The notes beneath the pieces are model-generated. The model made no database searches, had not been told where the DNA came from, and was given only the letters and a program-made list of their open reading frames with translations. A stretch of 64,000 bases of DNA from Candidatus Binatus sp. (GTDB lineage: Bacteria; Desulfobacterota; Binatia; DP-6). Shown here one piece after another: positions 1 to 64,000 of this stretch. The stretch lies in assembly GCA_035476275.1 (NCBI GenBank), contig DATILR010000440.1:1284-65283 (forward strand), in the 5' to 3' direction. The number at the start of each line of letters is the position of its first letter. Within the stretch, counting starts at the first letter, position 1. The position numbers were made by a program, and so were the translations under genes.

Positions 1-296
1 CAGGTTCGGTACTTGAGCCGAGGGAGCGCTGACGCCCCATCGTCGTCGGCACGTGACGTGGCGGCCTCATCTTCGCTCGGCACCGCGCGATCGCACTACC
101 GTCTCGGCTGCGGCAGTGTTGACGGCGTGGCGTCCCGTCGCGACCCGCCGGCTTTCTGAGGCCGTTCGTCCCACCCACGGGGCGCAGATACTCGGCGCGT
201 GCGCTGTCCGGGCTCTGGTCCGGCACTTGCAGCTATCTTTACAACTGCCAGGGTGCGGCGTGTGCATACCGCCCGCCGGGACACGGAGGTGCCGAA

Positions 297-830
297 ATGC
301 GATCACGGAAGTTCGCGGGGCGATTGTGTGACTCTCTTCTCCCCTCCTGCGCCGCGGTGGTCCTGCTGGCCGGCGCGACGTCCGCGGCAACGACCTCGAC
401 AATGGTGATATACCCGACCACGACGAGGCCGCGCTTGACGACCACCACTAGAGCGCACATGACGACCACCACCAGCCCGAGCACGACGACCACCACCATC
501 GGGGTGCCGGTCACCGGCTCGTGCACCACCATCACCGCCTGCGAAACCGCCCTCATGGCGACCTTGCCGAGCCCCACCACCGCGACGAACGGCAAGGAGC
601 GGCGGATCGCGCGCCTCCTCACCCGCCTCGGCAACCGCGCGCTCCACGAGGTCGGCAAAGCCACCTCGGCGAAGGCGTCTCACCAGGCGCGTCTGTTCAA
701 GAAGGCGAATCGAACGCTCGAGCGTATCCGGACCGTGGCGGACAAGGCCGAGGCGAAGGGGAGCCTGAGCGTACCGGTCGGCCCGATTGACGCGGACGTC
801 ACGGCCCTCATGTCTCTGGATCACCCCTAG
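297..830 (+). CDS. Hypothetical secreted Thr-rich protein
   Basis: ATG preceded by GGAGG RBS (about 7 nt spacer). N-terminal hydrophobic signal-like segment, a long Thr-rich low-complexity linker, then a charged C-terminal domain. No recognisable family. Confidence 0.5.
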   Translation: MRSRKFAGRLCDSLLPSCAAVVLLAGATSAATTSTMVIYPTTTRPRLTTTTRAHMTTTTSPSTTTTTIGVPVTGSCTTITACETALMATLPSPTTATNGKERRIARLLTRLGNRALHEVGKATSAKASHQARLFKKANRTLERIRTVADKAEAKGSLSVPVGPIDADVTALMSLDHP

Positions 831-1160
831 ACGGGCACGCTCCCGCGGCTCGTCGAGCGGCGCTGCTTACGGAATAGATCGTACTCCGGCTTGCGGGCGA
901 GGCGGCCTGCCGCACCGCCCGCACCCGGTGTGTAGCGGCCGCTGCTGTTCCGGCTGACGAGCTTCCACGTCGGCCAACTTCTCCCGCTCATGGTCGCGGC
1001 GGCCGGTCGACGGCTTGGCGCCGTGGCGGCCAACGTCTCCAGTGCGTCCGCGCGCTGAGGCACGCGGCCGGGCTCAAGGCTTTTTGCCGCAGGAGAAGCG
1101 CCGAAAAAAGGCCTGCATCCGGAAGCGTGCTGTTGGTACTGCCCTTGCTTTGGGCGTCAG

Positions 1161-4100
1161 ATGAGACGCGCCCTCACGCTGTCGCTCGCGCACCCTGCGC
1201 TGGTGATCGCCCTCACGGCGGCCTTCGCCGTCGGAGGCACGATCGCCTTCTGGCGCCTGCCCATCGAGGCCTTTCCGGAGCTCGCCGATCCCCAGGTACA
1301 GGTGATTACGCTCTTCCCGGGGCATGCGGCCGAGGAGGTGGAGCGGCAGGTGACGCTCGCGATCGAGCGCGAGATGAACGGCCTCCCGGGGCTGACCCGC
1401 GTGCACTCCTTCTCGCTCTTTGGCCTCTCCTACGTGGCCCTCACATTCGAGGACGGCACCGACCTCTACTTCGCCCGCCAGCAGGTGAGCGAACGACTGG
1501 CGCAGGTCGACGTCCCCGAGGGCATCAGGCCGACGCTCGGGCCCCTCTCCACCCCGAGCGGCGAGATCTATCGTTACACGCTGGTCGGAGACGCCTACTC
1601 GCCGATGCAGCTGCGCGAGATCGAGGACTGGGTGATGGAGCGGCATCTGAAGCAGGTGCCGGGGGTCGCCGACGTGGTCTCCTTCGGTGGCTTCGTGAAG
1701 CAGTACCAGGTGCAGGTCGATCCGCAGCAGCTCGAGGCGCACGGCGTCACGCTGCGGCAAGTGTTCGACGCGCTCGCGCGCTCCAACGCCAATGCGGGCG
1801 GCAACTACATCGAGCACGGCGAGGAGCAGTACATCGTGCGCGGGCTCGGCACGCTCGGCCGCGCCGAGGACATCGAGGAGGTCGTCGTAGCCGCGCGCGG
1901 CGGGACGCCGATCCGCATCCGCGACGTCGCCCGGGTCGCCGTCGGCGCCGCACCTCGCCGCGGCATCGTCACGCGCGACCGCGAGCCCGAGGCGGTCGAG
2001 GGCATCGTCCTCATGCGACGAGGCGAGAATCCCTCGACGGTCTTGGCGGCGCTCCGGGCGAAGGTCGAGCAGCTGAACCACGACATCCTGCCCGCCGGCG
2101 TCCACATCGACACGTTCTACGATCGGACTCACCTGGTGCGGCGGACGCTCGTCACGGTGACGCACAACCTCGTGGTCGGTGCGGTGCTGGTCGTGCTCGT
2201 GGTGGGCGTCTTCCTCATGAGCGTGCGAGCGGCAGCGCTGGTGGCGCTCGTGATCCCCCTCTCGCTGCTCGGCGCCTTTCTCTACTTGAAGCTGCGCGGC
2301 ATGTCGGCGAATCTGCTCTCCCTCGGCGCCGTCGACTTCGGGATCATCGTGGACGGCGCCGTCATCATGGTGGAGCACGTGGTGCGCCGGCTGACGGCGG
2401 TCGCCGGCCCGTCCGAGCGCCGATCCGCGGTGCAGGAGGCGGCCAGCGAGGTGGCGCGGCCGACGGTATTCGCGCTCTCGATCATCATCGTCGCCTACCT
2501 TCCGATCTTCACACTGCAACGGGTGGAGGGCCGCATCTTCGCTCCGATGGCGAACACGGTGTGCGCCGCGCTGGTCGCCGCGCTGATCTTGTCGTTCACC
2601 CTGGTTCCCCTGCTCGCCTTGCTCGTCCTGAAGGGCGCGCCCGGCAGCGCCGAGACCCCCATCGAGATCGCCGCCCTTCGAGCCTACCGTCCCACCCTGC
2701 GCTGGGCGTTGGCGCACGGGCGAGTTGTGCTGGCCACGACCGGGCTCGTGCTCGCGCTCGGAGTCTGGCTCGCGACACGCCTCGGCACGGAGTTCTTGCC
2801 CGAGCTGAACGAGGGCGCGCTCTACGTGACGGCGACGCTGCCGCCCAGCATCGCGCTCAGCCAGGCGGCGCGGATCGTCGTACCTCGCATCCGGGATACG
2901 TTCCTCGCCTTCCCCGAGGTGCGCGGCATTCTCGGCCAGCTCGGTGCCCCGGAGGACGGGACCGATTGGAAGACCGCCAACAACCTGGAGTACTTCGTCG
3001 ACCTGAAGCCGCGCGAGGAGTGGCCGCCGGGCGTGACCACCGATCGCCTCGTCGCGGCCGTGCAGGAGCGCCTCGCCGACCTTCCCGGCGTCGACATCAA
3101 CTTCTCCCAACCGATCAAGGACAACATCGAGGAGAACATCTCCGGCCTGAAGGGCCAGCTGGCAGTGAAGCTCTTCGGTGACGACCTGGACACGCTTCAC
3201 CGGACCGCGGCGGAGGTGAAGCGAGTGCTCGAGGGCGTGCGCGGCGTCGCGGACCTGGCGGTGACGCAGGCCGACGAGCTCCCGCAGGTCCACATCGTCG
3301 TCGACCGCACGGCAGTCGCGCGCTACGGGCTCAACATCGCCGACGTGGAGGACGTGGTCGAGACGGCGATCGGCGGTAAGGCGGCGACCACCTTGTGGGA
3401 GGGCGAGCGCCACTTCGACGTCGTGGTGCGGCTCGCGGAGGCGTCGCGGGCGAGCCTCGACCGCATCCCCGACATCCGGGTCGCGACCCCCGACGGCGCG
3501 CAGGTCCCGCTCGCGCAGCTCGCCCGGGTCACGGTGGCGCCCGGGCAGTCCTCGATCACGCGTGAGGCGAACCAACGCTTCGTCGGCATCAAGTGCAACG
3601 TGCGCGGGCGCGACTTCGGCGGCTTTGTCACCGAGGCCCAGCGGCGGGTGGCCGCGGCGGTGACGCTGCCGGCAAACGCCTTTCTCACCTGGGGCGGCGA
3701 GTTCGAGAACCAGCGCCGCGCCATGGCGCGGCTGGCGATCATCATCCCGGTCTCGATCGCTCTCATCCTGGCCATTCTCGTTCGGACCTTCGGCTCCCTA
3801 GGCTGCGCCCTCCTGATCCTCGCGACCATTCCGTTCGCGCTGGTGGGCGGGGTGGTAGGGCTCGACCTGGCAGGGCTCAACCTGAGCGTCTCGGCCTGCA
3901 TCGGGTTCATCGCGCTCATGGGCCAAGTGGTGCTGAACGGCGTGGTGCTCGTGTCCCAGATCAACCGCCTGCGGAGCGAGGGGCTGGGGGTGCGAGCGGC
4001 GGTCGAGCTCGGCGCGACGCGGCGTCTCCGGGCGGTGCTGATGACCGCGCTGCTGGCCGCGCTCGGGCTATTGCCGGCGGCGGTGTCGACCCAGATCGGG

Positions 4101-4280
4101 TCGGAGACCCAGCGGCCGCTCGCGGTGGTGGTGATCGGCGGGCTCGTCTCGGCGACCGTGCTCACGCTGCTCGTGCTGCCCGTCCTCTACGTCGTCGTCT
4201 TCCGCGAACGCACCGGGCGCTCCCAGCTGCGCATTCTCCTCCGCCGGCAGGATTCCCTACCCGGGGCAGACGTCGCCTGA
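1161..4280 (+). CDS. Heavy-metal efflux RND transporter permease (CusA/CzcA HME-RND family), 1039 aa
   Basis: Full-length 12-TM RND permease. The N-terminus (MRRALTLSLAHPALVIALT...FPELADPQVQV) and overall architecture are typical of CzcA/CusA. No membrane-fusion or outer-membrane-factor gene is adjacent. Confidence 0.93.
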   Translation: MRRALTLSLAHPALVIALTAAFAVGGTIAFWRLPIEAFPELADPQVQVITLFPGHAAEEVERQVTLAIEREMNGLPGLTRVHSFSLFGLSYVALTFEDGTDLYFARQQVSERLAQVDVPEGIRPTLGPLSTPSGEIYRYTLVGDAYSPMQLREIEDWVMERHLKQVPGVADVVSFGGFVKQYQVQVDPQQLEAHGVTLRQVFDALARSNANAGGNYIEHGEEQYIVRGLGTLGRAEDIEEVVVAARGGTPIRIRDVARVAVGAAPRRGIVTRDREPEAVEGIVLMRRGENPSTVLAALRAKVEQLNHDILPAGVHIDTFYDRTHLVRRTLVTVTHNLVVGAVLVVLVVGVFLMSVRAAALVALVIPLSLLGAFLYLKLRGMSANLLSLGAVDFGIIVDGAVIMVEHVVRRLTAVAGPSERRSAVQEAASEVARPTVFALSIIIVAYLPIFTLQRVEGRIFAPMANTVCAALVAALILSFTLVPLLALLVLKGAPGSAETPIEIAALRAYRPTLRWALAHGRVVLATTGLVLALGVWLATRLGTEFLPELNEGALYVTATLPPSIALSQAARIVVPRIRDTFLAFPEVRGILGQLGAPEDGTDWKTANNLEYFVDLKPREEWPPGVTTDRLVAAVQERLADLPGVDINFSQPIKDNIEENISGLKGQLAVKLFGDDLDTLHRTAAEVKRVLEGVRGVADLAVTQADELPQVHIVVDRTAVARYGLNIADVEDVVETAIGGKAATTLWEGERHFDVVVRLAEASRASLDRIPDIRVATPDGAQVPLAQLARVTVAPGQSSITREANQRFVGIKCNVRGRDFGGFVTEAQRRVAAAVTLPANAFLTWGGEFENQRRAMARLAIIIPVSIALILAILVRTFGSLGCALLILATIPFALVGGVVGLDLAGLNLSVSACIGFIALMGQVVLNGVVLVSQINRLRSEGLGVRAAVELGATRRLRAVLMTALLAALGLLPAAVSTQIGSETQRPLAVVVIGGLVSATVLTLLVLPVLYVVVFRERTGRSQLRILLRRQDSLPGADVA

Positions 4281-4475
4281 AGTTCCGGGGACCCAGGGCG
4301 CTCGGGCCTCCCGTCGTGGCGTTCCCGACACGAGGCCCACGAGGTGTATATCCGAGGCTGTGTACCTGGTGTGGGGGGCTGGTCTCGTCGACCTCACGCC
4401 CCGAGCAGCTCGACTTTTACAGAGGGGTCTCCCTGTCCAATTCGAGACTTCACACTGGAAGAAGGAGGGTCTGTC

Positions 4476-5165
4476 ATGCACGAGATGGGACTGTTCGAGG
4501 CGATGTACTCGGCGCGGGCACTCCGCCGGATGAAACCCGATCCCGTGCCGCAGGAGATCATCACGGAAATCCTCGACGCGGCGATCCGAGCGCCTTCGGC
4601 GGGCAACTCGCAATTGTGGGCGTTCCTCGTGGTGCGCGACGCGGAGCAGCGGCGACAGTTGGGGCTGCTCTACCGCAAAGGCTCCGACATCGCGAAGGCG
4701 GTCTACCAGGCGCGCGGTCGTCCTCCGCACATGACCGAGGAGCAGTATCAGCGGATGATGAAATCCGGCGCGTACCTGTGGGATCACATGGGCGACGCGC
4801 CCGTGCTGCTGGTGCCGTGCATGCGCGACCGCCCGACGCCCGACCGCGAGGCCCTGCCGCGCGACCTGCGGGCGCTCTACGAGGAGGAGCTTGCCTACAG
4901 TAGTCGCATTCGCGGTGCGAGCATCTACCCCGCGGTGCAGAACATCATCCTCGCCTGCCGCGCCTGGGGCCTCGCCACGTTGATCACCACCAATCACCTG
5001 CGTTGCGAGGTCGAGGTCAAGGCCTTGCTCGGACTCCCCGACGACGTGTTCACCTATGCGCTCATGCCAATCGGTTATCCCGAGGGCAGGTTCGGCCCGC
5101 TCGCGCGGCGGCCGGTGAACGAAGTGGCCTATGCGGACAGGTGGGGTACCGCCTGGCCGGGTTGA
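4476..5165 (+). CDS. Nitroreductase family protein
   Basis: Nitroreductase-fold motifs (ARALRRMKPDPVP...AIRAPSAGNSQLWAF). Start chosen at the ATG after a GGAGGG RBS; the longer upstream ORF extension lacks an RBS. Confidence 0.85.
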   Translation: MHEMGLFEAMYSARALRRMKPDPVPQEIITEILDAAIRAPSAGNSQLWAFLVVRDAEQRRQLGLLYRKGSDIAKAVYQARGRPPHMTEEQYQRMMKSGAYLWDHMGDAPVLLVPCMRDRPTPDREALPRDLRALYEEELAYSSRIRGASIYPAVQNIILACRAWGLATLITTNHLRCEVEVKALLGLPDDVFTYALMPIGYPEGRFGPLARRPVNEVAYADRWGTAWPG

Positions 5166-5240
5166 GGGTCGGCGGTTGCATCCGCGACCGCGCGTCGTGC
5201 GTAGGGAGGGCGGGCGATGCATGCCCGAAGGAGGTCTACG

Positions 5241-5609
5241 ATGAGTCTCTCTCGACGCTTCCTGCTCGCCAGCGTGCTGCCCGTGGTACTCGCCAAGGCG
5301 GCTTACGCGACGACTATCTCCACCCCATCAGTGATCCCCGACGACAACGGTACCTTCTTTTGTCTGGTGACGAACGTGAGCGCCAAGACGCTCGACATTC
5401 AGATCGACGTCTTCGATATGAACGGGGGAACGTCCGGGCATTTCGGGTTCGTCACCCCGCCACTCGCAACACGAGCCGCGCTCGGCCACGGCGCGTCCGG
5501 CGATCGCTTCTGCCAAGTCACGGTTGACGGCGGCAGAAACACGATCCGGGCCTCAGTCGAGGTGCTGTCGAGCACCTCTGCGATCGAGGCTGTCTATCCG
5601 GTACCGTAG
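5241..5609 (+). CDS. Hypothetical small secreted protein (123 aa)
   Basis: Strong AAGGAGG RBS 6 nt upstream of ATG. N-terminal signal peptide (MSLSRRFLLASVLPVVLAKAAYA). No recognisable domain. Confidence 0.5.
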   Translation: MSLSRRFLLASVLPVVLAKAAYATTISTPSVIPDDNGTFFCLVTNVSAKTLDIQIDVFDMNGGTSGHFGFVTPPLATRAALGHGASGDRFCQVTVDGGRNTIRASVEVLSSTSAIEAVYPVP

Positions 5610-5649
5610 GAATCGGTCGTCCCTCTGACGACCTGGGCCGCGCCTGAGG

Positions 5650-6243
5650 CTAGCTGCTCCCGGCCGGCACCGGCTTGCAGGCGTGGAAGCGGACCCGCTC
5701 GCCCCAGGCGTCGCTGGCCCGCTCGACCGAGACGTCGACGAAGCCGGCGGCTTCCAGCCGGAGGCCCAGCGTGGCCGGGTCGACGGGCACAAAGACGTCG
5801 TCGACGTGGCCCTGGCGGACGGCGTCGGAGTCAATGGAGTCGGTGCCAATGAGGATGCCGCCGGGCCGCAGGACGCGGCATACCTCCGCGAACAGCCGGT
5901 CCTGCAGCTCGGGCGAGGGCACGTGGTGGAGCATGGTGAAACACGTCGCCGCCGAGAAGCGGTCGGTGGCCAGGCCCGAGTCGGTGGCGTCGGCGTGCAC
6001 GACCTCGACGTTCGTTCCCGCTAGCCGATTGGCCAGGGCCGCGGCGAGGTCGCCGTCCACCTCCACCGCCGTGAGCGCGGCCACCTGCCGGCGGAGCACG
6101 TCGGTGGTGAGCCCCGGCCCCGGGCCGACCTCCAGCACGTCGTCGCCCAGATCGGTTGCCCCGAGCACCCACGGGAGCAGCTCGGTCTCGAGGTAGTTGG
6201 CCCACCACGGGCTGGCCAGAAATTCGAGATGCGCCCGGTTCAT
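5650..6243 (-). CDS. Class I SAM-dependent methyltransferase
   Basis: Glycine-rich SAM motif (VLEVGPGPGLTT) and methyltransferase type-11-like layout. Confidence 0.85.
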   Translation of the reverse strand: MNRAHLEFLASPWWANYLETELLPWVLGATDLGDDVLEVGPGPGLTTDVLRRQVAALTAVEVDGDLAAALANRLAGTNVEVVHADATDSGLATDRFSAATCFTMLHHVPSPELQDRLFAEVCRVLRPGGILIGTDSIDSDAVRQGHVDDVFVPVDPATLGLRLEAAGFVDVSVERASDAWGERVRFHACKPVPAGSS

Positions 6244-6664
6244 GACGGAAACTGAACACAGCTCGATCTGCTGGACAAGGGCTTCACCAAGCGCACCACC
6301 CCGCCCCTGGTATCCTGCTCGTTGTCGATGACGAGAGGGGGAGCGGGGCGGTGCTGGTGGAAACGAGCCTCAGGAAGGGGCTCGGGCTCTAAGCAGCGAT
6401 AGGCAGGGGCGCTGCGGGAAGCCGCCCAGATCGAGGCGCGCGGCGCCGGGGAGCAGGCGAAAATCGCCGGCCCCCGCGTCGCAGAGTGATCCGCCGCTAG
6501 GCCGCAGGGCATACCCCCCGCACTTGTTCATCCTCAGTCGGAAATGACCGAACAACTGACCGGACCAATATTAGGGGGGTCGCCCCTCAGTGCGAACGTA
6601 TGTGGGGCGTGGGCCTTCTGCAGCGACGACTGGTAGAAGACGCGGAGGAAGGGAGGACAAAGCC

Positions 6665-6928
6665 GTGCACAAGATCTGGGGATATGCCGCTCTCCTGCTC
6701 CTCGCCGGGGCGCTACCAGCGCGGGCAGCGAGGTGCCCATCGCTCGCCGACATCCAGCTCGCCGCGGAGCAGGCCTGCCGGCAGGTGCAGTTCACCTGCA
6801 TGCCGCAATTGAAGTGCGAGGTGCCGCCGGAGCCACAGATCGTGTGCGCACCGCGGCACTGCCGGGTGAAAGCTGGAGTCGAGGTGTGCAGGGGCTGCAT
6901 GGTCGTCCGGCCGCTCCCGACGCCGTAG
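6665..6928 (+). CDS. Hypothetical small cysteine-rich secreted protein (87 aa, 8 Cys)
   Basis: GTG start after a GGAGGA RBS. Signal peptide (KIWGYAALLLLAGALPARAARC) followed by a Cys-rich mature region. Confidence 0.45.
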   Translation: MHKIWGYAALLLLAGALPARAARCPSLADIQLAAEQACRQVQFTCMPQLKCEVPPEPQIVCAPRHCRVKAGVEVCRGCMVVRPLPTP

Positions 6929-7187
6929 GAAAGCGCCGTTCGGAGCCCACCACGGGCGTTACTTGGGCGGCGACTTCGCAGGCGCAGCTCGCGCTCCTCG
7001 GTGCAGATGATGAAACCTCCGCGCCATGAGGACCAGGCGCGGCAGGCGCCGTAGCCTCGCCAACCGCTCCGCGGCGGGACACACCTCTACGAAGCTAACG
7101 CTCGATACCTACGGGCGCTGGTTGCCGGCGCGCTCGACGGCCGCCTCGAACGCCGTCTCCGCGCCAAGTGACTACGTGATTTTGGAA

Positions 7188-7263
7188 GGTGCGCCCAGGG
7201 TGATTCGAACACCCGACCTTCTGATTCGTAGTCAGACGCTCTATCCAACTGAGCTATGGGCGC
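7188..7263 (-). tRNA. tRNA-Arg (anticodon ACG)
   Basis: Reverse complement folds as a cloverleaf: acceptor stem GCGCCCA/TGGGCGC, anticodon stem TCTGA/TCAGA with loop CTACGAA, T-loop GGTGTTCGAATCACC. CCA is not fully encoded. Confidence 0.9.
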
Positions 7264-7575
7264 GCGGTGAGAAGCGCCTTGTACTTGCTCGACTTTCGCC
7301 GGTCAACCGAGCGCCGCTCCACCGACTTTCGCCTCCTCGCCCGTCTGATTGTCCGCCTTCTGTCCGTGTTCGCCCTCCGTCACCTCCTTCCGAGCGCGGC
7401 GGGCGCCCTCGAGTCGACGTGGGCGGAGGAAGCAGGCGCTGTAAAACGCCTTCCGATGAAGGCTGCGTCGCTGCTGTTACAGCAGCGCGCCGGCGAATGG
7501 CGCGCCGTCCTCAAGGAGACCCTTCACCGGCTTCCCCTCCCAAGAGACGACCGGCGACCCGCGCCGGCTCGTGCA

Positions 7576-8382
7576 TCAGCCGTGAAAGCATCTGGCTCTC
7601 GCCAACATCACCTTCAGGACGCCGAGCGCGATGGTCGCCGCCAGAACCAGGGACGCCCACGCGCCGTGGTCGTACTGAACCAGGCGTTCCGCCACGGCGC
7701 GAACCACGCTCACGAGCCGCGCGCCGAGCCTCGCTAGGGCCCACGTCGACAGGGCCGCTCCTACGACCTGCGTCAAGATCGAGAAATAGACGAACGGCGG
7801 CCACGCGGCGAGCAAGCCGATGGCAAGCCCCCACGAGCGCGCACCTGCGCCATGGAGCGGCAACTCCAGGATGTCGAATGGATCCCCTGCGCCAACGAGA
7901 TAGGCCGCGCCCCAGAGCGCTGCCTGGTAGATGCCGAGCACCGCGACGCCGCCGGTGAACACCCGGGCGAATCGGCAAAGGAATGCCGGGGCGCGCGTGT
8001 CCTCTACCAGCCAGCGCACGAGCGTCAGTCCGCCGAGCCTGTTCACGACCCCGAGGGACAGGAGACTCAGCGCGATGGCCACCCCACAGACCAACACCCC
8101 GAAGCTGCCGATGGTCATGGACTGGCCCGTCCACATCTCGACCGCGATGTCGACGGCGGCCACTAGGAGGAATTCCGCGATTCCGATGAGGAGCAAGCGC
8201 CGCTGACCACGCTCGGATGTCAGGCGCGTGAGATGCTCGAGCGGCCGCCGAGATTCGAGCTGCCGAACGAGGCGCTGGAGGAACTCCGGCAGGCCTCCTT
8301 GTCGACCACGGCGCAGCAGGAGATCGCTGGCCTTGAACGCGTTCAGGATGACGCCGGCGGCGAGGAGGGCGTCGAGGATCAC
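7576..8382 (-). CDS. Hypothetical integral membrane protein
   Basis: 268-aa ORF with several hydrophobic helices. No recognisable family. Confidence 0.45.
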   Translation of the reverse strand: MILDALLAAGVILNAFKASDLLLRRGRQGGLPEFLQRLVRQLESRRPLEHLTRLTSERGQRRLLLIGIAEFLLVAAVDIAVEMWTGQSMTIGSFGVLVCGVAIALSLLSLGVVNRLGGLTLVRWLVEDTRAPAFLCRFARVFTGGVAVLGIYQAALWGAAYLVGAGDPFDILELPLHGAGARSWGLAIGLLAAWPPFVYFSILTQVVGAALSTWALARLGARLVSVVRAVAERLVQYDHGAWASLVLAATIALGVLKVMLARARCFHG

Positions 8383-8606
8383 GTCTTCACGGAGCCCGGC
8401 GTTAGGCCGGCGAGGCCGGTGTCGTTCTCAGCCACGCACCGGAGACACGTCATACCGGAGCCCCCAAGCAGCCTCGTCGGTGAAGCTCGGAACGGTGAGC
8501 CGAGGGTAACTGCCCGGGTCTGGCGTGGTCAACGACACGGCTTGAGTGTCTTGTACTGCGCCTGCGTCTCGACCGCGGTGACTCCCATGCGGTAGGCTTT
8601 GCCACC

Positions 8607-8990
8607 ATGGACCTCCGCGGAAGCTGCAACGGGTGCGGCGCGTGCTGCAAGGTGCTCGTCCTCGAGCAGTCTCCCGAGGACATTCGGCAGATGGCGGCCC
8701 TGACGCGCGTCCTCGGCATCCCGTCGGACCACATCTTCGCAGCCGAGCACTGGCGGCCGATCACGCGCAACGAGGCGATGCGCCTCAATCCTTTCTACGC
8801 GAGCCGCCTGCGTCCCGACGCGCACCTCTACTCGTGCGCCAAGCTGGGTGCCGATGGGCGCTGCACGGTGTACGAGGAGCGGCCCCTCGTCTGCCGCGGG
8901 TATCCCTGGTACGACCAGCCGCCCCGCGACATGCCGCTCGCAGATGCGGAATGCGGCTACGACGTCGACCTGCCCCGCCGCACGCGGTGA
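8607..8990 (+). CDS. YkgJ-family cysteine-cluster (putative Fe-S or Zn binding) protein
   Basis: CxxCxxCC signature (CNGCGACC) near the N-terminus, typical of the UPF0153/YkgJ domain. Confidence 0.75.
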   Translation: MDLRGSCNGCGACCKVLVLEQSPEDIRQMAALTRVLGIPSDHIFAAEHWRPITRNEAMRLNPFYASRLRPDAHLYSCAKLGADGRCTVYEERPLVCRGYPWYDQPPRDMPLADAECGYDVDLPRRTR

Positions 8991-9166
8991 GGTTGCGAAG
9001 ACACGATCAGTGTCGGAGGCCCTCGGCGCACGAGACATGCTGGGGCTCGAGGATAGCCCGCACCTCCGCTTGGCGCCTACGATCGCACAGCCACCGTGCG
9101 ACGCTCGTGGCGGTGCGCAGCGCGAACGCCTTGCTGCCGTGGCGCTCCGCAATCTTGGGTAGTGGG

Positions 9167-9313
9167 TCAGTTTGAATCCGTGCCCGGCGCCCGCTCCTCC
9201 ACCCGCTCCAGCAACCCGACCAGCTCGATGAGCGTCCAGATTGTGATCCGCCGGCCGCGACGGCGGGCGTCGTCTTTGAGCGTCTGATCGGCGCGCGCGA
9301 AGTTGTAGAACGC
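9167..9313 (-). pseudogene. Transposase C-terminal remnant (about 48 codons, bounded upstream by an in-frame TAG)
   Basis: Minus-strand frame reads AFYNFARADQTLKDDARRRGRRITIWTLIELVGLLE, resembling the conserved FYNF.R.H.TL...W.LEELVGLL tail of DDE transposases/integrases. An in-frame stop immediately upstream means no intact gene. It lies in a locally lower-GC stretch. Confidence 0.35.
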
Positions 9314-9467
9314 CTAGTAGCGCCCGGTCATGTGCTCGTGGTTCACGAGCTTCTATGGCGTCAAACGCGCTGCTGACGTACGATAGACGAGCCCAGACCG
9401 TTCGGTGGCGGTAACTGATCTGCTTGCCCATGTAGGCAGCCGTTCACTCTACAAAGGAGACATGCGA

Positions 9468-9719
9468 ATGGCCGACAAAGAACTGGCGCGCGGCAGGCGC
9501 TGGATGGAAGAGAAGGTGCGGACTCTAGGCTACAGCCCTGCGGGGCTGAGCTGGGGGCCCGAACACGATGATCCGCAAGGCCTCAGGCTGGAGGGCATCC
9601 AGCGAGTTCTGAAGATCGACCGGGCGGATCTGGACGATGCGGCCCAGGGAAAGAGTCCAGCGACCGAAGCGAAGGTGCTTCAGGCGGTGCGCCACTGGCT
9701 AGCGGCGACGCGACGATAG
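9468..9719 (+). CDS. Hypothetical small protein (83 aa)
   Basis: AAGGAG RBS 8 nt upstream of ATG. Lower-GC region. No recognisable family. Confidence 0.4.
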   Translation: MADKELARGRRWMEEKVRTLGYSPAGLSWGPEHDDPQGLRLEGIQRVLKIDRADLDDAAQGKSPATEAKVLQAVRHWLAATRR

Positions 9720-9761
9720 CAGGCAGCGTCGAGGCGGTCCCCGATTCGTCGGAATCAGGGC

Positions 9762-10043
9762 TCAACTGTTCACCGACCTATCAAAGGGGGCCGTGAGCGT
9801 CTCGCCCGTCTCTACGTTGCGGATTCGCAGCTGGCTCTTGTCGATGTACTCGTCAAGTTTGCGTTGGCACTCTCCGAGGGTACTCCGGCCGAATCGAGTG
9901 ATCCAGGGACTGACCGCCCCGGAGCGCATCGCGTCGGTCATTCCCAGACGATAGGCGCGTATCTGTCCCTCAACGGGGTTACGTTCTTCCAGCACCCAAG
10001 CACGCAGTACGCGCGCCTTCTTCAAGCGATCCAAAATTGTCAT
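9762..10043 (-). CDS. Hypothetical small protein (93 aa)
   Basis: Internal ATG (MTILDRLKKARV...) with a G-rich RBS-like sequence upstream. Lower-GC region. No recognisable family. Confidence 0.4.
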   Translation of the reverse strand: MTILDRLKKARVLRAWVLEERNPVEGQIRAYRLGMTDAMRSGAVSPWITRFGRSTLGECQRKLDEYIDKSQLRIRNVETGETLTAPFDRSVNS

Positions 10044-10244
10044 CCGCTTACCCCCACGCGGTCCGCAGACAGCCGTCCGTGGTGATGCGCCTAGCTGCCG
10101 ATGGTAGCCCGTAGCAACGACAGTCGCACGCAGCGCCATCTGCGGTGTCGGAACCTGGCCATCCACCGAATCAAAGAGGCTCCACTGGCGGATGCTAGGT
10201 CGATCCTCGGTCAACACCAACCCGCCAGAAGCGATCGCCGTGCG

Positions 10245-11360
10245 TCAGCGCGTCCGCCTCGGGAGTCGGGGGGGCCGCGGACCGTGGCGCTCGGCACCGG
10301 CGACGGGAGCATAGTCGAGCTCCCGGCCCTCCCCCACGCACCGGAGCAGGACACCGCCGCGACTCATGTCGCCGCGACCGACGAACGCGGGCGGGAAGAA
10401 GAGCCGGTCGCCGAATATCTCGAGGAGCGGCTCGACGTAGCGGGTGCTGGCCACGCTGCCGAGCAGGACGAAGCGACAGCGCGCGCCGGCGAGTACCCGC
10501 AGGGCCTCCGCGTCGCGGCGCAATGGCTCCAGGTAGCGCGGCTCCGCGGACTTCACCGGGATCTCGGCATAGTGCCGCAGCCGACCGATCGTCACCCGCT
10601 CCGCGGGATCGCGCAGGCCTTCACCCGGCGTGATGACGAACGCGCCGCAGAGACCCGTCGGAGGATGCCCGAAGGCCTGCGCGTAGGTGAGTTTCCCCCG
10701 GAAGTACAGCGAGCTGAGAAAGCTGAAGACCTCGCCGAGTGGCACGCCCGGTCCGCGGCGCAGCTTCAGCGCCAGCGGGAACGTCGAACCGTCGTTGAAG
10801 AGGAGCGCGGCACGCTCGCCGTGCGTGGAGGCGGGTGAAAGAAGGAAGATCGTCCCGGCCGTGTCGTCCTCGCGCTCGCCGTCATACGGCATGAGCTCGA
10901 AGCGACCCCCGTCGGCCCGGACCCCTTCGAGCCGGTCGAAACCCTCGGCCGGGGTCGGACGCTGGAAACGCTTCGCCGCTGCCCGGATCGCCACCTCCGG
11001 CACGCGCTCGCGACCGACGCGACCACCATTGCGGCGCGAGCACTCGGCGATGTCCGTGGCGATGGCGTAGCCCACGACGGCCGCCCCCCGGCGCCGGCCC
11101 GCCTGGATGAGCGCGGCGCGATCCGCGATGGTGGCATTGATGTTGTCCACCGCGACCGAGCGACCCGCGGCGAGGGCTTCATCGATCAGCGCCAGCTGGC
11201 GCTGCTGGCGGTCGCGGCGGTTCCGCATCAGGTCCTTGCTCACGTGAACGTGCGTCGCGGCGAGCCGGGCACGGTAGAAGGTCGTCTTTCCCGCACCCGG
11301 CAGCCCGATCAGGATCACGAGCTCTGGCACGGCTCGGTCCGGGCGCTTCCGCCCACCCAT
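10245..11360 (-). CDS. P-loop kinase-like (AAA_33/polynucleotide-kinase-like) N-terminal domain fused to an uncharacterised about 220-aa C-terminal domain
   Basis: Walker A motif (LIGLPGAGKTTF) in the first 30 aa, followed by an about 150-aa kinase-like fold. The C-terminal half (FLLSPASTHGER...FVGRGDMSRGGVLLR) has no motif I recognise. The start lies 6 nt downstream of the ABC ATPase stop, indicating co-transcription. Confidence 0.7.
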   Translation of the reverse strand: MGGRKRPDRAVPELVILIGLPGAGKTTFYRARLAATHVHVSKDLMRNRRDRQQRQLALIDEALAAGRSVAVDNINATIADRAALIQAGRRRGAAVVGYAIATDIAECSRRNGGRVGRERVPEVAIRAAAKRFQRPTPAEGFDRLEGVRADGGRFELMPYDGEREDDTAGTIFLLSPASTHGERAALLFNDGSTFPLALKLRRGPGVPLGEVFSFLSSLYFRGKLTYAQAFGHPPTGLCGAFVITPGEGLRDPAERVTIGRLRHYAEIPVKSAEPRYLEPLRRDAEALRVLAGARCRFVLLGSVASTRYVEPLLEIFGDRLFFPPAFVGRGDMSRGGVLLRCVGEGRELDYAPVAGAERHGPRPPRLPRRTR

Positions 11361-11366
11361 GTCGCC

Positions 11367-12116
11367 TCAGCGACCGGTGCCGAGGAACGCCAGCGTTTCC
11401 GGCGTACGCGGACGGTCGAGCACCTCCGCCGGCGGCCCGCTCTCCACGATCAGCCCGCCGACCAGCACGGCGAGGCGGTGGGCCACTCGCCGCGCGAAGG
11501 AGAGCTCGTGGGTCACGATCACCATCGTCTGACCTGCCGCCGCCAGATCGGCAATCACGGCCAGCACCTCGCCGACCAGGCGCGGGTCGAGGGCCGACGT
11601 GGGCTCGTCGAGGAGGAGGACGACCGGCTCCATGGCGAGAGCGCGCGCGATGGCGACGCGTTGCTGCTGCCCACCCGAGAGCGTCGATGGGAACGCGTCG
11701 GCGTACCCCGCGAGGCCGACGCGCTCGAGCAGCGCCCGCGCGCGCGACTCGGCCGCGGGGGGCGCGAGCCCGAGCACACGGCGTGGCGCCTCCACGACGT
11801 TGCCGAGCACGCTCAGGTGGGGGAAGAGATGGAAGCTCTGGAACACCATGCCGACGCGCATCCGCACCGCGCGCAGCGCGGCGGCGTCGGCCCGCTCGCA
11901 CATGCCGGGACGGAGGGGATGTCCCGCGATCTCGACCTCGCCGTGGCTGAAGGGCGTCAGATAGTTGAGGGCGCGGAGCAGGGTCGTCTTGCCGCTCCCC
12001 GACGGCCCGAGGATCGCGACCACCTCACCCCGCCGCACCTCGAGGTCGACGCCGTGGAGGACGTCCGCCTCGCCCCGGCGTGCCCGCAGGCCGCGCACTG
12101 CGACGACGGTGCTCAT
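11367..12116 (-). CDS. Polar amino-acid ABC transporter ATP-binding protein (GlnQ/HisP-like)
   Basis: Walker A (GPSGSGKTT), ABC signature (LSGGQQQRVAIARAL), Walker B (LLLDEPTSALD) and H-loop. True start is the ATG at 12116 (MSTVVAVRG); the long upstream extension is an Arg-rich artefact. It overlaps the upstream permease stop by 4 nt. Confidence 0.92.
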   Translation of the reverse strand: MSTVVAVRGLRARRGEADVLHGVDLEVRRGEVVAILGPSGSGKTTLLRALNYLTPFSHGEVEIAGHPLRPGMCERADAAALRAVRMRVGMVFQSFHLFPHLSVLGNVVEAPRRVLGLAPPAAESRARALLERVGLAGYADAFPSTLSGGQQQRVAIARALAMEPVVLLLDEPTSALDPRLVGEVLAVIADLAAAGQTMVIVTHELSFARRVAHRLAVLVGGLIVESGPPAEVLDRPRTPETLAFLGTGR

Positions 12117-13699
12117 GCGGGCGCGGGCGCCAGCCGCCGCTCGAGCCGGCGCGCGAGACGCGCCAGCGGATAGCTCATCGCGAGGTAGAGGGCGGCACAG
12201 AGAAGCCCGGGGGCGAGCCAGCCGCGGACATCCACCGCGGTGATCGTCATCTGCTTGGTCAGCTCGACGACCGTGATGACGGAGACGAGCGAGGAGTCCT
12301 TCAGGAGCGCGATGAAGTCGTTCGCCATGCCCGGGAGCGCGATCCGCAGCGCCTGCGGCAGCACGATGCGCCGGAGCGCCAGCCGACGCGACATGCCGAG
12401 GGCGAGCGCCGCCTCCGTCTGTCCGACGGGGATCGCGTCGAGCCCCGCGCGATAGAGCTCGGATTCGTAGGCGGCATAGTTGAGGCCCAGGCCTACGACG
12501 GCGGCCGTGAAGGCATCCAGGGTGAGGAGCGGGGCGAGACCGTAATAGATGACGTAGAGCTGGAGCAGGACGGGGGTGCCGCGGAACACCTCGACGTACG
12601 TGCCGGCCGCCGCCCGCCACATGGGGCGCCCGAAGCGGCGCGCGAGACAGAGGCCGAGGCCACCCAGCACGGCGAGGGCCATGGCGAGGACGGAGACCAC
12701 GATCGTCAGCCCCGCACCGCGGAGGAAGAGCGGCAGGTGCGCGAGCGTGAGCCCCTCGCGCACTCCGGGATCCGTCGGGGCTGGCGCCCTCGCGCCGAGT
12801 CCCTCCTGACGGGCGTCCCAGAGGTTCCAGCGCGTGAGGATGGCACGCAGCTCGCCGTCGCTGCGCAGTGACGTGAGCGCGCCGTCCACCGCGGCCAGGA
12901 GCTCCGGCTCGTCGGGACGGAGCGCGATCGCGTAGACGCCCTCCCCCACCGTCCCCGCCTCACGCAGCGTCGGTCGTGGGAGGCCGTAGCGAGCGGCGAT
13001 GATGTTGTCGAGCACGACGGCGGCGAGTCGCCCGCGCTCGAGATCGAGATACGGCTCCTCGACGCCCTCGTAGAGCACCACGTCGACCCCCGGCCCCGCG
13101 CGGAGCAGATCATAGGCGAGCGAGCCCTCGAGCGTCCCGACCCGCCGGCCGCGCAGGTCGTCCAGCCCGTGGATCCCGTCCGCCCCGACACGCGGCACCA
13201 CGAGCGTCTCGGTGAACGCGTAGTACGGCTGCGAGAAGGCGACGCGAGCGCGCCGCGCCGCGGTCACCTCGATGCCGTTCATCGCCACGTCGAAGTCACC
13301 CCGCTCGAGCGACGGGACCAGCGTCTGCCAGTCGTTCTGCACGAATTCCGCACGCACGCCGAGCCGCCGCGCGAGGCCGTCGGCGATCTCGACCTCGAAC
13401 CCGGTGAGCCCCGATCCCGGCCGCAGATCCTGGAAGACGTACGGCTCGCCCCCCTGCACGTCGCCCCCCCACCGCAACGTCCCCCGGGCCCGCAAGCGTG
13501 CCAGCGCATCGGCACGCGGCACGCGCGCGCAAGCCGCCAACGAGATCCCGCCGACGACCGCGAGCGCCGCAATGAACGCTACTCGTTTCGTGGCGTCCGC
13601 TTTACCGGACGGGCAAAGAGGCGGCAAGAATTTCCAGGTTTTCTCGCCCCCTCGGCCGCGTCCCGCCCTCGTGCTATGAGCGCCCGCATGCGAGCTCAC
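12113..13699 (-). CDS. Fused periplasmic substrate-binding domain plus permease of a polar amino-acid ABC transporter (start uncertain)
   Basis: The N-terminal half matches a family-3 solute-binding protein (GFEVEIADGLARRLGV...DVAMNGI). The C-terminal half matches a HisM/GlnP-type permease with the EAA-like loop (AALALGMSRRLALRRIVLPQALR). A lipoprotein-type signal (KRVAFIAALAVVGGISLAAC) is present, but no canonical start codon precedes it. The GTG at 13699 is the nearest in-frame start. Confidence 0.8.
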   Translation of the reverse strand: MSSHAGAHSTRAGRGRGGEKTWKFLPPLCPSGKADATKRVAFIAALAVVGGISLAACARVPRADALARLRARGTLRWGGDVQGGEPYVFQDLRPGSGLTGFEVEIADGLARRLGVRAEFVQNDWQTLVPSLERGDFDVAMNGIEVTAARRARVAFSQPYYAFTETLVVPRVGADGIHGLDDLRGRRVGTLEGSLAYDLLRAGPGVDVVLYEGVEEPYLDLERGRLAAVVLDNIIAARYGLPRPTLREAGTVGEGVYAIALRPDEPELLAAVDGALTSLRSDGELRAILTRWNLWDARQEGLGARAPAPTDPGVREGLTLAHLPLFLRGAGLTIVVSVLAMALAVLGGLGLCLARRFGRPMWRAAAGTYVEVFRGTPVLLQLYVIYYGLAPLLTLDAFTAAVVGLGLNYAAYESELYRAGLDAIPVGQTEAALALGMSRRLALRRIVLPQALRIALPGMANDFIALLKDSSLVSVITVVELTKQMTITAVDVRGWLAPGLLCAALYLAMSYPLARLARRLERRLAPAPA

Positions 13700-14590
13700 C
13701 GAATGGCGCGGGCGGCCGTCGTCATCGCCCTCTTCTGTCCCCCGCTGGCCAGGGCCGGCGATGCAACCGGCGCCTTCACGCCCTACGAGGACATCCTCGA
13801 GGTCGTCGCCGACCTCACCTGGCACCTCCACGACGACATCTACCGCTTCCCGGCGCCCAAGGATCCGACCGGTCACGACCTCTACCGGCTGTCGCTGGAA
13901 CGGCTCCAGAGCTGGGAGACGCGCTACCCGGGGAGGCTGCACGACGTGACATCCTTCGCCCGGGGCGAGGTGCTCGAGCGTCTGGGCGCATACAACGCCG
14001 CGGGCAAGGCCTACCGCGAGGCCGCCGAGGTTCCTTCGCCGCTCGCCGATCGGGCGCGCGAGGCTGCAGCGCGGAGCGACGTCTTCGCCGACGCCGCCGC
14101 GCTGCCCGAGGAGGGCACCGACCTCGACGGCACGCTCGGGGCGCTCCGCAAGAAGCTCGACGTATGGGCAACGGTGATCACCCGCTACAAGGGTACGCCC
14201 TCGGAGCCGCTCGCGCTGATCGAGGAGGAGCGGCTCGAGCGGCGTGCTGCCGAGCTCGTGGTGGCGAACCGCGCCGCCCTCGAGGACGGCACCACGGGAG
14301 CGGAGCGCGCGCTCCGTTTCCTCGTCCAGAAGCACGCCGACTCGAAGAACCTCCCCGCGCACGTCCTTCGCCTGGGCGACTTCTACGCCGACCTGGCGCG
14401 CGACTACGTCAGCGAGCACGAGCGCCCGCTCGGCTTCGACGAGGACGAGTTCATCCACCGCGCCGACCGCGCCCTCGAGACCTACCGAAAAGTCGCCACC
14501 TGGGACGGCGCCCGCGAGAAGCCCGAGGCGCTCGGCCGGTTCGCGGCGCTCGACGCCTACAAGACGGCCGTGCTCGCACGCTACCGCTGA
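13676..14590 (+). CDS. Hypothetical secreted alpha-helical protein (304 aa)
   Basis: N-terminal Arg-rich n-region plus hydrophobic signal (MARAAVVIALFCPPLARAGDA). No recognisable domain. Its stop overlaps the next start (TGATG). Confidence 0.55.
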   Translation: MSARMRAHRMARAAVVIALFCPPLARAGDATGAFTPYEDILEVVADLTWHLHDDIYRFPAPKDPTGHDLYRLSLERLQSWETRYPGRLHDVTSFARGEVLERLGAYNAAGKAYREAAEVPSPLADRAREAAARSDVFADAAALPEEGTDLDGTLGALRKKLDVWATVITRYKGTPSEPLALIEEERLERRAAELVVANRAALEDGTTGAERALRFLVQKHADSKNLPAHVLRLGDFYADLARDYVSEHERPLGFDEDEFIHRADRALETYRKVATWDGAREKPEALGRFAALDAYKTAVLARYR

Positions 14591-16701
14591 TGCGGAGCTT
14601 CATCATCGCCGGTCTCCTGCTGGCGCTCGCGCCGGCGGTACCCGCCGCCGACCTCCTCGGGGAGGCGGTGGAGGCCGACACTGCCGTCGGCGACCAGGTG
14701 CGCGCCCTCCTCACCGACGCGTTCGTCGAGGACCGGGACGCCCTCGACGCCGACGTCGAGGCCCTCGCCGCCCGCGATGACGACCGCCAGGCAGCCGGCC
14801 TCGCGCGGACGGGCCTCACCGACGACGCCCGCTATCTCGCCGCGGCCCTCGCACCGACACGCGATGCGCGCCGCACGGCCCTCACCGAGCTGCTCGACAC
14901 CCATCCCGACCCGCTCGTCCGGCGTCTGGCGGAGTTCCATCTGGAGACCGACGACGCCGAGGCGGCCAACCGCCTGCTGGCCGACGATCGCCACAACCGT
15001 CGCGCCGCGGTGGTGAACGACGCCGTGCGACCACTCGGCGTGTTCTCGGGCACGGCCTTCCTCGCCGCGCTGAATCCCATTCTCCTGGCCGGCAGCGTTG
15101 TCGACAGCGTCGTCACGACGGCCGTCAACCTCTGGCACTACAACCGCCTGTCCAGCCCGGAGCGCGAGGCGCTCGCCCGCTACGGAACCCTCCTCGAGCG
15201 CGAGCCCGACACGCGCGACGCGCCCGAGATCGCCCGCGCCATCCGGCGTCTGGGCCCGAAACGGGCGGCCGCACTCTGCACCGAGACGGCCACCCTCGGC
15301 ACGAAGGCACTCGACTCGCACGACCTCGATCACGCCGCCTTCTATCTCCACGACGCCGAGCGCCTCGACGGCTGCGCCGACAAGGTCGAGCGGCCGCTCG
15401 AGCACCTGACGGACGAGCTGGCCACGCATCGCGCCCGGGAGGAAGCCGGCCGGTGGCCCGTCGAGCAGCCACCGGAGCCCGAGCCCGGCCCCGAGGCGAT
15501 GGACTATCACGACGTCGCGGTGGCCACCGCGCTGGGCGAGCCCGGGGCGATGATCGAGACCGCGGCCCGCTTCCGGAACCGGCATCCGGAGAGTCCGTTC
15601 GACGCTTCGTCGGCCTACGTGATCGCCGTCGCCCGGGACCTGGCGGGTCATCGCGACGCAGGGCGAGAGGCACTGTCGGAGGTCGCCGGTCGCGACGCCT
15701 CGGTCGGACGCCATGCCGCCGCCGTCCTCGCCAGCGCGGACTACGACGGGCTCGAGGCGATGCGTGAGGCCGAGCGCCGCCATGCCCGCGACGTCACCCG
15801 TTTCGTTCTCCTCGGCGGGAACCTGGACGGACGGAGCGCGGTCTACACGGCCACGCAGCTCGGCGCGGACGGCCTGCGGGCGGCGCAAACCGTCGGGATG
15901 TTCAACGTCGTGGGTCTGCTCAGCCGCGCGTGGCAGGCGTGGCGCCACGACCCCGCGTCGAACCAGGCGATCATCGATCGGGGCGAGGAGTTCCTCGCCC
16001 GCGACCCGCAGTCACCCGACGCGCCGGCAGTTCACCTGAGTCTGGCCGACGCGTACGAGCGAGCGGGGGTCTACGGTCGGGCCCTCATGCACTACCGCGC
16101 CACGCCCGAGCCGAGTGACGCGCGGGTCGCGCGGCTCGAGCGCAAGATGGCCGACCAGCTGCTCACGGAAGCCGAGCGCGGCAGTGGGAACCCCGCGCTC
16201 CTCGAGGGCATCGTGCAGCACTTCGGCGCGACGCCCGCCGCGGAGAAGGCCCGCAAGCGGCTCGCCGAGCGACCGAACGAGGGTGAGGTCGTGCTCGACC
16301 GCGATCTCCTGCGTGATCACCCGGAACTCCTCGGCCCCGACGCCCTCGATCTCGACCCCCAGCTCCTCGACGGTGACCGGGCGAACGGCGAGATCGCCGA
16401 AAGCGGCGTGACGCTGGCGGGCGGAGAGCTCCGGCTGATGCTCGAGAACGTCGAGGGCTCCGGTCAACATCTCGACACGCGGAGCCTGGCCGCGGACGCC
16501 TACACGCGCGCGCGCGCCGCCGCGAGGGAAGCCCTCTATGCCCAGCGTCTCACTGCCGATCGTCGCAACCCCGAGGTCGGACGCTTCGAGCGTTACATCC
16601 CCATCTATCTGCAGGGCAGCTTCGGCGACGACGGCGTCGCCGTCTATCCCGGCGTCAAGTCGCGGCACTATCAATCGGAGGACCAGGAGCTCTATCAGTG
16701 A
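14590..16701 (+). CDS. Hypothetical secreted acidic Ala/Asp/Arg-rich helical protein (703 aa)
   Basis: Signal peptide (MRSFIIAGLLLALAPAVPAADLLG). Long helical, TPR-like composition. Translationally coupled to the upstream gene. Confidence 0.55.
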   Translation: MRSFIIAGLLLALAPAVPAADLLGEAVEADTAVGDQVRALLTDAFVEDRDALDADVEALAARDDDRQAAGLARTGLTDDARYLAAALAPTRDARRTALTELLDTHPDPLVRRLAEFHLETDDAEAANRLLADDRHNRRAAVVNDAVRPLGVFSGTAFLAALNPILLAGSVVDSVVTTAVNLWHYNRLSSPEREALARYGTLLEREPDTRDAPEIARAIRRLGPKRAAALCTETATLGTKALDSHDLDHAAFYLHDAERLDGCADKVERPLEHLTDELATHRAREEAGRWPVEQPPEPEPGPEAMDYHDVAVATALGEPGAMIETAARFRNRHPESPFDASSAYVIAVARDLAGHRDAGREALSEVAGRDASVGRHAAAVLASADYDGLEAMREAERRHARDVTRFVLLGGNLDGRSAVYTATQLGADGLRAAQTVGMFNVVGLLSRAWQAWRHDPASNQAIIDRGEEFLARDPQSPDAPAVHLSLADAYERAGVYGRALMHYRATPEPSDARVARLERKMADQLLTEAERGSGNPALLEGIVQHFGATPAAEKARKRLAERPNEGEVVLDRDLLRDHPELLGPDALDLDPQLLDGDRANGEIAESGVTLAGGELRLMLENVEGSGQHLDTRSLAADAYTRARAAAREALYAQRLTADRRNPEVGRFERYIPIYLQGSFGDDGVAVYPGVKSRHYQSEDQELYQ

Positions 16702-19700
16702 GCTCCCGTCCCCAGCAGCGACCGGCATACCCGCAGCCGAGCTGCTCGCAAACGGGTCGCGCCGGCGGTCGCTTCGGGAACGCGGTCGGAGCGCCCGACG
16801 CCCTCGCCGCCCCGAGCGCCACACCCGCCTCGACCAGCGCCTCCACCTGGGCCTCGGCGTCGAGCGGGGGTAGCGTCCGCACCGCCGGTCCGTCGCGCAG
16901 GAAGACGAGCTCTCCGGCCGCGTCGGCCGCCACCGCCAGCCGGTACGCGGCCAGCTGGTCGGCGTACGCGGCGACGGCAGCGTCGCTCGGCGTCGCGTAC
17001 TTGTAGTCGCGCACGAGCGGGACGCTGCCCCGCCGGCCCAGCACGTCGATCCGCCCCTGCAGGAAGACGCGGGGCTGCCGACGCGGGAGCGGGAGCACGA
17101 AGGGCACCTCGCGGCCGACGATCTCGAGCCCGGCCCGCAGCTCTGCGCCGAGCGTCGCCACGGCCGCGCACAGGTCGGCGGCGAGCCGGGCGCGTTCGCC
17201 CGGCCGGAGGAGTGGTATCTCGGGACGCGCCGCGACCTCGCGCTCGACGTCGGCATCGCCCGCCGTGGCGAGGTCGATCGCCTCGAGCACGCCGTGTGCG
17301 GCCGTGCCGAGGAGCGTCGCGCGGGTCCCTCCCGTACCCCGCTCCGGGAGCCCGATCACGTGGCGATACCAGAACTGCCGGGGGCAGCGGCGGAAGTCGG
17401 CCAGCGCGGTCGGGCTCGTCACCACCTCCACCGGGGCGGGCGGTCTGAAATCGAGGACCCGCGCCACGAGCGCCCGCTCCACGTCCGTCGCCGGTGCCTC
17501 GACGGGCGCCGGATCGCCGGGCGGCTCGCTCCTCCGACGTTCCAGGTAGCCGGCCGCCGCGACGACTCGGACCGCCCCCCCGCCCGGCACCGGCAGGACG
17601 GTCTCCGCCTCGTTACCGGCAACGAAGGCGCGGAGCGGCTCGCGGCCGAGCAGGTCCCAGATCTGATGGCACCAGACGTGGCGATCGCCCTCGCCCGATG
17701 CGAGATAGCGGTTCTGTCCCTTGCCCTCGAGGAGCACCAGCTCGTCTCGCGCCCGCGTACCGGCGACGTAGAGAAGCCGCGCGTGCTCGGCCCGCGTCCG
17801 ATTCCACGCGCGCGCGCGGTAGGCCTCCAGTCGTGCCTGGCTCTGCGGATGGAGCCCCGCGCCCGCCACCGGCGCCACCAGCACACCCAGATCCTCGTCG
17901 ATCACCGCGGTGTCATTGTCGCGCTCGAGGCGACGCCCGAGGTCCACCAGGACGACGACCGGGAACTCGAGCCCCTTCGCCTGGTGGATGGTCATCATGC
18001 GGACGACGTCGTCCTGCTCCCCCACCAGCTGCGCCTCGGGCTCCCGGGGCTGTCGCTCCCCGAGGTCCTCCACCAGCGCCACGAAGTCGCGCAGCGTGAA
18101 GAAGCGCCGCCGCTCGGCGTCGCGCGCCAGCTCGATGAGCTTGCGCACGTTCGCCACCTTCTGCGCGCCCTGGAACTGGGTCAGGCAGACGGCCTCGAAG
18201 TCGGTCGCGGCGAGCGCCTCGGTGAGGAGGTCGGCGATCGTCGCCCGGCTGCGCAGCGCGCGCAGCCGCCGGAGGAGATCACGGATCACGACCAGGCGTG
18301 GGGCCGCGTCGCCCAGGTCGGCGAATGTCTCGCTGGCACCGAAGCGGCGCGTGAGCGCGGGACGTTCGGCGCCGGCGGGCCAGGCGAGGCGTGCCAGCAG
18401 CGCGTCGTCGAGGGCGAAGAACGGCGACCGCAGCACGGCCGCGAGCGCCACCCCGTTGCGCGCATCGGCGATCGTCGCGAGCAGGCTGGCGACATCGCGC
18501 ACCTCCTGGCACTGGAAGAAGCCGCGGCCCTTCACCACGTAGTGCGGGATGGCGCTCCGCCGGAGCGCGTATTCGTACGCCTTCACCTGGTCCAGGGCGC
18601 GGAAGAGGACCGCGATGTCGCCGTAGCGAACCGGTTGGTCGGCGCGCTCATGGAGCTCCGTGATCACGCCGGCCAGCACCCGTGCCTCGAGCTCTCGCGC
18701 CTCCGCCGCCGAGAGCGCGCGCCGGGCGTGCTCGCGTGCGAAGGTGACCAGCGAGACGCTCGGGCGCGTCGATGTCGCGCTCCGATCCGCGACCAGCCGG
18801 TGCTCCGGATCGAACACCGTCCAGTGGTCACGATCCGGATCCGGGATCTCGGCGGGGACCTGCATCGTGGCGGCGGCGAGCGCGTTCACGAAGTCGAGGA
18901 CGCCAGGCACCGAGCGGAAGTTCCGCCCGAGCGGGAGCTCACCGCCGAGACGTTCCCGGGCGCGGCGGAAGACGGTCACGTCCGCGCCACGAAAGCCGTA
19001 GATCGACTGCTTCTCGTCGCCCACCAGGAAGAGCGGAACGCCCGGCCGGGCGAGCTGCTCGATCACCTCGGCCTGCACGGCGTCGGTGTCCTGGAACTCG
19101 TCCACCAGGATGGCGCGTAGCTCGCGCGCGTACCGCGCGCCGACGGCGGGATGGGTGACGAGGAGCGCCCGCGCCTCGGCGATGAGATCGTCGAAGGTGA
19201 GAACGCCGTCCACACGCTTGCGCTCGCGGAGCGCGGCGCCGAGCGCCGCCAGGAGCCCGGTCAGCCGGCGAGCCGGCGCGAGCGCGGCGAGGAAGCCGGA
19301 CTCCTCGGCCAACACGCCGCGGAGCCGGAGGCCGTCGAGCCTGAGATCGTCCCGCACGCTGGCCAGGCGAGCCCCGCCGAGCAGGCGGCATAGATCCTCG
19401 AGCCGATTCGTCTCGACCGCTTCCCTCGGCGTGCCCGCCCGACCCATCCCGTCCAGCATCGCTTCCAGCGGCGGCCAGGCCTCTCGGAGACGCGCCATGC
19501 CGGGCGTGTCGCGCGGCGTGCCGAGGGCCGTTCCCACGTGTACGGCGATGCGCGCCGCCGCTTCCCGCACGCCCTCGGTGGCGGCCGGCGCGAGGGCCTC
19601 CTGGCGCTCGAGCGCGGCGGCGAGCCAGGCTTCGTCGCGTCCCATCCGACCGAGCGAGGCGAGCAGCCGGACCGAGACGCCGACCGCTCCTCCCTGGCGA

Positions 19701-20218
19701 CCGTGGCGAAGCCCGTAACGAAGCACCAGCTCGCGCGCGGCCGGGTCCCCGCGCCGCACGCGGTCCACCAGCTCCTCCTCGACGGCCGCCTCGACGTAGC
19801 CATGGCTCTCGTGCTCGTCGAGTATGGTGGCGCGGGGGTCGATCCTCGCCTCGAGCGGGTTCTCGCGCAGCACCCGGGCGCAGAAGGCGTGGATGGTCGA
19901 CACCTGCGCCGCCAGGAGCTCGCGGCGCACGCGCTCCCAGTACCGGCGCTCGCCGCCGATCGCCCGGTCGAGTTCGACACCGAGGAGCACGTGGATCTTC
20001 TGCTTCATCTCCGCCGCGGCCTTCTCGGTGAACGTGATGGCGAGGATGCGGCCCACGTCCTCGACCAGGGCCACGGCCTCGGGCCGCGGCCGCAGGAGGT
20101 GCAGGAAGCGGTGGGCGAGCACGGTCGTCTTGCCGGAGCCGGCTCCGGCCCGCACCGCGACCGAGCCCTCGGCCCGGATGGCGAGCCATTGCTCGGGCGT
20201 CGGCCCGTGCTCAGGCAT
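16655..20218 (-). CDS. addA: AddA/RecB-like UvrD-family helicase fused to a C-terminal PD-(D/E)xK nuclease (1187 aa)
   Basis: Helicase motif I (AGAGSGKTT), UvrD-type motifs (TFTEKAAAEM, VDEFQDTD, IYGFRGAD, TIHQAKGLEFPVV) and a C-terminal RecB-type nuclease region. The start overlaps the addB stop by 8 nt. Confidence 0.9.
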   Translation of the reverse strand: MPEHGPTPEQWLAIRAEGSVAVRAGAGSGKTTVLAHRFLHLLRPRPEAVALVEDVGRILAITFTEKAAAEMKQKIHVLLGVELDRAIGGERRYWERVRRELLAAQVSTIHAFCARVLRENPLEARIDPRATILDEHESHGYVEAAVEEELVDRVRRGDPAARELVLRYGLRHGRQGGAVGVSVRLLASLGRMGRDEAWLAAALERQEALAPAATEGVREAAARIAVHVGTALGTPRDTPGMARLREAWPPLEAMLDGMGRAGTPREAVETNRLEDLCRLLGGARLASVRDDLRLDGLRLRGVLAEESGFLAALAPARRLTGLLAALGAALRERKRVDGVLTFDDLIAEARALLVTHPAVGARYARELRAILVDEFQDTDAVQAEVIEQLARPGVPLFLVGDEKQSIYGFRGADVTVFRRARERLGGELPLGRNFRSVPGVLDFVNALAAATMQVPAEIPDPDRDHWTVFDPEHRLVADRSATSTRPSVSLVTFAREHARRALSAAEARELEARVLAGVITELHERADQPVRYGDIAVLFRALDQVKAYEYALRRSAIPHYVVKGRGFFQCQEVRDVASLLATIADARNGVALAAVLRSPFFALDDALLARLAWPAGAERPALTRRFGASETFADLGDAAPRLVVIRDLLRRLRALRSRATIADLLTEALAATDFEAVCLTQFQGAQKVANVRKLIELARDAERRRFFTLRDFVALVEDLGERQPREPEAQLVGEQDDVVRMMTIHQAKGLEFPVVVLVDLGRRLERDNDTAVIDEDLGVLVAPVAGAGLHPQSQARLEAYRARAWNRTRAEHARLLYVAGTRARDELVLLEGKGQNRYLASGEGDRHVWCHQIWDLLGREPLRAFVAGNEAETVLPVPGGGAVRVVAAAGYLERRRSEPPGDPAPVEAPATDVERALVARVLDFRPPAPVEVVTSPTALADFRRCPRQFWYRHVIGLPERGTGGTRATLLGTAAHGVLEAIDLATAGDADVEREVAARPEIPLLRPGERARLAADLCAAVATLGAELRAGLEIVGREVPFVLPLPRRQPRVFLQGRIDVLGRRGSVPLVRDYKYATPSDAAVAAYADQLAAYRLAVAADAAGELVFLRDGPAVRTLPPLDAEAQVEALVEAGVALGAARASGAPTAFPKRPPARPVCEQLGCGYAGRCWGRELTDRAPGPPIDSAAT

Positions 20219-23200
20219 CGGTCGCCTCGTCCTCGAGCGGCGGGGGCTGGTAGCGACAGACGCTGCGATACGCGCACCAGGGATCGCAGGGATCGGGGTC
20301 CACGTCGAAGCGACCGGCGCGGGCGCGCGCGGCGAGGGCGTGGATGCGGGCGGTGACGTCGACCTCGAGAAGAGTCCGAGGGAGGAGCTCGGTCAGCCGC
20401 TGCTGCTGACGTCGCGCGAGCAGCACGAGGAAGCCGCCCTCGAGCTCGGTCGAGGGCGAGACGCCGGCGATCTCCTTCGCCAGCGCGCCGAGCAGATAGA
20501 CCGGGAGCTGGAACGCGGTACGTCCGAGGTCCCGGTCCGCCTTCAGCGCGGCCGAGTAACGGCGGGCGTCGCGTGTCACCTTGTAGTCGAGGACACGGAG
20601 TCGCTCGCCGATCGGACCCCGTCGCTCGACCTCGACCCGATCCGGCACCCCGTGGAGCACGAGCGGCGGTCCTCCCGCCGGATCGGCGAGGGCGAACTCG
20701 ACCGCTTGCTCGAGCCAGCGCTCGACCACCAGCCCCAGCCGGTCGCGCTCCTCCTGCGCCTCGTGCTCGCGTACGATCAGGTCGTCGAGCCCGGCCGCGA
20801 GCCGCACCCAGGTGAGGTCGAAGAAGGCACGGTCCTTCGCGGGGATCGTCTCCGCGCCGATCGCCTGCGCCCGCGCGAGGAAGCTGGCGCCGAGGGCGCG
20901 CGCCGCCTCGCGGCCAGCAGGGAGGCGGGGGTGCTCGCGCAGGAAGGCCTCGAGCACGCGGTGGAAGATCTTCCCTTGCTCGCTCGGGATGACGTCCAGC
21001 TCGGGAGGCGGCTCCTCGTGTACGCCGAGCAGGTAGGCGGCGAAGAACTTGAAGCCGCAGGCGGCGAGCCGCTCGAGTCGGCTGGGACTCCACCGCATGG
21101 CTGCGACGTGCGTCTCGAGCGGCCCGAGCTCACCCGCGAGCCGGCCGACGTAGGCGTCGGCGAGCGCCTCTTTACGCGCCTTCTCGGCGCGCGGGGTGAG
21201 GAAGTACCGGCTCCGACGGATCTCGATCTCCGCCCGCGCGTCGACTCCTCCGATACGCGCCGGCCCGTCCGGAAGGGCCACCCGGAGGGCCGGCGCGAGC
21301 CGGTCCGGAAACGCGCTCTGTTCGCCGCGCGCCGCCGCCCAGCGGTCGAAGGCGGCACGCGCCAGCAGCTCCGCGGGCTCGCAGCACGCCGCCGCGTGCG
21401 GGATGAGCACCATCCCACTCACGACGCGGGGAGCGAGTCCTCCCTCGAGGCACGCCGCCACCTCGTCGACGAAGGGCGACACCACGGTCGGATTGCCCCG
21501 CTGGTCCTTGGCTGGACACGAGAGCACGAGCTCGCGCTCGGGCATGGAGAGGGCGAGAAAGAACAGGAACGGGTCCTCGAGACTGGCCTCGCGTGCCGTG
21601 CGGAGGCATCCCGCCAGCGGCAGGCCCTCGGCACGGGCCCCGAGTTTCTGGCGGAGGACCCGCGCCGCGAGCGGATTCAGGTCTCGCTTGAGCCCGTCGG
21701 GCAGGAGTGGGCTCTCCCGTCGGGCCGCCGGAAACGTGCCGTCGTCGAGCCCGAGGAGGTACACGACGTCGAAGTCGAGGCCCCTGGCGTCGAGCACGCT
21801 GAGAGCGCGGACGCTGCCCGCCGGGTCGAGCGTCTCCCCGATCTCCTGGGGTTCCAGGGCTGCGACCAGGAGCCGGATGAAGTCGTCGAGAGAGGCCGGC
21901 TCCGTCCCCATCACGGGCGTGAGGCTGACGAGCGCCGCGAGCGTCTCCTCGAGGCGGATCTGGGCCTGCCCGTCGCCCCGTGCCGCCGCGAGGGCGCGGT
22001 CGTCGGGCAGGACGGGCCGGAGACGGAGGGCCCTGAGCGCCCGACGGAAGGCGCGAACGTGTGAGGCTACCGTCCGTCGGCGGTCGAGGGGGCGGAGGAT
22101 CGCCATCACCCGGGCGCATTCCTCGCCGCGGGCCATGAGCGTCGCGGCTCGCGACGCGGCGCCGGAGGGTTGGTCGGAAATCCTGGCCGCCGCGGCCGCG
22201 ACGCACTCGGCCAGCGGGCGAGCAGCCTCGGCGACGAACCCCACCTCCCGGAGCATCCGCGCGAGACCGGGTCCGCCGGCGCGAAAGTAGTCGGTGTCGA
22301 GCAGGGCCGCCAGGCGACCGTACGGAAATCCCTCGGCGACGCACCGGAGCACGTTCAGGCAGGCGCGCACGAGACCGCTCGCCAGGACGGCCCGGCCCTT
22401 CCGGAAGTAGACGGGGATGCGAAAGCGGCGGCAGACGTCCTCGATCAGGTCGGCGTAGAGCGTCAGGTCCCGGGCGAGAAGGGCGATCCGCTCGGGGGAG
22501 TCTCCCCGCTCGAGGCGGGTCCGGATGGCCCGCCCGGCAGCCTCCACCTCCCGGTATCGGTCGGGCGCCAGTACGAACGTGATCGACCCGTCGCCGGGAA
22601 CGGGCGGTGGCCGGTCGGGGGCGAAAACCCCGCGGAGCGCGGCCGCCAGGGCACCCTGACGCCCACCGCGGGCGACGAAGGACGGGAGGACCTGGTCGGC
22701 GATGTCCTCGGCACCGACGAAGCGGTTCCAGGTGCGGTCGAGGAAGCGCGTCGCGTCCACGTTCTCCGGATGGGCAAAGGCGATCAGCTCGGCATCCCCG
22801 ATCAGGCGGATCAGACTCGTGGCGATCAGGAACTGGAGGACGGAGAAGTCGTACACCTCCGCGAAGACGATCCGGCGCACGCCGACGATCGTGCGCGGAC
22901 GCGCGTCCGTGCGCTCCGCCGCGGCGAGACCATCGCACACGCGCCACTCGCGGCCGTGACGGTCTACGGCGCCGAGACGATCGAGGATCGCCTCGTATCG
23001 TGCATAGATGCACGCGATGGCGGCGAGCCGCCGGCGCTCGGCGGCCGCGCCGATGGCCGCCCCCATCGACTCGACGTCGGCCGGGGAGAGATAGGCTGCC
23101 TTCAGCTCCTCGATGGCGCCGAGGAGCTCACCCACGAGCCCCGGACCGGCGCCCCGCAGCTCCGGCGGGTCGGTCGTATCGAGGGCGTGCGCCAGGACGA

Positions 23201-23408
23201 TGGTCGCGAGCTCGGGTTCGAGCACGCGTGCGCGGACGCGAAGATCCCGGGCGAGCGACTCCGTGAGCTGCGGAAACGTCGTCACCCGAGCACCGACGAC
23301 GGCGCCGTGCCGTCGCGCCTCGTCGCGCAGGACGGTCCGGGCCTTGAGGGCGGTCGGAAAGACGAAGAGGGTGTCGGGGCTCAGCGACCCTGCTTCAGGC
23401 GCACGCAC
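20211..23408 (-). CDS. addB: AddB-like helicase-nuclease subunit (1065 aa) with a C-terminal Fe-S cysteine cluster
   Basis: Sits immediately upstream of and overlaps addA. Inactivated-helicase-like N-terminal region. C-terminal nuclease region with a CDPWCAYRSVCRY cysteine array, typical of the AddB iron-staple nuclease. Confidence 0.8.
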   Translation of the reverse strand: MRAPEAGSLSPDTLFVFPTALKARTVLRDEARRHGAVVGARVTTFPQLTESLARDLRVRARVLEPELATIVLAHALDTTDPPELRGAGPGLVGELLGAIEELKAAYLSPADVESMGAAIGAAAERRRLAAIACIYARYEAILDRLGAVDRHGREWRVCDGLAAAERTDARPRTIVGVRRIVFAEVYDFSVLQFLIATSLIRLIGDAELIAFAHPENVDATRFLDRTWNRFVGAEDIADQVLPSFVARGGRQGALAAALRGVFAPDRPPPVPGDGSITFVLAPDRYREVEAAGRAIRTRLERGDSPERIALLARDLTLYADLIEDVCRRFRIPVYFRKGRAVLASGLVRACLNVLRCVAEGFPYGRLAALLDTDYFRAGGPGLARMLREVGFVAEAARPLAECVAAAAARISDQPSGAASRAATLMARGEECARVMAILRPLDRRRTVASHVRAFRRALRALRLRPVLPDDRALAAARGDGQAQIRLEETLAALVSLTPVMGTEPASLDDFIRLLVAALEPQEIGETLDPAGSVRALSVLDARGLDFDVVYLLGLDDGTFPAARRESPLLPDGLKRDLNPLAARVLRQKLGARAEGLPLAGCLRTAREASLEDPFLFFLALSMPERELVLSCPAKDQRGNPTVVSPFVDEVAACLEGGLAPRVVSGMVLIPHAAACCEPAELLARAAFDRWAAARGEQSAFPDRLAPALRVALPDGPARIGGVDARAEIEIRRSRYFLTPRAEKARKEALADAYVGRLAGELGPLETHVAAMRWSPSRLERLAACGFKFFAAYLLGVHEEPPPELDVIPSEQGKIFHRVLEAFLREHPRLPAGREAARALGASFLARAQAIGAETIPAKDRAFFDLTWVRLAAGLDDLIVREHEAQEERDRLGLVVERWLEQAVEFALADPAGGPPLVLHGVPDRVEVERRGPIGERLRVLDYKVTRDARRYSAALKADRDLGRTAFQLPVYLLGALAKEIAGVSPSTELEGGFLVLLARRQQQRLTELLPRTLLEVDVTARIHALAARARAGRFDVDPDPCDPWCAYRSVCRYQPPPLEDEATDA

Positions 23409-23602
23409 TCAGTGGCCTCGAACCCGACCTTCTTGTGCGTGCTGTCACAGAACGGCTTGTTGCCCGAGCGTCCACAGCGGCAGAGGTAGATGGCATCGTC
23501 GGAAGGAGGGTAGGAGGCGCCCTCGAAATCCATGACGTCGACCTTCCCCGACACCTCATACGGTCCGTTCTTCAGCACGCGGATCGTCACGTCGGCCATC
23601 TC
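23381..23602 (-). CDS. CDGSH-type iron-sulfur domain protein (73 aa)
   Basis: CDGSH signature (CRCGRSGNKPFCDSTH). ATG preceded by a GAGGGGAGG RBS. The longer ORF extension was rejected. Confidence 0.8.
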   Translation of the reverse strand, partial: EMADVTIRVLKNGPYEVSGKVDVMDFEGASYPPSDDAIYLCRCGRSGNKPFCDSTHKKVGFEATECVRLKQGR

Positions 23603-23764
23603 GCAGCCTCCCCTCGGTTGAATTCTCTTCTGCCCGCCATGGCTGACCGGGTCAACGCGGCCGTGCTGCCGCGCCACGCCGCGCATGCGTGCAGGATCGA
23701 CTCTCGCGCCGAGCGAGGAAAACCGGGGCCGCAGGACGGCACGCTACCTGCTACGGAAGACGCC

Positions 23765-24016
23765 ATGGCGCGCTCGAGAGCGATGGAGGCGGAGGTGCAG
23801 GAAGGCGCACGCACGGGCACGGTGCGCATCGAGGAGGAGTGCCTCGAGCTGGACATGGCGAGCCCACAGGCGATCAACCTTCTCCGGCGTTGGGTGGGAC
23901 AGGTGAACGGTCCTGCCTACCCGCAGCCGTATCTGGTCGAAGGTCCTCCCGGTCGCTTCCGTCTGTACGTGGGCGCCGCGGCGGAGCGCGTCCGGACCCG
24001 CCACGGCATCGTCTGA
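23765..24016 (+). CDS. Hypothetical small protein (83 aa), doubtful
   Basis: The ORF lies between the CDGSH gene and tRNA-Ser, and its stop abuts the tRNA 3' end. No RBS or homology seen. Confidence 0.2.
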   Translation: MARSRAMEAEVQEGARTGTVRIEEECLELDMASPQAINLLRRWVGQVNGPAYPQPYLVEGPPGRFRLYVGAAAERVRTRHGIV

Positions 24017-24017
24017 G

Positions 24018-24107
24018 CGGAGAGGGAGGGATTCGAACCCTCGGTAGGGGTACTACCCCTACACACGCTTAGCAGGCGTGCACCTTCGACCACTCGGTCA
24101 CCTCTCC
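24018..24107 (-). tRNA. tRNA-Ser (anticodon GCT), long variable arm
   Basis: Reverse complement reads GGAGAGGTGACCGAGTGGTCGAAGG...CACGC-CTGCTAA-GCGTG...GGGTTCGAATCCCTCCCTCTCCG: acceptor stem GGAGAGG/CCTCTCC, anticodon GCT, extended variable arm. Confidence 0.9.
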
Positions 24108-24295
24108 AGGTCGGAGGGTGAGGAGCTACCACGTCCCTCCGGCTGCCGCCACTCGCACGTCCGCGAGCGGAAAAATCGCTCCTGACACGCGCTCCCTATA
24201 GCAGGCGCGCTTGACGCCGAACGGCAAGCTGCGAGACAAACGCTCGGCTGCTCCGCTGCCCCTCCAGGGGCGGCGCGGGCTCGAGGAGGGGCTCC

Positions 24296-24634
24296 ATGTC
24301 ACCGCCCGCGGCGCGAGGTACGCTCGCGCTTGTCGTCGTCAATCTCGCACTCCAGCTCTTCGACGGCGTGGCGACCTACGTCGGCCTCAACACCGGGGTC
24401 ACGGAGGGGAATCCGCTGCTCGCCTGGACGCTCGGCCGCATCGGCGCGACGCCCGCGCTCTGCCTGTTCAAGCTCCAGGCATGCGCCTGCCTGCTGCTAC
24501 TCTGGCGCCTACGGGGCCACCGCTTCGCGGTACCGGCCCTCGCCTTCAGCGCCGCCGTCTACATCGCCTGCTCGCTCGCCCCCTGGGCGGCGACGCTGGC
24601 GAGCATTCACTTCGACTTGTACAGCCCGTCGTAG
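24296..24634 (+). CDS. Hypothetical small membrane protein (112 aa)
   Basis: Three predicted hydrophobic helices. No recognisable family. Confidence 0.4.
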   Translation: MSPPAARGTLALVVVNLALQLFDGVATYVGLNTGVTEGNPLLAWTLGRIGATPALCLFKLQACACLLLLWRLRGHRFAVPALAFSAAVYIACSLAPWAATLASIHFDLYSPS

Positions 24635-24999
24635 ACCACGCCGCCGTCCGATCTGGACGGCTGGCTCGACGGCGTGTCGGCGTACTCGGTGCCGAAGAAC
24701 TGGATGGGTTCCGAGCCCTCTATGTTGGCGGGCCGGAGGAGCCACGTCCCGCTCAGGGTGGGCACCCAGAGCGCGTACGCCGCCCGGGTGTCTCCCCCGG
24801 TCGTGAAGCCGGCCAAGCCTCCGAGGATGAAGCCCGGGATTGCGACCACGATCTTCGCCGGTAGATAGAGGACGTTGAGGACGGTCGCGCTGATCGCGAG
24901 CCCGGCCTCCTCACCCCCGGAGTGCGGCTGTGCCTGGCTCGGGATTCCCCGCCCGAGCACGAGGGCGGCCACCGTCAATCCGACGACGAGCTTGCGCAT
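24607..24999 (-). CDS. Hypothetical secreted/membrane protein (130 aa)
   Basis: ATG after a GGAGGAGGG RBS. Signal peptide (MRKLVVGLTVAALVLG). Confidence 0.5.
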   Translation of the reverse strand: MRKLVVGLTVAALVLGRGIPSQAQPHSGGEEAGLAISATVLNVLYLPAKIVVAIPGFILGGLAGFTTGGDTRAAYALWVPTLSGTWLLRPANIEGSEPIQFFGTEYADTPSSQPSRSDGGVVYDGLYKSK

Positions 25000-25078
25000 T
25001 TGATGTCCCTCCTCGGCGCCGCGAGAGCCACGGCCCCACGTTCGTCCTTGCCACGCCCCGGCACGGGTCGCAAGCATT

Positions 25079-25603
25079 TTATGCGGGCGCGTCGAGGGCG
25101 GCCTGATACGCGCGATAGTCGGCCGCCGAGAAGAGGACGAAGCGTACCAGGGTGAGCGTGCCGGGCCGCGCGGCCAGCTCTTCTCGCACCGTCCCGAGGG
25201 CGATCAATGCCGCCTCCTCGATCGGGAACCGGTAGGCACCCGTCGAGATGGACGGGAACGCGATCGAGCGGAGGCGGTGCTCGACGGCCACCTCGAGGCT
25301 CCGGCGGTAGGCGCTGGCGAGCGCCGCGGGCTCCCCATGACGGCCGTCGCGGTAGACGGGCCCAACCGTGTGGATCACGAAGCGCGCTGGGAGGCGACCG
25401 CCGGAGGTGATCTTCGCGTCGCCGGTGGCGCACCCGCCGAGGCGGCGGCACTCCTCGAGGATCGCGGGCCCACCCGCACGGTGAATCGCGCCGTCTACCC
25501 CTCCCCCTCCGAGGAGCGCCGTGTTCGCCGCGTTGACGATCGCGTCCGTGTCCTGCCGGGTGATGTCGCCTTCGACGAGCTCGATCCGGGCGCCGCCCGC
25601 CAT
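25079..25603 (-). CDS. Macro-domain protein (O-acetyl-ADP-ribose deacetylase, YmdB-like)
   Basis: Canonical macro-domain motifs ([39 protein letters not shown]). Confidence 0.9.
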
Positions 25604-25611
25604 CGCCCGCC

Positions 25612-25860
25612 TCAGATGGACTCCGGCGCGTCCGGGCTCTCCGTCGGCTCCGGGGCGCGTGGCGTGAAGACGTCGGGTGCGCCGGGACCGTCGTCCTCGT
25701 CCGGGGCCGGCTCCAGGGAGCCGTCGCTCTCGTCGTCGTCATCGTCGAGGTCGGAGGTGGCGTGCGCGCCTGGCGAGCAGCTCGATTGCCGGAGCGCCGC
25801 CGCGGACGCAACGCTACACAGCAGGAACACGCCCAGCAGGGCGAGACATCGGAGCGACAT
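25612..25860 (-). CDS. Hypothetical small secreted acidic protein
   Basis: Signal peptide ([21 protein letters not shown]) followed by an Asp/Glu/Pro-rich tail. Confidence 0.35.
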
Positions 25861-25980
25861 CCTCTCGCCGGTTAGCATCTTGGGGAGGGCTCCGGCAAAT
25901 GTGCGGGTGAGATTTTGGCCCTCGCGCGTTGCGCTTCGGCTCCCGTCGCGCTACACAGGGCGCCACTGGAGGGGTGCGTG

Positions 25981-26370
25981 ATGGGGAACGTGGCGGAGGC
26001 GGCGGAAGAGGCAGCGGCGGTCGTCTTCATCTGCGACCGCGAGGGGGCAGCACTGGAGCGGCGTGAGCGATGCCTCAAGCTTGCCGGCATCGCCTACCGG
26101 ATCCAGGCCGAGCGGCGTCCGTCCGGGACGTACTACAAGATCCACGTCCCGGGACACGATGCGGTCGCGGCGCACCTGGCGCTGCAGATGGGCGGCTGTG
26201 GACGGCCAGCCCGTCTGCGTGAGGGCCGGACGAGCTGGTCGGCTACCCTGAACGACATCGTCCGCATGGTCTGGGACGAGGTCGCCGTGCTCCTTGGCCG
26301 GGTCCGCGACCTCCTCGGCGGCGTGGCGCCGCGCCTGCTGCCCCGGCCCTCCGAGACGAGCCCGAACTAG
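25981..26370 (+). CDS. Hypothetical protein (129 aa)
   Basis: ORF with moderate coding-like composition, sitting divergently between the acidic-protein gene and clpB. No recognisable family. Confidence 0.35.
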   Translation: MGNVAEAAEEAAAVVFICDREGAALERRERCLKLAGIAYRIQAERRPSGTYYKIHVPGHDAVAAHLALQMGGCGRPARLREGRTSWSATLNDIVRMVWDEVAVLLGRVRDLLGGVAPRLLPRPSETSPN

Positions 26371-26432
26371 CTCCTCTCGTTTCCCCCTCCATAGCTTGAC
26401 GCGGCGCCCGACGGTGCGCAGTTTCCACCGCC

Positions 26433-29057
<2,625 letters not shown>

Positions 29058-29211
29058 CCTGCCGCGTCCCGACGGGCCGCGTCCTCTGCCCCGGGCCAGA
29101 AATGACTTGACGCCGTCTTTTGGCCAGGCGTAGCTATGGAGGGTTTGCAGGGGGCACCGGCGAAGCGCAGCTGGTAAGGTATCCATGGGTCCTCCGTCCG
29201 CGAGGCGGCAC

Positions 29212-31791
29212 ATGCGGCTGGTCTCCGCATCCAAGGGATCCCCGCCGACGGCGCCGAGGTGGTCCGGAAGCGCCGGGCTGACGCACTCGCCTGCCGTCGA
29301 GCCGGCCGAGCCGCGCGTGATGCCGCCCGTCGAGCCCTTGCATCCGCGCCACTACCGACGCTCCGTCCTGGCGACCGCCCTGGTCGCCATGCTGACGTGG
29401 TCGATCGTCGGCCTCCCCTATTCGCTCTTCAGCTGGTCGCTCGATCCGGTGCAGCTCGGCTGGGTGCTCTTCTGCTACGCGTGGGAGGTCCCCGTCGCTG
29501 GCGCGCTCGGCCCGGTGCTCTTCCCCCTCCTCTGGTTCCGCGACATCGAGCGGCGCTGGGACCGTGTCTTCGCGACACCGCATCGGATCGATGCAGCCGA
29601 GGCCGTGATCCTCGAGCGCTCCATCCTGGACTTTCCCATCCGGGTCGCCGGCGTGATGGTGGTCACGTCGGTCGTCGGCTACGGCGTCGGCGCACTCCAG
29701 CTCCGCCTCTTCGCCCAGACGCCCGTCGCCGAGGTCGTCAAGGTCTGCTCCCTCGGCATCGTGACGGGCCTCTCGGGGGCGCTCTTCGTCTTCCTCTATC
29801 TCGAGTCGCTGCTGACACCACTCACCGAGCGCTTCGGGCTGCTCGGCGGCGCCGTGCAGCCCGAGGGGCGTCGCGTGCCGCTGCACCAGAAGGTCTTCGC
29901 GTGTGCCCTCGTCACCACGCTCAGCGCGCTCATCCTGCTCGGCACCATCTTCTACAGCCGCGGCGAGCGCGTGCTCGAGGAGCAGCTCGGCGAGCGGGTG
30001 CTGGCCGAGGCCAACCAGCTGGCGGCTCAGGTCGACGCGATGGGTCCGCGCCACACGATCGACGCCAAGTGGTGGGGCGCGCAGCAAGCGGCGATGCGCC
30101 TCGGCGCCTCGGGTCGCGTCTACCTGGTCGACCGCGACGGTACCATCGTGGCGCAGCAGGGCTCGCTGCACGCGCTCGCGGACGAGGGCTTCCGGCCTGG
30201 CGTCCTGCACACCGTTCTCGCGGCACCCGACGGCTACGAGGTCGATCGCATCTACCACCCGCGGGTCATCGCCTTCGCGCCGCTCCGCGACCGACGGCGG
30301 CGTGTCGTGGCGGTGGTCGAGCGGAGCGACTTCGAGAGCGAGCTCGGGGCGATGCTCCGCCGCGGGCTCGTGGTCTTCACCGCCAGCCTGCTCCTCGCGC
30401 TCTTCCAGGCCCTCCTCTTCTCGCGCCGCCTCACGCGCCCGATCGAGGTGGTGACCGGGATGGCCGGCCGCATCGCGCGCGCACCCGGCGGCCCGTGGGA
30501 GACGGTCCCGGTCCGCACCAACGACGAGGTGGGCGAACTCGCGACCGCCTTCAACCAGATGATCGCTCGCCTGAACGAGGCGCGGCTCGGCCTCGAGCGG
30601 CGCATCAGTGAGGCCACGAGTCACATCGCGACGCTCTACGAGGTGGCGCGAACGACCACGTCCACCCTCGAGATCAAGGACGTGCTCACCCTGGTGGCCG
30701 AGAAGACGCTCGCCACGCTCGGCCTCGAGCGGCTCGTCGTCCTCTGGCACCCCTCGGAACTGGTCGACGTGGTCGACGCCTACGCGGCCACCGCCAACCG
30801 TCCCGGCGAACAGCTCGAGATCGGCCAGCCGGTCGATCTGGCCGAGCTCTGCCCCGGAGCCCGCCCGACCGTGACGCCCCTCTCCGCCCTCACCTCCTCG
30901 CTCCCCGACGCGCTCGCCGAACGGCTCGTGGCGCCGCGCGTGCTCTGTCTGCCGCTCGTGTTCAAGAGCCGTCTCCTGGGCGTGATCCTCGCCGGTCTGG
31001 GCGAGGATGCGCCGGCGCCGGATCTCGAGATGGCCGGCGCGCTCGCCACCCAGGCCGGCGCCGCGCTCGCCAACGCCGTGCTCTTCGAGGCGGTGCGCCA
31101 GAAGGAGGTCGAGCTCCGCAAGCTGTCGCAGCTGCGCGCGGAGCTGCAGGAAGAGAGCCTGCGCGCCATGTCGCGCGAGCTCCACGACGGCTTCGGCCAG
31201 GTGCTCACCGTCATCAACATGGACCTCGGCCTGGTGGAGCGGAACCTCGAGCGAGGGGCCGCGGCGATGCGCACCCCACTGCGCGACGCCCGCGATCAGC
31301 TGACGGTGCTCCTCCAGGAGGTGCGCACCATGTGCCAGGTGCTGCGCCCGCCGATGCTCGATTTCGGGCTCGTCCCGACGCTCCACTGGTTCGTCGAGAA
31401 GTACATCGAGCGGACACAGATCACCGTTGCCCTGCGCACGCCGCCCGAGGAGATGCGCCTTCCCGCACCCATCGAGCTCCTGCTCTACCGCGTCGCGCAG
31501 GAGGCCCTCACCAACGTGGCCAAGCACGCCCACGCACACCACATCGACGTCGAGCTCGCCGTGCGCGACGGCCACGCCGTCCTCTGCGTCGCCGACGACG
31601 GCGTCGGCTTCGAGGTAGAACGCTTCCAGCGAAAACCCGTGCTGGCAGGCGTCGGCCTCCTGGGGATGCGCGAGCGCGTGGCCTACTATCGCGGTGGCCT
31701 CGACATCCGCTCCCGTCCGCAGGCCGGGGCGCGCATCACGGTCACCATCCCGCTCGACGCGGCCACCAGCGACGGCGGCGCCGTCGCCTGA
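29212..31791 (+). CDS. Membrane sensor histidine kinase (HAMP, GAF-like and HisKA_3/HATPase_c domains); start uncertain
   Basis: N-terminal multi-TM sensor region and a HAMP linker (GELATAFNQMIARLNEARLGLERR). H-box of the NarX/DegS type (SRELHDGFGQVLT). ATP-binding region with the LGMRER motif. No response regulator is adjacent. Confidence 0.85.
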   Translation: MRLVSASKGSPPTAPRWSGSAGLTHSPAVEPAEPRVMPPVEPLHPRHYRRSVLATALVAMLTWSIVGLPYSLFSWSLDPVQLGWVLFCYAWEVPVAGALGPVLFPLLWFRDIERRWDRVFATPHRIDAAEAVILERSILDFPIRVAGVMVVTSVVGYGVGALQLRLFAQTPVAEVVKVCSLGIVTGLSGALFVFLYLESLLTPLTERFGLLGGAVQPEGRRVPLHQKVFACALVTTLSALILLGTIFYSRGERVLEEQLGERVLAEANQLAAQVDAMGPRHTIDAKWWGAQQAAMRLGASGRVYLVDRDGTIVAQQGSLHALADEGFRPGVLHTVLAAPDGYEVDRIYHPRVIAFAPLRDRRRRVVAVVERSDFESELGAMLRRGLVVFTASLLLALFQALLFSRRLTRPIEVVTGMAGRIARAPGGPWETVPVRTNDEVGELATAFNQMIARLNEARLGLERRISEATSHIATLYEVARTTTSTLEIKDVLTLVAEKTLATLGLERLVVLWHPSELVDVVDAYAATANRPGEQLEIGQPVDLAELCPGARPTVTPLSALTSSLPDALAERLVAPRVLCLPLVFKSRLLGVILAGLGEDAPAPDLEMAGALATQAGAALANAVLFEAVRQKEVELRKLSQLRAELQEESLRAMSRELHDGFGQVLTVINMDLGLVERNLERGAAAMRTPLRDARDQLTVLLQEVRTMCQVLRPPMLDFGLVPTLHWFVEKYIERTQITVALRTPPEEMRLPAPIELLLYRVAQEALTNVAKHAHAHHIDVELAVRDGHAVLCVADDGVGFEVERFQRKPVLAGVGLLGMRERVAYYRGGLDIRSRPQAGARITVTIPLDAATSDGGAVA

Positions 31792-31803
31792 CCCTCCGCT
31801 CCT

Positions 31804-32307
31804 TCACCCTCCACAGAAGAGCTGGGTGAAGAAGACCTCGCCCGAGGCGCTACGGGCGATGCCCACGCCGGTCCGATCGTACGGCCCTTCGATGTTGTCG
31901 CGGTGCGCGGGGCTCTCCAGCCACCCCCGCACCGCCTCCGCAGCCGGATCGCGATGTCCCAGGTTCGAAGCGACGTTCTCCCCCACTCGCGGGCACGGCC
32001 GCGCGGCGCGCAGCGCCTTCACCCGGTCGTCGAAGCCCGCATGCCCGAAGGGCGTCCTGCCGGCCGCCATGGCGATGCTGTGCAGGCGGGCCTGCTGGCT
32101 CATGCGCGGGTCGAGGGTGAGCGAGGCGAGGTGTCGCGCGGCGCGGTGACGGTTGACCAGGTCGTGGACCGCTTGCTCGAGCCCCGCAGCCCCGGCTGTC
32201 GGCCGCGCGGGCGGCGCGCCGCGTCCCGCCGTCGCGCATGCGAGGCCGAGCACGGCGCTGACGAGCGGGAGGAGGCTCCGCCGACGATGCGCGCCGAGCC
32301 GCCTCAC
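31804..32307 (-). CDS. CAP/SCP/YkwD-domain secreted protein (167 aa)
   Basis: CAP motifs (HR..L...P.L.WD..L...A..HS..M; GENVA; WLESPAHRDNI). Signal peptide after a GTG start. GTGA overlap with the upstream HEAT gene's stop. Confidence 0.8.
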   Translation of the reverse strand: MRRLGAHRRRSLLPLVSAVLGLACATAGRGAPPARPTAGAAGLEQAVHDLVNRHRAARHLASLTLDPRMSQQARLHSIAMAAGRTPFGHAGFDDRVKALRAARPCPRVGENVASNLGHRDPAAEAVRGWLESPAHRDNIEGPYDRTGVGIARSASGEVFFTQLFCGG

Positions 32308-33086
32308 GACGAGCGCGTATCGAGCTGGAGAAGTGCCCGCGCTGCCGCCCGGGCCAGCGAGGCATCGGTGCCGCTCCGCGCGCGCTCGAGCGCCGCGAGC
32401 ACGGCCGCCGAGCGCTCGCCGAGCGCCCCCAGACCGGCAGCGGCAGCGCGCCCAACTCCCGGGTCGGTCGCGTCGAGCGCGCGGATCAGGTGCGCCGCCG
32501 CGGCCGGGCGGTCGGTTGCGAGCCGCGCCAGGCTCGCGATGGCCGCGAGCTGTACGTCGCGGTCCTCGTCCGCCAGGCAGCGCACGATGGCGGCGTCCAC
32601 CTCGGCCGCCCGCTGGTCGAGATCCCGGAGGCAGTAGAGCGCCATCTTCCGCTGCGCCGCATTCCCGGACGGCAAGAGATGTCGCAACCCCTCGAAGACC
32701 CGGGCGCGATCCGCGAGTCCGACGACGATCGTCGCCGCCGCCCAGCGGAGATCGCCGTCGTCGACACCCAGCGTCTCGAGGAGGACGGGCAGCAGCAGGT
32801 CGGCCGGTGCGTGCAGCCGGGCAAGCGCGAAGGCGGCCGCCCAGCGTCTGCCGGCGACGGGTGAGGCGAGCGCCGCGAGAAGGACGTCCTGCACGTCCAC
32901 GCCCCGCTCGCCGAGCGCCGCGAAGGCTTCCGCGGCCGGCCGCTGCACGGCCTTGTCGGCGTGTCCCAGGCAGTCGGCGAGCGCCACCAGCTCCGCGCCC
33001 CCTGCCCGCTCCTGCGCGCGCAGCTCGGCGATCGCCGCCACGCGTTCCTCCCCGACCGGTGATCGCAGGCGCTCCACCAGGGTCAC
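32304..33086 (-). CDS. HEAT-repeat (PBS-lyase-like) protein
   Basis: Repeated about 30-aa helical-pair units (VAAIAELRA..., AAEAFAALG..., RWAAAFALARL..., AAATIVVGL..., AIASLARL...). GTG start embedded in a GTGA overlap with the upstream gene's stop. Confidence 0.65.
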   Translation of the reverse strand: MTLVERLRSPVGEERVAAIAELRAQERAGGAELVALADCLGHADKAVQRPAAEAFAALGERGVDVQDVLLAALASPVAGRRWAAAFALARLHAPADLLLPVLLETLGVDDGDLRWAAATIVVGLADRARVFEGLRHLLPSGNAAQRKMALYCLRDLDQRAAEVDAAIVRCLADEDRDVQLAAIASLARLATDRPAAAAHLIRALDATDPGVGRAAAAGLGALGERSAAVLAALERARSGTDASLARAAARALLQLDTRSS

Positions 33087-34174
33087 GACGCCAACCCTCG
33101 CACCACCGCCTCGGCGACCGTCCGCAGGGGGCCAACGCCGAGGAGATAGTTCTCCGCACGGTCGAAGATCGCGTGCACCACGGCATCGACGGCGCTCGCC
33201 TCGGCGGCGCACCCGCGCAGGTCACGCTCGAGCGCTTCGATCGCGGGGGAGTTGGCGAGGAAGTCGCCGGCGAACACGATGTCGCGGATCCGATCGCCGT
33301 CGAGGGCGAAGTGCACCTCCAGGACGCCGAGCTGCGTGGTGACCGAGCCGTGCCGATCGAGATCCGCCCGCGGGGCGCGCTGTGCGAGCCAGGAGGCGTC
33401 GGCGAACTCCCGCTGCGCGGCGACCTCGAGCCGGCGGGTCTCCTCGACCTGCAGCGCACGGCGTTCGAACGTCACGGCGAGGCGCTCCTCGTATCCGCGC
33501 TGGAGGCACTCGGCCAGCTCCTCGACGCCGAGCGCCGTGCCCCGCAGCCGCTGGACGGAGCGGACGTCGTCGGGCCCGAGCATCGCCGCCCTGATCACCC
33601 CGCCCGGATCTGCCCGCTCGAGAAGGCTCGGCAGCATGCTCGCGTCCTTCCGGTTGGCGATGATCGCCTCGAAGAGCAGCGCCCCGGCTCCGTCGACCTC
33701 GAAGGCCACCATCCCGAGCGGACGCCCGTCGACGGTCACGAGATCGCGTCCCGGATAGACGGCCGACACGCTGACCCGCTGCAGACCGGCGAGAATACCC
33801 CGCACGTAGCGGTTCATCACCTGCTCGGGCGCGAGGGCCAGCCGATCCGCGGCGACGAGCGCCGAACGATGGGCGAGCGTGAGCGAGACACCGAGGAATC
33901 CCTCGCCGGCGGGAAACACCCGCCCACCCGAGTGCCGCCGCCAGCGCCGCACGGTCTCGTCGGCAACCGGCGGCGGCGCCAGGTGATAGCGTCCGAGCGA
34001 GAGACCTTCTCCCTGGAGCTCGAACACGCGGAGGGCGCCCCGCCCGCCGCTGGCCGCCTCGGCGAGCAGGTAGCGGTCGGCCGCCAGGCTGACCGGGCCG
34101 ACGACGCGAGGCTGCACGATGAGATCGAGTGTGGGCGCGACGCGCTCGCTATCGGCTCCCGGACCGGCGCGCAT
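33083..34174 (-). CDS. Lipoate-protein ligase A (LplA)-like BPL/LPL-family protein, with the conserved catalytic lysine apparently not conserved
   Basis: Aligns to E. coli LplA blocks (RRHSGGRVFPAGEGFLGVSL ~ RRSSGGGAVFHDLGN; VLEVHFALDGDRIRDIVFAGDF...ALERDLRGC ~ [22 protein letters not shown]...ALAGRLQGC). The LplA GRKVSGSA lysine position reads GRPLGMVA here. Confidence 0.7.
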   Translation of the reverse strand: MRAGPGADSERVAPTLDLIVQPRVVGPVSLAADRYLLAEAASGGRGALRVFELQGEGLSLGRYHLAPPPVADETVRRWRRHSGGRVFPAGEGFLGVSLTLAHRSALVAADRLALAPEQVMNRYVRGILAGLQRVSVSAVYPGRDLVTVDGRPLGMVAFEVDGAGALLFEAIIANRKDASMLPSLLERADPGGVIRAAMLGPDDVRSVQRLRGTALGVEELAECLQRGYEERLAVTFERRALQVEETRRLEVAAQREFADASWLAQRAPRADLDRHGSVTTQLGVLEVHFALDGDRIRDIVFAGDFLANSPAIEALERDLRGCAAEASAVDAVVHAIFDRAENYLLGVGPLRTVAEAVVRGLAS

Positions 34175-34186
34175 CGCGATCGCGCG

Positions 34187-35928
34187 TCAGGGCACGAGGC
34201 TCGCGTTCAATACCACCGTGCCACCCGTCAAGCCACCACCGTAGTCGGTCACCTCGAGCAGGTACAGCGACCCGGCGGTGACGGGGAAGCTGATGCGTGA
34301 GGTGAGCGCGCCCGTCGTCGGATCGTCGTCGTCGCAGGTGAGCGCGCTGACCGCCGGGCAGGCGCCCTCGTATGCGCTCAGCACCGTGTCGAAGCTGCTC
34401 CCGGCCGTGTCGACCATCATCGTCCCACTCTGCGGGGCGACGAAGCGGTACCACAGGCTGTGTCCCTGCTGGCCGCCCGTGCCGCAGGGGACGTCCGGAT
34501 CGTCCGACGAGACGCTCGCCCGATCGGAACTGTGGGTCACGCTGGCGGGGAGACCTGCCAGGTCGACCGGATCGGTGCACAGATCGCCCGGCAAGGTGCG
34601 CCGCGACGGGAGGCAGAGCTCCGTTTCCCGGCGCGTGTCGATCGTCCCCCCGCCCAGCTCGTTGCTCACCAGCACCCCCTTCACGGGCGTGTGCCCGACG
34701 TCGCCGAGCGGCTGGCGGACACCGTAGCAGAGCAGTGCATCGTCCGGGCTCTTGATGCCGTCGCCGTTCATGTCGACGGGCAGGCAGAGGTAGTGCGGGC
34801 GGCGCACCACGAAGCGCTGGGCGGCGGTCTTGAACTGGTTCGCGACCTTGAGCTTCTTGGCCCCCGGGAAGCGCGGGTTCGTCCGCACGACGTAGCACTC
34901 GTAATGGTCGACCGCGGTGGTGCTCAAGTCGGGGGGCGCCGGGGGCACCACCCGATCCGATGCCGTCGGGACCAGCAGGTGATCGGGCCGGACGACATCC
35001 ACCACGAGCGCCTCGAGCTGGTTGGTCACCGCGATGCCGGTGTGCGGGAGGTACGGGGGAGAGCCCGCCACCGGATCGATCGCATAGCCGACGAGCTGCG
35101 TCGCCGGATCGAGCGTCCCCTGTCCGTTCGCGTTGGCCGGCGTGCAGAGATCGCCTCGCCGGATCGCATCGAACTGCCGCGACTCGGTGGCCGTGACGAG
35201 GTGGATGCCGTTCACCGGCGTGAAGCTCGCCGTCCCGACCGTGGTGCGGGTGGAGTAGCAGAGGAATGGATCGATCGCGAAGCAGCCCCCGGGGAGTGTC
35301 CCGCACCCCAGTCGCACCTGCACGTCGACGACGTTGTTGGTCTCGTCGGCCTCGGGAATCTCGTTCTCGGGATCCATCACGACGTGCAGGCTGTACAGGG
35401 CGGGGGGCAGGTTCACGTCGGTCACGTCGATGTACTGGCACGGCAGGTACCCGCCGTAGACGTCGGAGCAGCCGGCGCTGATGCCCTGGTAGTTGCAGCT
35501 GGTGAACTGCGAATTCGCGCACTCGACGTCGATCAGGCAGAAGCCGTACTTCCGCGCCTGGGCGAGCACCGTCCCGTTGCCGTCGCGCAGCTCGGCGGTC
35601 GCGAAGCTCTGGAAGTGAGCGTGGCCGTGCGACAGGCTGCAGACGAACAGCGGGTTGGTGCATGCGGCACCGCGGAAGACGCGACAGTCGGGGCAACCGG
35701 GATCGCCCAGGACGAGCGGGTCGGGACCGAGATTCCGCGCGCGCAGCGCGAAGGTGAGCAGGCGGCGCCCGGTCGTCCCGCCGGCGCAGCCCTCGTCCAC
35801 GTCGCCCTGGATGACGTCCGAGGTCACGAGCGCGACGTCGAAGACCTCGGGCACCAGGTCGGGAGCAGCGCCGGCGACGGGCGGACGGGCCAGGGCCAGC
35901 AGCACCCCGATCAGACCCGCAATTCTCA
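34187..35928 (-). CDS. Lysyl-oxidase-like copper amine oxidase with signal peptide and a large C-terminal extension (about 580 aa; start approximate)
   Basis: Lysyl-oxidase copper-site HxHxH (SHGHAHFQSF). A lysine in KYGFCL aligns with the human LOX LTQ lysine (KASFCLEDT). GCSDVYGGYLPCQYIDVTDV aligns with the LOX GCYDTY...DCQWIDITDV block containing the LTQ tyrosine. The signal-peptide GTG start sits about 82 codons inside the tool ORF. Confidence 0.8.
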
Positions 35929-36258
35929 CGTGCGCGGAGCCTATCGCGCACGCGGAGCACCCGTCAAACGAAGTTACAGGCAACGGTTCTAGACAGCCTA
36001 TAGCCCCCTCACGCTTCGCCAGAGCCTTTCTAACCGAAGTTCGCGGATCTGAGGATACGGCCGCTCGGGGATGGGTGCTAGCGACGGCGGACCACGAGCC
36101 ACTTGATCGGACGAGCGCGGGACGCCTACTGTGGGGCTCATGTGGAAGCGGGTCGTCCTCGGCGGTGGCGTTCAAGAAGGCCCGGAACTTCTCCCTCTTC
36201 GACGCTCACTACGAGCCGTGCCGGTAGCCGCCTGACGCGCGACCGCCTCTCTCCGGCA

Positions 36259-38640
36259 ATGCGCCGCGCCGCACCGTTCCCCGAGCTCTTCCTCCTCTCG
36301 CTCGCGGTGATCCTGCTGGAGGTGAGCTACACGCGCATCTTCTCCTTCAAGCTCGTCTACTACTTCACCTACCTCATCATCGGCATCGCGCTCCTCGGCC
36401 TCGGCGCGGCGGGCGTCCTCGTCGTCCTCCTCGGACGGTCGCCGCGCGCCCCTGCTGCCCGCCTGGTGCCGCTCTGCGCCCTCGGCGCCGCCGCGGCCAT
36501 CCTGGTCGGCTATCTGGTCATCGCTACGGTCCAGCTGAACACTCTCACCCTCGTCGCGAGCCTGGTGCAACGGCAGCCCCTGGGGGTGCTCGTCGAGGGG
36601 ACGAAGCTCGCGTTCATCTGCCTCGCCCTCTTCACGCCGTTTCTCGCCGCCGGGCTCGCGATCGCCACGATTCTCGCCAATCACCCCGAACGCCTCGCCC
36701 GGCTGTACGCGGTCGACCTTTTTGGCGCCGGGCTCGGCTGCGCCCTCTGCGTGCCGCTCCTCGGTAGCCTCTCGCCCCCGGGCACCGTGCTCGTCGCGGG
36801 CGCTCTGGTCGCCCTCGCGGGCCTCCTCGCGGCCACCTCGCACATGCAGCGGCTCGCCGCCGTGGCACTCGTCCTCGTCCTCGCCGCGGGCGCGGCCTTC
36901 CCTGACCGGCTGCCCGATCCGGTGCCGGACCGCGCGAAGAACATGAGCCCCCAGCAGACCCGCGGTGCGAACGTTCTCTTCTCGCGCTGGAGCCCGGTCT
37001 TCCGCGTCGACGTCATCAGCTCGCCGTTCCCGCACCAGATGGGCCGCCGGCTCCTGCTCCACGACGGCCTCCTCGGCTCCCTCCTCATGCGCTTCGACGG
37101 GAATCTCGCGTCGCTCGCCGCGTACGAGCACGACGCGCGCGCCTATCCGTTCGACGTCCTCGCGCCGGCGCCGCGCGTCGCGATCATCGGCGCCGCGGGT
37201 GGCAACGAGATCCTCGCTGCGCTCTACTTCGGGGCGCGCCACGTGACCGCCGTCGAGCTGAACCCCGTGACGGTCCGGCTCCTCCGCACCGACTTCGCCG
37301 ACTACACGGGACACCTGGCGACCGACAAGCGCGTAACGCTCGTCAACGACGAGGGCCGGTCGTTCTTGGCACGCCACGACACGCACTACGACCTCATCTG
37401 GTTCGTCGCCCCGGACAGCTACGCGGCGATGAACGCCGCCACCTCCGGCGCGTACGTGCTCTCCGAGAGCTACCTCTACACCCGCGAGATGATCGGCCTC
37501 AGCCTCTCCCACCTGACCGACGAGGGCGTCATCTGCGCCCAGTTCGGCGAGTTCGCCGGGACGCCGAACCGGACCGTGCGCTACCTCAGCACGGCGCGCG
37601 ACGCCTTCCAGCGCCTCGGTATCCCCGACTTCGACCGGCACGTCCTCGTGAGCAGCTCGCCGAGCTACCAGATCGAGGCCTTCACGATTCTCATCCGCAA
37701 GACGCCCTTCGGCGCGGACGAGCTGGCCCGCTTCCGCACGCGCGCGGCAACGGTGGAGGGTTCCCGGGTGCACTTTCCCGCCGGCGGCGAGGGCGCCAAC
37801 GAGGCGATCGCCACGGTGGTCGCGGCCTCACCCGAGACGCTCGCCGCCTGGTACGAGCGCTACCCTTACGACGTCCATCCCGTCACCGACGACGCGCCCT
37901 TCTTCTGGCACTTCGCCCGCCTGCGCGACGTCCTCGCGGGGAGCTCGCCGAGTCCGATCTACAACTGGGAGCAGGGCCTGGGCGAGCGACTCCTCCTCGT
38001 CCTCCTCGTCATGGTGACCGGCTTCGCCGCCGTCGTCCTCCTCGCGCCCTTCGTCCTCGTCCGCCCGCTCTGGCAAACGCTGCCCCACAAGCTCCGCCTG
38101 AGCGTCTTCTTCGCCGCCATCGGCGCCGGGTTCATGTTCCTCGAGGTGACGCTCATCCAGCGCCTCACGCTCTTCCTCGGCTATCCCACCCACTCGCTGA
38201 GCGTCACGCTCTTCGCCCTCCTCGTCTCGACCGGGGTGGGTAGCGCGCTCAGCACGCGCTATCCACGGCGGGCGCTCGTGCTGCTCGGGGTCGGACTCGC
38301 CGCGCTGGTGCTCTTCTACCGGTACGGGCTGCCGCCCGTCCTCGCGGCCACGATCGGCTGGCCCTTCGCCGTGCGGGTCGGCCTCGCGGTGGCGCTGCTG
38401 GCGCCGCTCGGCCTCTGCCTCGGGGCCTTCCTCCCCCTCGGCATGCGCACGGCGACGGCGCTCACCCCACATCGCTCGGCGATCGTCGCGTGGGGGTGGG
38501 CGGTGAACGGCTTCGCCGCGGTCGTGAGCTCCGTGCTCGCGACGATCCTCTCCATGACGTTCGGCTTCGACGCCGTCATGCTCGCCGCGCTGGCGGTCTA
38601 CGCCCTCGGGATCGCGGCCCTTCCCGCGATCCCGGAGTGA
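36259..38640 (+). CDS. Membrane-embedded spermidine/spermine-synthase-family protein (polyamine aminopropyltransferase-like domain flanked by TM regions), 793 aa
   Basis: N-terminal about 230-aa multi-TM region. Central aminopropyltransferase-like Rossmann domain (VAIIGAAGGNEILAALYFGARHVTAVELNP; DLIWFVAPDS). C-terminal multi-TM region. Confidence 0.8.
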   Translation: MRRAAPFPELFLLSLAVILLEVSYTRIFSFKLVYYFTYLIIGIALLGLGAAGVLVVLLGRSPRAPAARLVPLCALGAAAAILVGYLVIATVQLNTLTLVASLVQRQPLGVLVEGTKLAFICLALFTPFLAAGLAIATILANHPERLARLYAVDLFGAGLGCALCVPLLGSLSPPGTVLVAGALVALAGLLAATSHMQRLAAVALVLVLAAGAAFPDRLPDPVPDRAKNMSPQQTRGANVLFSRWSPVFRVDVISSPFPHQMGRRLLLHDGLLGSLLMRFDGNLASLAAYEHDARAYPFDVLAPAPRVAIIGAAGGNEILAALYFGARHVTAVELNPVTVRLLRTDFADYTGHLATDKRVTLVNDEGRSFLARHDTHYDLIWFVAPDSYAAMNAATSGAYVLSESYLYTREMIGLSLSHLTDEGVICAQFGEFAGTPNRTVRYLSTARDAFQRLGIPDFDRHVLVSSSPSYQIEAFTILIRKTPFGADELARFRTRAATVEGSRVHFPAGGEGANEAIATVVAASPETLAAWYERYPYDVHPVTDDAPFFWHFARLRDVLAGSSPSPIYNWEQGLGERLLLVLLVMVTGFAAVVLLAPFVLVRPLWQTLPHKLRLSVFFAAIGAGFMFLEVTLIQRLTLFLGYPTHSLSVTLFALLVSTGVGSALSTRYPRRALVLLGVGLAALVLFYRYGLPPVLAATIGWPFAVRVGLAVALLAPLGLCLGAFLPLGMRTATALTPHRSAIVAWGWAVNGFAAVVSSVLATILSMTFGFDAVMLAALAVYALGIAALPAIPE

Positions 38641-38649
38641 CCCGTGCGC

Positions 38650-41643
38650 TCAGGGATGGGGCAGGACCCGTTGCGCGAACAGCGACCGGTAGGTGAGGTA
38701 TCCGTCGCTCAGATCGTCGAACCGTGAATCCAGGTACACCACGATCGAGGACGTTCCGGTATCGGCGATCGCCGCCGGACCGGCGGTGCCGGTCGCGCTG
38801 AGAAGCAATCCCGGCGTCTCGCTGTCGACGACCGTCCCGTTCGGGCTCAGGCGCGCGACGAAGGAGACGACCGGCGTCCCCTCGGGCGAGGTGACGGCGA
38901 GGAACGGCACCACCCAGTCGGTGCCGTCGAAGGCGACGTCGGTCGGCGCGAGGTAGTTGAGCGGCGCCAGGTTGGTGTTGAGGCGGATGCCGTCGGGGTC
39001 GAGCGACGTCCCGCCCGCCACCCGCGCCGCGATCGCGTCGTAGCCGCAGAGCACGGGCCCCGCGCAGAGATTGATCCGTTCCACCAGCACGAGGTACCCG
39101 GAGCCGTCGGTGGCGACGCGGACGAGCTCGTCGGCGTCGCGCAGGAGGTGCAGCGGCGGCGCGTCCATCACGGTGGTGCCCGCCAGCCGGATGCCGGCGA
39201 TCTTGTCGATGTACTTGCCGACCGACGAGGTCTCGCCGTCGGCCTCCTGCCAGACGACCAGGCACTCACCCGTGATGCAGGCGATATCGGGCTCGACGAA
39301 CTGCGGGAACTTCCCGCCGCGCGCCGGATAGATCCGCGTCTTCCTCCCTGCCGGCAGGCCGTTCTGCAGGACGCGGAGCGCGTAGATCTTGCTCCGGTCC
39401 GTGAAGACGTTGACGTCGCCCCAGAGGACCGTGTAGCCGCTGCCGTCGAAGCCGACCCGGACGCCGTAGAGCCCGCGCCGGTCGGGAAGCTTCTTGGACT
39501 CGACCGTCACGGCCGCTCCCAGGGGCTGGCCGTCCGGTCCGATGCGCATCACCTTCACGTCGTAGTAGTTGGCGAAGCGCCGCCCGATATCGACCTCGGT
39601 CCACGCGACCCACGCGACGAGGAAGTTCTGCCCGTCACCCGCGACGGAGACCGAGTACGCGAGCGGATAGGAGTCGGCGAGCTGGAAAGGCCCGGTCACC
39701 GTCCCCGTGTCGTCGATGCGCGCGCTCTGGAGGCCTTGCCCCCCGCTCCAGAAGACGAGCGAGCCGAGCGAACTCTGGATGACCCGCGGACCGCTCTCGA
39801 GGTAGCCGAAGTCCTGCACGACCATGATCTCGCCGCCCACGCGCTGGTCGCTGTGTACCTGCAGCGCGGCGGGGATGCTGCCGCCGCCGTCGACGGCGGA
39901 GGGCGCCGACAGGTCGACGGAACCCGACAGGCCGCCCACCGGGAGTCCCGTCGTGTCGAGCGCGATCGGCACCTTCGCCGACGTGGTGCCGCTCGTGCTG
40001 TCGGGGACGAGCCAGGACGGGCTCGCGAGCGTCCAGGGAACGGACCCGTTGCTGGTGAACGCGAAGTCGGCCGCCGCAGCGGACGGCCGCGTCTCGCCGA
40101 CGAACCCGTGCAGGTCGATCTGATGCGTCCGGAAGCGCGTCGTCACCGGCACCGGATCGAGGACGTGGGAGGCGTCGATCTGTCCCCATCCGAAGTAGGG
40201 ATTCCACGGCTGACCCACGTATCCCGGGTAGCCCGGCTGCGTGGCGTTCAGCTCGAGTTGCCAGCGCACCTCCTCGGGCGTGAGGCCGGGGAGCCCGGAG
40301 AGGATGAGCGCGCTCAGGCCCGCGGCGTGCGGCGATGCCATGCTCGTGCCCGACAGCCGGAGGTAGCTCTGCCCCACCCGCGCCCCGAACTGATCGACGG
40401 GGGACACGGAGCTCCGCGTCGAGAGCACGTCGACACCGGGCGCCGCAACCGACAGCGCGTTGCCGTGGTTCGAGAAGGAGGCGATCTGCCCGTTCGGACT
40501 GATCGCCCCGACGGCGATCACGCCCTCGATCCCCGCGGGCTCGAAATTGTCCACGCTGGCGGCCGAGTTCCCGGCCGCGGCCACCACCACGGCGCCGAGG
40601 CCGTTGGCCATGGCGACCGCGTCAACGAGCACCTGGCTGATGCCGAAGCCGCCCCAGCTGTTGTTGAGGACGTCGGCCCCGTTCTCCGCCGCGTACTCGA
40701 TCGCCTGAGCGAGGTCCGAGGTGAAGCCGCTGCCGTTCGCATCGAGGCCCCGGACGGGCATGATCTTCGCCCCCCAGGCCATCCCGACCACCCCCACGTT
40801 GTTGCTGCCGACGGCGGCGGCCGTGCCGGCCACGTGCGTCCCGTGTCCATGGAGATCCATCGGGTTCGCATCGTCCTGCACGAAGTCCCAGCCCGCGACG
40901 TCGTCGATGAAGCCGTTGCCGTCGTCGTCGATGCCGTTGCCGGGGATCTCTCCGGGGTTGGTCCAGATGTTGGCGGCGAGGTCGGGATGATTCGGATCGA
41001 CGCCGGTGTCGATCACCGCCACCACCGTGCCGCTGCCGTGCGCGAGGTCCCATCCCTGATCGGCATTGCTCGCGTGCAGGCCCCACAGATCCCCGTAGCC
41101 CTGCCCCCACGTGCCGGAGCTCGAGAAGTAGGGATCGTTGGGCGTGAAGGTGGTCTGCACGACGTAGTCGGGCTGGGCGTACACCACCTCGGGATCGGCG
41201 GCATAGCGCGCCGCCGCGGCAGCAACGTCGGTCCCGGCGGGCAGCTCGAGGACATAGACGTTCGACAGGTCGGGGACGGCTGCTCCCTTCGGGATGCGGG
41301 CCGAGCGGGCCGGATATTTGCCAAGGACCACATCGATCCGCTGCCGGTAGGTCGTCTTGCGATCCGCGTCGAGCTCGTGGTCTCGGAGGAAGAGCGGGTG
41401 CGCCTCGCGTACCCCGAACGAGCGGTTCAACCGATCGAGCGAATCGCGGCCCGTCGCGCTCTTGAACGGGAGCCCCTCGGCGACGAGGCAGCGGGCGCAG
41501 GTCGTCACCGACGAGCGGAACTTCACGATCAGGCGCGTCGGGTGGGCGGGCAGGACCTGATCGAGCACCCGGGGTGTGGGAAGAGCGGTACGCGCGGAGG
41601 AAACCGCCAGCACGGCGGCAAGCAAGAACGGCACCTTCTTCAC
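38650..41643 (-). CDS. Secreted S8 (subtilisin-family) serine peptidase with an about 550-aa C-terminal extension (998 aa)
   Basis: GTG start after a GAGGGAGG RBS. Signal peptide (VKKVPFLLAAVLAVSSA). Catalytic triad motifs (VIDTGVD, HGHGTHVAGT, GTSMASPHAAG). A long non-catalytic C-terminal region. Confidence 0.85.
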   Translation of the reverse strand: MKKVPFLLAAVLAVSSARTALPTPRVLDQVLPAHPTRLIVKFRSSVTTCARCLVAEGLPFKSATGRDSLDRLNRSFGVREAHPLFLRDHELDADRKTTYRQRIDVVLGKYPARSARIPKGAAVPDLSNVYVLELPAGTDVAAAAARYAADPEVVYAQPDYVVQTTFTPNDPYFSSSGTWGQGYGDLWGLHASNADQGWDLAHGSGTVVAVIDTGVDPNHPDLAANIWTNPGEIPGNGIDDDGNGFIDDVAGWDFVQDDANPMDLHGHGTHVAGTAAAVGSNNVGVVGMAWGAKIMPVRGLDANGSGFTSDLAQAIEYAAENGADVLNNSWGGFGISQVLVDAVAMANGLGAVVVAAAGNSAASVDNFEPAGIEGVIAVGAISPNGQIASFSNHGNALSVAAPGVDVLSTRSSVSPVDQFGARVGQSYLRLSGTSMASPHAAGLSALILSGLPGLTPEEVRWQLELNATQPGYPGYVGQPWNPYFGWGQIDASHVLDPVPVTTRFRTHQIDLHGFVGETRPSAAAADFAFTSNGSVPWTLASPSWLVPDSTSGTTSAKVPIALDTTGLPVGGLSGSVDLSAPSAVDGGGSIPAALQVHSDQRVGGEIMVVQDFGYLESGPRVIQSSLGSLVFWSGGQGLQSARIDDTGTVTGPFQLADSYPLAYSVSVAGDGQNFLVAWVAWTEVDIGRRFANYYDVKVMRIGPDGQPLGAAVTVESKKLPDRRGLYGVRVGFDGSGYTVLWGDVNVFTDRSKIYALRVLQNGLPAGRKTRIYPARGGKFPQFVEPDIACITGECLVVWQEADGETSSVGKYIDKIAGIRLAGTTVMDAPPLHLLRDADELVRVATDGSGYLVLVERINLCAGPVLCGYDAIAARVAGGTSLDPDGIRLNTNLAPLNYLAPTDVAFDGTDWVVPFLAVTSPEGTPVVSFVARLSPNGTVVDSETPGLLLSATGTAGPAAIADTGTSSIVVYLDSRFDDLSDGYLTYRSLFAQRVLPHP

Positions 41644-41723
41644 CGGAGCCTCCCTCTGTGGTCGGTCGAGGGCGCATGATCGCAGAGGGCGCACCTCGCA
41701 AGCAAGGAAAATGTCCCTCTGGC

Positions 41724-42962
41724 TCACGGAAACGGGACGCGAACCGTCAGGCGGGTCCCGCTTTCGGAGGAGATGGCGACCGTCCCACCAAGCGCGCGCG
41801 CCCGCTCGCGAATCCCGACCAGCCCGGTCCCCGGGCGGCTCGCACCGCCGCGCGGGAGACCGACGCCGTTGTCCTCCACTTCCAGGCGGAGCTCGCCGGC
41901 GACCGAGGCCAGCCGGACCCGCACGCGGCTCGCCTCCGCGTGACGCGCCACGTTGGTCAGGGCTTCCTGCGTGATCCGGTAGAGCGCCACCTCGACGTCG
42001 GCCGGCAGGCGCTCGGGAAGATCGTCGGCACTGAAGGTGATGGCGATCTGGTGCCGCTCGGCGAACGCTTTCAGGTGGCCGTCGAGGGAGGGCACGAGAC
42101 CGAAGTCGTCGAGCACCGACGGTCGGAGGAGCTGCGACAGCTCGCGCATGGCGCTCAGCGTCTTCGAAACGAGATGGCGCGCCTCGCCGATGCGCGAGCG
42201 GAGCGCGGCCTCGTCCCCCGGCGGCTGCCGCTCGACGAGCCAGAGATACGCCATCACCGCCGTGAGCGATTGCCCGAGCTCGTCGTGGAGCTCGCGCGAG
42301 AGCCGCCGGCGCTCTTCCTCCTGGACGGACATCAAGCGCGACGAGAGGGCGGCGAGCTCGCTCTGTCGTCGCGCCAGACCCACGCGGAGCTCGCCCAGGG
42401 CGTGCGCGCTCCACACGGCGATGATCGAGCCGGCGACGAGCGCTCCGAGGCTCACCAGGAACGGATCGGCGTCACCGATGGCGGCCCGGCCGACGATCGA
42501 GAAGGCGAGACAGAAGATGCCGCACACGGCGACCGTGCGTCGCGTGTCCCACGAGAAGAGCACGGTGCTGCCCACGAGGAGGCAGATGAGCCCCGCCACG
42601 TTCAGCGACTGGTGGTGCTGGTACGTGTAGACGCGGAGGTAGGTGTTGAAGCCGAAGCCCGCGATCAGGAGCAGCCCCAGACGGTCGGCCTGGCGCCGGC
42701 CCACGGCGGTGAAGCTGGCCAGCAGAACTGCCGTGGCGATGGCCGTGTGGAAGGCGGCGCTCACCAGCATCCAGAATCGATCGGGGTCGGGAAAGTTGAT
42801 GTACTCGATCGGAAAGAAGAGCAGGCCCGCGGCGAGGGCGATCAGGGCCGCGGTGCGCACCCGGGGCAGGAGTGCGGGATACTCGCCCTCGGCGAGGGCG
42901 GTCGGGGCCGGGCGCCCGTTGTCCGCGCGCCCGTTCGTGGGGCTCCGCGCGGACGGTTCCAC
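41724..42962 (-). CDS. Membrane sensor histidine kinase (HisKA_3 type), no cognate regulator nearby
   Basis: About 5 N-terminal TM helices. H-box SRELHDELGQSLT. HATPase_c with GTGLVGIRERA. Confidence 0.8.
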   Translation of the reverse strand: MEPSARSPTNGRADNGRPAPTALAEGEYPALLPRVRTAALIALAAGLLFFPIEYINFPDPDRFWMLVSAAFHTAIATAVLLASFTAVGRRQADRLGLLLIAGFGFNTYLRVYTYQHHQSLNVAGLICLLVGSTVLFSWDTRRTVAVCGIFCLAFSIVGRAAIGDADPFLVSLGALVAGSIIAVWSAHALGELRVGLARRQSELAALSSRLMSVQEEERRRLSRELHDELGQSLTAVMAYLWLVERQPPGDEAALRSRIGEARHLVSKTLSAMRELSQLLRPSVLDDFGLVPSLDGHLKAFAERHQIAITFSADDLPERLPADVEVALYRITQEALTNVARHAEASRVRVRLASVAGELRLEVEDNGVGLPRGGASRPGTGLVGIRERARALGGTVAISSESGTRLTVRVPFP

Positions 42963-43030
42963 GTGGCGAGCCGTATCGCGGCCCGGCCGCGGAGGTCAAG
43001 CCGGTCTTGGGGGTTGTCCGGGCACCGGGC

Positions 43031-44014
43031 TCAGTGGACGGGCGCCGCGCTACACAGGAGGCCGTGATCCTGCAAGAAGCAGCCGGGCGCGCTGGGCGGC
43101 GGCGTCGCCTCGTCGTCGCGGTAGTAGTAGCCGGTCATGAAGCACATCTCGTCGTCGGTCGTGACGCCGAAGGTCACCGGGTGATCGTCGTTGTTCGTCC
43201 AGTTGCAGGTGAACCGGAAGACGTCGCCCTGCCGTAGATGAAGGGGGGTCGGCGTCCAGTACTCGTAGGGGTGATCCCAGTCGTCGTTCTCGAAGATCTG
43301 CCCCATGTTTTGGCCACCGGCGGTGAGGTTGATCGTGACCTTCGTGCCCCGCTTGTGCTCGTGTGAAGAGAGCTGGATCACGTTCAGGTCGTACGGTACC
43401 ACCCATTCCGCCGTCGTCGAGGCCGCGGAGTGGGCCGGGATGTGGATGTCGTACGCCCCCACGGTCAGGTTCTCGGCGTGGTGGAGCACGCTCCCCTTCT
43501 TGGCCGGGATGACGTTGAAGAGGATGTCCGGCGTGAGCGAGTCGGTCAGCGAGGCGTTGATGTAGTGCGAGTTGAGGAACACGGGCTGGTGCGGCTCCAG
43601 GCGGACCGCGATGCCGGGAGGGAAGCGCGTGAGCTCGTGCGTGTTCGGGGCGCCGCCCAGGAGCGCGCGCTGGAAGCTGTCCCTCGGACCCAGGCCGATG
43701 CAGCCGGGCGCCTCGACGATGCCCCGGGGAAAGTCGGCCGCGTTCCGATCGCCCCCGAAGTAGGCCCACAGGGCGAAGTGGTGCGTCCCCGCGTTCATCT
43801 TGAACTCGAACTGCTGCACGTCCATCGCCTTGTCGTTGGGGAACGTGCGGTACTCGCAGACCTCGCGCTCGGTAGCGGGGGGGACCGTGAACTTCCCCAT
43901 GCGCATCTGGAAGCCGCGCGGGGGGTGCCGGAGGTGCACCCGGCCGGCCGAGCCCGGCACGGCGAGGAGCGTCACGGCAGCGAGGGAAGCGACCACGCGA
44001 CCGATGGACAGCAT
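43031..44014 (-). CDS. Copper type-II ascorbate-dependent monooxygenase-like protein (PHM/DBH family), secreted
   Basis: Signal peptide. CuH-site residues HH (GTHHF) plus a third His about 71 residues later (NSHYIN). CuM-site HxHxxG (SHEHKRG) plus a Met in an EMC context (DDEMCFM). Spacing (HH, +71 H, +68 HxH, +73 M) matches the PHM H107/H108-H172-H242/H244-M314 layout. Confidence 0.72.
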   Translation of the reverse strand: MLSIGRVVASLAAVTLLAVPGSAGRVHLRHPPRGFQMRMGKFTVPPATEREVCEYRTFPNDKAMDVQQFEFKMNAGTHHFALWAYFGGDRNAADFPRGIVEAPGCIGLGPRDSFQRALLGGAPNTHELTRFPPGIAVRLEPHQPVFLNSHYINASLTDSLTPDILFNVIPAKKGSVLHHAENLTVGAYDIHIPAHSAASTTAEWVVPYDLNVIQLSSHEHKRGTKVTINLTAGGQNMGQIFENDDWDHPYEYWTPTPLHLRQGDVFRFTCNWTNNDDHPVTFGVTTDDEMCFMTGYYYRDDEATPPPSAPGCFLQDHGLLCSAAPVH

Positions 44015-44083
44015 GGGCGCCAGTAACCAAAAGGCGGGCAGATCGTCAAGACGCGAAACGACCGTTCGGGCGATTCGTGGTGC

Positions 44084-44329
44084 TCAACGACCCCGTCGCG
44101 CCAGCAGACCGGATGCCCGCGCCGCCTGCTGCGCGGCCGTGACGCGCTCGCGAACCTTGCCGGTGTGATGCCGGCGGCCCGACGCACCGGTGCCGAGCGA
44201 CGGAACCAGGCGCGAGGCGAGCTGGACGAGCCCGCGACCGAAGACCACCCCGGCGCCGAGCGCCGTGAGGAGGATCCGATACCCCAGGCTCAGCGCGTCG
44301 TGTCCCACGTCCCCCGCGATCGAGGCCAT
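44084..44329 (-). CDS. Hypothetical small single-TM protein (81 aa), low confidence
   Basis: The ORF fills the gap between the monooxygenase and FAD-oxidase genes on the same strand. One hydrophobic helix. Weak RBS. Confidence 0.3.
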   Translation of the reverse strand: MASIAGDVGHDALSLGYRILLTALGAGVVFGRGLVQLASRLVPSLGTGASGRRHHTGKVRERVTAAQQAARASGLLARRGR

Positions 44330-44410
44330 CGTCCTGCCATCACGTCCCTACCCTCATGAAGGCCGGGGAGCAAGGCGTCGCTGCGCCACCACGGAATTCC
44401 GTCGGGGAAA

Positions 44411-45793
44411 TCACCCCACGCGGTGCAGCTTCTCGTAGAGATCCCGGAACATCCCGCGCGGATCGAGACGGGCCTTCACCTGCCGGACGGTCGCCTCGTC
44501 GTAGATGCTCCAGAAGCGCTCGGCGCTGTAGTGATTGCGGGAGATCAGCGTCTTCAGGCCGCCGAGCTCGTACGTCTTCTCCTCGAGCTGCTCGGAGCGA
44601 TCCACGCCCGGATCGCCGTTCGGCATCCCGTAGACCGCGAGGTCGACGTAGAGGTCGCCCGCGCGCGCGCGGTGCCCGGCCGAGAGCCAGGGGTAGGGCT
44701 TCGGCACGCGGTACGGGACGACCCAGAGGGGGAAGTAGCGCAGCTCGCGCAGGTACCAGTCGTAGAACTCCGGCACGCGGCCGGCGGGGATGAAGTAGTC
44801 GCAGACCACGTCGGGCCGCCGCTTCAGGCGGAAGATCGGCCGCAGCCGCCCCGACCAGCGAATCATGTTGGTGGAGCCGAGGAAGAGCCGGCCGAGGAGG
44901 AAGCGGACCGGCTTCCACTCGAGCGGCGGCACCGTCCGGCTGAGCCAGTGCGCCTCCGTGTCGTAGCGGAAGAAGTAGTCCGGGGTGGTGAGCACGTCCT
45001 CGTCGAGCACGCGAGTGCTCTTGTAGTAGACGTCGAGCCAGCGGTAGGAGCTGGCGCGCCGCGCCCGCTCGACGAAGCGGCCCAGGCACAGGGTCCAGTG
45101 GTCGGGGGCGTGCACGATCCCGTCGATGAAGTCGACGTCCGCCGCCTCGCACCGTGCCAGCATGGCCGCGTGCAAGGAGGCGGGATCGCGGAATCGCCGG
45201 TACTCGACGTGCACGTACGGCTTGGCGGCGACGAGGGCGAAGCGCACGCGCGTGAGGATGGCGAGCGTGCCGTACGAGCCGTGGATCATGCCGAAGACGA
45301 GCGGCTCGTGCTCGGGCGAACAGCCCAGCACCTCGCCGGTGCCCGTCACGACCTCGTAGTCGAGGCAGGAGTCGTGAAAGCCACCGTAGCGGAACGAGCT
45401 CGACTCGACCGAGCATCCCGCGACGGCGCCGCCGAGCGTGATGCCCTCGAGCTCGGGCACGACCGCCGGCACGAGCCCGTGTCGCAGGGTCGCGTCGACC
45501 ACCGCGCGGAACGTGACGCCTGGCTCCGCGACGCACAGCCGGCGCTCGACGTCCACCTCGAGGACGTGGCGCAGGGTGGAGACGTCGATGCGACGGCCCG
45601 TGAAGCGGGAGTCGCCGCTGGCGAGCGGCACGACGTGATGCACGCCGCCCTTGTCGATGTGCACCGGTCCGCGCGCGCCGACGAGGGCCCGCACGGTCTC
45701 CGCGACGGCGCCCACGCGGCGATCGTGCGCGGCGTCGGTCACGCGGCGGCCGCCGCCTTCGCCGGTCGACCGCGGGTCAGCGTCCATGACCAC
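44411..45793 (-). CDS. FAD-linked oxidoreductase (PCMH-type FAD_binding_4 domain; ALO/DprE1-like), 460 aa
   Basis: N-terminal FAD-binding PCMH-type region (VVPLASGDSRFTGRR...GITLGGAVAGCSVESSS) and a C-terminal substrate domain ending ...RNHYSAERFWSIYDE...DPRGMF. The overlapping 398-aa ORF in another frame is an artefact. Confidence 0.8.
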   Translation of the reverse strand: MVMDADPRSTGEGGGRRVTDAAHDRRVGAVAETVRALVGARGPVHIDKGGVHHVVPLASGDSRFTGRRIDVSTLRHVLEVDVERRLCVAEPGVTFRAVVDATLRHGLVPAVVPELEGITLGGAVAGCSVESSSFRYGGFHDSCLDYEVVTGTGEVLGCSPEHEPLVFGMIHGSYGTLAILTRVRFALVAAKPYVHVEYRRFRDPASLHAAMLARCEAADVDFIDGIVHAPDHWTLCLGRFVERARRASSYRWLDVYYKSTRVLDEDVLTTPDYFFRYDTEAHWLSRTVPPLEWKPVRFLLGRLFLGSTNMIRWSGRLRPIFRLKRRPDVVCDYFIPAGRVPEFYDWYLRELRYFPLWVVPYRVPKPYPWLSAGHRARAGDLYVDLAVYGMPNGDPGVDRSEQLEEKTYELGGLKTLISRNHYSAERFWSIYDEATVRQVKARLDPRGMFRDLYEKLHRVG

Positions 45794-45904
45794 GATGTCG
45801 GCGTATCCTCATCGAGGCGTTCGAGGAAGTGCCCCAGGCGCACTGCCTCGAGCCCGCTCCGGCGCCCTTGACCCGCACCTCGGCCACGGCGTAGGTCACG
45901 GCCC

Positions 45905-46312
45905 ATGGAGCTCAAGGGCAGGTGCTATTGCGGCGCGGTCCGCTATCGCGCCGAGGGCGAACCGATCTTCCGCGGACAGTGCCATTGCCGGGAATGCCAG
46001 TACATCTCGGGCGGGCATCCGAACGTGGTGATGGGCATGCCCGAGCCGGGCTTCTCCTATACCAAGGGCTCGCCCAAGGCGTTTCGCCGCACCGACATCG
46101 CCGATCCCGCGACGCGCGAGTTCTGCCCCGACTGCGGGACACACCTCCTGACCAGGTCGGGACGCCTGCCGGGCGCCGTCCTCATCAAGGTCGGCACGCT
46201 GGACGACCCTGGCGTGTTCGGCGGGCCTCAGATGGTGATCTTCACCATCGACAAGCAGAGCTTCCACCACGTCCCGGACAGCGTCCCCGCGTTCGAACGC
46301 CTTCCCGGCTGA
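45905..46312 (+). CDS. GFA-family (CENP-V/glutathione-dependent formaldehyde-activating-like) zinc protein
   Basis: The two Zn-cysteine clusters typical of GFA (CYCGAVRY...CHCRECQ; CPDCGTHL). Confidence 0.88.
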   Translation: MELKGRCYCGAVRYRAEGEPIFRGQCHCRECQYISGGHPNVVMGMPEPGFSYTKGSPKAFRRTDIADPATREFCPDCGTHLLTRSGRLPGAVLIKVGTLDDPGVFGGPQMVIFTIDKQSFHHVPDSVPAFERLPG

Positions 46313-46402
46313 CGCTCCGCCCGATGTGAGACGGCGCGAGCCGCCCGCCACCCGCTCGACCCACCCGAGGCCCGGACAGTCTGCTATCTTCCGGCCCTCC
46401 TC

Positions 46403-48244
46403 GTGCGTAAGGGCGACCCTCGTTTCTGGAACTGGCTGGCAGCCGTCCTGCTCGTGTCGGGGGTCTATTCCGCCCTGCACACCTTCACGCGCTGGATTCC
46501 ACACGATGAGGGCGTGCTCGCACAGATGGCCGAACGAGCGCTGTCCGGAGAGCTGCCGCACGCCGACTTCGACGAGATCTATTCGGGCGGACTGACCTTC
46601 TTGAACGCGCTGAGCTTCGTCCTCTTCGGCGCGCGCCTCTCCTCGATGCGTATCACCCTCTTCGTGTTCCATCTGGGCTTCCTCGCATCCCTGTTCTCCA
46701 TCGCCACGCGCGCGGCGCGACCTCCCGTGGCCGCCCTCTTCACCCTCCTCTGCCTGAGCTGGGGCTTACCGAACTACTTCGCGGCACTGCCGTCCTGGTA
46801 CCTCCTGATGTTCGCCATCTACGGCACGCATGCCACCGTCAGATACGTCGAGACGGAGCGCGAGGGATGGGTGGTCCTGGCGGGCTTCGTCGGAGGGGTG
46901 TCCTGCCTCTTCAAGGTGGCAGGGGTCTACTATCTGCTGGCGCTCCTGCTCTTTCTCGTCTACCGGGAGCAGCTCCGGGCCGAGGGCGCCGGCGTTGCGC
47001 GGTCGCGCTCGCTCGCGACGTCCCTGTCCGTCCTTCTCGTGCTCGCCTGCCCGGTGATCCTTCTGCTGGGACTGACCTGGGCGAGACTCGATGCGATGGA
47101 GGCGATCTACTTCGTGCTCCCCGGAACCGCCGTCTGCCTCTTCCTGGCGTGGAACGAGTTGCGATCGAACGACGCCGGGCACCAGCGACTCCGCAGAACC
47201 GCGCGCGCGTTCCTGCATGTGGGACTCGGAGCCGCCGCGCCGGTCCTCGTGTTCCTGGTTCCGTATCTCCTCAGGAACGATCTCCATTCGCTCTACCGGG
47301 GCCTCTTCGTGCTCCCGCAGCGCCGATACGACTTCGCCTTCTACCCCCTGCCACCCCCATGGGCTCTTCTCGCCACGCTGCCGATCGCGGCCATCGTCTG
47401 TCTGCCGATCGTCTGGCGCCCCCGCGCGAGCTGGGTCGTCGTGGGCGCGGTCATCGTCCCGATGGCAGCCGTGGTGAGCTTCGGCTTCGAGCAGCCGATC
47501 TACCGTTGGGTCTGGTACTCGGTGCGGCCCCTCGGACCCTTCGCGGCCATGCTGACGTGCGCGCTCCCCCTGCTCGGACGCAGGGAGCCCGCACCCACCA
47601 TGGCGCAACGCCAGCTGCTGTTCCTCATGGGCGCGATGGCGGCATTCGTGAGCGTGGTCCAGTTTCCCTACTCCTTCGGGGTCTACTTCTGGTACGCCGC
47701 TCCACCCATCGCCCTGGCGATCCTGTTCGCGACGACGTACGCACACCCCACATCGTGGTCGAGGATCCACCTCTGCTTGCTGCTGTTCTATCTCGCCTTC
47801 GGCGTCCTCTGGTTGAACACGGGGAACGTGCGCACCACGGGCGTGCTCTACCTCCACTCCGACGCCGACCAGCTCCTCCTGCCCGAGCGAGCGAATCTGC
47901 GGGTGCGCGGGTCCGACAAGGAGGTCTACGAGACCCTGGTGCACGTGATCGACCGGCTGGCCGGCGGCGATCCCTACATCATGGCGACCCCCGATTGTCC
48001 GGAGGTCTACTTCCTGTCGCGGCGAAAAAACCCGACCCGGGTGCTGCACGAGTTCCTCGACCCCGTGAAGCCCACACCGCGACAGCTGCTGGAGCAGCTG
48101 ACGACGAAAGGGGTCCGCGTCGTCGTTCTGAATTCCCGGCCGGAGTTCTCACAGCCCGTGTCGCACGAGCTCTACGCGACGCTCACCGAGGTCTACTCGC
48201 AGCACACCGACGTGGGGTGGTTCCGGGTGCTGTGGAAGGACTGA
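46403..48244 (+). CDS. Large polytopic membrane protein, possibly a GT-C-type (ArnT/PMT-like) glycosyltransferase
   Basis: At least 12 predicted TM helices across about 500 aa, followed by a soluble about 110-aa C-terminal domain. The family call is by architecture only. Confidence 0.55.
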   Translation: MRKGDPRFWNWLAAVLLVSGVYSALHTFTRWIPHDEGVLAQMAERALSGELPHADFDEIYSGGLTFLNALSFVLFGARLSSMRITLFVFHLGFLASLFSIATRAARPPVAALFTLLCLSWGLPNYFAALPSWYLLMFAIYGTHATVRYVETEREGWVVLAGFVGGVSCLFKVAGVYYLLALLLFLVYREQLRAEGAGVARSRSLATSLSVLLVLACPVILLLGLTWARLDAMEAIYFVLPGTAVCLFLAWNELRSNDAGHQRLRRTARAFLHVGLGAAAPVLVFLVPYLLRNDLHSLYRGLFVLPQRRYDFAFYPLPPPWALLATLPIAAIVCLPIVWRPRASWVVVGAVIVPMAAVVSFGFEQPIYRWVWYSVRPLGPFAAMLTCALPLLGRREPAPTMAQRQLLFLMGAMAAFVSVVQFPYSFGVYFWYAAPPIALAILFATTYAHPTSWSRIHLCLLLFYLAFGVLWLNTGNVRTTGVLYLHSDADQLLLPERANLRVRGSDKEVYETLVHVIDRLAGGDPYIMATPDCPEVYFLSRRKNPTRVLHEFLDPVKPTPRQLLEQLTTKGVRVVVLNSRPEFSQPVSHELYATLTEVYSQHTDVGWFRVLWKD

Positions 48245-48247
48245 GGG

Positions 48248-49171
48248 CTACCGAGCCTTCGCGCGCCGGCGCTTCGCTCGCAGGCCCTTGACCCATGCTT
48301 CGTTCCCCCGCGACGCCGGATTGGACTCGACGCCGAAGCGGACCCGCTCCCCGCAGCGATCCACCGGAAGCGACACCCACACCTCGTGTCCCTCTGGCGC
48401 ATGAAGGTTCTCGCGATGCAACACACCGCCGGCGCCATCGCACATCACCAGCGTCGAGCTCCATGGATGCCGGAGGACTCGCATCTCCAGGGCGTCGGGC
48501 GGGCTCGAGAATTCATACTCCAGGGATGAATCGTTCGCCGTCAGCACGAGCGCCCCGTCGTCCTTGCTCAGGACGTTGTGGGACGAGACGAGTCTCGGCG
48601 CCGCCCACAGCCGGCTGGGCAACACGTAGGCGCAGGGCGAGATGCACCGGAAGCCGTACGCCCGGATGTCGTCTTCCGCCCATACCGCAACATGTTCCTC
48701 GTGCCGATTCTCGTGCGCGTCCTTCTGCTCCAGCACGTGCCGGCCGAAGTCGTCGAACTCGGGCGGGAAGCTCAGAATGACGACCCGATTGCACTTGTGG
48801 ACGAGCGTCTCCACCAGGCGAAGCCCCTGCTCCTTCGGGATGTGCTCGATGACTTCCATCGCGAAGATGACGTCGTACTCGCCGAGCTGGTCGATGACCT
48901 CGACGACGTCGCCCCAGTGGACACGGTCGTAGACGAAGGCGTGAACCGGGTTCTCGTAGCCCCTGAAGGCCTCCACCCCGTCGATCCTCGTCACCCAGTC
49001 CCTCCGGTAGTAGACACCGCGGTGATAGAAATCGAGCAGATCCCGCAGGAGGAAGCCCCACTTGCCGGCTCCACAGCCGATATCCAGGACCGACCGTACC
49101 GGCTCCTCCGCGTGCAGGATGGCGACCTCCTGCAGTATGGGGGAGACGTAGTGCCACGCCGACGTCGGCAT
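48248..49171 (-). CDS. Class I SAM-dependent methyltransferase (308 aa)
   Basis: SAM motif (VLDIGCGAGKWG) near the N-terminus. The true start is the internal ATG (MPTSAWHY); the long tool ORF upstream belongs to the GST locus and is an artefact. Confidence 0.75.
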   Translation of the reverse strand: MPTSAWHYVSPILQEVAILHAEEPVRSVLDIGCGAGKWGFLLRDLLDFYHRGVYYRRDWVTRIDGVEAFRGYENPVHAFVYDRVHWGDVVEVIDQLGEYDVIFAMEVIEHIPKEQGLRLVETLVHKCNRVVILSFPPEFDDFGRHVLEQKDAHENRHEEHVAVWAEDDIRAYGFRCISPCAYVLPSRLWAAPRLVSSHNVLSKDDGALVLTANDSSLEYEFSSPPDALEMRVLRHPWSSTLVMCDGAGGVLHRENLHAPEGHEVWVSLPVDRCGERVRFGVESNPASRGNEAWVKGLRAKRRRAKAR

Positions 49172-49200
49172 CGCGGTGGGATTCCGGCGCTCCGCCGCGC

Positions 49201-49824
49201 CTACCGGCTCATCAGCTGGTAGGGCCCACCCTTCTCGACCCCGCGCCGGTACCCCGGCCGCGCGTGCATGCGGTCGCGATACGCGACCAGCCCCGGGTTG
49301 GGCGTCAGCCGGCTCCCGGCCGCTTCGAGGACGAACAGGAGCTGGATGTCGGCACCCGTCAGGTCGTTCCCGACGAAGAAGTCGCGACCCGCGAGCCCGT
49401 TCTCCATGTAGGAGAGGTGGTTCGCGATCTGACCGTCGATGTGCGGCTGCAACGGCGCTCCCCCGTCGCCGAGGAAGCCCATGAAGAGCGCCATCAGGAG
49501 GGGCATCATCGCCGAGCCCTCGGCGTAGTGCATCCACTCGATGTACTTCCAGTAGTCCTCGGTCCCGCGCTCCGGCTTCAGCCGTCCCTTGCCGTAGGTG
49601 TCGATGACGTACTCGACGATGGCGCCCGATTCCGCGATCGTCCTGGCACCGTCGGTGATGACCGGGGACTTGCCGAGCGGGTGGACCTCCTTCAGCTCCG
49701 GTGGCGCCATAGGCAACGGGGACATCCGCTGGTACTTCACGATCTCGTATGGCGTACCCAGCTCCTCGAGCAGCCAGAGGATGCGCTGCGAACGCGAGTT
49801 GTTCAGATGGTGGACTTTCAGCAT
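49201..49824 (-). CDS. Glutathione S-transferase (207 aa)
   Basis: GST N-terminal thioredoxin-like fold (MLKVHHLNNSRSQRILWLLEELG) and C-terminal helical domain. AAGGGAGGGG RBS. Confidence 0.85.
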   Translation of the reverse strand: MLKVHHLNNSRSQRILWLLEELGTPYEIVKYQRMSPLPMAPPELKEVHPLGKSPVITDGARTIAESGAIVEYVIDTYGKGRLKPERGTEDYWKYIEWMHYAEGSAMMPLLMALFMGFLGDGGAPLQPHIDGQIANHLSYMENGLAGRDFFVGNDLTGADIQLLFVLEAAGSRLTPNPGLVAYRDRMHARPGYRRGVEKGGPYQLMSR

Positions 49825-49940
49825 GGCCCCTCCCTTGCGCCTGCGCGTATCGGACGGAAGGATTTCGCGCAAGAACCGCGGAGCGCGCTGCACTGCCGCC
49901 AGATGCGCGACGATGCCAGGCAGGCGCCAAGAGCGCGAGT

Positions 49941-50390
49941 TTGATCGCCCTGCTCCTACTCGCTGCCTGCGCACGCGGTCCGGTCGTCATCGAGGAGGCG
50001 CCGGAACCGGTTCTGTGCCGGCGCGGCCCGGACTGCGAGACGAAGTGGCAACGCGTCCACGACTGGGTCGCGGCGCACTCGCGCTGGCCCATCCGACAGG
50101 ACACCGACACGCTGATCACGACCGACGGCCCGGGCGACACGCGCGACGCCGCGTTCGTGATCCACCGGGTCCCGAGCACGACGGTGCCGGACGTCGACGT
50201 CATCGTGTTCGCCGCCGGCTGCACCGACCGGGTCCGGGCCTTCGTGGACCACGTGCCGGCCCGCGGCGACCGCTGGCGGAACGTCACCGGCCCGAAGGCA
50301 CAATACACCGAGTGCGAGCCCCCGGTGGACGAGCTGGAGGCAAGCTTCGTCAGGTTCGTCGAGGCGCGGGACGGGATGCCGACACGCTGA
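49941..50390 (+). CDS. Hypothetical lipoprotein (about 150 aa; TTG start, uncertain)
   Basis: Lipobox (LLLLAACARG) right after a putative TTG start. No upstream ATG/GTG in frame. Confidence 0.35.
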   Translation: MIALLLLAACARGPVVIEEAPEPVLCRRGPDCETKWQRVHDWVAAHSRWPIRQDTDTLITTDGPGDTRDAAFVIHRVPSTTVPDVDVIVFAAGCTDRVRAFVDHVPARGDRWRNVTGPKAQYTECEPPVDELEASFVRFVEARDGMPTR

Positions 50391-50496
50391 GCCAGGTTCC
50401 GACGACAGCTCGCGAAGCAGGTGGGAAACTACCGCCGCGCCCTTTTGACGGCCGACAGGCTAAAGCAGCGAGGTGTGCCCTTGCGGCGGCGTCACA

Positions 50497-51198
50497 TCAC
50501 GTTCCGATCCGTGAGGCGACAATCACCTCGGACGTGAGTCCCCACGCTGAGACGACTTCGTGATGCCGAACCCGCCAAAGGTCCTCACCGAGGAACTCCC
50601 GTAGCTCGATCGGCCGACAGCCACCCACCAACTTCGGGTTGAAGCGGTGAACCGTCTCCCATGCCGCCGAGACGAGCTTCGTCAGGAAGCCGTGGCCGCG
50701 CGTGAGGCTCACCAGGCAGAGCAGCCCCTCCCGCCAAAGGAGGCGATGCGCGTCGCCCAGTATGGCCGTGATGGCTGCCTCGCTCATGAGATCGAGGACA
50801 TAGGTCGAGACGAAGCGGTCGTAGGCACCGGAACAGCACTGCGGCGGGGTCACCCCTTCGGAGCAAACAACCTCCGCTCGGTTCGCCCACGACTGCAACC
50901 GCTCGCGGGTGAGCGCTACCATGGTGGTAGAAATGTCCACCCCGAGATAGCGGCAGTTGTCGGGCATGAGGCTCGTCAACAGCCGCGCGGCGAGCCGTCC
51001 CGTGCCACACCCGAACTCGAAGATCGACTGTGCGTGCTGGAAGTCGGAGTGGGCGATGAGCGGGGCAAGGGCGCGATCCTCGTAGAACGCCTGCGCGTCC
51101 TGCTTGGCACCGAAGCGATCATAGAACACTCGGGCTTCGGCGGCGGTGAGCGTGCGGCCGTACGGGCGGCGCGATCCGTGCGGATCGCCCTGTGTCAT
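50497..51198 (-). CDS. SAM-dependent methyltransferase, last gene of the ars operon (possible arsenite methyltransferase-like)
   Basis: SAM motif (IFEFGCGTGRLA). Several cysteines including a CC pair. Its ATG overlaps the arsC stop as ATGA. Confidence 0.75.
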   Translation of the reverse strand: MTQGDPHGSRRPYGRTLTAAEARVFYDRFGAKQDAQAFYEDRALAPLIAHSDFQHAQSIFEFGCGTGRLAARLLTSLMPDNCRYLGVDISTTMVALTRERLQSWANRAEVVCSEGVTPPQCCSGAYDRFVSTYVLDLMSEAAITAILGDAHRLLWREGLLCLVSLTRGHGFLTKLVSAAWETVHRFNPKLVGGCRPIELREFLGEDLWRVRHHEVVSAWGLTSEVIVASRIGT

Positions 51199-51602
51199 CG
51201 CTCGCTGCCTTGCCATCGCTGGGCGGCGACCAGCAGTTCGACCCGCGCTCGAATCTCGTCGCGGATCGCACGCACCCGCTCGGGTGACTGGCCCTTCGGA
51301 TCCGGGAGTTCCCAATCCTCACGTTGCACACCCCGGACCACCGGGCACGTTTCGCCGCACCCCATCGTCACAAGGAGCGTCGCCTGGGACCCAAGCTCGG
51401 GCGTCAGGCGACGAGGGTGGACGTGGCTGAGGTCCAGGCCGACTTCTCGCATCGCGTGGACGACTTCCGGATGGACGGCTTCCGCAGGCTCGGTCCCGGC
51501 TGAGATGGCGCTAACCTTGGTAGGGTCAGCCAGCGCATTGAAGAAGGCTGCTGCCATCTGTGAGCGGCCCGCGTTGTGAACGCAGGCGAAAAGAACCGTC
51601 AT
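51195..51602 (-). CDS. arsC: Arsenate reductase, LMW-PTP/thioredoxin-coupled type
   Basis: P-loop CVHNAGRSQMA (CX5R) at the N-terminus. LMW phosphatase fold with downstream Cys residues. Overlaps the aquaporin stop by 1 nt. Confidence 0.85.
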   Translation of the reverse strand: MTVLFACVHNAGRSQMAAAFFNALADPTKVSAISAGTEPAEAVHPEVVHAMREVGLDLSHVHPRRLTPELGSQATLLVTMGCGETCPVVRGVQREDWELPDPKGQSPERVRAIRDEIRARVELLVAAQRWQGSER

Positions 51603-52336
51603 CACACCCGATCGCCCGCCTGAATCACAGGCTCGGCCTCTTTGCAGACAACGCGCGGCACGACACCTGGATGCACCAGAAGCCACCGAAAGAGTCCCGT
51701 GGCAGCCGCCGCTCCGAGAAGCTCTGCCGCAATGAAGCCCGGCACGTCAGCCGGACGGATGCCGGCGAAGGTGTCGGTCAAGGCGCGAGCCATCGTGACG
51801 GCGGGATTGGCGAACGACGTGGACGCCGTGAACCAGTAGGCCGCCGTGATGTACGCCCCGACGGCGAACGCGACGGCCGTCGAGGAGCGAAGCCGCGAGC
51901 AGCCCCAGATGACGCTGAGCAGGCCGAATGTCGCGATGAACTCGCTGAGGAGCTGCGCCGGCCCGTGGCGCACGTGCTGCGAGAGCGAGAACGCGGGCAG
52001 CTCGAACATCAGGTCAGCGACCGCGACGCCGACAACGGCGCCGATTATCTGGGCCGCAACATACCCGGCCGCTTCCCGCCACGGGAGCCCTGCCTGCGAG
52101 GCGTCGGCGAACGTCACGGCTGGGTTGAAGTGGGCGCCCGAGATTGGCCCGAACGTCAAGATGAGGGCCACGAGCGCGGCACCGGTTGCGAGCGTGTTCG
52201 CGAGCAGCGCCACTGCCACGTTCCCGCCAGCGAGCCGCTCGCCCATGATGCCCGAGCCGACGACGGCGGCGAGCAGCATCCCGGACCCGACGCCTTCGGC
52301 GAGGAGCCGGCGGGCCAGGGTCATCGACGGGGTCAC
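51602..52336 (-). CDS. aqpS: MIP-family aquaglyceroporin (arsenite channel AqpS-like)
   Basis: Two NPA boxes (HFNPAVT and FANPAVT) and six TM helices. Sits inside the ars operon. ATGA overlap with the arsR stop. Confidence 0.9.
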   Translation of the reverse strand: MTPSMTLARRLLAEGVGSGMLLAAVVGSGIMGERLAGGNVAVALLANTLATGAALVALILTFGPISGAHFNPAVTFADASQAGLPWREAAGYVAAQIIGAVVGVAVADLMFELPAFSLSQHVRHGPAQLLSEFIATFGLLSVIWGCSRLRSSTAVAFAVGAYITAAYWFTASTSFANPAVTMARALTDTFAGIRPADVPGFIAAELLGAAAATGLFRWLLVHPGVVPRVVCKEAEPVIQAGDRV

Positions 52337-52698
52337 GCGGAGCGCTTCGTGGCGACCTTGTCAGCGGGCAGCGCGAGCGCTTGCCGGAGTGCTTCGACGC
52401 GTTCCGGGACCAACCGGTAGAACATCCACGTTCCCCGGCGCTCGCGCGCAAGAAGCCCGGCCTCCGTCAGGACCCTGAGATGGTGGCTCACGGTCGGCTG
52501 CGCCAGCCCGAGCGGGCCGACGAGATTGCAAACGCACGCCTCCGAACCGCTCTGTGCGGCGATGTAACTGAGCAGCCGCAAGCGTCCAGGGTCGGCGATC
52601 GCCTTGAACGCCGTCGCGAGCGCCTCGGCATCGTTGCGTCCAAGGCGGGCGCGCAGCACGGGGGCGCAGCAGCGGGGCGCGTCCTCCTTGATCGACAT
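52333..52698 (-). CDS. arsR: ArsR/SmtB-family metalloregulatory repressor
   Basis: Winged-HTH with the metal-site cysteines (ACVCNLV) and the ArsR signature. Confidence 0.9.
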   Translation of the reverse strand: MSIKEDAPRCCAPVLRARLGRNDAEALATAFKAIADPGRLRLLSYIAAQSGSEACVCNLVGPLGLAQPTVSHHLRVLTEAGLLARERRGTWMFYRLVPERVEALRQALALPADKVATKRSA

Positions 52699-52727
52699 GC
52701 GTAGATATTGACATAGATCGATGCGGT
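52699..52727. promoter_or_regulatory. Divergent intergenic region (29 bp) with a direct ATAGAT repeat; candidate ArsR operator/promoter
   Basis: The sequence tgcgtagatattgacatagatcgatgcg lies between arsR (-) and the 52728 ORF (+). ATAGAT is repeated 12 bp apart and spans a TTGACA hexamer. Confidence 0.25.
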
Positions 52728-53045
52728 GTGCAAGCTACCGACATCCATCGCTTCCAGAAGGCCGTGAAGGTCTATGTCTACCCGACGATCGACCCCGAGT
52801 CCGGGGCGCTCGTCACCGCCGAGACGATGCCAGTCCCGGAGTCGATGCGATACCTGTACCGACACCTCCTCGACAATCGGCACATCGAGGCCCTCGAGAA
52901 CTACGAGCCATCGATTCTTCGGATCAATACCCGCGACGTGTTGGCTCGCTTGCAACGCGGCGATGGTGGCTGGGAGTCGGCGGTTCCGGAGCGCGTGGCG
53001 ACCATCATCAAGGAACGGCGCCTCTTCGCGGATCACGCGACGTGA
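52728..53045 (+). CDS. Hypothetical small protein (105 aa)
   Basis: GTG start. Lower-GC sequence than its surroundings. No recognisable family. Confidence 0.4.
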   Translation: MQATDIHRFQKAVKVYVYPTIDPESGALVTAETMPVPESMRYLYRHLLDNRHIEALENYEPSILRINTRDVLARLQRGDGGWESAVPERVATIIKERRLFADHAT

Positions 53046-53054
53046 CCCAGTGAG

Positions 53055-54233
53055 CTATGGGCGCTCGAGATAGGCGGCGGTCGACATACCTCCAGCCGTG
53101 CAGACGCCGACGATCGCGCGGTGACGGCTGCGCCGGGCGAGCTCCAGCAGCGTCGATCCCAGGTATCGGATGCCCGACATGCCGTACGGGTGCCCGAGCG
53201 GTACCGCCCCACCGTTGACGTTCGTGATCTCCCACGGCGTCTCGAGCTGCGCCTGGTTGTAGAGCGTGGTGACCGCGTAGGCCTCGTGGAGCTCCCACAG
53301 ATCGACATCCGACATCGCGAGCTGGTGATGCTTCATGACCTTCCGGATTGCGGGCGCGATCGCGATGCTCATCTCCTCGGGCGCGACCGCGGCCAGCTGC
53401 ATGCCCCGAAACAGTCCGAGGATCGGCAATCCCCGGCGCGCGGCGACCTCGGCGTCCATCATCACGACGGCCCCCGCACCGTCCGACAGCTGCGAGGCGT
53501 TGCCTGCCGTCGTCGTGCCGCCCGGGTACACCGGCTTGAGCGCGGCGAGCTTGGCGAGGGTCGTGTCGGGGCGCGGGCCCTCGTCGTGGTCGAGGGTGAC
53601 CTCTTGTTCGTGACTGGCCCCAGTGGCCTTGTCGGTGACCTTCATCGTCGTCGTGAACGGGACGATCTCCTCGGCGAACTTTCCGGCGGCCGCCGCCGCG
53701 GCGACGCGCGTCTGGCTCTGCACGACGTACGCATCCTGCGCCTCGCGGCTGATGCCGTATTTCTTCGCGACCAAATCGGCTGTCTGGTTCATCGTCCACC
53801 ACACCGCCGGCATGCGTTGCTGGAGCGGCGGGTAGAAGAAGCCGTTCATGTTGAGGGTGAACTGGACCAGACTGATGCTCTCGACGCCCGCCGCGATCTC
53901 GATCGTGGCCTCCCCGGCGGCGATCCGATTCGCGACGATGGATGCCGCGCTCAGCCCCGAGCCGCAGTAGCGATTGACGGTCATTCCCGGCACCGCGACT
54001 CCAAACCCGGCCTCGAGTGCGGCGTTGCGCGCGATGTTGTGGCCGGTGGCGCCCTCCGGCAAGCCGCAACCGACGACGACATCTTCGACCTCGCCGGGCT
54101 CGATGCCGGCGCGCTTGACCGCCTGACGGAGCACGTGCGCCGTCAAGGGGATGCCGTGGGTCTGGTTGAGTGCGCCCCGCGTGGCGCGCGCGATACCGGT
54201 GCGACAGTAGGCGACGACGGCGACGTCTTTCAT
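53055..54233 (-). CDS. Acetyl-CoA C-acyltransferase (thiolase), 393 aa
   Basis: AAGGAG RBS. Active-site Cys block (NRYCGSGLSAASI) and the C-terminal thiolase signature (NVNGGAVPLGHPYGMSG, with the His and Cys catalytic residues). Confidence 0.92.
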   Translation of the reverse strand: MKDVAVVAYCRTGIARATRGALNQTHGIPLTAHVLRQAVKRAGIEPGEVEDVVVGCGLPEGATGHNIARNAALEAGFGVAVPGMTVNRYCGSGLSAASIVANRIAAGEATIEIAAGVESISLVQFTLNMNGFFYPPLQQRMPAVWWTMNQTADLVAKKYGISREAQDAYVVQSQTRVAAAAAAGKFAEEIVPFTTTMKVTDKATGASHEQEVTLDHDEGPRPDTTLAKLAALKPVYPGGTTTAGNASQLSDGAGAVVMMDAEVAARRGLPILGLFRGMQLAAVAPEEMSIAIAPAIRKVMKHHQLAMSDVDLWELHEAYAVTTLYNQAQLETPWEITNVNGGAVPLGHPYGMSGIRYLGSTLLELARRSRHRAIVGVCTAGGMSTAAYLERP

Positions 54234-54334
54234 GAACCCGCTCCTTGTCTGAGGCATTGGTCTACCTGCCTCGGGGTCGTATACCTTGAGCGCATTGCCC
54301 ATATTGGAGATGAAGACAACTAGCAGCTTCGCGA

Positions 54335-54550
54335 ATGCCGGCTGGGCGGATCGCTTCCTCCCGCAAGGGAACGAGCAAACGGCGCGTCTCTGCCGGCATG
54401 GCCACGCGCACGCTGCACCGTCACCTCGCCGCCGAGGGCACCAACTTCCGACTCCTCGTCGACGAAGTACGTGGTGCCCTCGCAGAGGGACGCCTCCGAG
54501 CGTCTCCCGGGCCCGCGCCTGAGGAGGCCGCCTCATGGGTCTCGCCGTAA
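54335..54550 (+). pseudogene. AraC-family transcriptional regulator C-terminal HTH fragment (about 70 aa)
   Basis: SAGMATRTLHRHLAAEGTNFRLLVDEVR resembles the first HTH of AraC/XylS regulators. An in-frame stop lies just upstream and no N-terminal domain is present. Confidence 0.3.
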
Positions 54551-54829
54551 GCCTTCGCGCTCCTGGCAACTTGCGTGATCGTCCAGAGCGTGGGGATGCT
54601 GGTGCTCATCCACTGGCTCGCGCGCCTTCGCCGGGTCCTCGAGTCCCCGAGCGCGCCCCGTCGCGTTGGGCTCCTCCTCCGCCTCTTCATGATAAGCCGC
54701 TGGAATGGCTCAGGACGCCGAACTGCGCCGCGCCGGGGGGTCTGGGGAAAGGTCCGAGCTGGGGTACCAGCGGCACGTGGAGGTTGCGCGGCACATGAAC
54801 GACCCCTCGTCGTGACAGGAGTCGTCGCG

Positions 54830-55465
54830 TTACCCCCGGCGGCCGACGAACTGGAATCCGCGCGCCGGGTTGCCGTTCATCGTCGTCGCCTCGAACTCGG
54901 CAAACAAGAACCCGCCGAAGCCCGACGTGAGCTCGCGAATCCACCCGGGGTCGTGGTGGCGGAGGACGACGCCCTCGGGGTGCTCGAAGACGCCGTATCG
55001 CGGGAAGCGTCGCGCGCCCTCGCGGTAGCGCGCCACGTTGCGCTCGTCGGGGGCCAGCAGCAGGTCGCTGACGTACAGGAGGCCGGCCGGTCGCAGCACG
55101 CGCTGGATCTCGGCGACGAGCGCGCGCTGGTCGTCGTCCGCGGGAACGCACGTGAGCACCGCGATGAGGAACACGGCCTCGAAACTCGCGTCGGGGAACG
55201 GCAATGGTCCCGGCGCGACCACGCGCAGGTCGAGGTCGGGGTACAGGCGCCGCCCTCGCGCGATCATCGCGCCAGCCGTGTCGACGCCGACGAGGCGGTG
55301 GTAGCCGAGGGCGGCCAGCTGCTCGAGCGTCCGGCCATAGCCGCAGCCGACGTCGAGGATCCGCGCGTCCCGCGGCACCATCATCGGCACGCGCTCAACG
55401 TCGAGCGGATGGCGGAACGTCTTGGTCTCGGCGACCCGGTTCCAGTAGTCGCTGGGCGACGTCAT
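54830..55465 (-). CDS. Class I SAM-dependent methyltransferase (211 aa)
   Basis: SAM motif (ILDVGCGYGRT) and a type-11/12 methyltransferase fold. Confidence 0.85.
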   Translation of the reverse strand: MTSPSDYWNRVAETKTFRHPLDVERVPMMVPRDARILDVGCGYGRTLEQLAALGYHRLVGVDTAGAMIARGRRLYPDLDLRVVAPGPLPFPDASFEAVFLIAVLTCVPADDDQRALVAEIQRVLRPAGLLYVSDLLLAPDERNVARYREGARRFPRYGVFEHPEGVVLRHHDPGWIRELTSGFGGFLFAEFEATTMNGNPARGFQFVGRRG

Positions 55466-55685
55466 CGGCGCCGCGGGGACGAGCCGCTTGCGGCGCGGGT
55501 GGCGGCATCGCCCCAGCTTCTTCGTGGGGGCATAGCCCCACCACGGCCCGAAGTTGACAGAATCGTCAAGTCGGACGTTCGCCTCCTTGCCTCCGACAGG
55601 GCGGAACGGAATGAATCAGCAGCTCGATGTTGAAGGCGCGGGCCGAGTTGGTGTACTGCCTCGTTCCTGCGCAAGGGGGACACCC

Positions 55686-56150
55686 ATGAAGCGAGCGCTC
55701 TTCTGGCTTGCGACGATCGGTCTCGCCGTTTCGTCGCTGGCCACAGGCAAGGAGCCAGCCCCGGCAGCCACGGCACCGAGTATGCCCGCGGGGCTGGCTG
55801 ACCGCGTCGAGGCAAACAGCGCCGCCGTGAGGAATCGGGATGTCGCCGCTCTCGATGACATCTGGACGGACGACTACACGTTCATCAATCCCCACGGAGC
55901 GCTCCTCACCAAGAAGCAGCGCCTCGAGAACCTCAAGTCCGGCGCCACCGCCGTCGAGGCGACCGCCCGCCAGGTCGAAGCGGTCCACGTCTACGGAGAT
56001 ACAGCCGTGACCGCCAGCCGGATCACCTTGAAGGGGAAGTACAGCGGCAAGGAAGCGAGCGGCGAGTACCGCATGCTCAGCGTGTGGGTCAATCAGCAGG
56101 GACGGTGGCGCCTGGTAGCGAATCAGCTCACTCCGATCGCCAGGCACTGA
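55686..56150 (+). CDS. NTF2-like (SnoaL/DUF4440-type) secreted/lipoprotein (154 aa)
   Basis: AAGGGGGA RBS. Signal peptide (MKRALFWLATIGLAVSSLATG). Matches the DUF4440 core (DDIWTDDYTFINPHGALLTK...MLSVWVNQQGRWRLVANQ). Confidence 0.7.
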   Translation: MKRALFWLATIGLAVSSLATGKEPAPAATAPSMPAGLADRVEANSAAVRNRDVAALDDIWTDDYTFINPHGALLTKKQRLENLKSGATAVEATARQVEAVHVYGDTAVTASRITLKGKYSGKEASGEYRMLSVWVNQQGRWRLVANQLTPIARH

Positions 56151-56218
56151 GATCCGGCGCTGTGCGCGTCGTCCCGCTGGCGCTCCGCCGCGATCGGCTC
56201 CGGTTCGAGAACGGCCGC

Positions 56219-57268
56219 TCAGTGCTGGTCGTCGAGCTTCATGGCCGCGCCGCGGCGGGCGTATACGTCATCGCCCGAGTAGCTCACCTCGAGCACCTCG
56301 TGGCCGGCGTACATCGCCTTCCGGAACCCGTAGCCGACGGACGGCTCCTGCGGCGTCGCGTCCGTCGTGTAATCCCAGCGCGGGCGGGGCTCCCACGTCG
56401 TCGCGCCGTCGCGCAGCGTCTCGACGTCCCATACGAACAGCTGGAAGACGCCGAGGAGGTTCTGGGGCACGTCGGGCCGGAAGAAGAACTCCGTCGCGAT
56501 GGTGACGTCGCCGGGCGGGGCGATGTAGCGGCCGCGGCTCTCGTCGATCAGGAAGACAACGTCGACCGCCGGCTCGCCAAACGGCCGGATCGTTAGCCGC
56601 CACGGCCAGTAGCGGCCGGCGGGGAGGATGGGCGTCGGGACGCCGGCCGGGGTGAAGTGATGGCCCCAGCCGGGCTGCGCCGCCATCGTCACGAGCGGCT
56701 GGCGGACGAGCGTCAGCTCGAGGTCGCGGCCGAGGATCGAGCCCTGGTGGATCGCCGCGATCGACGTGATCGCGGCGTGCTCCGGCGTCGTGCGATCGAT
56801 GCCGGCGCACTGCCGCGGGAAGAGCCCGCGGGCCGCGGCGGTCGTCGGCTGGAGGCCGACGCGCCCGACGCCGTGGTAGTCGACGTTCCGGAGCCAGAGC
56901 GACGGCTCGTCGGGATGGCGGAGGCCCTGCTCCGGCCAGCCGGCGTGGCCGAGGTCGTCGGCGTACTCGAGCCAGTCGGTCGCGACGTCCGTGTCGATCG
57001 TACCGAGGCCGGAGCCGCCGGGCGTTGCGGTGCGGATGCCGAAGAAGACGAGCTTCCGGTTGACGTGCCCGGAGGAGGCGTTGACGCGCAGGTGGTAGCG
57101 CAGGCCGACCGTGTCGGCCGGGACGTCGGCCAGCTTCGCGGAGACGGTGCCGCCGTCGCCGGCGCGGTGCAGGAGCGCGTCGCCCGGCCCGGGAGCGCCG
57201 AGGCTGCGCGCGTAGGCGGGAACCCACGCTGCGAACAGGACGAGGAGCAGGATCGATCGCCACGGCAT
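56219..57268 (-). CDS. Hypothetical secreted protein (349 aa) immediately downstream of the porin-cytochrome genes
   Basis: Signal peptide (MPWRSILLLVLFAAWVPAYA). No heme motifs and no recognisable family. Same strand as the cytochrome cluster, 126 bp after the porin. Confidence 0.55.
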   Translation of the reverse strand: MPWRSILLLVLFAAWVPAYARSLGAPGPGDALLHRAGDGGTVSAKLADVPADTVGLRYHLRVNASSGHVNRKLVFFGIRTATPGGSGLGTIDTDVATDWLEYADDLGHAGWPEQGLRHPDEPSLWLRNVDYHGVGRVGLQPTTAAARGLFPRQCAGIDRTTPEHAAITSIAAIHQGSILGRDLELTLVRQPLVTMAAQPGWGHHFTPAGVPTPILPAGRYWPWRLTIRPFGEPAVDVVFLIDESRGRYIAPPGDVTIATEFFFRPDVPQNLLGVFQLFVWDVETLRDGATTWEPRPRWDYTTDATPQEPSVGYGFRKAMYAGHEVLEVSYSGDDVYARRGAAMKLDDQH

Positions 57269-57308
57269 CGATGTCCGTCATCATGCCGGACCCGTCGGCC
57301 GTGTCGAG

Positions 57309-57343
57309 CGCCCCCCCCGGTGGTTGCGCCACCGGGGCGGGGC
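57309..57343 (-). terminator. GC-rich hairpin (9-14 bp stem, 5-nt loop) between the porin gene and the downstream secreted-protein gene
   Basis: The sequence gcgccccccccggtgg-ttgcg-ccaccggggcggggc forms a near-perfect inverted repeat about 50 bp after the porin stop. No clear U-tract follows, so this is a possible attenuator or intrinsic terminator. Confidence 0.3.
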
Positions 57344-57393
57344 GGTAGCCGCCGGAGCGCAGCGCTCAGCACGTAGTGCTGCGGTCAAGTCGG

Positions 57394-59418
57394 TCAGAAC
57401 TCAAACCGGCGCGTCACCCGGAACTCGAGGATGGTTGCGTCGTAGTCGTTCCGCGACAGCGGATTCTGCGAATACGAGATCCGTCGTGCCTCGATCCCGG
57501 GCTCGAGGAAAGGATGGTGGAAGGCGACGAACGCGCCGGCGTCGATCCGGTCGAGATCGTACGATCCGCGCTGCGGCAACCCTGGCTCGAAGCTCGGTGC
57601 GAGCTTGTTGTCGGAGCGGAACCAGGCGAGGTTCCATCCCGTCGACCAGGGGTATCCGAGGAGCGTGAAGTCGTACGTCAGGGTGCTCGTGATCACGTCC
57701 TCGCTGCCGGACTGCACCGAGCCCCTCGGCTGGTAGCGTGGCGCGATCAGGATCTGGTTGCTGGTATCGAGGTCACGCCGCGTGTAACCGGCAACGGCGG
57801 TCAGGCCGGCGGCCGGCGTGAGGCTCACCGACACGGTATCGGCGAACCGCTGGACGCGCCCGTGGAAGTCGGAGTTCTCGAAGCTGTCGGCGGTGAACTC
57901 GTACGAGAGCTGGAGCCAGTCGCGCGGGCGGAGGTGGAAGCCCGTCTTGCCGCGGTTCTGGAAGGTGTAGGCGATCTCGCGCGACGGGAGAGCGGGCACG
58001 CTCTGCGAGTTGCCCGGGATGGTCCACGGGTCGTCGATCTGGACGTTGTCGTAGCGGAAGAAGAGATCGAGCCAGCGCGCCGGCTGCCAGCGGCCCTCGG
58101 CGACGGCGCCCACGAGGTCGGTCGAGATGTCCTGGTTCGCGAGCGAGAACGCCGCGTCCCGGCGCGCGTACTGGATGCCGGCGCTGAGCGCGAGGGACGT
58201 GGTCGGCCGCACCTCGACGTCCGAGGTGACGCGATTCAGGCGCACGTGGAAGCGCGTGGACGTCTGCAGGCGGCCGGGATTGAGGAGCGCGTCGAGGTCG
58301 CCGTCCTGGCTGCGATCGTCGTAGCGATAGTCCAGGTGAAGCGTGGCGATGGAGGTCAGGCGCACGCTGGCGCCGAGGTCGGCCAGCTGCGTGCTGAGCG
58401 AGGCGTCGCCGGTGTCGAAGCGGGTGGAGGGCCCGTTGTCGGACGGGATCGTGCTGGTACCGTTGCGGAAGCGGGTGCGACTCTCGTCGAGGCTGGCGTT
58501 GGCGTAGACGTAGCCGCCGGTCAGCTCGACGCGATCGCCGACGGGCCGGCTCACCCGCACCCGCGTGATGGGGATGTCGATGTGGTCGTCTTCGGTGCTC
58601 TGCCAGCTCGTGAGCGTGAAGCCTTGCGCTGGGTCTAGGCCGTTGGGGTCGGTGGGACCGTGCAGGCCGTAGGTGCGGCTCACGCGGCGGTACTGTTGCT
58701 CGAGGAAGAAGCCGGTGCCGAGCGCGGTGAACTCGGTCCCGACGCTCCCGACGTTCGTCACCTGGCGCTGCGGCGCCTGCACGAGGAAGTTGCCACCACC
58801 GGGGACCAAGACCGTCGAGGTCCCGTCGCCCTCCAGCTGGTAGAGACGGTAGCCCAGGATGAGAGTCGGGAGGTTCTTCGGGTGGAGGCGCAGCTCGGCG
58901 ATCCCGTTGGTGCGGATCAGGTCGAAGTCGTGGAGGTCGTCCAGGCGGAGATCGCCCGGCACCGTCGCATCGAAGAGGCGTGGGACCTCGTAGAAGTACT
59001 TCGAGCGGATGAAGTCGACGCGCAGGTCCCACAGCGCCCGGTCCTCGGCGTTGAGCACGAAGCGGGACGCGGGCTCGTCCCCCGGGGTGTCCACCTCGAG
59101 GTGGAAGCGGTCGAGCGGCGCCTTGCCGGGCTCGCGAGCCTCGCTGTCCAGCGTGAAGAGGAAGAGGCGGCCGCCAGAGCGCAGGTTGTAGTCCTCGCGG
59201 TACTTGTCCTTCGACCCGTCGATGTCGACCAGTCGGTAGCCCGAAGCGACCGTCGCCGTCGAACGGTAGGGACGCTCCGGCGGGCTCGGGGGAGCCGTCT
59301 CTTCAGGTGTGCTCGCGGCCGGCTCGCCGCCGGCAGCTTCCTCGGCGGGCGCGCGGGTGCCTCCAAGGACGGCGAGCAGGGCGAGCGAAACGACCAGACG
59401 GGCCCCGCACCGCCACAT
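57394..59418 (-). CDS. Outer-membrane beta-barrel protein, MtrB/PioB/MtoB-like porin of a porin-cytochrome complex (674 aa)
   Basis: Signal peptide (MWRCGARLVVSLALLAVLGG). Long protein rich in alternating amphipathic beta-strand-like segments. C-terminal aromatic beta-signal ending ...RVTRRFEF. The start ATG overlaps the decaheme gene's stop (ATGA). Confidence 0.72.
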   Translation of the reverse strand: MWRCGARLVVSLALLAVLGGTRAPAEEAAGGEPAASTPEETAPPSPPERPYRSTATVASGYRLVDIDGSKDKYREDYNLRSGGRLFLFTLDSEAREPGKAPLDRFHLEVDTPGDEPASRFVLNAEDRALWDLRVDFIRSKYFYEVPRLFDATVPGDLRLDDLHDFDLIRTNGIAELRLHPKNLPTLILGYRLYQLEGDGTSTVLVPGGGNFLVQAPQRQVTNVGSVGTEFTALGTGFFLEQQYRRVSRTYGLHGPTDPNGLDPAQGFTLTSWQSTEDDHIDIPITRVRVSRPVGDRVELTGGYVYANASLDESRTRFRNGTSTIPSDNGPSTRFDTGDASLSTQLADLGASVRLTSIATLHLDYRYDDRSQDGDLDALLNPGRLQTSTRFHVRLNRVTSDVEVRPTTSLALSAGIQYARRDAAFSLANQDISTDLVGAVAEGRWQPARWLDLFFRYDNVQIDDPWTIPGNSQSVPALPSREIAYTFQNRGKTGFHLRPRDWLQLSYEFTADSFENSDFHGRVQRFADTVSVSLTPAAGLTAVAGYTRRDLDTSNQILIAPRYQPRGSVQSGSEDVITSTLTYDFTLLGYPWSTGWNLAWFRSDNKLAPSFEPGLPQRGSYDLDRIDAGAFVAFHHPFLEPGIEARRISYSQNPLSRNDYDATILEFRVTRRFEF

Positions 59419-60362
59419 CACGGCTCCAGGAAGAACGCCTGGCTGTTCGAGCCGTGGATCGCCGTGTGGCAGCGCGTGCAATCGCGGTAGCTCGGCTGCA
59501 CGTGGCTCGCCGGCGTCACGGCGTGACACTGGTAGCAGAGCTGGGCGACCTGCTGGTAGCGGAGCAGATGGCGGTTCGCGCTACCGTGTGGCTCGTGGCA
59601 GCTCCCGCAGCCCTCGAGGGTGAGCCCGATGTGCTCGAAGATGAACGGGCCCTCGACCTCGCCGTGGCAGCGGAAGCACGTCCGCTGCTCGGTGTCGCGC
59701 AGCAGCGATCGCTCGGACGTGCCGTGGGGCTGGTGGCAGTCGATGCACGACACCACGCCTTCGGGCACCTTGTGATGCTCGGGCAGCGCGAAGGTCGAGC
59801 GCACGGCCGCATGGCAACGGTAGCAGAGCGCCACCGTCGTCTCGTCGCCACGCCAGGTCGCGCCGCGCATCGGCTGGGGCAGCGGATCGCCCACCTTCAG
59901 CATGAGGCGTGCGCTCCCCCCGTGCGGATCGTGGCAGTCGGTGCAGGAAACGTCGGCGCGCGCGTGCTCGCTGGCCGCGAAGCCGTGCAGGGCGGATTCC
60001 TTGCCGTGACAGCGGAGGCACGGCGCCGCACGCTCGGACGCGGACTCGGACGGGTCGAAGGTACGCAAGTTCCCTGCCTTGCCCCCCCCGCCGTCGACAT
60101 GGGCCTGTCCCGCGCCGTGGCAGGCCTCGCAGCCGCGTTGGTCGGGTGGGCGCGCGGGGTCGTCGAGCGCGCGGGCGTGGGGTGACTTGCCGTAGCTCTC
60201 GCTCCACTCCGCGTGGCAGGCGGCGCAGACCTCGGGTCCCGCGAACGCAGCGGGATCGGGTGGCGGGCCGGGCGCGGGTGCCGGCTGCCGTGGCGAGAGG
60301 TCCGGAAGCCCGCAAGCCAGTGCCACCGCCACCGCGAAGATGGGAACCCAGGCCCGCCTCAC
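59418..60362 (-). CDS. Decaheme c-type cytochrome, MtrA/PioA/MtoA-like (314 aa, 10 CxxCH)
   Basis: Ten CxxCH motifs (CAACH, CEACH, CLRCH, CTDCH, CYRCH, CIDCH, CFRCH, CGSCH, CYQCH, CTRCH) in about 300 aa. Signal peptide with possible lipobox (AVALAC). The GTG start overlaps the upstream cytochrome's stop as GTGA. Confidence 0.85.
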   Translation of the reverse strand: MRRAWVPIFAVAVALACGLPDLSPRQPAPAPGPPPDPAAFAGPEVCAACHAEWSESYGKSPHARALDDPARPPDQRGCEACHGAGQAHVDGGGGKAGNLRTFDPSESASERAAPCLRCHGKESALHGFAASEHARADVSCTDCHDPHGGSARLMLKVGDPLPQPMRGATWRGDETTVALCYRCHAAVRSTFALPEHHKVPEGVVSCIDCHQPHGTSERSLLRDTEQRTCFRCHGEVEGPFIFEHIGLTLEGCGSCHEPHGSANRHLLRYQQVAQLCYQCHAVTPASHVQPSYRDCTRCHTAIHGSNSQAFFLEP

Positions 60363-61441
60363 GGGCGGAACCCGTCGTCGTGGCGGTGACAACCGAGGCA
60401 GGAGTACGTGAAATGCGGCGAGCCGGTGCCGTCCATACGATAGTGGTTCGTCGTCGTGTGGCAGGTCTCGCAGACGCCGGTGCCCGGCGCCGAGGCGCTG
60501 GCAAAGCTGCCGTCGGCCAGGCCGGTGAGGTTGTCGAACACGATCGGCTTGTCGGCGCCGCTCGGCGTGGTGATCGTCTCACGCACGAGCTTGATGTTGC
60601 TCGAGCCATGCGGGTCGTGGCACTGCACGCACGGCAGCGCCACCCCGTTCGGCGCGTGGGTCTGTGTCGACGGATGACAGGTCTGGCAGGCCTCGATCGC
60701 ACGGTGGCCCGGACCCGGCGTCGGATTCTGTTCGGCGTGACAGGTCGTGCAGGTCTGGGGTGCGTGGCCGCTCGGCATCGCGTGCCTCGCCGCCTCGTCC
60801 TGATGGCAGAGCATGCAGTTGTCTTCGGTGGCGACGGGCGCGAACGCCTGCGTGTGGTCGTGGCAGAGAGGGCAGTTTTCACTGAAGTGGGAATCGCCGT
60901 GGCCGCTCGCGGGATAGAAATCGGTCTTGCGGTGACAGACCTCGCACATGCCGCTGCCGGGATCGGTCGGGCTCGCCAGCCCGCCCGGCGCCAGGCCGGC
61001 ATCGACCGTGAAACTCATGTCGTAGAGGTGCTGCCGCCACCGCACCAGGTTGCGCACCAGATGGAGGTTCGCGGTGCCGTGGGGGTCGTGGCAGTTGAGG
61101 CAGGTGCGTGTCTGTCGGCGGCCTCGCTGACCGGCGGTCTTGGCGGGATGCCCGTGGACGTCATCGTGGCAGTCGGCGCAGTTCGGGATCGTGCGGTGGC
61201 GCTGGCCGACGTGGCCCGGCCGGCGATCGCCGTGGCAGGCGATGCAGTCGAGCGCGGCAGCGTGGCCGGCAGGGAACGTGTAGGCCAGCGCCAGGTCGTA
61301 GTGGCAGCTCCCGCACACGCCGGCGCCGGGCGGTGGCGCAGTCTGGGCGGCCGCGCTGCGCGGTATGGGCACACCCATTCCGGCGAGCAGTGCGACCAGC
61401 CTGACCCATGCGGCCAGGCTTCTGTGTTCCCGGACCGGCAT
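60359..61441 (-). CDS. Dodecaheme c-type cytochrome (360 aa, 12 CxxCH), signal peptide
   Basis: Twelve CxxCH motifs (CGSCH, CIACH, CADCH, CLNCH, CEVCH, CPLCH, CMLCH, CTTCH, CQTCH, CVQCH, CETCH, CLGCH). N-terminal signal peptide (LAAWVRLVALLAGMGVPIPRSAAAQ). Confidence 0.85.
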   Translation of the reverse strand: MPVREHRSLAAWVRLVALLAGMGVPIPRSAAAQTAPPPGAGVCGSCHYDLALAYTFPAGHAAALDCIACHGDRRPGHVGQRHRTIPNCADCHDDVHGHPAKTAGQRGRRQTRTCLNCHDPHGTANLHLVRNLVRWRQHLYDMSFTVDAGLAPGGLASPTDPGSGMCEVCHRKTDFYPASGHGDSHFSENCPLCHDHTQAFAPVATEDNCMLCHQDEAARHAMPSGHAPQTCTTCHAEQNPTPGPGHRAIEACQTCHPSTQTHAPNGVALPCVQCHDPHGSSNIKLVRETITTPSGADKPIVFDNLTGLADGSFASASAPGTGVCETCHTTTNHYRMDGTGSPHFTYSCLGCHRHDDGFRP

Positions 61442-61455
61442 GCGATCTCGGATCT

Positions 61456-64000
61456 TCAGGGCAACGCGTTCGCGTGTACCGTCGACACGGCGAAGGTCCT
61501 ACCCTCACCGTGACAGGTGGCGCACGCTTCGACTCCCCCCGGTGCGGTGTTCGTTGCCGCGTGGGCCGCGGTGCTCGCAGCGTCGTGACAGCTAAGGCAG
61601 GCATCCTGGATCGGCGGAGTCGACCCCACCGGCGTATCCACGCCCGCCATGATCTCGGACTGCCGGGTCGGCAACACGTCCGGCGGTAACGGCAACAGCT
61701 GGGTCTCCGGCATGTGGCACTGCTCGCAGTCGGCCCGGGTGCCGGGGAAGCGGACCTCGCCGAAGTTGTTCACCGAGCCGTTGAATCCGTAGACGACGTA
61801 CGGCTGCTCGGTCAGCATCTCGCCCGTGTGGACCTTGTGGAGCAGGTGCTTGAGCACGATGGGCTCCGTGGCCGGGTCGGCACCGCTGACGCCGATCCGC
61901 CGCGCGACGTCGGTCATGTTCGGGTTGTGGCACACCACGCAGTACTCGACGCGGTTGCGCAGGTTGCCGTGAACGCTGAAGCCCTGGGAGAAGACCCCGT
62001 GACACGAGGCGCATTTCGCCTGGTCCACCACCGCACGACGCGGGACGACGGCGGAGGCGTCGACGCTGAAGTCGCGCACCACGTTCTGGATCGCCTCCTG
62101 CACGGTCTGCCCGTTGATCGTGACGTTGCGTCGGGCTTCCATGCCGACGCGCCAGGTTCCCGTGCCGCCGGCGGGAATGCCGTTGGCCACCGTCGTCGTG
62201 TAGGTGAACACGCCGCTGCCGTCGGGACCCGTGAGCGTCCCGTCCGCGCTGCTGCCGATGATGGCTGGGGTGGTCACGGGTGGTATCAGAGCGCCGAAGT
62301 CGCTCGATGGGCCGCTGATAGCGAGCGCCAGGGTGCTCAGACCGGCGAGGCTCGTGAGCGGTGTCCCCGCGTCATCGGTCAGGCGGAACGTCACGGTGAC
62401 TGCCCCGCCCGGGCTGCCGCTCGCGGAGAGCAGCTCGCCTACCAGGCCGGTGAGCTGCATCGAGCGCTGCGGCACCGTGTGCGCGCCCGCCACGGAGAGG
62501 CCGAACTCGGATCCGCTCGGTACGTGGCAGAGCGTCGCACAGAAGGCCTCCGGCTGGGGGCCGGCGGCGTGGTTCTTTCCCGGAGGCCCGGCCGCCGTCG
62601 ACATCTCGCTCGGATTCACGTTGTCGTGGCAGCCCGTGCACGCCGAGGTGGAAGCCTTCGCGAGGTGATCGCCGGCCGTGGCGCCCTGGCCGTGGCACAC
62701 CGCGCAGGTCCGGATGTCCTGCGGGAAGCCGACGCCCGTGACGGTCGTCCCCGTGCAGGTGCCGTTCGGGCAGTCGCCGTCGGTGCTGCAGGGCACGCCG
62801 GCCAGCGCGCCGCCGGCGCAGGCGCTGACCTTCTCGGCGAAAACCGCCGGCGAGCGGCCGATGATCTCGTACTTGGCGCCGAGCGCTCCGTTGACGACGC
62901 TCGGCAGGTTCTTCCCGTGATGGATCCGGTGGATCATCTGCTGCAGCTCGAGCGAGTTGCCGCTCTCGGGGTCGAAGCCCTGGTCGGTGTGACAGAGCTG
63001 GCAGAGGCCGACCTCGCGCCGTCCCCCGCCGTGCTCGGCCAGCGGGTCATGGCAGCCGTTGCATTGCGCCGTGGTGGTGACCTCGCGGACGGTAGAAACG
63101 GCCCCGCCGGCCGGCACGAAGTGGAACAGCGGGTTCGCGTACAGCGTCCGCGTTGGGAGGCTGCGCTCGATCTGGCCCCCGACGGTGTGCGTGGCCGTGG
63201 CGGGGAAGCCGGCGGGCAGGGCGGTGGCGAAGGTGTACGTGTAGATCCCCCTCATGGCGTCCACCGTGGCGAGCGAGCCGCCGCTGTCGTATCCGGGCTG
63301 ACCGGGCGTCGGCACGATGTAGTTCCGGTAGCGCGTGAAGGCGACGGTGTTGCTCTCGGTCGTCGTGGCATCGACGTCGAGATGCGCGATGGTGAACCGG
63401 ACGCGCGCCTGCGACGGGTCGGAGGTCGAGGCCGTGGAGGGGACGAGCGGGACTCCCTCGGCATCGGTCAGGGTGAAGGTGATCGTGACGACGCCCCCCG
63501 CGCTCACCGTGGCGCCCGTGATCTGCGAGGTCAGACCGGCGCCGGGGGGGCCCGGCGGGATGGTGGTGAGCGTCGTGCTGGTCGTGGTAGTCACCGTCGT
63601 GGTCGTTGGCCCGCCGGCGACGGTGGTCGGGACGCAGGTGAGCTTGTAGGTGTCCGAGTCGGTCGTCCCGCCCGCCTTGGCGACGGCTTTCACCGTCACC
63701 TGCCTGGCCGGCACGACGCCCTTCTTGTTGGGTCCCGCGAGCGGGACGGAGAGGAGCGCCGTCGGCGAGCACACCGTCGCGTCGGTCGGCAGCGGCACGG
63801 CGGCCAGCGCTGCCTCCAGCGGTGAGGTGTCGATCGACGAGGATTGCTTCACCGTGGCTTGATTCACCAGACGGGGCTGACAGCTGCGCGTCGGCTGGTT
63901 CAGACAGAAGCTCACCGCGAACAGACAGACGCCGTTGCGGTGTCCGTCGAAATCGCAGACGTCGCCGTCCGCACAGGAGATGCCCTTCGGCGTCTTGCCG
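61456..64000 (-). CDS. Large multiheme c-type cytochrome (at least 9 CxxCH plus one CxxxCH), N-terminus beyond the window edge
   Basis: The frame is open from 64000 to the stop at 61456; the tool's start at 63915 is just the first GTG. Heme motifs: CNGCH, CQLCH, CAVCH, CTGCH, CATLCH (CX3CH), CASCH, CVVCH, CEQCH, CLSCH, CATCH. A Thr-rich linker (PTTTTVTTTTSTTLTT) separates an N-terminal Cys-containing region from the heme domain. Confidence 0.8.
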   Translation of the reverse strand, partial: GKTPKGISCADGDVCDFDGHRNGVCLFAVSFCLNQPTRSCQPRLVNQATVKQSSSIDTSPLEAALAAVPLPTDATVCSPTALLSVPLAGPNKKGVVPARQVTVKAVAKAGGTTDSDTYKLTCVPTTVAGGPTTTTVTTTTSTTLTTIPPGPPGAGLTSQITGATVSAGGVVTITFTLTDAEGVPLVPSTASTSDPSQARVRFTIAHLDVDATTTESNTVAFTRYRNYIVPTPGQPGYDSGGSLATVDAMRGIYTYTFATALPAGFPATATHTVGGQIERSLPTRTLYANPLFHFVPAGGAVSTVREVTTTAQCNGCHDPLAEHGGGRREVGLCQLCHTDQGFDPESGNSLELQQMIHRIHHGKNLPSVVNGALGAKYEIIGRSPAVFAEKVSACAGGALAGVPCSTDGDCPNGTCTGTTVTGVGFPQDIRTCAVCHGQGATAGDHLAKASTSACTGCHDNVNPSEMSTAAGPPGKNHAAGPQPEAFCATLCHVPSGSEFGLSVAGAHTVPQRSMQLTGLVGELLSASGSPGGAVTVTFRLTDDAGTPLTSLAGLSTLALAISGPSSDFGALIPPVTTPAIIGSSADGTLTGPDGSGVFTYTTTVANGIPAGGTGTWRVGMEARRNVTINGQTVQEAIQNVVRDFSVDASAVVPRRAVVDQAKCASCHGVFSQGFSVHGNLRNRVEYCVVCHNPNMTDVARRIGVSGADPATEPIVLKHLLHKVHTGEMLTEQPYVVYGFNGSVNNFGEVRFPGTRADCEQCHMPETQLLPLPPDVLPTRQSEIMAGVDTPVGSTPPIQDACLSCHDAASTAAHAATNTAPGGVEACATCHGEGRTFAVSTVHANALP

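Follow-up and report, generated by a model that had tools for sequence, protein, structure and literature searches.

PHM (peptidylglycine alpha-hydroxylating monooxygenase, EC 1.14.17.3), DBH (dopamine beta-hydroxylase) and TBM (tyramine beta-monooxygenase) are textbook eukaryotic enzymes of the superfamily of non-coupled binuclear (type II) copper monooxygenases, represented in Pfam by PF01082 and PF03712. Their fold consists of two eight-stranded beta-sandwich domains, with a solvent-filled cleft of ~11 A between the coppers; the mechanism, which involves long-range electron transfer between the uncoupled coppers, is still debated. To complete amidation, PHM is paired with a PAL (NHL-repeat lyase) domain or gene. 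The classical mark for amidation in PAM substrates is a glycine with basic residues after it, and in PHM itself the residues R240, N316 and Y318 are, following the 1OPM literature, what we take to be the anchors of the substrate carboxylate and backbone, with R240 and Y318 holding the carboxylate.

A stretch of 64,000 nucleotides from Candidatus Binatus sp. (hereafter the window) contains a gene whose product resembles these enzymes. The first-pass annotation had tentatively placed this gene, together with an 81-aa ORF, an FAD-linked oxidase and perhaps an S8 protease and a lysyl oxidase, in a system that matures peptides or proteins outside the cell. The analysis described here arrives at a simpler unit: the gene probably encodes a Sec-exported two-copper monooxygenase-like enzyme that forms a single-gene unit, with the 81-aa ORF (the mini ORF) as its sole conserved companion. 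The features of the locus are listed in Table 1.

Table 1. Features of the PHM-like locus and its surroundings, in window coordinates
Feature	Position	Strand	Remarks
Lysyl oxidase gene	34187..36175		Pfam
Secreted S8 subtilase gene, variable neighbour	38650..41643	-	GTG start at 41643; signal peptide VKKVPFLLAAVLAVSSA; PF00082, E=5e-62
HisKA_3 sensor histidine kinase gene, variable neighbour	41724..42962	-	Downstream of the PHM-like gene; Pfam HisKA_3, HATPase_c
PHM/DBH-fold two-copper monooxygenase-like gene	43031..44014	-	327 aa + stop; PF03712
Positions equivalent to PHM R240, N316, Y318	43133..43369	-	S216 (43367-43369), F292 (43139-43141), T294 (43133-43135); profile-PDB alignment
Predicted CuM-site ligand codons	43145..43363	-	H218 (43361-43363), H220 (43355-43357), M290 (43145-43147, in DDEMC); aligned to PHM H242, H244, M314
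Predicted CuH-site ligand codons	43565..43783	-	H78 (43781-43783), H79 (43778-43780), H150 (43565-43567); aligned to PHM H107, H108, H172
Predicted Sec signal peptide, PHM-like residues 1-23	43946..44014	-	MLSIGRVVASLAAVTLLAVPGSA, followed by G; read by eye
Mini ORF, 81 aa	44084..44329	-	Weakly hydrophobic segment at residues 19-37, basic C-terminal half, conserved RER..AAQQAARASGLL; co-inherited with the PHM-like gene
VAO/PCMH-type FAD_binding_4 flavoenzyme gene	44411..45793	-	458-460 aa, ATG at 45787; PF01565
Presence/absence segment with the FAD gene	44382..45901	.	Close-relative comparison

The PHM-like gene has a codon-position GC of 0.63/0.45/0.93, typical for genes of the 70% GC window. 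Of the two superfamily profiles, with which the first-pass annotation had proposed to check its assignment, PF03712 (Cu2_monoox_C) matched residues 210-302 of the protein (E=2.9e-11, 43.5 bits against a cut-off of 23), and PF01082, the N-terminal, CuH domain, gave no Pfam match at E<=0.01; nonetheless, the N-domain of PHM (chain residues 22-128) was aligned by the family profile, and the predicted model superposes on both domains. Against rat PHM, the family profile aligned over chain residues 22-291 (E=3.7e-10), covering both domains with the six ligands in register, and Cys equivalents of PHM C81, C126, C293 and C315 were matched in that alignment. The AF2 model is all-beta (pLDDT 94.1, pTM 0.87), and its best 31 Foldseek matches in the PDB were all PHM or DBH (E 4e-15 to 6e-11, TM 0.55-0.68), after which the search fell to unrelated jelly-rolls at E>7e-6. 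Pfam found no DOMON domain in the protein, whose 327 aa comprise the core only. At the N-terminus, the model has a lower-confidence helix (residues 2-16), and the homologue alignment has a variable hydrophobic stretch that ends in A-x-A right before the conserved mature start.

The six ligands did not vary in an alignment of 78 homologues. In a set of 150 distant representatives, CuH ligands were kept in 139/139 and 144/144 non-gap sequences, and CuM ligands in 145/145 and 140/142; judged by these alignments, the six-ligand match is far beyond chance. The sequence and model data together support membership of the protein in the PHM/DBH/TBM copper monooxygenase fold group, with two predicted copper sites, and the earlier description of a secreted PHM/DBH-like enzyme that carries all six ligands at native-like spacing is upheld by the profile alignment, the ligand invariance, the high-confidence model and the family-wide A-x-A terminus. 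By analogy with PHM, DBH and TBM, the exported, disulfide-stabilised, two-domain enzyme would receive electrons one at a time at CuH, two in all, and relay them to CuM, where O2 would be activated and a C-H bond of the bound substrate hydroxylated.

The nature of that substrate was approached through the three anchor positions, none of which is kept: S, F and T stand at the positions aligned to R240, N316 and Y318. Across the 150 representatives, T/S/A/V/Q/G occupy the R240 position, where Arg is never among the common residues; I/F/M/V stand at the position of N316, and mostly F/T/I/Y at that of Y318. Because the carboxylate and backbone anchors of PHM are replaced by small or hydrophobic residues, the enzyme would act on a substrate other than peptidylglycine in a hydrophobic pocket, a reading based on three positions of an alignment with 18% sequence identity; a glycine-extended peptide is probably not its substrate. 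Neither a PAL-like nor an NHL gene was found among the ~45 window ORFs scanned with Pfam or as a conserved neighbour in related loci.

Gene neighbourhoods were surveyed at 34 genome loci, 8 further contigs and 52 metagenome loci, and across these the mini ORF alone recurs beside the PHM-like gene. It lies directly upstream of that gene in 10/10 loci with PHM identity of at least ~73% and nowhere else, being missing beside more distant PHM-like loci, the 64-70% relatives included. Homologues were called as 81-86-aa genes in 6 protein clusters. Compared with its counterpart in L042, the ORF has zero indels, its differences fall 17/9/36 by codon position, and synonymous/non-synonymous changes number 28/25 in frame versus 7/43 and 8/43 in the other frames. 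Since substitutions are biased by codon position and the length of 246 nt is preserved in 5 distinct variants, the mini ORF is, by these sequence measures, a real coding sequence, as the first-pass annotation had it; the single transmembrane segment claimed for it is borderline, with a best 19-residue Kyte-Doolittle mean of 1.69 and an Arg within the segment. Its product matches no known family in Pfam or NCBIfam and is probably a small basic, membrane-associated protein. By synteny, it is the only neighbour truly linked to the PHM-like gene.

The co-inheritance, purifying selection and constant length of the mini ORF, its hydrophobic segment followed by a basic tail, and its distance of 69 nt from the PHM-like start codon are all consistent with a membrane-bound accessory subunit (an anchor, a copper-loading or redox-coupling factor, or a regulator), in which case a two-protein complex, and not a lone enzyme, would be formed. 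We regard this as possible although rather unlikely, given the borderline hydrophobicity for a transmembrane helix and the lack of a known family; moreover, the ORF is confined to one shallow clade and therefore reflects no general requirement of PHM-like enzymes. The preferred reading remains that of an enzyme working as a single-gene unit, with a lineage-specific small ORF immediately upstream.

Such enzymes had been called rare in bacteria, which the size of the family contradicts: in a library of 1.84 billion proteins, the family profile found 8747 cluster representatives (50% identity) at E<=1e-3 and 556 at E<=1e-30, and Binatia genomes carry several paralogues each. Of the 130 representatives in which the motifs can be recognised, 53 are extended at the N-terminus, and 38 of these contain CxxCH (17) or Cx4CH (21), 164-187 residues before the HH motif. 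An MP dipeptide is present in 43/43 CxxCH/Cx4CH proteins, mostly 65-89 residues after the first Cys. The fused domain also gave Pfam matches to PSCyt1, Cytochrome_CBB3, Cytochrom_C550 and the N-terminus of the haem-c enzyme CTI, all of them sub-threshold, and its assignment as cytochrome-c-like is made from these matches and the motifs only. About 30% of close family representatives carry such a domain, which suggests that haem, and not ascorbate, is the reductant in this family. The window protein has no cytochrome-c-like domain and no mono-haem cytochrome gene adjoins it; because the CxxCH/Cx4CH...MP domain found in this share of its close relatives keeps a constant distance to the CuH motif, it probably receives its electrons in the cell from a separate c-type cytochrome, in trans, and not from ascorbate.

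It could be argued that the PHM fold and ligands have been kept in a protein that is not a monooxygenase but binds or stores copper, acts as an oxidase or transfers electrons: biochemical data on bacterial members were not found in the literature, and ascorbate is, to our knowledge, generally absent from bacteria. We consider this improbable. Both copper sites are fully kept over thousands of divergent sequences, including the Met thioether in DEMC that is specific to an O2-activating CuM, which argues for retained catalysis, and the repeated occurrence of fusions with a putative electron-donor domain is in keeping with a redox enzyme that is supplied with electrons from outside. With monooxygenase activity as the favoured reading, a broader and distinctly tentative picture may be drawn of a very large bacterial branch of PHM/DBH enzymes in which a c-type haem donor, fused in ~30% of close representatives and in trans here, would replace ascorbate, the substrates would be hydrophobic, non-peptide and periplasmic, and the 81-aa membrane partner would have been acquired in this Binatia lineage.

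The remaining neighbours give a different result. The mini ORF and the FAD gene had been described as following the PHM-like gene on the same strand; all three were found at the positions given for them and do lie on the minus strand, but transcription runs from the FAD gene through the mini ORF to the PHM-like gene, placing both upstream. The FAD_binding_4 identity of the first gene was confirmed (PF01565, E=4.4e-17, 62.5 bits against 26.4), and every NCBIfam match fell far below its cut-off, with no equivalog-level assignment. Its AF2 model (pLDDT 85.6) matched cytokinin dehydrogenase and DprE1 in Foldseek (E about 1e-20, TM about 0.65); the FAD_binding_4 domain and a two-domain VAO fold are common to all three, whereas identity is 14-19% and by sequence only the FAD domain aligns. 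No hydrophobic stretch or signal peptide was found at the N-terminus of the protein, and this flavoenzyme is, as read from its sequence, cytoplasmic and outside the monooxygenase unit. Its family numbers 1905 homologues across phyla, with 60-83% identity in Actinomycetota and Polyangium, and its loci elsewhere (L046, L047) have no PHM-like gene.

A maturation operon of the PHM-like enzyme, FAD oxidase and mini ORF, perhaps with the S8 protease and lysyl oxidase and serving amidation, cross-linking or processing, was suggested by several features of the window. The FAD, mini, PHM-like, kinase and S8 genes are five consecutive minus-strand genes with gaps of only about 70-80 nt and may be co-transcribed in this particular strain. 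The nearby lysyl oxidase and S8 protease were both confirmed by Pfam, putting three secreted enzymes inside 10 kb. The window lysyl oxidase contains a DUF7450 domain, which in P0234 forms one protein with a PHM-like domain and in L001 is encoded close to a PHM-like gene. The FAD-mini-PHM order recurs in L048, L049, L051 and L054, where the presence/absence segment is intact, but these relatives are 91-100% identical. Exactly this segment is missing from relatives whose PHM-like genes are 92% (L050) and about 75-80% identical: where L050 and L073 match positions 45902-46315 of the window (GFA gene), that match gives way within ~75-110 bp to one with 44381-43028 (mini ORF and PHM-like gene), a clean indel. 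The FAD gene is also missing from L042, L052 and L053, and no FAD homologue lies within 10 kb in any of the 34 PHM-like loci of other genomes or the 8 further contigs; all-against-all clustering of neighbours found no conserved partner of the PHM-like gene. L051 has no kinase gene, L050, L052, L053 and L073 keep remnants of 30-40 aa, and L088 has the gene intact, and only a C-terminal remnant of the S8 protease is left in L052, L053 and L073. A gene of opposite orientation (36103..38640, +) parts the lysyl oxidase from the PHM-like gene. With a flavoenzyme that has no signal peptide, a monooxygenase stripped of the PHM peptide anchors and no PAL-like gene in the window, the maturation system is very improbable and, by synteny, largely refuted, and the proposed co-occurrence of PHM-like and FAD genes was not borne out. 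On this comparison, the FAD, kinase, S8 and lysyl oxidase genes are unrelated neighbours of the PHM-like gene, what looks like a cluster is almost entirely a chance arrangement of one lineage, and these neighbours are no guide to the function of the enzyme.

The notion that the mini ORF is a RiPP-like precursor substrate, whose conserved ...LLARRGR end, once trimmed of its last Arg, would present a terminal Gly to be alpha-hydroxylated or amidated, draws on strict co-inheritance at 10 loci, on RRGR ends in 7/8 variants and on the likeness to eukaryotic prohormones, and is highly implausible, because this sole glycine-extended candidate lacks a signal peptide and, by the positive-inside rule, would keep its strongly basic C-terminal half in the cytoplasm while the enzyme is exported, the carboxylate anchors R240 and Y318 are gone, the most divergent variant (P0371) ends in ...LLSRS with no Gly, there is neither a PAL-like lyase nor a dedicated exporter, and more distant PHM-like paralogues have no mini ORF.

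Among described enzymes, the closest in structure is the PHM core of rat and human PAM (1PHM, 1OPM, 3MLL), which has in common with the window protein the two beta-sandwich fold (Foldseek E=4e-15, TM 0.6-0.65), the DEMC motif, the matched Cys residues, export, and a ligand spacing that is almost the same (window versus PHM: HH-H, 71 versus 64; H-HxH, 68 versus 70; HxH-M, 70 versus 70). The window protein differs, at 17-20% identity, in being a bacterial, stand-alone protein with no PAL partner and no scoring PF01082 domain, in its replaced anchors, and in that ascorbate is an unlikely reductant. DBH, tyramine beta-monooxygenase and MOXD1 (4ZEL; chains at E=2.4e-13 and 1.2e-12, TMq 0.61-0.68) have the same core and ligands and act on small molecules, not peptides, which is closer to the hydrophobic pocket suggested for the window enzyme; however, the latter has neither the N-terminal DOMON domain nor the C-terminal dimerisation domain that flank their core, and identity is 14-15%. 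The bacterial relatives with CxxCH/Cx4CH domains (P0255, P0256, P0328 and P0093-P0097, for example), and in the same phylum the 540-556-aa forms of Binatia loci L032, L035, L036 and L040, have the same PHM-like core with all ligands, preceded by a cytochrome-c-like domain of ~170 aa whose distance to the CuH motif is constant, whereas the window protein would need its donor in trans. A small bacterial enzyme with a signal peptide and only 304 residues in its mature form would offer a tractable new model: all ligands are kept, the substrate pocket differs, and the fused relatives suggest that its electrons come from a protein donor. Such an enzyme would also be a sign that the Binatia, abundant soil bacteria, carry out C-H hydroxylation in the periplasm that has so far gone unrecognised.

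The PHM-like gene encodes an exported protein with a PHM/DBH fold in which both copper sites are conserved, and it stands as a single-gene unit whose small companion ORF is lineage-specific; the flanking genes are unrelated. The protein exceeded the Pfam cut-off for PF03712 (Cu2_monoox_C; 43.5 bits versus 23), while PF01082 gave no scoring match in Pfam and a DOMON domain was absent; the profile check put forward in the first-pass annotation was thus borne out for the former model only. The proposed ligands H78, H79 and H150 (CuH) and H218, H220 and M290 (CuM) were invariant in an alignment of 78 homologues, as were C53, C105, C270 and C291, and among 150 much more distant representatives the ligands were kept, in that order, in 139/139, 139/139, 144/144, 145/145, 145/145 and 140/142 of the sequences with a residue at the respective column. 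A phmmer search of the PDB with the single sequence returned His-tag artefacts only and nothing meaningful; the family profile matched both domains of rat PHM (profile 35-310, chain 22-291, E=3.7e-10), pairing HHf with H107-H108, lnlH with H172, tHqH with H242/H244 and DEmC with D312-C315, and the PHM cysteines C81, C126, C293 and C315 were matched as well. An AlphaFold2 model built on the family alignment was all-beta (mean pLDDT 94.1, pTM 0.87), and the first 31 Foldseek matches in the PDB were PHM and human DBH (E 4e-15 to 6e-11, TM 0.55-0.68, identity 14-20%), after which scores dropped to unrelated jelly-roll proteins. Because PF03712, ligand invariance, the profile-PHM alignment, the model and the Foldseek matches agree, the ligands do not lack profile or structural support and the homologues do not fall into a non-copper family; the six-ligand protein recognised at first pass is real. 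Its N-terminus, MLSIGRVVASLAAVTLLAVPGSA/G, looks by eye, and not from predictor output, like a Sec signal peptide; across the aligned homologues, a variable hydrophobic N-terminus regularly closes with A-x-A right before the conserved mature start. A protein recorded as 'MAG TPA: hypothetical protein [Candidatus Binatus sp.]', with the JGI name 'Copper type II ascorbate...', matches it at 100% identity, which makes the window a piece of chromosome from an uncultured soil bacterium of the Binatia (Binatota). The superfamily to which the gene belongs is a known one, already recognised by databases, and the gene is one of its divergent bacterial members.

The GC content of the window is 66-75% throughout, and codon-position GC (GC1 ~0.7, GC2 ~0.5, GC3 ~0.9) was used as the criterion for real genes because most long ORFs in such GC-rich DNA are spurious. 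The FAD, mini ORF, PHM-like, kinase and S8 genes are separated by gaps of ~70-80 nt (see table). The remaining ORFs of the window (AcrB, AddAB-type helicase-nuclease, ClpB, ABC transporter, GST, thiolase, methyltransferases, aquaporin) are ordinary chromosome. A promoter and terminator scan of 41500..46500 yielded little information, with 0 promoters, and 3 terminator-like sites versus 1.4 expected. Between the mini ORF and the start codon of the PHM-like gene, the 69-nt spacer (44015..44083) carries a TTGACG hexamer and, further downstream, a (T/C)TACT(G/A) element, both kept in an 83% identical orthologue (L042, 633-703); these elements may form an internal promoter with a nearly leaderless transcript, for which the consensus scan of 41500..46500 made no call.

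Features of the window and of related loci (L, loci in other genomes or metagenomes; P, homologous proteins or cluster representatives)
Feature	Position	Strand	GC3	Remarks
FAD_binding_4 gene	45793..44411	-	0.95	first in transcription order
81-aa mini ORF	44329..44084	-	0.84	second in transcription order
PHM-like gene	44014..43031	-	0.93	third in transcription order
HisKA_3 histidine kinase	42962..41724	-		fourth in transcription order
Secreted S8 subtilase	41643..38650	-		fifth in transcription order
GFA-family gene	45905..46312	+		upstream of the minus-strand run, divergent
PMT_2 glycosyltransferase	46403..48244	+		upstream of the minus-strand run, divergent
845-aa spermine synthase-like membrane protein	36103..38640	+		weak match to a spermine/spermidine-synthase domain (Pfam E=1.4e-4, just under cut-off)
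Lysyl oxidase	36175..34187	-		set apart from the FAD-to-S8 run by 36103..38640 (+)
MtrC/MtrF-like protein	61459..63999	-		Pfam Mtrc-MtrF_II-IV_dom 4.6e-45; 9 CxxCH; runs off window end
Multihaem protein	60362..61498	-		12 CxxCH
Multihaem protein	59421..60578	-		10 CxxCH; Paired_CXXCH_1 4e-33
711-728-aa protein	57394..59580	-		no Pfam match; after the multihaem genes
GFA-to-mini ORF junction without FAD gene	L050 5561-5635; L073 548-660
PHM-like pairs	L080 50-709 + 2309-3274; L082 3547-4509 + 6001-6933; L083 835-1776 + 3390-4355
Fused subgroup	P0225-P0362, P0093-P0097			loci L032, L035, L036, L040

It had been proposed that the PHM-like gene, the FAD oxidase, the mini ORF, the lysyl oxidase and the S8 protease constitute an extracellular maturation system; this multi-gene system is not real, and the flanking genes are unrelated. 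The FAD gene is not a partner of the PHM-like gene. A tblastn search with its product against 34 PHM-like loci of other genomes (+/-10 kb) and further contigs gave no match, so that the suggested co-occurrence amounts to 0/34, and all-against-all blastp of the ORFs at ~40 loci found no family recurring beside PHM-like genes except generic SDRs; neighbour clustering detected local synteny in four near-identical long-form loci, made up of housekeeping-type genes (epimerase, acyltransferase, carboxyltransferase). In a presence/absence series of close relatives drawn from the metagenome scan, the FAD-mini-PHM order was present in L048 and L049 (100%) and in L051 and L054 (91-93%), and the FAD gene was absent from L050 (PHM-like protein 92% identical) and L073 (tblastn segments 82% and 73%). 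In the latter two loci, homology to window 45902-46315 (GFA) is followed by ~75-110 bp and then by homology to window 44381-43028 (mini ORF and PHM-like gene); the missing piece is exactly window 44382..45901, ~1.5 kb comprising the FAD gene and short flanks. The FAD gene is therefore a clean ~1.5-kb presence/absence polymorphism among closely related Binatia, and L042, L043, L052 and L053 (83-84%) have yet another upstream region. In tblastn, the PHM-like match in L073 (1086-2022) is split into two segments that overlap (query 1-132 and 104-327), which suggests a frameshift (pseudogene or assembly error).

The FAD protein is a VAO-type flavoenzyme, and it is cytoplasmic because its N-terminus, VVMDADPRSTGEGGG..., contains no hydrophobic segment. 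It belongs to a family of far greater size and conservation (1905 matches at E<=1e-10), with homologues of 60-83% identity in Actinomycetota and Polyangium; in Polyangium (L046) and another genome (L047) the surroundings of the homologue are different and a PHM-like gene is lacking. In structure, the modelled FAD protein (pLDDT 85.6) is similar to cytokinin dehydrogenases and DprE1 (TM ~0.65, 14-19% identity); sequence alignment with these is confined to the FAD domain, and its NCBIfam matches are all far under cut-off. The C-terminal 'FPLWVVPY' motif may resemble DHCR24/DWF1 reductases. A tie to the divergent PMT_2 glycosyltransferase, following DprE1-like logic, is unsupported, since the GFA gene lies between them and no glycosyltransferase stands beside the FAD homologues in L046 and L047.

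The kinase and the S8 protease are neighbours as unstable as the FAD gene. The HisKA_3 kinase is intact in L088, fragmentary in L074, reduced to 30-40-aa remnants in L050, L052, L053 and L073, and absent from L051, where the S8 gene begins ~110 nt past the PHM-like gene; of the S8 gene, L052, L053 and L073 retain the last ~84 codons only. In the window, the kinase is not followed by a response-regulator gene. The most stably syntenic downstream neighbour is the spermine synthase-like membrane protein, which is kept in L052, L053 and L073 (82-85% identity) despite the decayed kinase and protease.

The mini ORF is the sole real companion of the PHM-like gene, and within 43031-45793 only these two belong together. 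Its 246 nt align to L042 with no indels, and the differences at codon positions 1, 2 and 3 number 17, 9 and 36; codon changes in frame are 28 synonymous and 25 non-synonymous (7/43 and 8/43 when read in the other two frames), and the same comparison gives 62/54 for the PHM-like gene. Non-coding conserved DNA is ruled out by this codon-position pattern. Six protein clusters of 81-86 aa in the public collection match the mini ORF, and in their alignment the core TALGAGVV.G.GL and, towards the C-terminus, the block RER..AAQQAARASGLL are invariant; neither Pfam nor NCBIfam gave a match. When an HMM built from these sequences was searched against six-frame translations of all 99 loci, the mini ORF was found solely directly upstream of PHM-like genes at least ~73% identical to that of the window (10 loci, 5 distinct variants), and never beside the 38-70% relatives. 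The label 'single-TM' given to it at first pass is plausible but not secure, as the best 19-residue hydrophobicity is 1.69 and an Arg lies within the segment; if the protein does span the membrane, its C-terminus would be in the cytoplasm, given the acidic N-terminus and very basic C-terminal half. In the window, the mini ORF and the PHM-like gene share a frame, separated by one stop and 69 nt; stop-codon read-through or fusion was rejected and the shared frame considered coincidental, because the frames differ in L042 (317-nt offset).

A word-indexed search returned 97 relatives of the PHM-like protein, ~92 of them with 320-340 aa and 41-100% identity, from metagenomes and Binatia MAGs, and five with 540-556 aa and 27-30% identity. 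An exhaustive search with the family profile, covering 1.84 billion cluster representatives, yielded 8747 matches at E<=1e-3, 3458 at <=1e-10 and 556 at <=1e-30, the lower-scoring tail probably including eukaryotic PHM and DBH; given these numbers, the fold is not rare in environmental prokaryotes, contrary to the description 'rare in bacteria'. Among species-representative genomes, relatives come mostly from MAGs of Binatia or 'delta proteobacterium', each of which has 3-4 paralogues, for example MFD03975.bin.1.282 (L019, L021, L026, L029) and SMAG_U4345 (L013, L015, L035), and more distant copies occur in Ignavibacteriales, Bacteroidota, Polyangiaceae and Myxococcales. Some metagenome contigs (L080, L082, L083) carry two PHM-like genes 1.5-2.5 kb apart, with 26-27% and 39-41% identity to the query, which are tandem divergent paralogues. 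No characterised bacterial PHM-like member was found in the literature, and the family goes unmentioned in the reference genome analysis of the Binatota. A DUF7450 repeat is present in the lysyl-oxidase protein of the window (residues 377-487), is fused N-terminally to the PHM-like domain in the homologue P0234, and forms a separate 182-aa gene 2 kb from the PHM-like gene in L001 (13018-13566); perhaps the repeat is a module that secreted proteins of these bacteria have in common.

Fusions were counted in the 130 of the best 150 representatives with recognisable HH and HxH motifs: 77 are stand-alone, as is the window protein, and 53 are extended at the N-terminus; 38 of the 53 contain CxxCH (17) or the unusual Cx4CH (21) at a strikingly constant position, 164-187 residues ahead of the CuH HH motif. 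With the Binatia long forms counted in, all 43 CxxCH/Cx4CH proteins have an MP dipeptide, 65-89 residues past the first Cys in 41 of them, and a W(I/L)..GAP motif is present in most; a His/Met-ligated class-I-like c-type cytochrome would be expected to show CxxCH and then MP. Pfam gave sub-threshold matches only (PSCyt1, Cytochrome_CBB3, Cytochrom_C550 and the N-terminal portion of CTI, a haem-c enzyme), so a firm Pfam identity was dropped and the assignment is based on motifs. By these motifs, the fused subgroup looks like a putative haem-c/dicopper monooxygenase fusion, which seems undescribed. The recurrent fusion of a cytochrome-like domain beside the CuH domain suggests that haem c, not ascorbate, would supply electrons in the bacterial PHM-like family. 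The stand-alone window enzyme would then need an electron donor in trans; no mono-haem cytochrome gene adjoins the PHM-like gene, and the sole CxxCH-rich window genes form a multihaem cluster 13-20 kb off with no demonstrated link to it. This MtrCAB-like cluster (57394..63999, minus strand), in which the 711-728-aa product could be an outer-membrane barrel, suggests a capacity for extracellular electron transfer in a Binatia MAG.

The contexts of the paralogues vary (P450s, acyl-CoA ligases and dehydrogenases, TetR regulators, SnoaL-like proteins, luciferase-like monooxygenases), and because no neighbour is conserved, their fit to the lipid- and hydrocarbon-rich metabolism of Binatota (PMC8262859) is only a hint on the substrate. 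No PAL-like (NHL) protein was present among the ~45 window ORFs scanned.

In the PHM complex 1OPM, R240 and Y318 hold the carboxylate of the substrate glycine and N316 the peptide backbone; in the profile alignment, the window protein has S216, T294 and F292 at these positions. Among the 150 representatives, the R240 column holds T/S/A/V/Q/G, the N316 column I/F/M/V and the Y318 column mostly F/T/I/Y. With these replacements, no PAL-like gene in the scanned ORFs and neither PF01082 nor DOMON, the window protein is not a PHM in the strict sense; its substrate probably differs from that of PHM and is more hydrophobic. From the shared fold and metal sites, it would be expected to work like the PHM/DBH family, in which case two-electron reduction would proceed via CuH, O2 would be activated at CuM (His2Met) and a C-H bond of the bound substrate would be hydroxylated; with lower confidence, we infer that the substrate is hydrophobic and not a peptidylglycine, and that the reductant is a c-type cytochrome. 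The substrate pocket and electron supply of the window enzyme likely differ from those of known superfamily members, and the enzyme family deserves biochemical attention.

Follow-up and report, generated by a model that had tools for sequence, protein, structure and literature searches.

A probable Mtr-type electron conduit with an additional dodecaheme cytochrome in a Candidatus Binatia bacterium

Candidatus Binatia are an abundant uncultured lineage of soils and sediments, and of the routes by which bacteria exchange electrons with minerals and electrodes, Mtr-type conduits are the best understood. A string of multiheme cytochrome genes ending in a putative outer-membrane barrel, found in a Candidatus Binatia bacterium (GTDB Desulfobacterota_B), raises the question of whether this lineage carries such a conduit, to which family it would belong and in which direction electrons would pass through it. 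We conclude that the region very probably encodes an Mtr-type trans-outer-membrane electron conduit. The window analysed here is the whole 64,000-nt stretch of DNA, in which the relevant features are as follows.

61456–64000, minus strand: gene A, predicted outer-surface decaheme of the OmcA/MtrC family; frame open to the window edge, 5′-truncated
63634–64000, minus strand: Cys-rich N-terminal domain of A, conserved in L003, L008, L010, L012 and L025
63550–63633, minus strand: Thr-rich low-complexity linker of A (VPTTVAGGPTTTTVTTTTSTTLTT...)
60359–61441, minus strand: gene B, predicted periplasmic 12-heme cytochrome, 360 aa, 12 CXXCH
59418–60362, minus strand: gene C, predicted MtrA/DmsE-family decaheme, 314 aa, GTG start, 10 CXXCH
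57394–59418, minus strand: gene D, predicted MtrB-like outer-membrane beta-barrel, 674 aa, no heme motif, C-terminus ...RRFEF

All four minus-strand ORFs named in the original prediction are present, point in the same direction and are tightly packed, with stops and starts that overlap or nearly do so, although the junctions differ in part from those first described: the B/C junction is indeed a GTGA stop/start overlap, but the gap between A and B is 14 nt, not 15 bp, and the C/D junction, given as an ATGA overlap, reads GTGATG, where D overlaps C by 1 nt if it starts at the ATG and by GTGA if it starts at the GTG just before. Heme-binding motifs are concentrated in A–C far beyond chance (31 CXXCH in 1,524 aa, compared with 0 in the remaining likely genes of the window, 14,951 aa in all), and export signals are predicted on all four proteins (for A from the full-length sequence in contig L025), so that every cytochrome carries the signal peptide on which the predicted conduit depended. 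No promoter-like or terminator-like site was detected within A–D; the sole promoter-like site lies 3′ of D, ahead of the non-conserved gene E (56219–57268), which encodes a secreted 349-aa protein downstream of D. We considered E as a fifth gene of the module and rejected it because it has no Pfam match, has no homologue in any of 23 related loci from species-representative genomes (L025, nearly identical to the window, is the one place where it recurs) and has the promoter-like site in front of it.

An exact-match look-up of B returned only a 4.1-kb contig that ends within the window, and a barrel relative at 99% (P0001) led to the extension of the locus. Contig L025 is 99.3% identical to the window at ~54.9–64.0 kb and completes the large cytochrome that had been described as partial: full-length A has 893 aa, of which 847 of 893 codons are inside the window, and thus only 46 N-terminal residues lie beyond its edge. 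In L025 the gene string continues, 7 nt upstream of A and outside the window, with a gene for a 111-aa monoheme cytochrome c; the proposed linkage of four genes therefore stands, but as a lower bound. A monoheme cytochrome c gene immediately precedes A in L025, L003 and L012, and the L025 protein is of class I and aligns best with c-552, with a His at the c-552 Met-ligand position in this single alignment. Further upstream, L025 holds a gene represented by a 42-residue C-terminal fragment that has no resemblance to the NapC/NirT-like family of L002, L003 and L012, these three being the only loci with a NapC/NirT-like membrane cytochrome gene (outside the window; marginal score of 24.2 against 24.1 bits). 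Related loci also encode cytochrome b plus multiheme modules.

The family of the module is set by gene A. Its product scores 381.1 bits against TIGR03507 (cutoff 209.3), matches PF22113 (E 4.6e-45) and, weakly, OmcA-like_N, and finds MtrF (3pmq, 6.5e-21), OmcA, UndA and MtrC by phmmer; by these matches it is a genuine OmcA/MtrC-family member. The broader assignment to Mtr/Pio/Mto/Pcc architectures thus holds as regards an electron conduit, but membership of A in this family makes the module specifically MtrCAB-type and not Pio/Mto/Pcc-type in general. The large multiheme protein had been credited with at least 10 hemes, and the count is exactly 10, made up of nine CXXCH sites and one CX3CH (CATLCH) at heme 5, which aligns with the fifth CXXCH of homologues and so makes A a decaheme. 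From the N terminus, a Cys-rich domain is followed by the Thr-rich linker, a beta-domain and a pentaheme domain (hemes 1–5), and after heme 5 by a second beta-domain without Cys and a second pentaheme domain; hemes 2 and 3 are separated by a 4-Cys insert. The Cys-rich N-terminal domain has no Pfam or NCBIfam match, shares the conserved motif GKTPKGVSCADGDxCDxDGxRxGVC...FCxN and contains seven Cys inside the window and eight in full-length homologues. Full-length A (L025) and its homologues carry type-I signals, with a lipobox-like match in 3 of 78 full-length homologues, and 75 of 91 A homologues have no Cys between hemes 5 and 6, that is, no CX8C in domain III.

The two periplasmic cytochromes have the lengths and heme counts given in the original prediction. 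C, described there as MtrA-like, passes the curated DmsE/MtrA model TIGR03508 (205.5 bits, cutoff 192.2) and matches 6r2q_A by phmmer (1.7e-26), and is by these scores an MtrA-family decaheme. It has a predicted lipoprotein signal (…AVALA-C-G), with the lipobox conserved in L001, L002, L003, L010 and L012, followed by a Pro-rich linker of ~25 aa ahead of heme 1. B has a type-I signal peptide without a lipobox and matches no curated Pfam or NCBIfam family above cutoff. Its two halves are 36% identical (E 3e-36), which makes B a tandemly duplicated form of a hexaheme module (~160 aa) that is widespread, and profile comparison identifies it as a remote homologue of MtrA (hhalign against the MtrA-like family 99.4%, E 4.5e-21; best PDB match of the B profile 6r2q_A, 1.7e-9). 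Heme density is 30 aa per heme. Elsewhere the same module forms single-module lipoproteins of ~200 aa and concatemers of 18, 24 and up to >100 hemes, an occurrence in many architectures that marks it as a general-purpose building block.

For D, structural modelling agreed with the proposed beta-barrel: the AF2 model (pLDDT 80.5) has about 26 strands, counted as 26–27 strand elements, and its top Foldseek match is MtrB (6r2q_B, E 6e-18, TM 0.66/0.68), at about 13% identity in the structural alignment. Strand 1 is preceded by a signal peptide and ~25 aa of disordered, Pro/Glu-rich sequence, the C-terminal ...RRFEF is a beta-signal, and the only Cys sits inside the signal peptide, so that an N-terminal CXXC is absent. 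The proposed homology to MtrB/PioB porins did not appear in D itself, which scores 15.5 bits (E 0.0066) against PF11854 (MtrB_PioB), below the gathering cutoff of 23, but it did appear in its family: 30 of 41 members match PF11854 (best E 2.4e-8), and hhalign aligns the family end to end with Acidobacteriota/Thermoanaerobaculia barrels (99.9%, E 1.4e-31, 567 columns), of which three of the four aligned clear the Pfam threshold and each of the four is encoded right after an MtrA-like decaheme. Since the D family profile had no match among PDB sequences even at E 10, homology was shown via the fold search and these Pfam-positive intermediates; on this combined model and profile evidence, D is a remotely but demonstrably MtrB/PioB-homologous large barrel. 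Because D is labelled ‘hypothetical protein’ and falls below the Pfam cutoff, marker-gene surveys requiring MtrB will miss the clade.

B, C and D share one locus in all 12 Candidatus Binatia loci examined, and 11 of the 12 also encode a protein with heme domains of the MtrC/MtrF type, be it an MtrC homologue or another; L007 has no MtrC-type protein within the fetched flanks. In 10 of the 12, B is flanked by MtrC and MtrA or immediately precedes MtrA; in L005 and L009 it is several kb away from C–D or encoded on the other strand. The order seen in the window, with B between A and C, recurs in L001, L002, L003, L010, L012 and L025; other Binatia loci have their mtrC homologue on the opposite strand. 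Nine more distant loci have an MtrA-like gene directly upstream of the barrel match, and the Acidobacteriota/Thermoanaerobaculia loci (L013–L017) have the MtrA-barrel pair only, homologues of A and B being absent. The Thr-rich linker and N-terminal Cys domain of A are conserved across the clade and the dodecaheme is an MtrA-related duplication, both in keeping with the non-canonical variant that had been proposed.

By analogy with Shewanella baltica MtrCAB (PDB 6R2Q), C would run through the lumen of D as an insulated wire of hemes, its N-terminal lipid and Pro-rich linker holding it to the outer membrane’s inner leaflet, and A would dock at the external end of C/D and exchange electrons with insoluble or large extracellular partners (Fe/Mn minerals, humic matter, electrodes). 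B, soluble and heme-dense, may link the periplasmic end of C to inner-membrane or periplasmic carriers, either as a docked wire extension or as a high-capacity shuttle; candidate carriers known from relatives are the monoheme class-I cytochrome c of L025, the NapC/NirT-like cytochrome, and cytochrome b plus multiheme modules. One bolder form of this arrangement, which we regard as unlikely, has B join the lipid-anchored MtrA homologue end to end to give a fixed chain of ~22 hemes that spans the whole periplasm, a hard-wired trans-envelope nanowire. If true, the chain would reach 28 hemes in the 18-heme three-module variants, with wire length tuned by module number. Binatia would use such a nanowire where Shewanella has the diffusing shuttles STC/FccA, and, as the module is present in many Binatia MAGs, a soil lineage could then couple hydrocarbon/C1 oxidation to mineral or humic electron exchange.

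Two other readings would take this assembly apart. In one, there is no trans-membrane wire: D would be a generic porin or a transporter of the TonB-dependent type, and the cytochromes would be respiratory proteins in solution in the periplasm, as might be suggested by the sub-cutoff Pfam score of D and the many TonB-dependent transporters among its Foldseek matches. We consider this highly improbable because those transporters, which come next after MtrB, reach a TM of about 0.45 or lower, compared with 0.66–0.68 for MtrB; a plug domain is absent, with only ~25 disordered residues before strand 1; D is homologous by profile along its whole length to Pfam-positive MtrB/PioB barrels; and an MtrA-like decaheme precedes the barrel in every locus found. 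The identity of D as a TonB-dependent receptor was itself rejected on the low TM and the missing plug. In the other reading, the working unit is a plain MtrCAB and B, though encoded in the same operon, is a periplasmic cytochrome that acts on its own as an electron store or a reductase, which fits the presence of its hexaheme module in many other architectures and its displaced position in L005 and L009. We think this decidedly unlikely, since B keeps company with C–D in every Binatia locus examined and is adjacent to MtrA in 10, overlaps C by stop and start in the window, is homologous to MtrA itself and has no catalytic-type motif, all 12 sites being CXXCH with conserved His available as distal ligands.

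With B taken as part of an Mtr-type conduit, there remains the direction of flow. We give outward flow, that is, respiration of extracellular acceptors under O2 limitation, roughly an even chance. Inward flow, in which an MtoAB/PioAB-like uptake conduit would oxidise solid or dissolved donors such as Fe(II)/Mn(II)-bearing minerals or reduced humics and pass electrons through A, C and B to the monoheme cytochrome c and on to a terminal oxidase or the quinone pool, is in our view a credible prospect of clearly less than even chance, and flow in both directions, or something else, takes what remains. Uptake would suit the class-I monoheme cytochrome c (111 aa) encoded 7 nt upstream of A in L025, whose likeness to c-552 with a His in place of the Met ligand recalls MtoD, a class-1, c552-like, bis-His cytochrome (PMC4412085); however, the His/His ligation is read from one alignment. 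The NapC/NirT-like cytochrome of L002, L003 and L012 likewise matches the Sideroxydans gene set mtoA-mtoB-mtoD-cymA (PMC5566968), but that match clears its threshold by 0.1 bit, and NapC/NirT (CymA) and small cytochromes serve outward flow too in Shewanella. Also consistent with uptake are the oxic depths from which Binatia MAGs are mainly reported (PMC11264602) and the absence of the CX8C oxygen switch from the MtrC homologue. Against it stands the conservation here of an MtrC/OmcA-family protein, as the Mto/Pio systems described so far have no multiheme cytochrome outside the cell (PMC5566968).

Baker et al. 2022 (PMC8805035) listed Proteobacteria, Acidobacteria and Gemmatimonadetes as Mtr host phyla, and in 2025 the MtrCAB of Desulfuromonadia extended the range to Desulfobacterota (PMC12133095); Candidatus Binatia are outside the phyla listed in either paper. 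They are discussed mainly as aerobic methylotrophs and alkane degraders (PMC11264602), and in the searchable literature we found no paper linking Binatia/Binatota to Mtr or extracellular electron transfer. The conserved module suggests a part for Binatia in soil Fe/Mn/humic redox cycling, and its variant features, namely a dodecaheme of reusable hexaheme modules, a predicted lipid anchor on MtrA instead of MtrC and a Cys-rich domain on MtrC, bear on how the periplasm is crossed, how MtrC-type proteins are retained at the surface and how heme wires may be lengthened by module addition.

Among known systems, Shewanella MtrCAB shares with this locus all three protein families (OmcA/MtrC decaheme, DmsE/MtrA decaheme, MtrB-like barrel with about 26 strands), as well as the gene polarity C...A-B, the heme count of 10 + 10 and the four-part beta/pentaheme/beta/pentaheme layout of MtrC. 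It differs in that a 12-heme gene is here inserted between mtrC and mtrA; direct succession of mtrC, mtrA and mtrB was a search criterion in PMC8805035, and in the window gene B interrupts that succession. The barrel here, at ~13% identity to MtrB, is under the Pfam cutoff and lacks the N-terminal CXXC motif of Shewanella MtrB (PMC12175506). Whereas Shewanella MtrC has a lipoprotein anchor (LXXC) and, in its domain III, a CX8C disulfide (PMC9973256), the MtrC homologue here is a predicted non-lipoprotein without that CX8C and adds the Cys-rich N-terminal domain, the Thr-rich linker and the 4-Cys insert; in this subclade it is instead the MtrA homologue that is a predicted lipoprotein. A further difference from Shewanella is the MtoD-like monoheme cytochrome encoded upstream of A in L025.

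The Mto system of Sideroxydans lithotrophicus ES-1 (Fe(II) oxidation) shares, by gene content, a decaheme MtrA homologue, an MtrB/PioB-type porin and an operon-encoded class-I monoheme cytochrome c (here in L025, with His at the Met-ligand position), and its CymA/ImoA has a possible counterpart in the NapC/NirT-like membrane cytochrome of the relatives L002, L003 and L012, but it has neither an extracellular MtrC-type cytochrome nor a 12-heme periplasmic cytochrome. Geobacter porin-cytochrome complexes include OmaB-OmbB-OmcB and ExtABCD/ExtEFG, the latter with the dodecahemes ExtA/ExtG, and thus share an outer-membrane porin accompanied by a periplasmic dodecaheme. The dodecaheme GSU1996 shows that 12 hemes are enough for an extended wire of ~12 nm (title cited in PMC11492766); B comprises two MtrA-related hexaheme modules and not four c7-type triheme domains. 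Compared with Geobacter Pcc/Ext, the barrel here is MtrB-like and B has no lipobox, and we rejected membership in that group since B, C and D score far below cutoff for the NCBIfam GSU2203/GSU2204 models. Finally, the porin-multiheme clusters EET1-4 of Acidobacteriota/Verrucomicrobiota (bioRxiv 10.64898/2026.05.27.727921) and PCC3/PCC4 of Fe oxidisers, PCC4 being a porin with three periplasmic MHCs (PMC5566968), are likewise sequence-divergent porin-cytochrome clusters of uncultured soil and peat lineages with extra periplasmic multiheme cytochromes, which are repeat-built and very heme-dense; in contrast to these, the MtrC and MtrA homologues described here still pass the curated Mtr models.

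The right end of the window carries four minus-strand ORFs with high third-position G+C (overall G+C is ~70% across the window), whose products are called A to D here:

61456 to the window edge, minus strand: A, MtrC-like; 9 CXXCH motifs and one CX3CH
60359-61441, minus strand: B, the dodecaheme; 12 CXXCH motifs
59418-60362, minus strand: C, MtrA-like; 10 CXXCH motifs
57394-59418, minus strand: D, MtrB-like barrel; no heme motifs

The original prediction of four tightly linked minus-strand genes was borne out with only small corrections to ORFs, motif counts and junctions: B and C do share a GTGA overlap, but the gap between A and B is 14 nt rather than 15 and the C/D junction reads GTGATG rather than forming an ATGA overlap. 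No promoter-like or terminator-like sites were found within A–D. CXXCH motifs number 31 per 1,524 residues in A–C versus 0 per 14,951 residues across the window's remaining likely genes. The CX3CH of A (CATLCH) occupies the position of the fifth CXXCH in aligned homologues, so the 'at least 10 hemes' proposed for A can be refined to ten heme sites, making A a decaheme.

The identity of the barrel depends on several lines of evidence. On the Pfam MtrB_PioB model, D itself scored below the cutoff (15.5 versus 23 bits), but 30 of 41 D-family members matched PF11854 at E ≤ 0.1 (best E 2.4e-8); the D-family profile had no match among PDB sequences. With 41 homologues as input, AlphaFold gave a confident model (pLDDT 80.5) that is almost wholly beta, with 26-27 strand elements, and the model's top Foldseek match is MtrB in the solved MtrCAB complex of Shewanella baltica (6r2q_B; E 6e-18, TM 0.66/0.68), all remaining matches being TonB-dependent transporters at TM ~0.45 or lower. 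Distant barrels from Acidobacteriota and Thermoanaerobaculia metagenome-assembled genomes (MAGs), three of four of which exceed the Pfam cutoff (27-38 bits), show a 567-column alignment with the D family (99.9% probability, E 1.4e-31). The model and its structural matches, the PF11854 matches within the family and these Pfam-positive bridging barrels place D, as judged from sequence and predicted structure, within the MtrB/PioB superfamily as a divergent member, in support of the MtrB-type outer-membrane beta-barrel that had been proposed.

The two decahemes fall into curated families. C, predicted to be a ten-heme protein resembling MtrA, has its 10 CXXCH and passes the DmsE/MtrA model TIGR03508 (205.5 bits, cutoff 192.2); its match to 6R2Q is with chain A (1.7e-26), which is MtrA, although labelled otherwise in the file. 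A passes the OmcA/MtrC model TIGR03507 (381 bits, cutoff 209); PF22113 matches its two MtrC/MtrF pentaheme domains (4.6e-45), the OmcA-like N-domain matches weakly, and A finds MtrF, OmcA, UndA and MtrC among PDB sequences. A near-identical JGI contig (L025; 99.3% identity over 9.1 kb to window ~54.9-64.0 kb), which reaches 610 bp past the window edge, gives full-length A as 893 aa, 46 of them absent from the window, with a type-I signal peptide at its start. Both the Thr-rich linker and the separate N-terminal Cys domain ascribed to the large cytochrome are present; the latter is a conserved domain with eight free Cys and no family match, and a 4-Cys insert lies between hemes 2 and 3. In C, a Pro-rich linker comes after a predicted lipobox (AVALA-C-G); the subclade of the window (L001, L002, L003, L010 and L012) conserves both, whereas the MtrA homologue of a second Binatia subclade (L004, L006-L009) bears an ordinary signal peptide and no lipobox. 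A itself lacks a lipobox, and a lipobox-like match occurs in just 3 of 78 A homologues. From these sequences, the lipid anchor appears to have shifted from the MtrC homologue to the MtrA homologue in the window's subclade.

B, the extra 12-heme cytochrome of the original prediction, scored above cutoff for no curated family, and its 12 CXXCH can now be read as an MtrA-related hexaheme duplication. Its halves are 36% identical to each other (E 3e-36) and thus represent a tandem duplication of a ~160-residue hexaheme module. The B-family profile aligns with the MtrA-like family (99.4%, E 4.5e-21, 215 columns) and the best PDB sequence match is MtrA (1.7e-9); fold searches with the B model (pLDDT 79) were weak, MtrA nonetheless ranking first. 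The module is a widespread building block, found in 4,051 representative proteins at E ≤ 1e-3, for which neither Pfam nor NCBIfam holds a model. Its contexts (set P0361-P0508, for example P0385, P0394, P0407 and P0361) include lone-module hexaheme lipoproteins of ~200 aa, 18-heme (three-module) and 24-heme concatemers, and giant cytochromes such as P0369, with 129 CXXCH in 3,274 aa.

Homologues of D, B and A form hundreds of 90%-identity clusters, nearly all metagenomic; named ones are mostly Candidatus Binatia, and records label D homologues 'hypothetical protein' and B homologues 'CXXCH cytochrome' or 'cytochrome c3 family'. Scanning a single genome for each species gave 23 loci. B, C and D share a locus in all 12 Binatia-type loci (L001-L012), five of which match the window in having the order A-B-C-D. 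Of the remaining Binatia-type loci, some have the mtrC homologue on the opposite strand, L005 and L009 have another 10-heme protein in its place, and in L007 no such homologue was found within the fetched flanks. Nine remoter loci (Acidobacteriota, Thermoanaerobaculia and Thermodesulfobacteriota) place an MtrA-like decaheme directly upstream of the barrel match and contain no homologue of A or B. L002 has two MtrC-family genes upstream of B-C-D (634-3285 and 4936-7478); the distal copy has a Lys/Cys-rich N-terminal domain of another kind, and the proximal copy is apparently split over two frames at ~6351/6357, and a frameshift or an error in assembly could explain this. Some near relatives of the module (P0002, L001, L008) lie on contigs with the bin labels 'Candidatus Nitrosopolaris' (an archaeon), 'Actinomycetota' or 'Candidatus Limnocylindria'; given 75-89% identity to Binatia sequences and ~70% G+C, misbinning seems a better explanation for these than transfer.

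Elsewhere the window has ordinary chromosomal gene content (AcrB, AddAB-like helicase-nucleases, ClpB, a histidine kinase, an ars operon and a thiolase). Directly downstream of D, a secreted 349-aa protein (56219-57268, minus strand) with a promoter-like site in front lacks both a family match and a homologue among the 23 related loci, recurring only in L025. Two large secreted-type proteins (34187-36175 and 38650-42414, both minus strand), one lysyl-oxidase-like with a DUF7450 repeat and the other a 1,254-aa subtilase, flank an 845-aa ORF (36103-38640, plus strand) without a Pfam match. The candidate arsenic-resistance operon (50497-52698, minus strand) comprises:

52333-52698, minus strand: ArsR-family regulator
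51602-52336, minus strand: MIP/aquaglyceroporin channel
51195-51686, minus strand: LMW-PTP/ArsC-type arsenate reductase
50497-51315, minus strand: SAM methyltransferase, could be ArsM

With component families, export signals, tight linkage and conserved co-occurrence established, the architecture of 6R2Q suggests how the parts may fit together: C would occupy the lumen of D, A would cap the complex externally and B would join the periplasmic end of C to carriers encoded upstream. A 12-heme chain can span ~10-12 nm and B has 30 residues per heme, so B could be either an electron shuttle or a physical extension of the wire. The GSU1996 structure paper gives 12 nm in its title (listed in PMC11492766).

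The direction of electron flow is not readable from sequence. We give outward flow about an even chance; an MtrC-type surface cytochrome points to contact with solids of the kind made by metal reducers. Inward flow is nevertheless a serious, if less probable, alternative. In L025, a 111-aa class-I monoheme cytochrome c lies 7 nt upstream of A (within L025 3-466, just beyond window position 64000) and, in its best alignment, to cytochrome c-552, has His at the Met-ligand position; MtoD of Sideroxydans is likewise a class-1, c552-like, bis-His cytochrome (PMC4412085). Uptake would also be consistent with a NapC/NirT-like membrane cytochrome farther upstream in L002, L003 and L012, albeit at a marginal Pfam score, and with reports of Binatia from mostly oxic habitats (PMC11264602). 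Before the monoheme gene, L025 holds a gene end whose product finishes in a transmembrane helix, unlike the NapC/NirT-like gene at the same place in those three loci. In another Binatia subclade (L004, L006, L007 and L009), a cytochrome b (PF00033) and an 11-heme cytochrome of ~570-680 aa are encoded after the barrel gene or before the B-C-D genes (for example, L007 12136-15835), a pair that may provide the conduit with a quinol-oxidising inner-membrane module.

Compared with Shewanella MtrCAB, the system described here has an additional MtrA-related dodecaheme (B), and the position of the lipobox is reversed: Shewanella MtrC holds the LXXC lipid anchor (PMC9973256), whereas here the lipobox is on the MtrA homologue. 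A adds the 8-Cys N-terminal domain, the Thr-rich linker and the 4-Cys insert to the MtrC plan, while the CX8C redox switch in domain III of Shewanella MtrC (PMC9973256) contrasts with a domain III devoid of Cys in 75 of 91 A homologues. Similarly, the N-terminal CXXC of Shewanella MtrB (PMC12175506) is not present in D because mature D is Cys-free. A survey placed MtrCAB in Proteobacteria, Acidobacteria and Gemmatimonadetes (PMC8805035), Desulfobacterota were added later (PMC12133095), and divergent porin-cytochrome clusters have been reported in Acidobacteriota and Verrucomicrobiota (bioRxiv 10.64898/2026.05.27.727921); the searchable literature contained no link of Binatia to Mtr or extracellular electron transfer. 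Since automatic annotation pipelines give A and C their correct names already, this kind of system is already known; what is new is its conserved variant architecture and its host lineage.

Follow-up and report, generated by a model that had tools for sequence, protein, structure and literature searches.

A decaheme MtrC-type cytochrome with a clade-specific CX3CH motif and an eight-cysteine N-terminal domain in an Mtr-type operon of Binatia

Results

An OmcA/MtrC-family cytochrome gene in a conserved operon

We analysed a 64,000-nucleotide stretch of DNA from Candidatus Binatus sp. (the window), which ends within the gene of a large multiheme cytochrome (Table 1). Minus-strand translation of positions 61456-63999 gives an open, 847-residue C-terminal fragment with its stop codon at 61458-61456. 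The initial annotation of this DNA had placed the N-terminus of the gene outside the window, and this is borne out by the 99%-identical contig L001, where the frame has 46 further codons past the window edge, beginning with a GTG start and encoding a signal peptide. The protein encoded there, P0001, is 99% identical to the window protein and serves as its full-length twin.

The fragment scores 381.1 bits against TIGR03507, the OmcA/MtrC decaheme family (cutoff 209.3), and 153.7 bits against PF22113 (cutoff 30), which matches two stretches. A phmmer search of PDB sequences returned MtrF, OmcA, UndA and MtrC. The AlphaFold2 (AF2) model of the cytochrome (pLDDT 89.7) retrieved 4lmh, 3ucp, 6qyc, 4lm8 and 3pmq in Foldseek at E values of 1e-20 to 1e-29, with TM scores of 0.56-0.69 per target. 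Model and matches describe a four-domain fold in which beta-barrels I and III alternate with pentaheme domains II and IV. The protein is thus an OmcA/MtrC-type decaheme cytochrome, as its earlier description as a large multiheme cytochrome of the surface type had suggested. The comparison with MccA and OmcS/OmcZ proposed alongside that description led nowhere: searches of Pfam, NCBIfam, PDB sequences and Foldseek gave no match to any of the three, and the window protein has no CX15CH or CX17CH motif, the special heme site of MccA. OmcS and OmcZ have a nanowire-forming hexa/octaheme fold.

The gene lies in an operon that runs in the order CymA-like cytochrome, small membrane protein, monoheme cytochrome c, MtrC, 12-heme cytochrome, MtrA-like cytochrome and porin, and this order is conserved in loci L001-L005. 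For the 12-heme protein, a search of PDB sequences found no relative. The MtrA homolog matches Shewanella baltica MtrA (6r2q chain A) in phmmer at E 2e-26. For the porin, sequence support consists of a sub-threshold MtrB_PioB match (E 0.0084), and no PDB sequence, the solved MtrB included, was matched, so its assignment as MtrB is positional.

Table 1. Features of the cytochrome gene and its operon partners, in window coordinates
Feature	Position	Strand	Basis or remark
Decaheme OmcA/MtrC-type cytochrome gene	61456..64000	-	847 of ~893 codons inside window
N-terminal 8-Cys beta-sandwich domain, C-terminal 126 of ~150 residues	63622..63999	-	7 of 8 conserved Cys inside window
Thr/Pro-rich interdomain linker	63544..63621	-	AF2 pLDDT <50 at P0001 residues 173-193; length and sequence vary among homologs
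Thr tract GGPTTTTVTTTTSTTLTT	63562-63615	-	12 of 15 residues are Thr; Thr content of whole protein 12%
Domain I, beta-barrel	63103..63543	-	AF2 strands at residues 203-340; weak PF22112 (OmcA-like_N) match; aligns to OmcA residues 48-275
Domain II, pentaheme, hemes 1-5	62458..63102	-	PF22113 stretch and motif positions
Heme 1 motif CNGCH	63049-63063	-	
Heme 2 motif CQLCH	62989-63003	-	
Four-Cys insertion ACAGGALAGVPCSTDGDCPNGTC between heme-2 and heme-3 motifs	62752..62823	-	Four non-heme Cys in domain II
Heme 3 motif CAVCH	62692-62706	-	
Heme 4 motif CTGCH	62626-62640	-	
Heme 5 motif CATLCH (CX3CH)	62524-62541	-	Pairs with fifth MtrF motif, with a one-residue gap in MtrF (phmmer); confident helix in AF2 model
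Domain III, second beta-barrel	62038..62457	-	AF2 model; Cys-free
Domain IV, pentaheme, hemes 6-10	61459..62037	-	PF22113 on residues 655-842; E 4.6e-45 for whole protein
Heme 6 motif CASCH	61999-62013	-	
Heme 7 motif CVVCH	61927-61941	-	
Heme 8 motif CEQCH	61714-61728	-	
Heme 9 motif CLSCH	61585-61599	-	
Heme 10 motif CATCH	61510-61524	-	
12-heme cytochrome gene, 360 aa, 12 CXXCH, signal peptide	60359..61441	-	Separates mtrC from mtrA in all close loci
MtrA/DmsE-family decaheme cytochrome, presumed porin-embedded partner	59418..60392	-	TIGR03508 205 bits (cutoff 192); phmmer
Putative outer-membrane porin, 711 aa, MtrB position	57394..59529	-	Conserved gene order in L001-L005

Comparison with characterised and related cytochromes

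Like Shewanella MtrC and MtrF (4lm8, 6qyc, 3pmq; complex 6r2q), the window protein distributes ten heme sites over two pentaheme domains that are interspersed with two beta-barrels, has a candidate distal histidine for every heme, and is encoded beside an MtrA-type decaheme cytochrome and a porin. Foldseek TM scores over the target reach 0.67-0.69, whereas sequence identity is just 16-19%. The closest structural matches are the Shewanella cytochromes OmcA (4lmh, E 1e-29) and UndA (3ucp, E 5e-25), and domain I aligns with OmcA at the sequence level. In contrast to the window protein, OmcA and UndA are lipoproteins with an accessory role whose genes are not directly grouped with those of MtrAB; both lack a CX3CH motif and the N-terminal domain, and UndA carries 11 hemes.

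Several features set the window protein apart from Shewanella MtrC and MtrF. It has CX3CH at heme 5 and an extra four-cysteine insertion in domain II. In place of the lipobox of MtrC it has a Sec-type signal, a 150-residue eight-cysteine domain and a threonine-rich linker, and its operon has the gene of a 12-heme cytochrome separating mtrC from mtrA. Domain III of Shewanella MtrC contains a conserved CX8C disulfide that gates flavin reduction (PMC9973256). The window protein lacks this disulfide because its domain III is free of cysteine, and in the stretch from heme motif 5 to heme motif 6 a CX8C is likewise missing from 99 of 99 homologs. Shewanella-type MtrC is further distinguished by a heme 5 about 8 Å from MtrA heme 10 and by export through the type II secretion system. 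With both the lipobox and the CX8C pair missing here, specifics known from Shewanella may not carry over.

Nearer relatives include P0028, P0036, P0069 and the Group 5 proteins of Baker et al. 2022 (Acidobacteriia), which belong to the same family. Members of the Binatia type have the N-terminal domain, linker, four-cysteine insertion and operon in common with the window protein. The four-cysteine cluster, which did not figure among the cysteines listed in the initial annotation, occurs in every homolog bearing the N-terminal domain and is missing from the 13-14 homologs with a lipobox or a dockerin-like module. The family is already known to automatic annotation, and the core finding is no new kind of system.

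A CX3CH motif confined to one clade

The fragment contains exactly ten heme motifs, nine CXXCH and one CX3CH, split by the second beta domain into two groups of five, in agreement with the ten sites and the single CATLCH reported initially. That report had allowed for a sequencing error behind the unusual spacing, and for a stop codon just upstream that would leave the N-terminal region untranslated. Both are excluded, and an artefact is of negligible probability. CATLCH is identical in the independent assemblies L001 and L083 (99.2% and 99.6% DNA identity) and the same motif type is found in 27 homologs drawn from JGI, ENA and Logan, so the spacing is no sequencing error; the reading frame runs without interruption to the GTG start and signal peptide of L001.

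At heme 5, all 27 homologs with at least 69% identity to the window protein have C[SAGT][TP][LI]CH, whereas the 91 more distant ones (at most 68% identity) all have CXXCH, including a sister clade with the same operon and a plain CR[LI]CH. The 27 carriers are monophyletic (neighbour-joining bootstrap 100/100), and the window protein belongs to this derived subclade. The proximal histidine is invariant, and so are exactly ten non-motif histidines across 100 homologs, in CX3CH and CXXCH relatives alike. This pattern is consistent with bis-His ligation of all hemes, and the heme presumed to be attached at CX3CH is most likely an ordinary bis-His c-type heme.

These observations bear on the earlier proposal that the protein is a dedicated terminal reductase or oxidase whose CX3CH heme has a specialised function (in catalysis, in substrate binding or through odd ligation). 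The motif is uncommon and is strictly conserved inside its clade. There is also a precedent in MtrA, where a clade with CX3CH at heme 1 shows a switch of the distal ligand from histidine to cysteine (bioRxiv 10.1101/2025.05.29.656830). We looked for such a switch at heme 5 and found none: the histidines are the same in both clades, and no clade-specific cysteine, methionine or lysine lies near the site as a candidate ligand. The sister clade manages the same operon with CR[LI]CH. Moreover, CX3CH occurs in plain electron-transfer proteins, both in the CymA-like cytochrome of this operon (CTG[AIT]CH in both clades) and elsewhere in Rhodoferax CymA and in ImcH (PMC6295460). A specialised heme is therefore very unlikely. 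The motif rather resembles a variation on an otherwise normal bis-His heme, either tolerated or serving to tune it, than a catalytic site. The MtrA clade, Rhodoferax CymA and ImcH are precedents for a clade-specific change from CX2CH to CX3CH in cytochromes of extracellular electron transfer; relative to the MtrA case, the window MtrC differs in the protein, in the heme and in having no accompanying ligand change. A literature search for CX3CH in MtrC gave nothing specific.

The C-terminal tail of the MtrA homolog reads Q[AS][FH]FLEP in 9/9 loci with a CX3CH MtrC and DP[RH]F elsewhere, the former being the derived form. As this co-variation represents a single evolutionary event, it is weak evidence.

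An eight-cysteine domain at a modular N-terminus

The appended non-heme domain proposed at the N-terminus is present, joined to the cytochrome by a disordered, threonine-rich linker. All of the cysteines quoted upstream of the hemes are there, seven in number (fragment residues 9, 15, 25, 32, 40, 77 and 122), and an alignment of homologs of the domain contains eight conserved cysteines. Modelled alone, the domain folds as a beta-sandwich (AF2 pLDDT 93.3). The threonine tract noted in the linker is likewise found; its O-glycosylation is pure conjecture.

Neither Pfam nor NCBIfam contains a match to the domain at E<=1. DUF4215/myxo_disulf_rpt (PF13948/TIGR02232) was considered as its identity and rejected at the same threshold; in other proteins, DUF4215 occurs fused to the domain as a distinct unit. 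Against PDB folds nothing fell below E 0.016, with TM scores of at most 0.47 to generic Ig-like sandwiches. No further copy was found in the window, where the cysteine insertion of domain II gives a non-significant echo (E ~400). A profile of the domain nevertheless recovers at least 1285 protein-cluster representatives, with the domain at the N- or the C-terminus and unrelated fusion partners: hydrolases, CBM96, PKD, BNR, NHL and PQQ-propeller dehydrogenase-like proteins. Most of these proteins are metagenomic. Only two carry a taxon name, a Binatia DUF4215 protein and a Limnocylindrales CehA/McbA metallohydrolase, and a few have functional JGI/IMG labels only (cysteine-rich repeat protein, BamB, polyvinyl alcohol dehydrogenase).

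The signal peptide of P0001 ends GVTGA/TVPGGG, and the first cysteine, residue 33, lies within the folded domain. P0001 has no lipobox, and among homologs only distant ones carry one. In these distant MtrC homologs, the place of the domain is taken by an L[AS]GC lipobox or an EF-hand/dockerin-like module, followed by a PT-rich linker; we call that module dockerin-like only, because its matches to Pfam EF-hand and Dockerin_1 are sub-threshold. The N-terminus of the family is thus modular, and we infer that the eight-cysteine domain acts as an interchangeable, disulfide-stabilised tether to the cell envelope.

The domain could alternatively be a CBM-like module that binds a ligand such as mineral, polysaccharide or matrix rather than a cell anchor. 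Its beta-sandwich fold with Ig/CBM-like structural neighbours, weak as these are, its fusion to hydrolases and to CBM96, PKD, BNR and NHL proteins, and its occurrence at either terminus all fit such a role. However, it holds the exact place of the lipobox in homologs and has no significant similarity to known binding modules in Pfam, NCBIfam or PDB folds. We regard ligand binding as possible, if on balance unlikely.

The PQQ-propeller dehydrogenase-like proteins to which the domain is fused are of a type that is typically periplasmic. At locus L009, the gene of an MtrC homolog with the domain precedes, by 13 nt, that of a TAT-exported, periplasmic [NiFe]-hydrogenase, and no MtrAB genes lie in its vicinity. 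In view of these two contexts, the domain alone is no proof of surface exposure or anchoring. Together with the missing lipobox, they could indicate that the window protein is itself periplasmic and that the domain family marks periplasmic redox proteins. Against this, tight linkage to the MtrA and porin genes, in the canonical C-A-B order, characterises the gene in this clade, and the structurally characterised members of the family are all extracellular. A periplasmic location is quite improbable.

Discussion

The heme-5 CX3CH motif and the eight-cysteine domain are both real, previously unreported features of an otherwise recognisable cytochrome. In our interpretation, which we consider probable, the window protein is the MtrC-type subunit of an MtrCAB-like porin-cytochrome conduit, with a bis-His heme 5 at CX3CH and the N-terminal domain as tether. 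Electrons from the quinol pool would pass to the CymA/NrfH-like tetraheme cytochrome, from there to periplasmic cytochromes (the monoheme cytochrome c and the 12-heme protein) and on to the MtrA-like decaheme, which would run through the porin. The MtrA homolog would deliver them to heme 5 of the window MtrC, whose cross of five plus five hemes would spread them to external acceptors, for example Fe/Mn oxides or humics; reverse flow would be possible. In Shewanella, 8 Å separate heme C5 of MtrC from heme A10 of MtrA, and the region around C5 binds MtrAB (Edwards 2020, PMC7198977). Docking at heme 5 is proposed here from this homology and from the clade-specific change in the MtrA tail. The CX3CH motif would be a one-residue insertion of single origin that reshapes the local helix or the heme pose at the MtrA junction and creates no catalytic site. 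The N-terminal domain and threonine-rich linker, in the position of the lipid anchor or EF-hand/dockerin-like module of relatives, would tether the cytochrome to the envelope.

The same conduit may instead run inward, with Fe(II), Mn(II), reduced minerals or a partner as electron donors, in the manner of Mto and Pio systems and with the monoheme cytochrome c as a counterpart of MtoD. The operon pairs a CymA-like protein with a monoheme cytochrome c of class I, as mto clusters in iron oxidisers also do, and at the related Binatia locus L008 an MtrC homolog stands beside a cbb3 oxidase. On the other hand, the dedicated oxidiser clusters MtoAB and PioAB are not known to include an MtrC-type surface cytochrome, and the window holds no sign of lithotrophy. 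The direction of flow is not readable from sequence; we consider uptake unlikely and outward transfer the more probable.

A bolder reading takes the two new features jointly. The 'PGGG-x3-DC' eight-cysteine beta-sandwich would be a widespread, undescribed envelope tether, and CX3CH would have co-evolved with the MtrA tail, retuning the junction between the two cytochromes. We put this forward as speculation that is unlikely to hold. On such a reading, Binatia-like bacteria would use the tether instead of lipidation, for surface cytochromes and for many secreted enzymes.

Models of how bacterial metabolism is wired to minerals and electrodes take MtrCAB as their reference, and mechanistic knowledge of it comes almost entirely from Shewanella. 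Here a complete, self-contained Mtr-type operon is found in Binatia, an abundant uncultured soil lineage that is unmentioned in the text of two papers on the phylogenetic distribution of Mtr systems (PMC8805035 and PMC12133095); a literature search for Binatia Mtr systems found nothing specific. This operon departs from that of Shewanella in having no lipid anchor and no CX8C oxygen switch, and in the changed attachment motif of the heme that is predicted to lie opposite MtrA. A general tethering role of the N-terminal domain, if real, would account for the cell association of MtrC homologs that are not lipoproteins and would annotate more than 1000 orphan protein clusters. If CX3CH alters the geometry or potential of heme 5, the clade would represent a natural experiment on rate-limiting electron transfer between proteins and may be of use in engineering electron conduits.

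Gene completion, family and operon

The feature is a single open frame of 847 codons (Table) that continues off the window edge; against a window G+C content of 70%, its GC3 of 0.91 is the signature of a real gene. The ten heme-attachment motifs (nine CXXCH, the fifth CATLCH, a CX3CH motif), the upstream cysteines (seven, at fragment residues 9, 15, 25, 32, 40, 77 and 122) and the threonine tract described in the initial annotation are all present in the translation. A cluster of four further cysteines, absent from that description, lies between the second and third heme motifs.

Two database contigs match the window closely at the DNA level, L083 (99.6% identity across 7 kb) and L001 (JGI sample 3300020122; 99.2% across 5.4 kb). 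In L001, which encodes the 99%-identical full-length twin P0001, the frame stays open for 46 more codons past the window edge, up to a GTG start and a typical signal peptide (VRAAALAFLVVVVAPNGVTGA followed by TVPGGG...). The earlier concern that an upstream stop closes the frame is therefore excluded.

The window protein has two matches to Pfam PF22113 (MtrC/MtrF domains II/IV), and MtrF, OmcA, UndA and MtrC are phmmer matches among PDB sequences. An AlphaFold2 model of P0001 (input alignment of 100 sequences; mean pLDDT 89.7) retrieved OmcA (4lmh, E 1e-29), UndA (3ucp), MtrC (6qyc and 4lm8; TM 0.69 per target) and MtrF (3pmq) in Foldseek. Together these matches identify a predicted four-domain decaheme cytochrome of known kind (beta-barrel, pentaheme, beta-barrel, pentaheme). 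The gene is a clear member of a known, automatically annotated family in a recognisable MtrCAB-type operon, and the initial reading of it, as a multiheme cytochrome of the surface type to which a further domain is appended, is broadly right.

The neighbourhood, with the genes ordered as numbered in the Table, is kept in contigs L001 to L005. On TIGR03508 (cutoff 192) the MtrA homolog reached 205 bits, and its match to S. baltica MtrA (6r2q chain A) had E 2e-26; for that chain the local PDB table gives the name 'Cystathionine beta-synthase', an apparent molecule-name mislabel. Assignment of the porin is positional; its MtrB_PioB match was sub-threshold (E 0.0084), and PDB sequences gave no match. 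Because the gaps between operon genes are only a few bases, the promoter probably lies upstream of the CymA-like gene, ~1.2 kb past the window edge. Among genomes, Candidatus Binatia MAGs come closest (75% and 65-66% identity), and the wider family, at 35-40% identity, includes Acidobacteriota, Chloroflexota and others.

Table. Features of the window and of related contigs
Feature	Position	Strand	Details
Window ORF (operon gene 4)	63999 to stop 61456-61458	-	MtrC homolog
CATLCH	62524-62541	-	Fifth heme motif; translated ORF
Thr run GGPTTTTVTTTTSTTLTT	63562-63615	-	Translated ORF
Insertion ACAGGALAGVPCSTDGDCPNGTC	62752-62823	-	Four non-heme Cys between heme motifs 2 and 3, first heme domain
Operon gene 1	L001:3982-4629; also L002-L005		NrfH/CymA-like tetraheme cytochrome, 215 aa, membrane helices, just past window edge; three CXXCH and a C-terminal CX3CH (CTGACH; CTGICH or CTGTCH in sister clade)
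Operon gene 2			Membrane protein, 65 aa
Operon gene 3			Class-I monoheme cytochrome c, 105 aa
Operon gene 5			Cytochrome, 360 aa, 12 CXXCH motifs
Operon gene 6	59418-60392	-	MtrA/DmsE-family decaheme; lipobox-like N-terminus (...ALACG or ...LLAACG; also L001-L005, L083-L090)
Operon gene 7			Putative porin, 660-710 aa
349-aa protein	56219-57268	-	Signal peptide; directly downstream of porin gene, position not conserved in L002; no match in Pfam or NCBIfam
Di-haem oxidoreductase (DHOR)	L001:142-2679	-	Divergent, 845 aa, DUF4215/myxo-type Cys-rich repeats; ~2.5 kb past window edge
Secreted-looking oxidase gene cluster	34187-36205; 43031-44083; 44411-45808	-	Lysyl-oxidase-like with DUF7450; copper type II monooxygenase C-terminal domain; FAD_binding_4 oxidase
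PMT_2 protein	46313-48244	+	643-aa membrane protein, GT-C, protein-mannosyltransferase-like, E 4e-6; ~15 kb from mtrC
MtrC homolog locus, Candidatus Binatia SMAG_U9820 (DATGIZ010000014)	L009:8815-18495		N-domain-bearing, 51% identity
MtrC homolog locus, Candidatus Binatia OBJ2_061818_090_70	L008:3580-11802		46% identity; just downstream of cbb3-oxidase CcoN, CcoO and P-type ATPase genes; no MtrAB within locus

A clade-fixed CX3CH at heme 5

In the phmmer alignment, CATLCH stands opposite the fifth motif of MtrF, where MtrF has a gap of one residue. Of the 120 homologs ranked best in the database, all 27 that cover the site at ≥69% identity carry C[SAGT][TP][LI]CH, and the remaining 91 of 91 carry CXXCH, mostly CR[LVIT]CH. 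Neighbour-joining of 100 full-length sequences groups the 21 CX3CH carriers as exactly one clade (100/100 bootstraps), sister to a Binatia group with CR[LI]CH. This distribution rules out the sequencing error initially considered and marks the motif as one ancient insertion, retained since.

Both cysteines and the histidine of the heme-5 motif are invariant, and exactly ten other histidines are invariant, the number required for bis-His ligation of ten hemes. In a recently described MtrA clade, a heme-1 CX3CH is accompanied by a His-to-Cys ligand switch (bioRxiv 10.1101/2025.05.29.656830); in contrast, a comparable change was sought among the MtrC homologs and none was found. The initial interpretation of the CX3CH as a specialised heme is an over-reading. 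The CymA-like protein carries CTG[AIT]CH in the CX3CH clade and its sister clade alike, giving two CX3CH hemes in the close clade's operon; judged from these motifs, the lineage evidently matures such hemes anyway. In E. coli, the Ccm system needs no dedicated lyase for heme attachment at CX3CH and CX4CH. Published CX3CH precedents are Rhodoferax CymA and ImcH (PMC6295460).

The S. baltica MtrCAB structure shows an edge-to-edge distance of 8 Å between MtrC heme C5 and MtrA heme A10, and the conserved sequence around C5 hydrogen-bonds MtrAB (PMC7198977). By homology, the CX3CH would be located at the junction where electrons enter. In each of the nine loci pairing a CX3CH MtrC with MtrA, the MtrA C-terminal tail is of a derived form, ...HGSN[ST]Q[AS][FH]FLEP, whereas it reads ...DP[RH]F... 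in the sister clade and in deeper MtrAs; the extreme C-terminus is QAFFLEP with CX3CH MtrC and DPRF[LM]EP in the sister clade. This pattern is compatible with interface co-adaptation, as a lead only, since it represents a single phylogenetic event.

An N-terminal eight-cysteine domain

The N-terminal domain (N-domain; P0001 residues 22-172) opens with a conserved PGGG-x3-DC and contains eight conserved cysteines. AlphaFold2 folds it confidently as a predicted beta-sandwich with one helix, within the full-length model and also when the domain is modelled by itself (pLDDT 93.3). The Thr/Pro tract that follows (residues 173-193) is the sole internal low-confidence segment, varies freely among homologs and is predicted to behave as a flexible linker; taking it for a glycosylation site, as initially proposed, over-reads it. 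For O-glycosylation of the linker, the PMT_2 protein offers a possible lead, although nothing connects the two.

The N-domain has no match in Pfam or NCBIfam and no significant PDB fold neighbour. A profile search recovered representatives of at least 1285 clusters built at 50% identity, 457 of them at E≤1e-10, with the domain directly behind the signal peptide or at the C-terminus, alone or fused. In a scan of 60 longer members, DUF4215 Cys-rich repeats occur in 13 and PQQ/BamB-like propellers in 12; other partners are PAF-AH/PETase-like hydrolases and NHL, PKD, CBM96, BNR and FG-GAP domains. In other proteins, repeats of the type present in the L001 DHOR are frequently joined to the N-domain. 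Examples with a taxon name are from Binatia and one Limnocylindrales MAG, and further examples bear functional names only.

In an MtrC branch at 44-48% identity, a classical lipobox (…LAGC, …LSGC) or a 4-Cys EF-hand/dockerin-like module, each with a PT linker, takes the N-domain's place, and mainly for this reason we infer that the N-domain is a putative tether. Its fusion to dehydrogenase-like propellers tempers this reading, as does the L009 locus, where the MtrC homolog is followed after 13 nt by genes for a TAT-signal [NiFe]-hydrogenase small subunit, its large subunit, a HycI-type protease and HypF, with no MtrA or porin nearby. The N-domain may therefore instead be a binding module or have a periplasmic role, and the L009 decaheme 'surface' cytochrome may be a redox partner of the periplasmic hydrogenase.

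The 4-Cys insertion, a difference from Shewanella, is carried by all N-domain-bearing members. It co-occurs perfectly with the N-domain across homologs, being absent from lipobox and dockerin-like members, and a few homologs (P0086, P0057) have it in two or three copies. Conversely, the domain III CX8C of Shewanella MtrC, whose disulfide gates flavin reduction and gives protection against oxygen (PMC9973256), is absent here. No description of the heme-5 CX3CH, the missing lipid anchor and CX8C, or the 8-Cys domain was found in the literature searched. New here are a CX3CH that is fixed in one clade at the heme presumed to dock, the loss of both the lipid anchor and the CX8C switch, and an unannotated, widely distributed 8-Cys domain.
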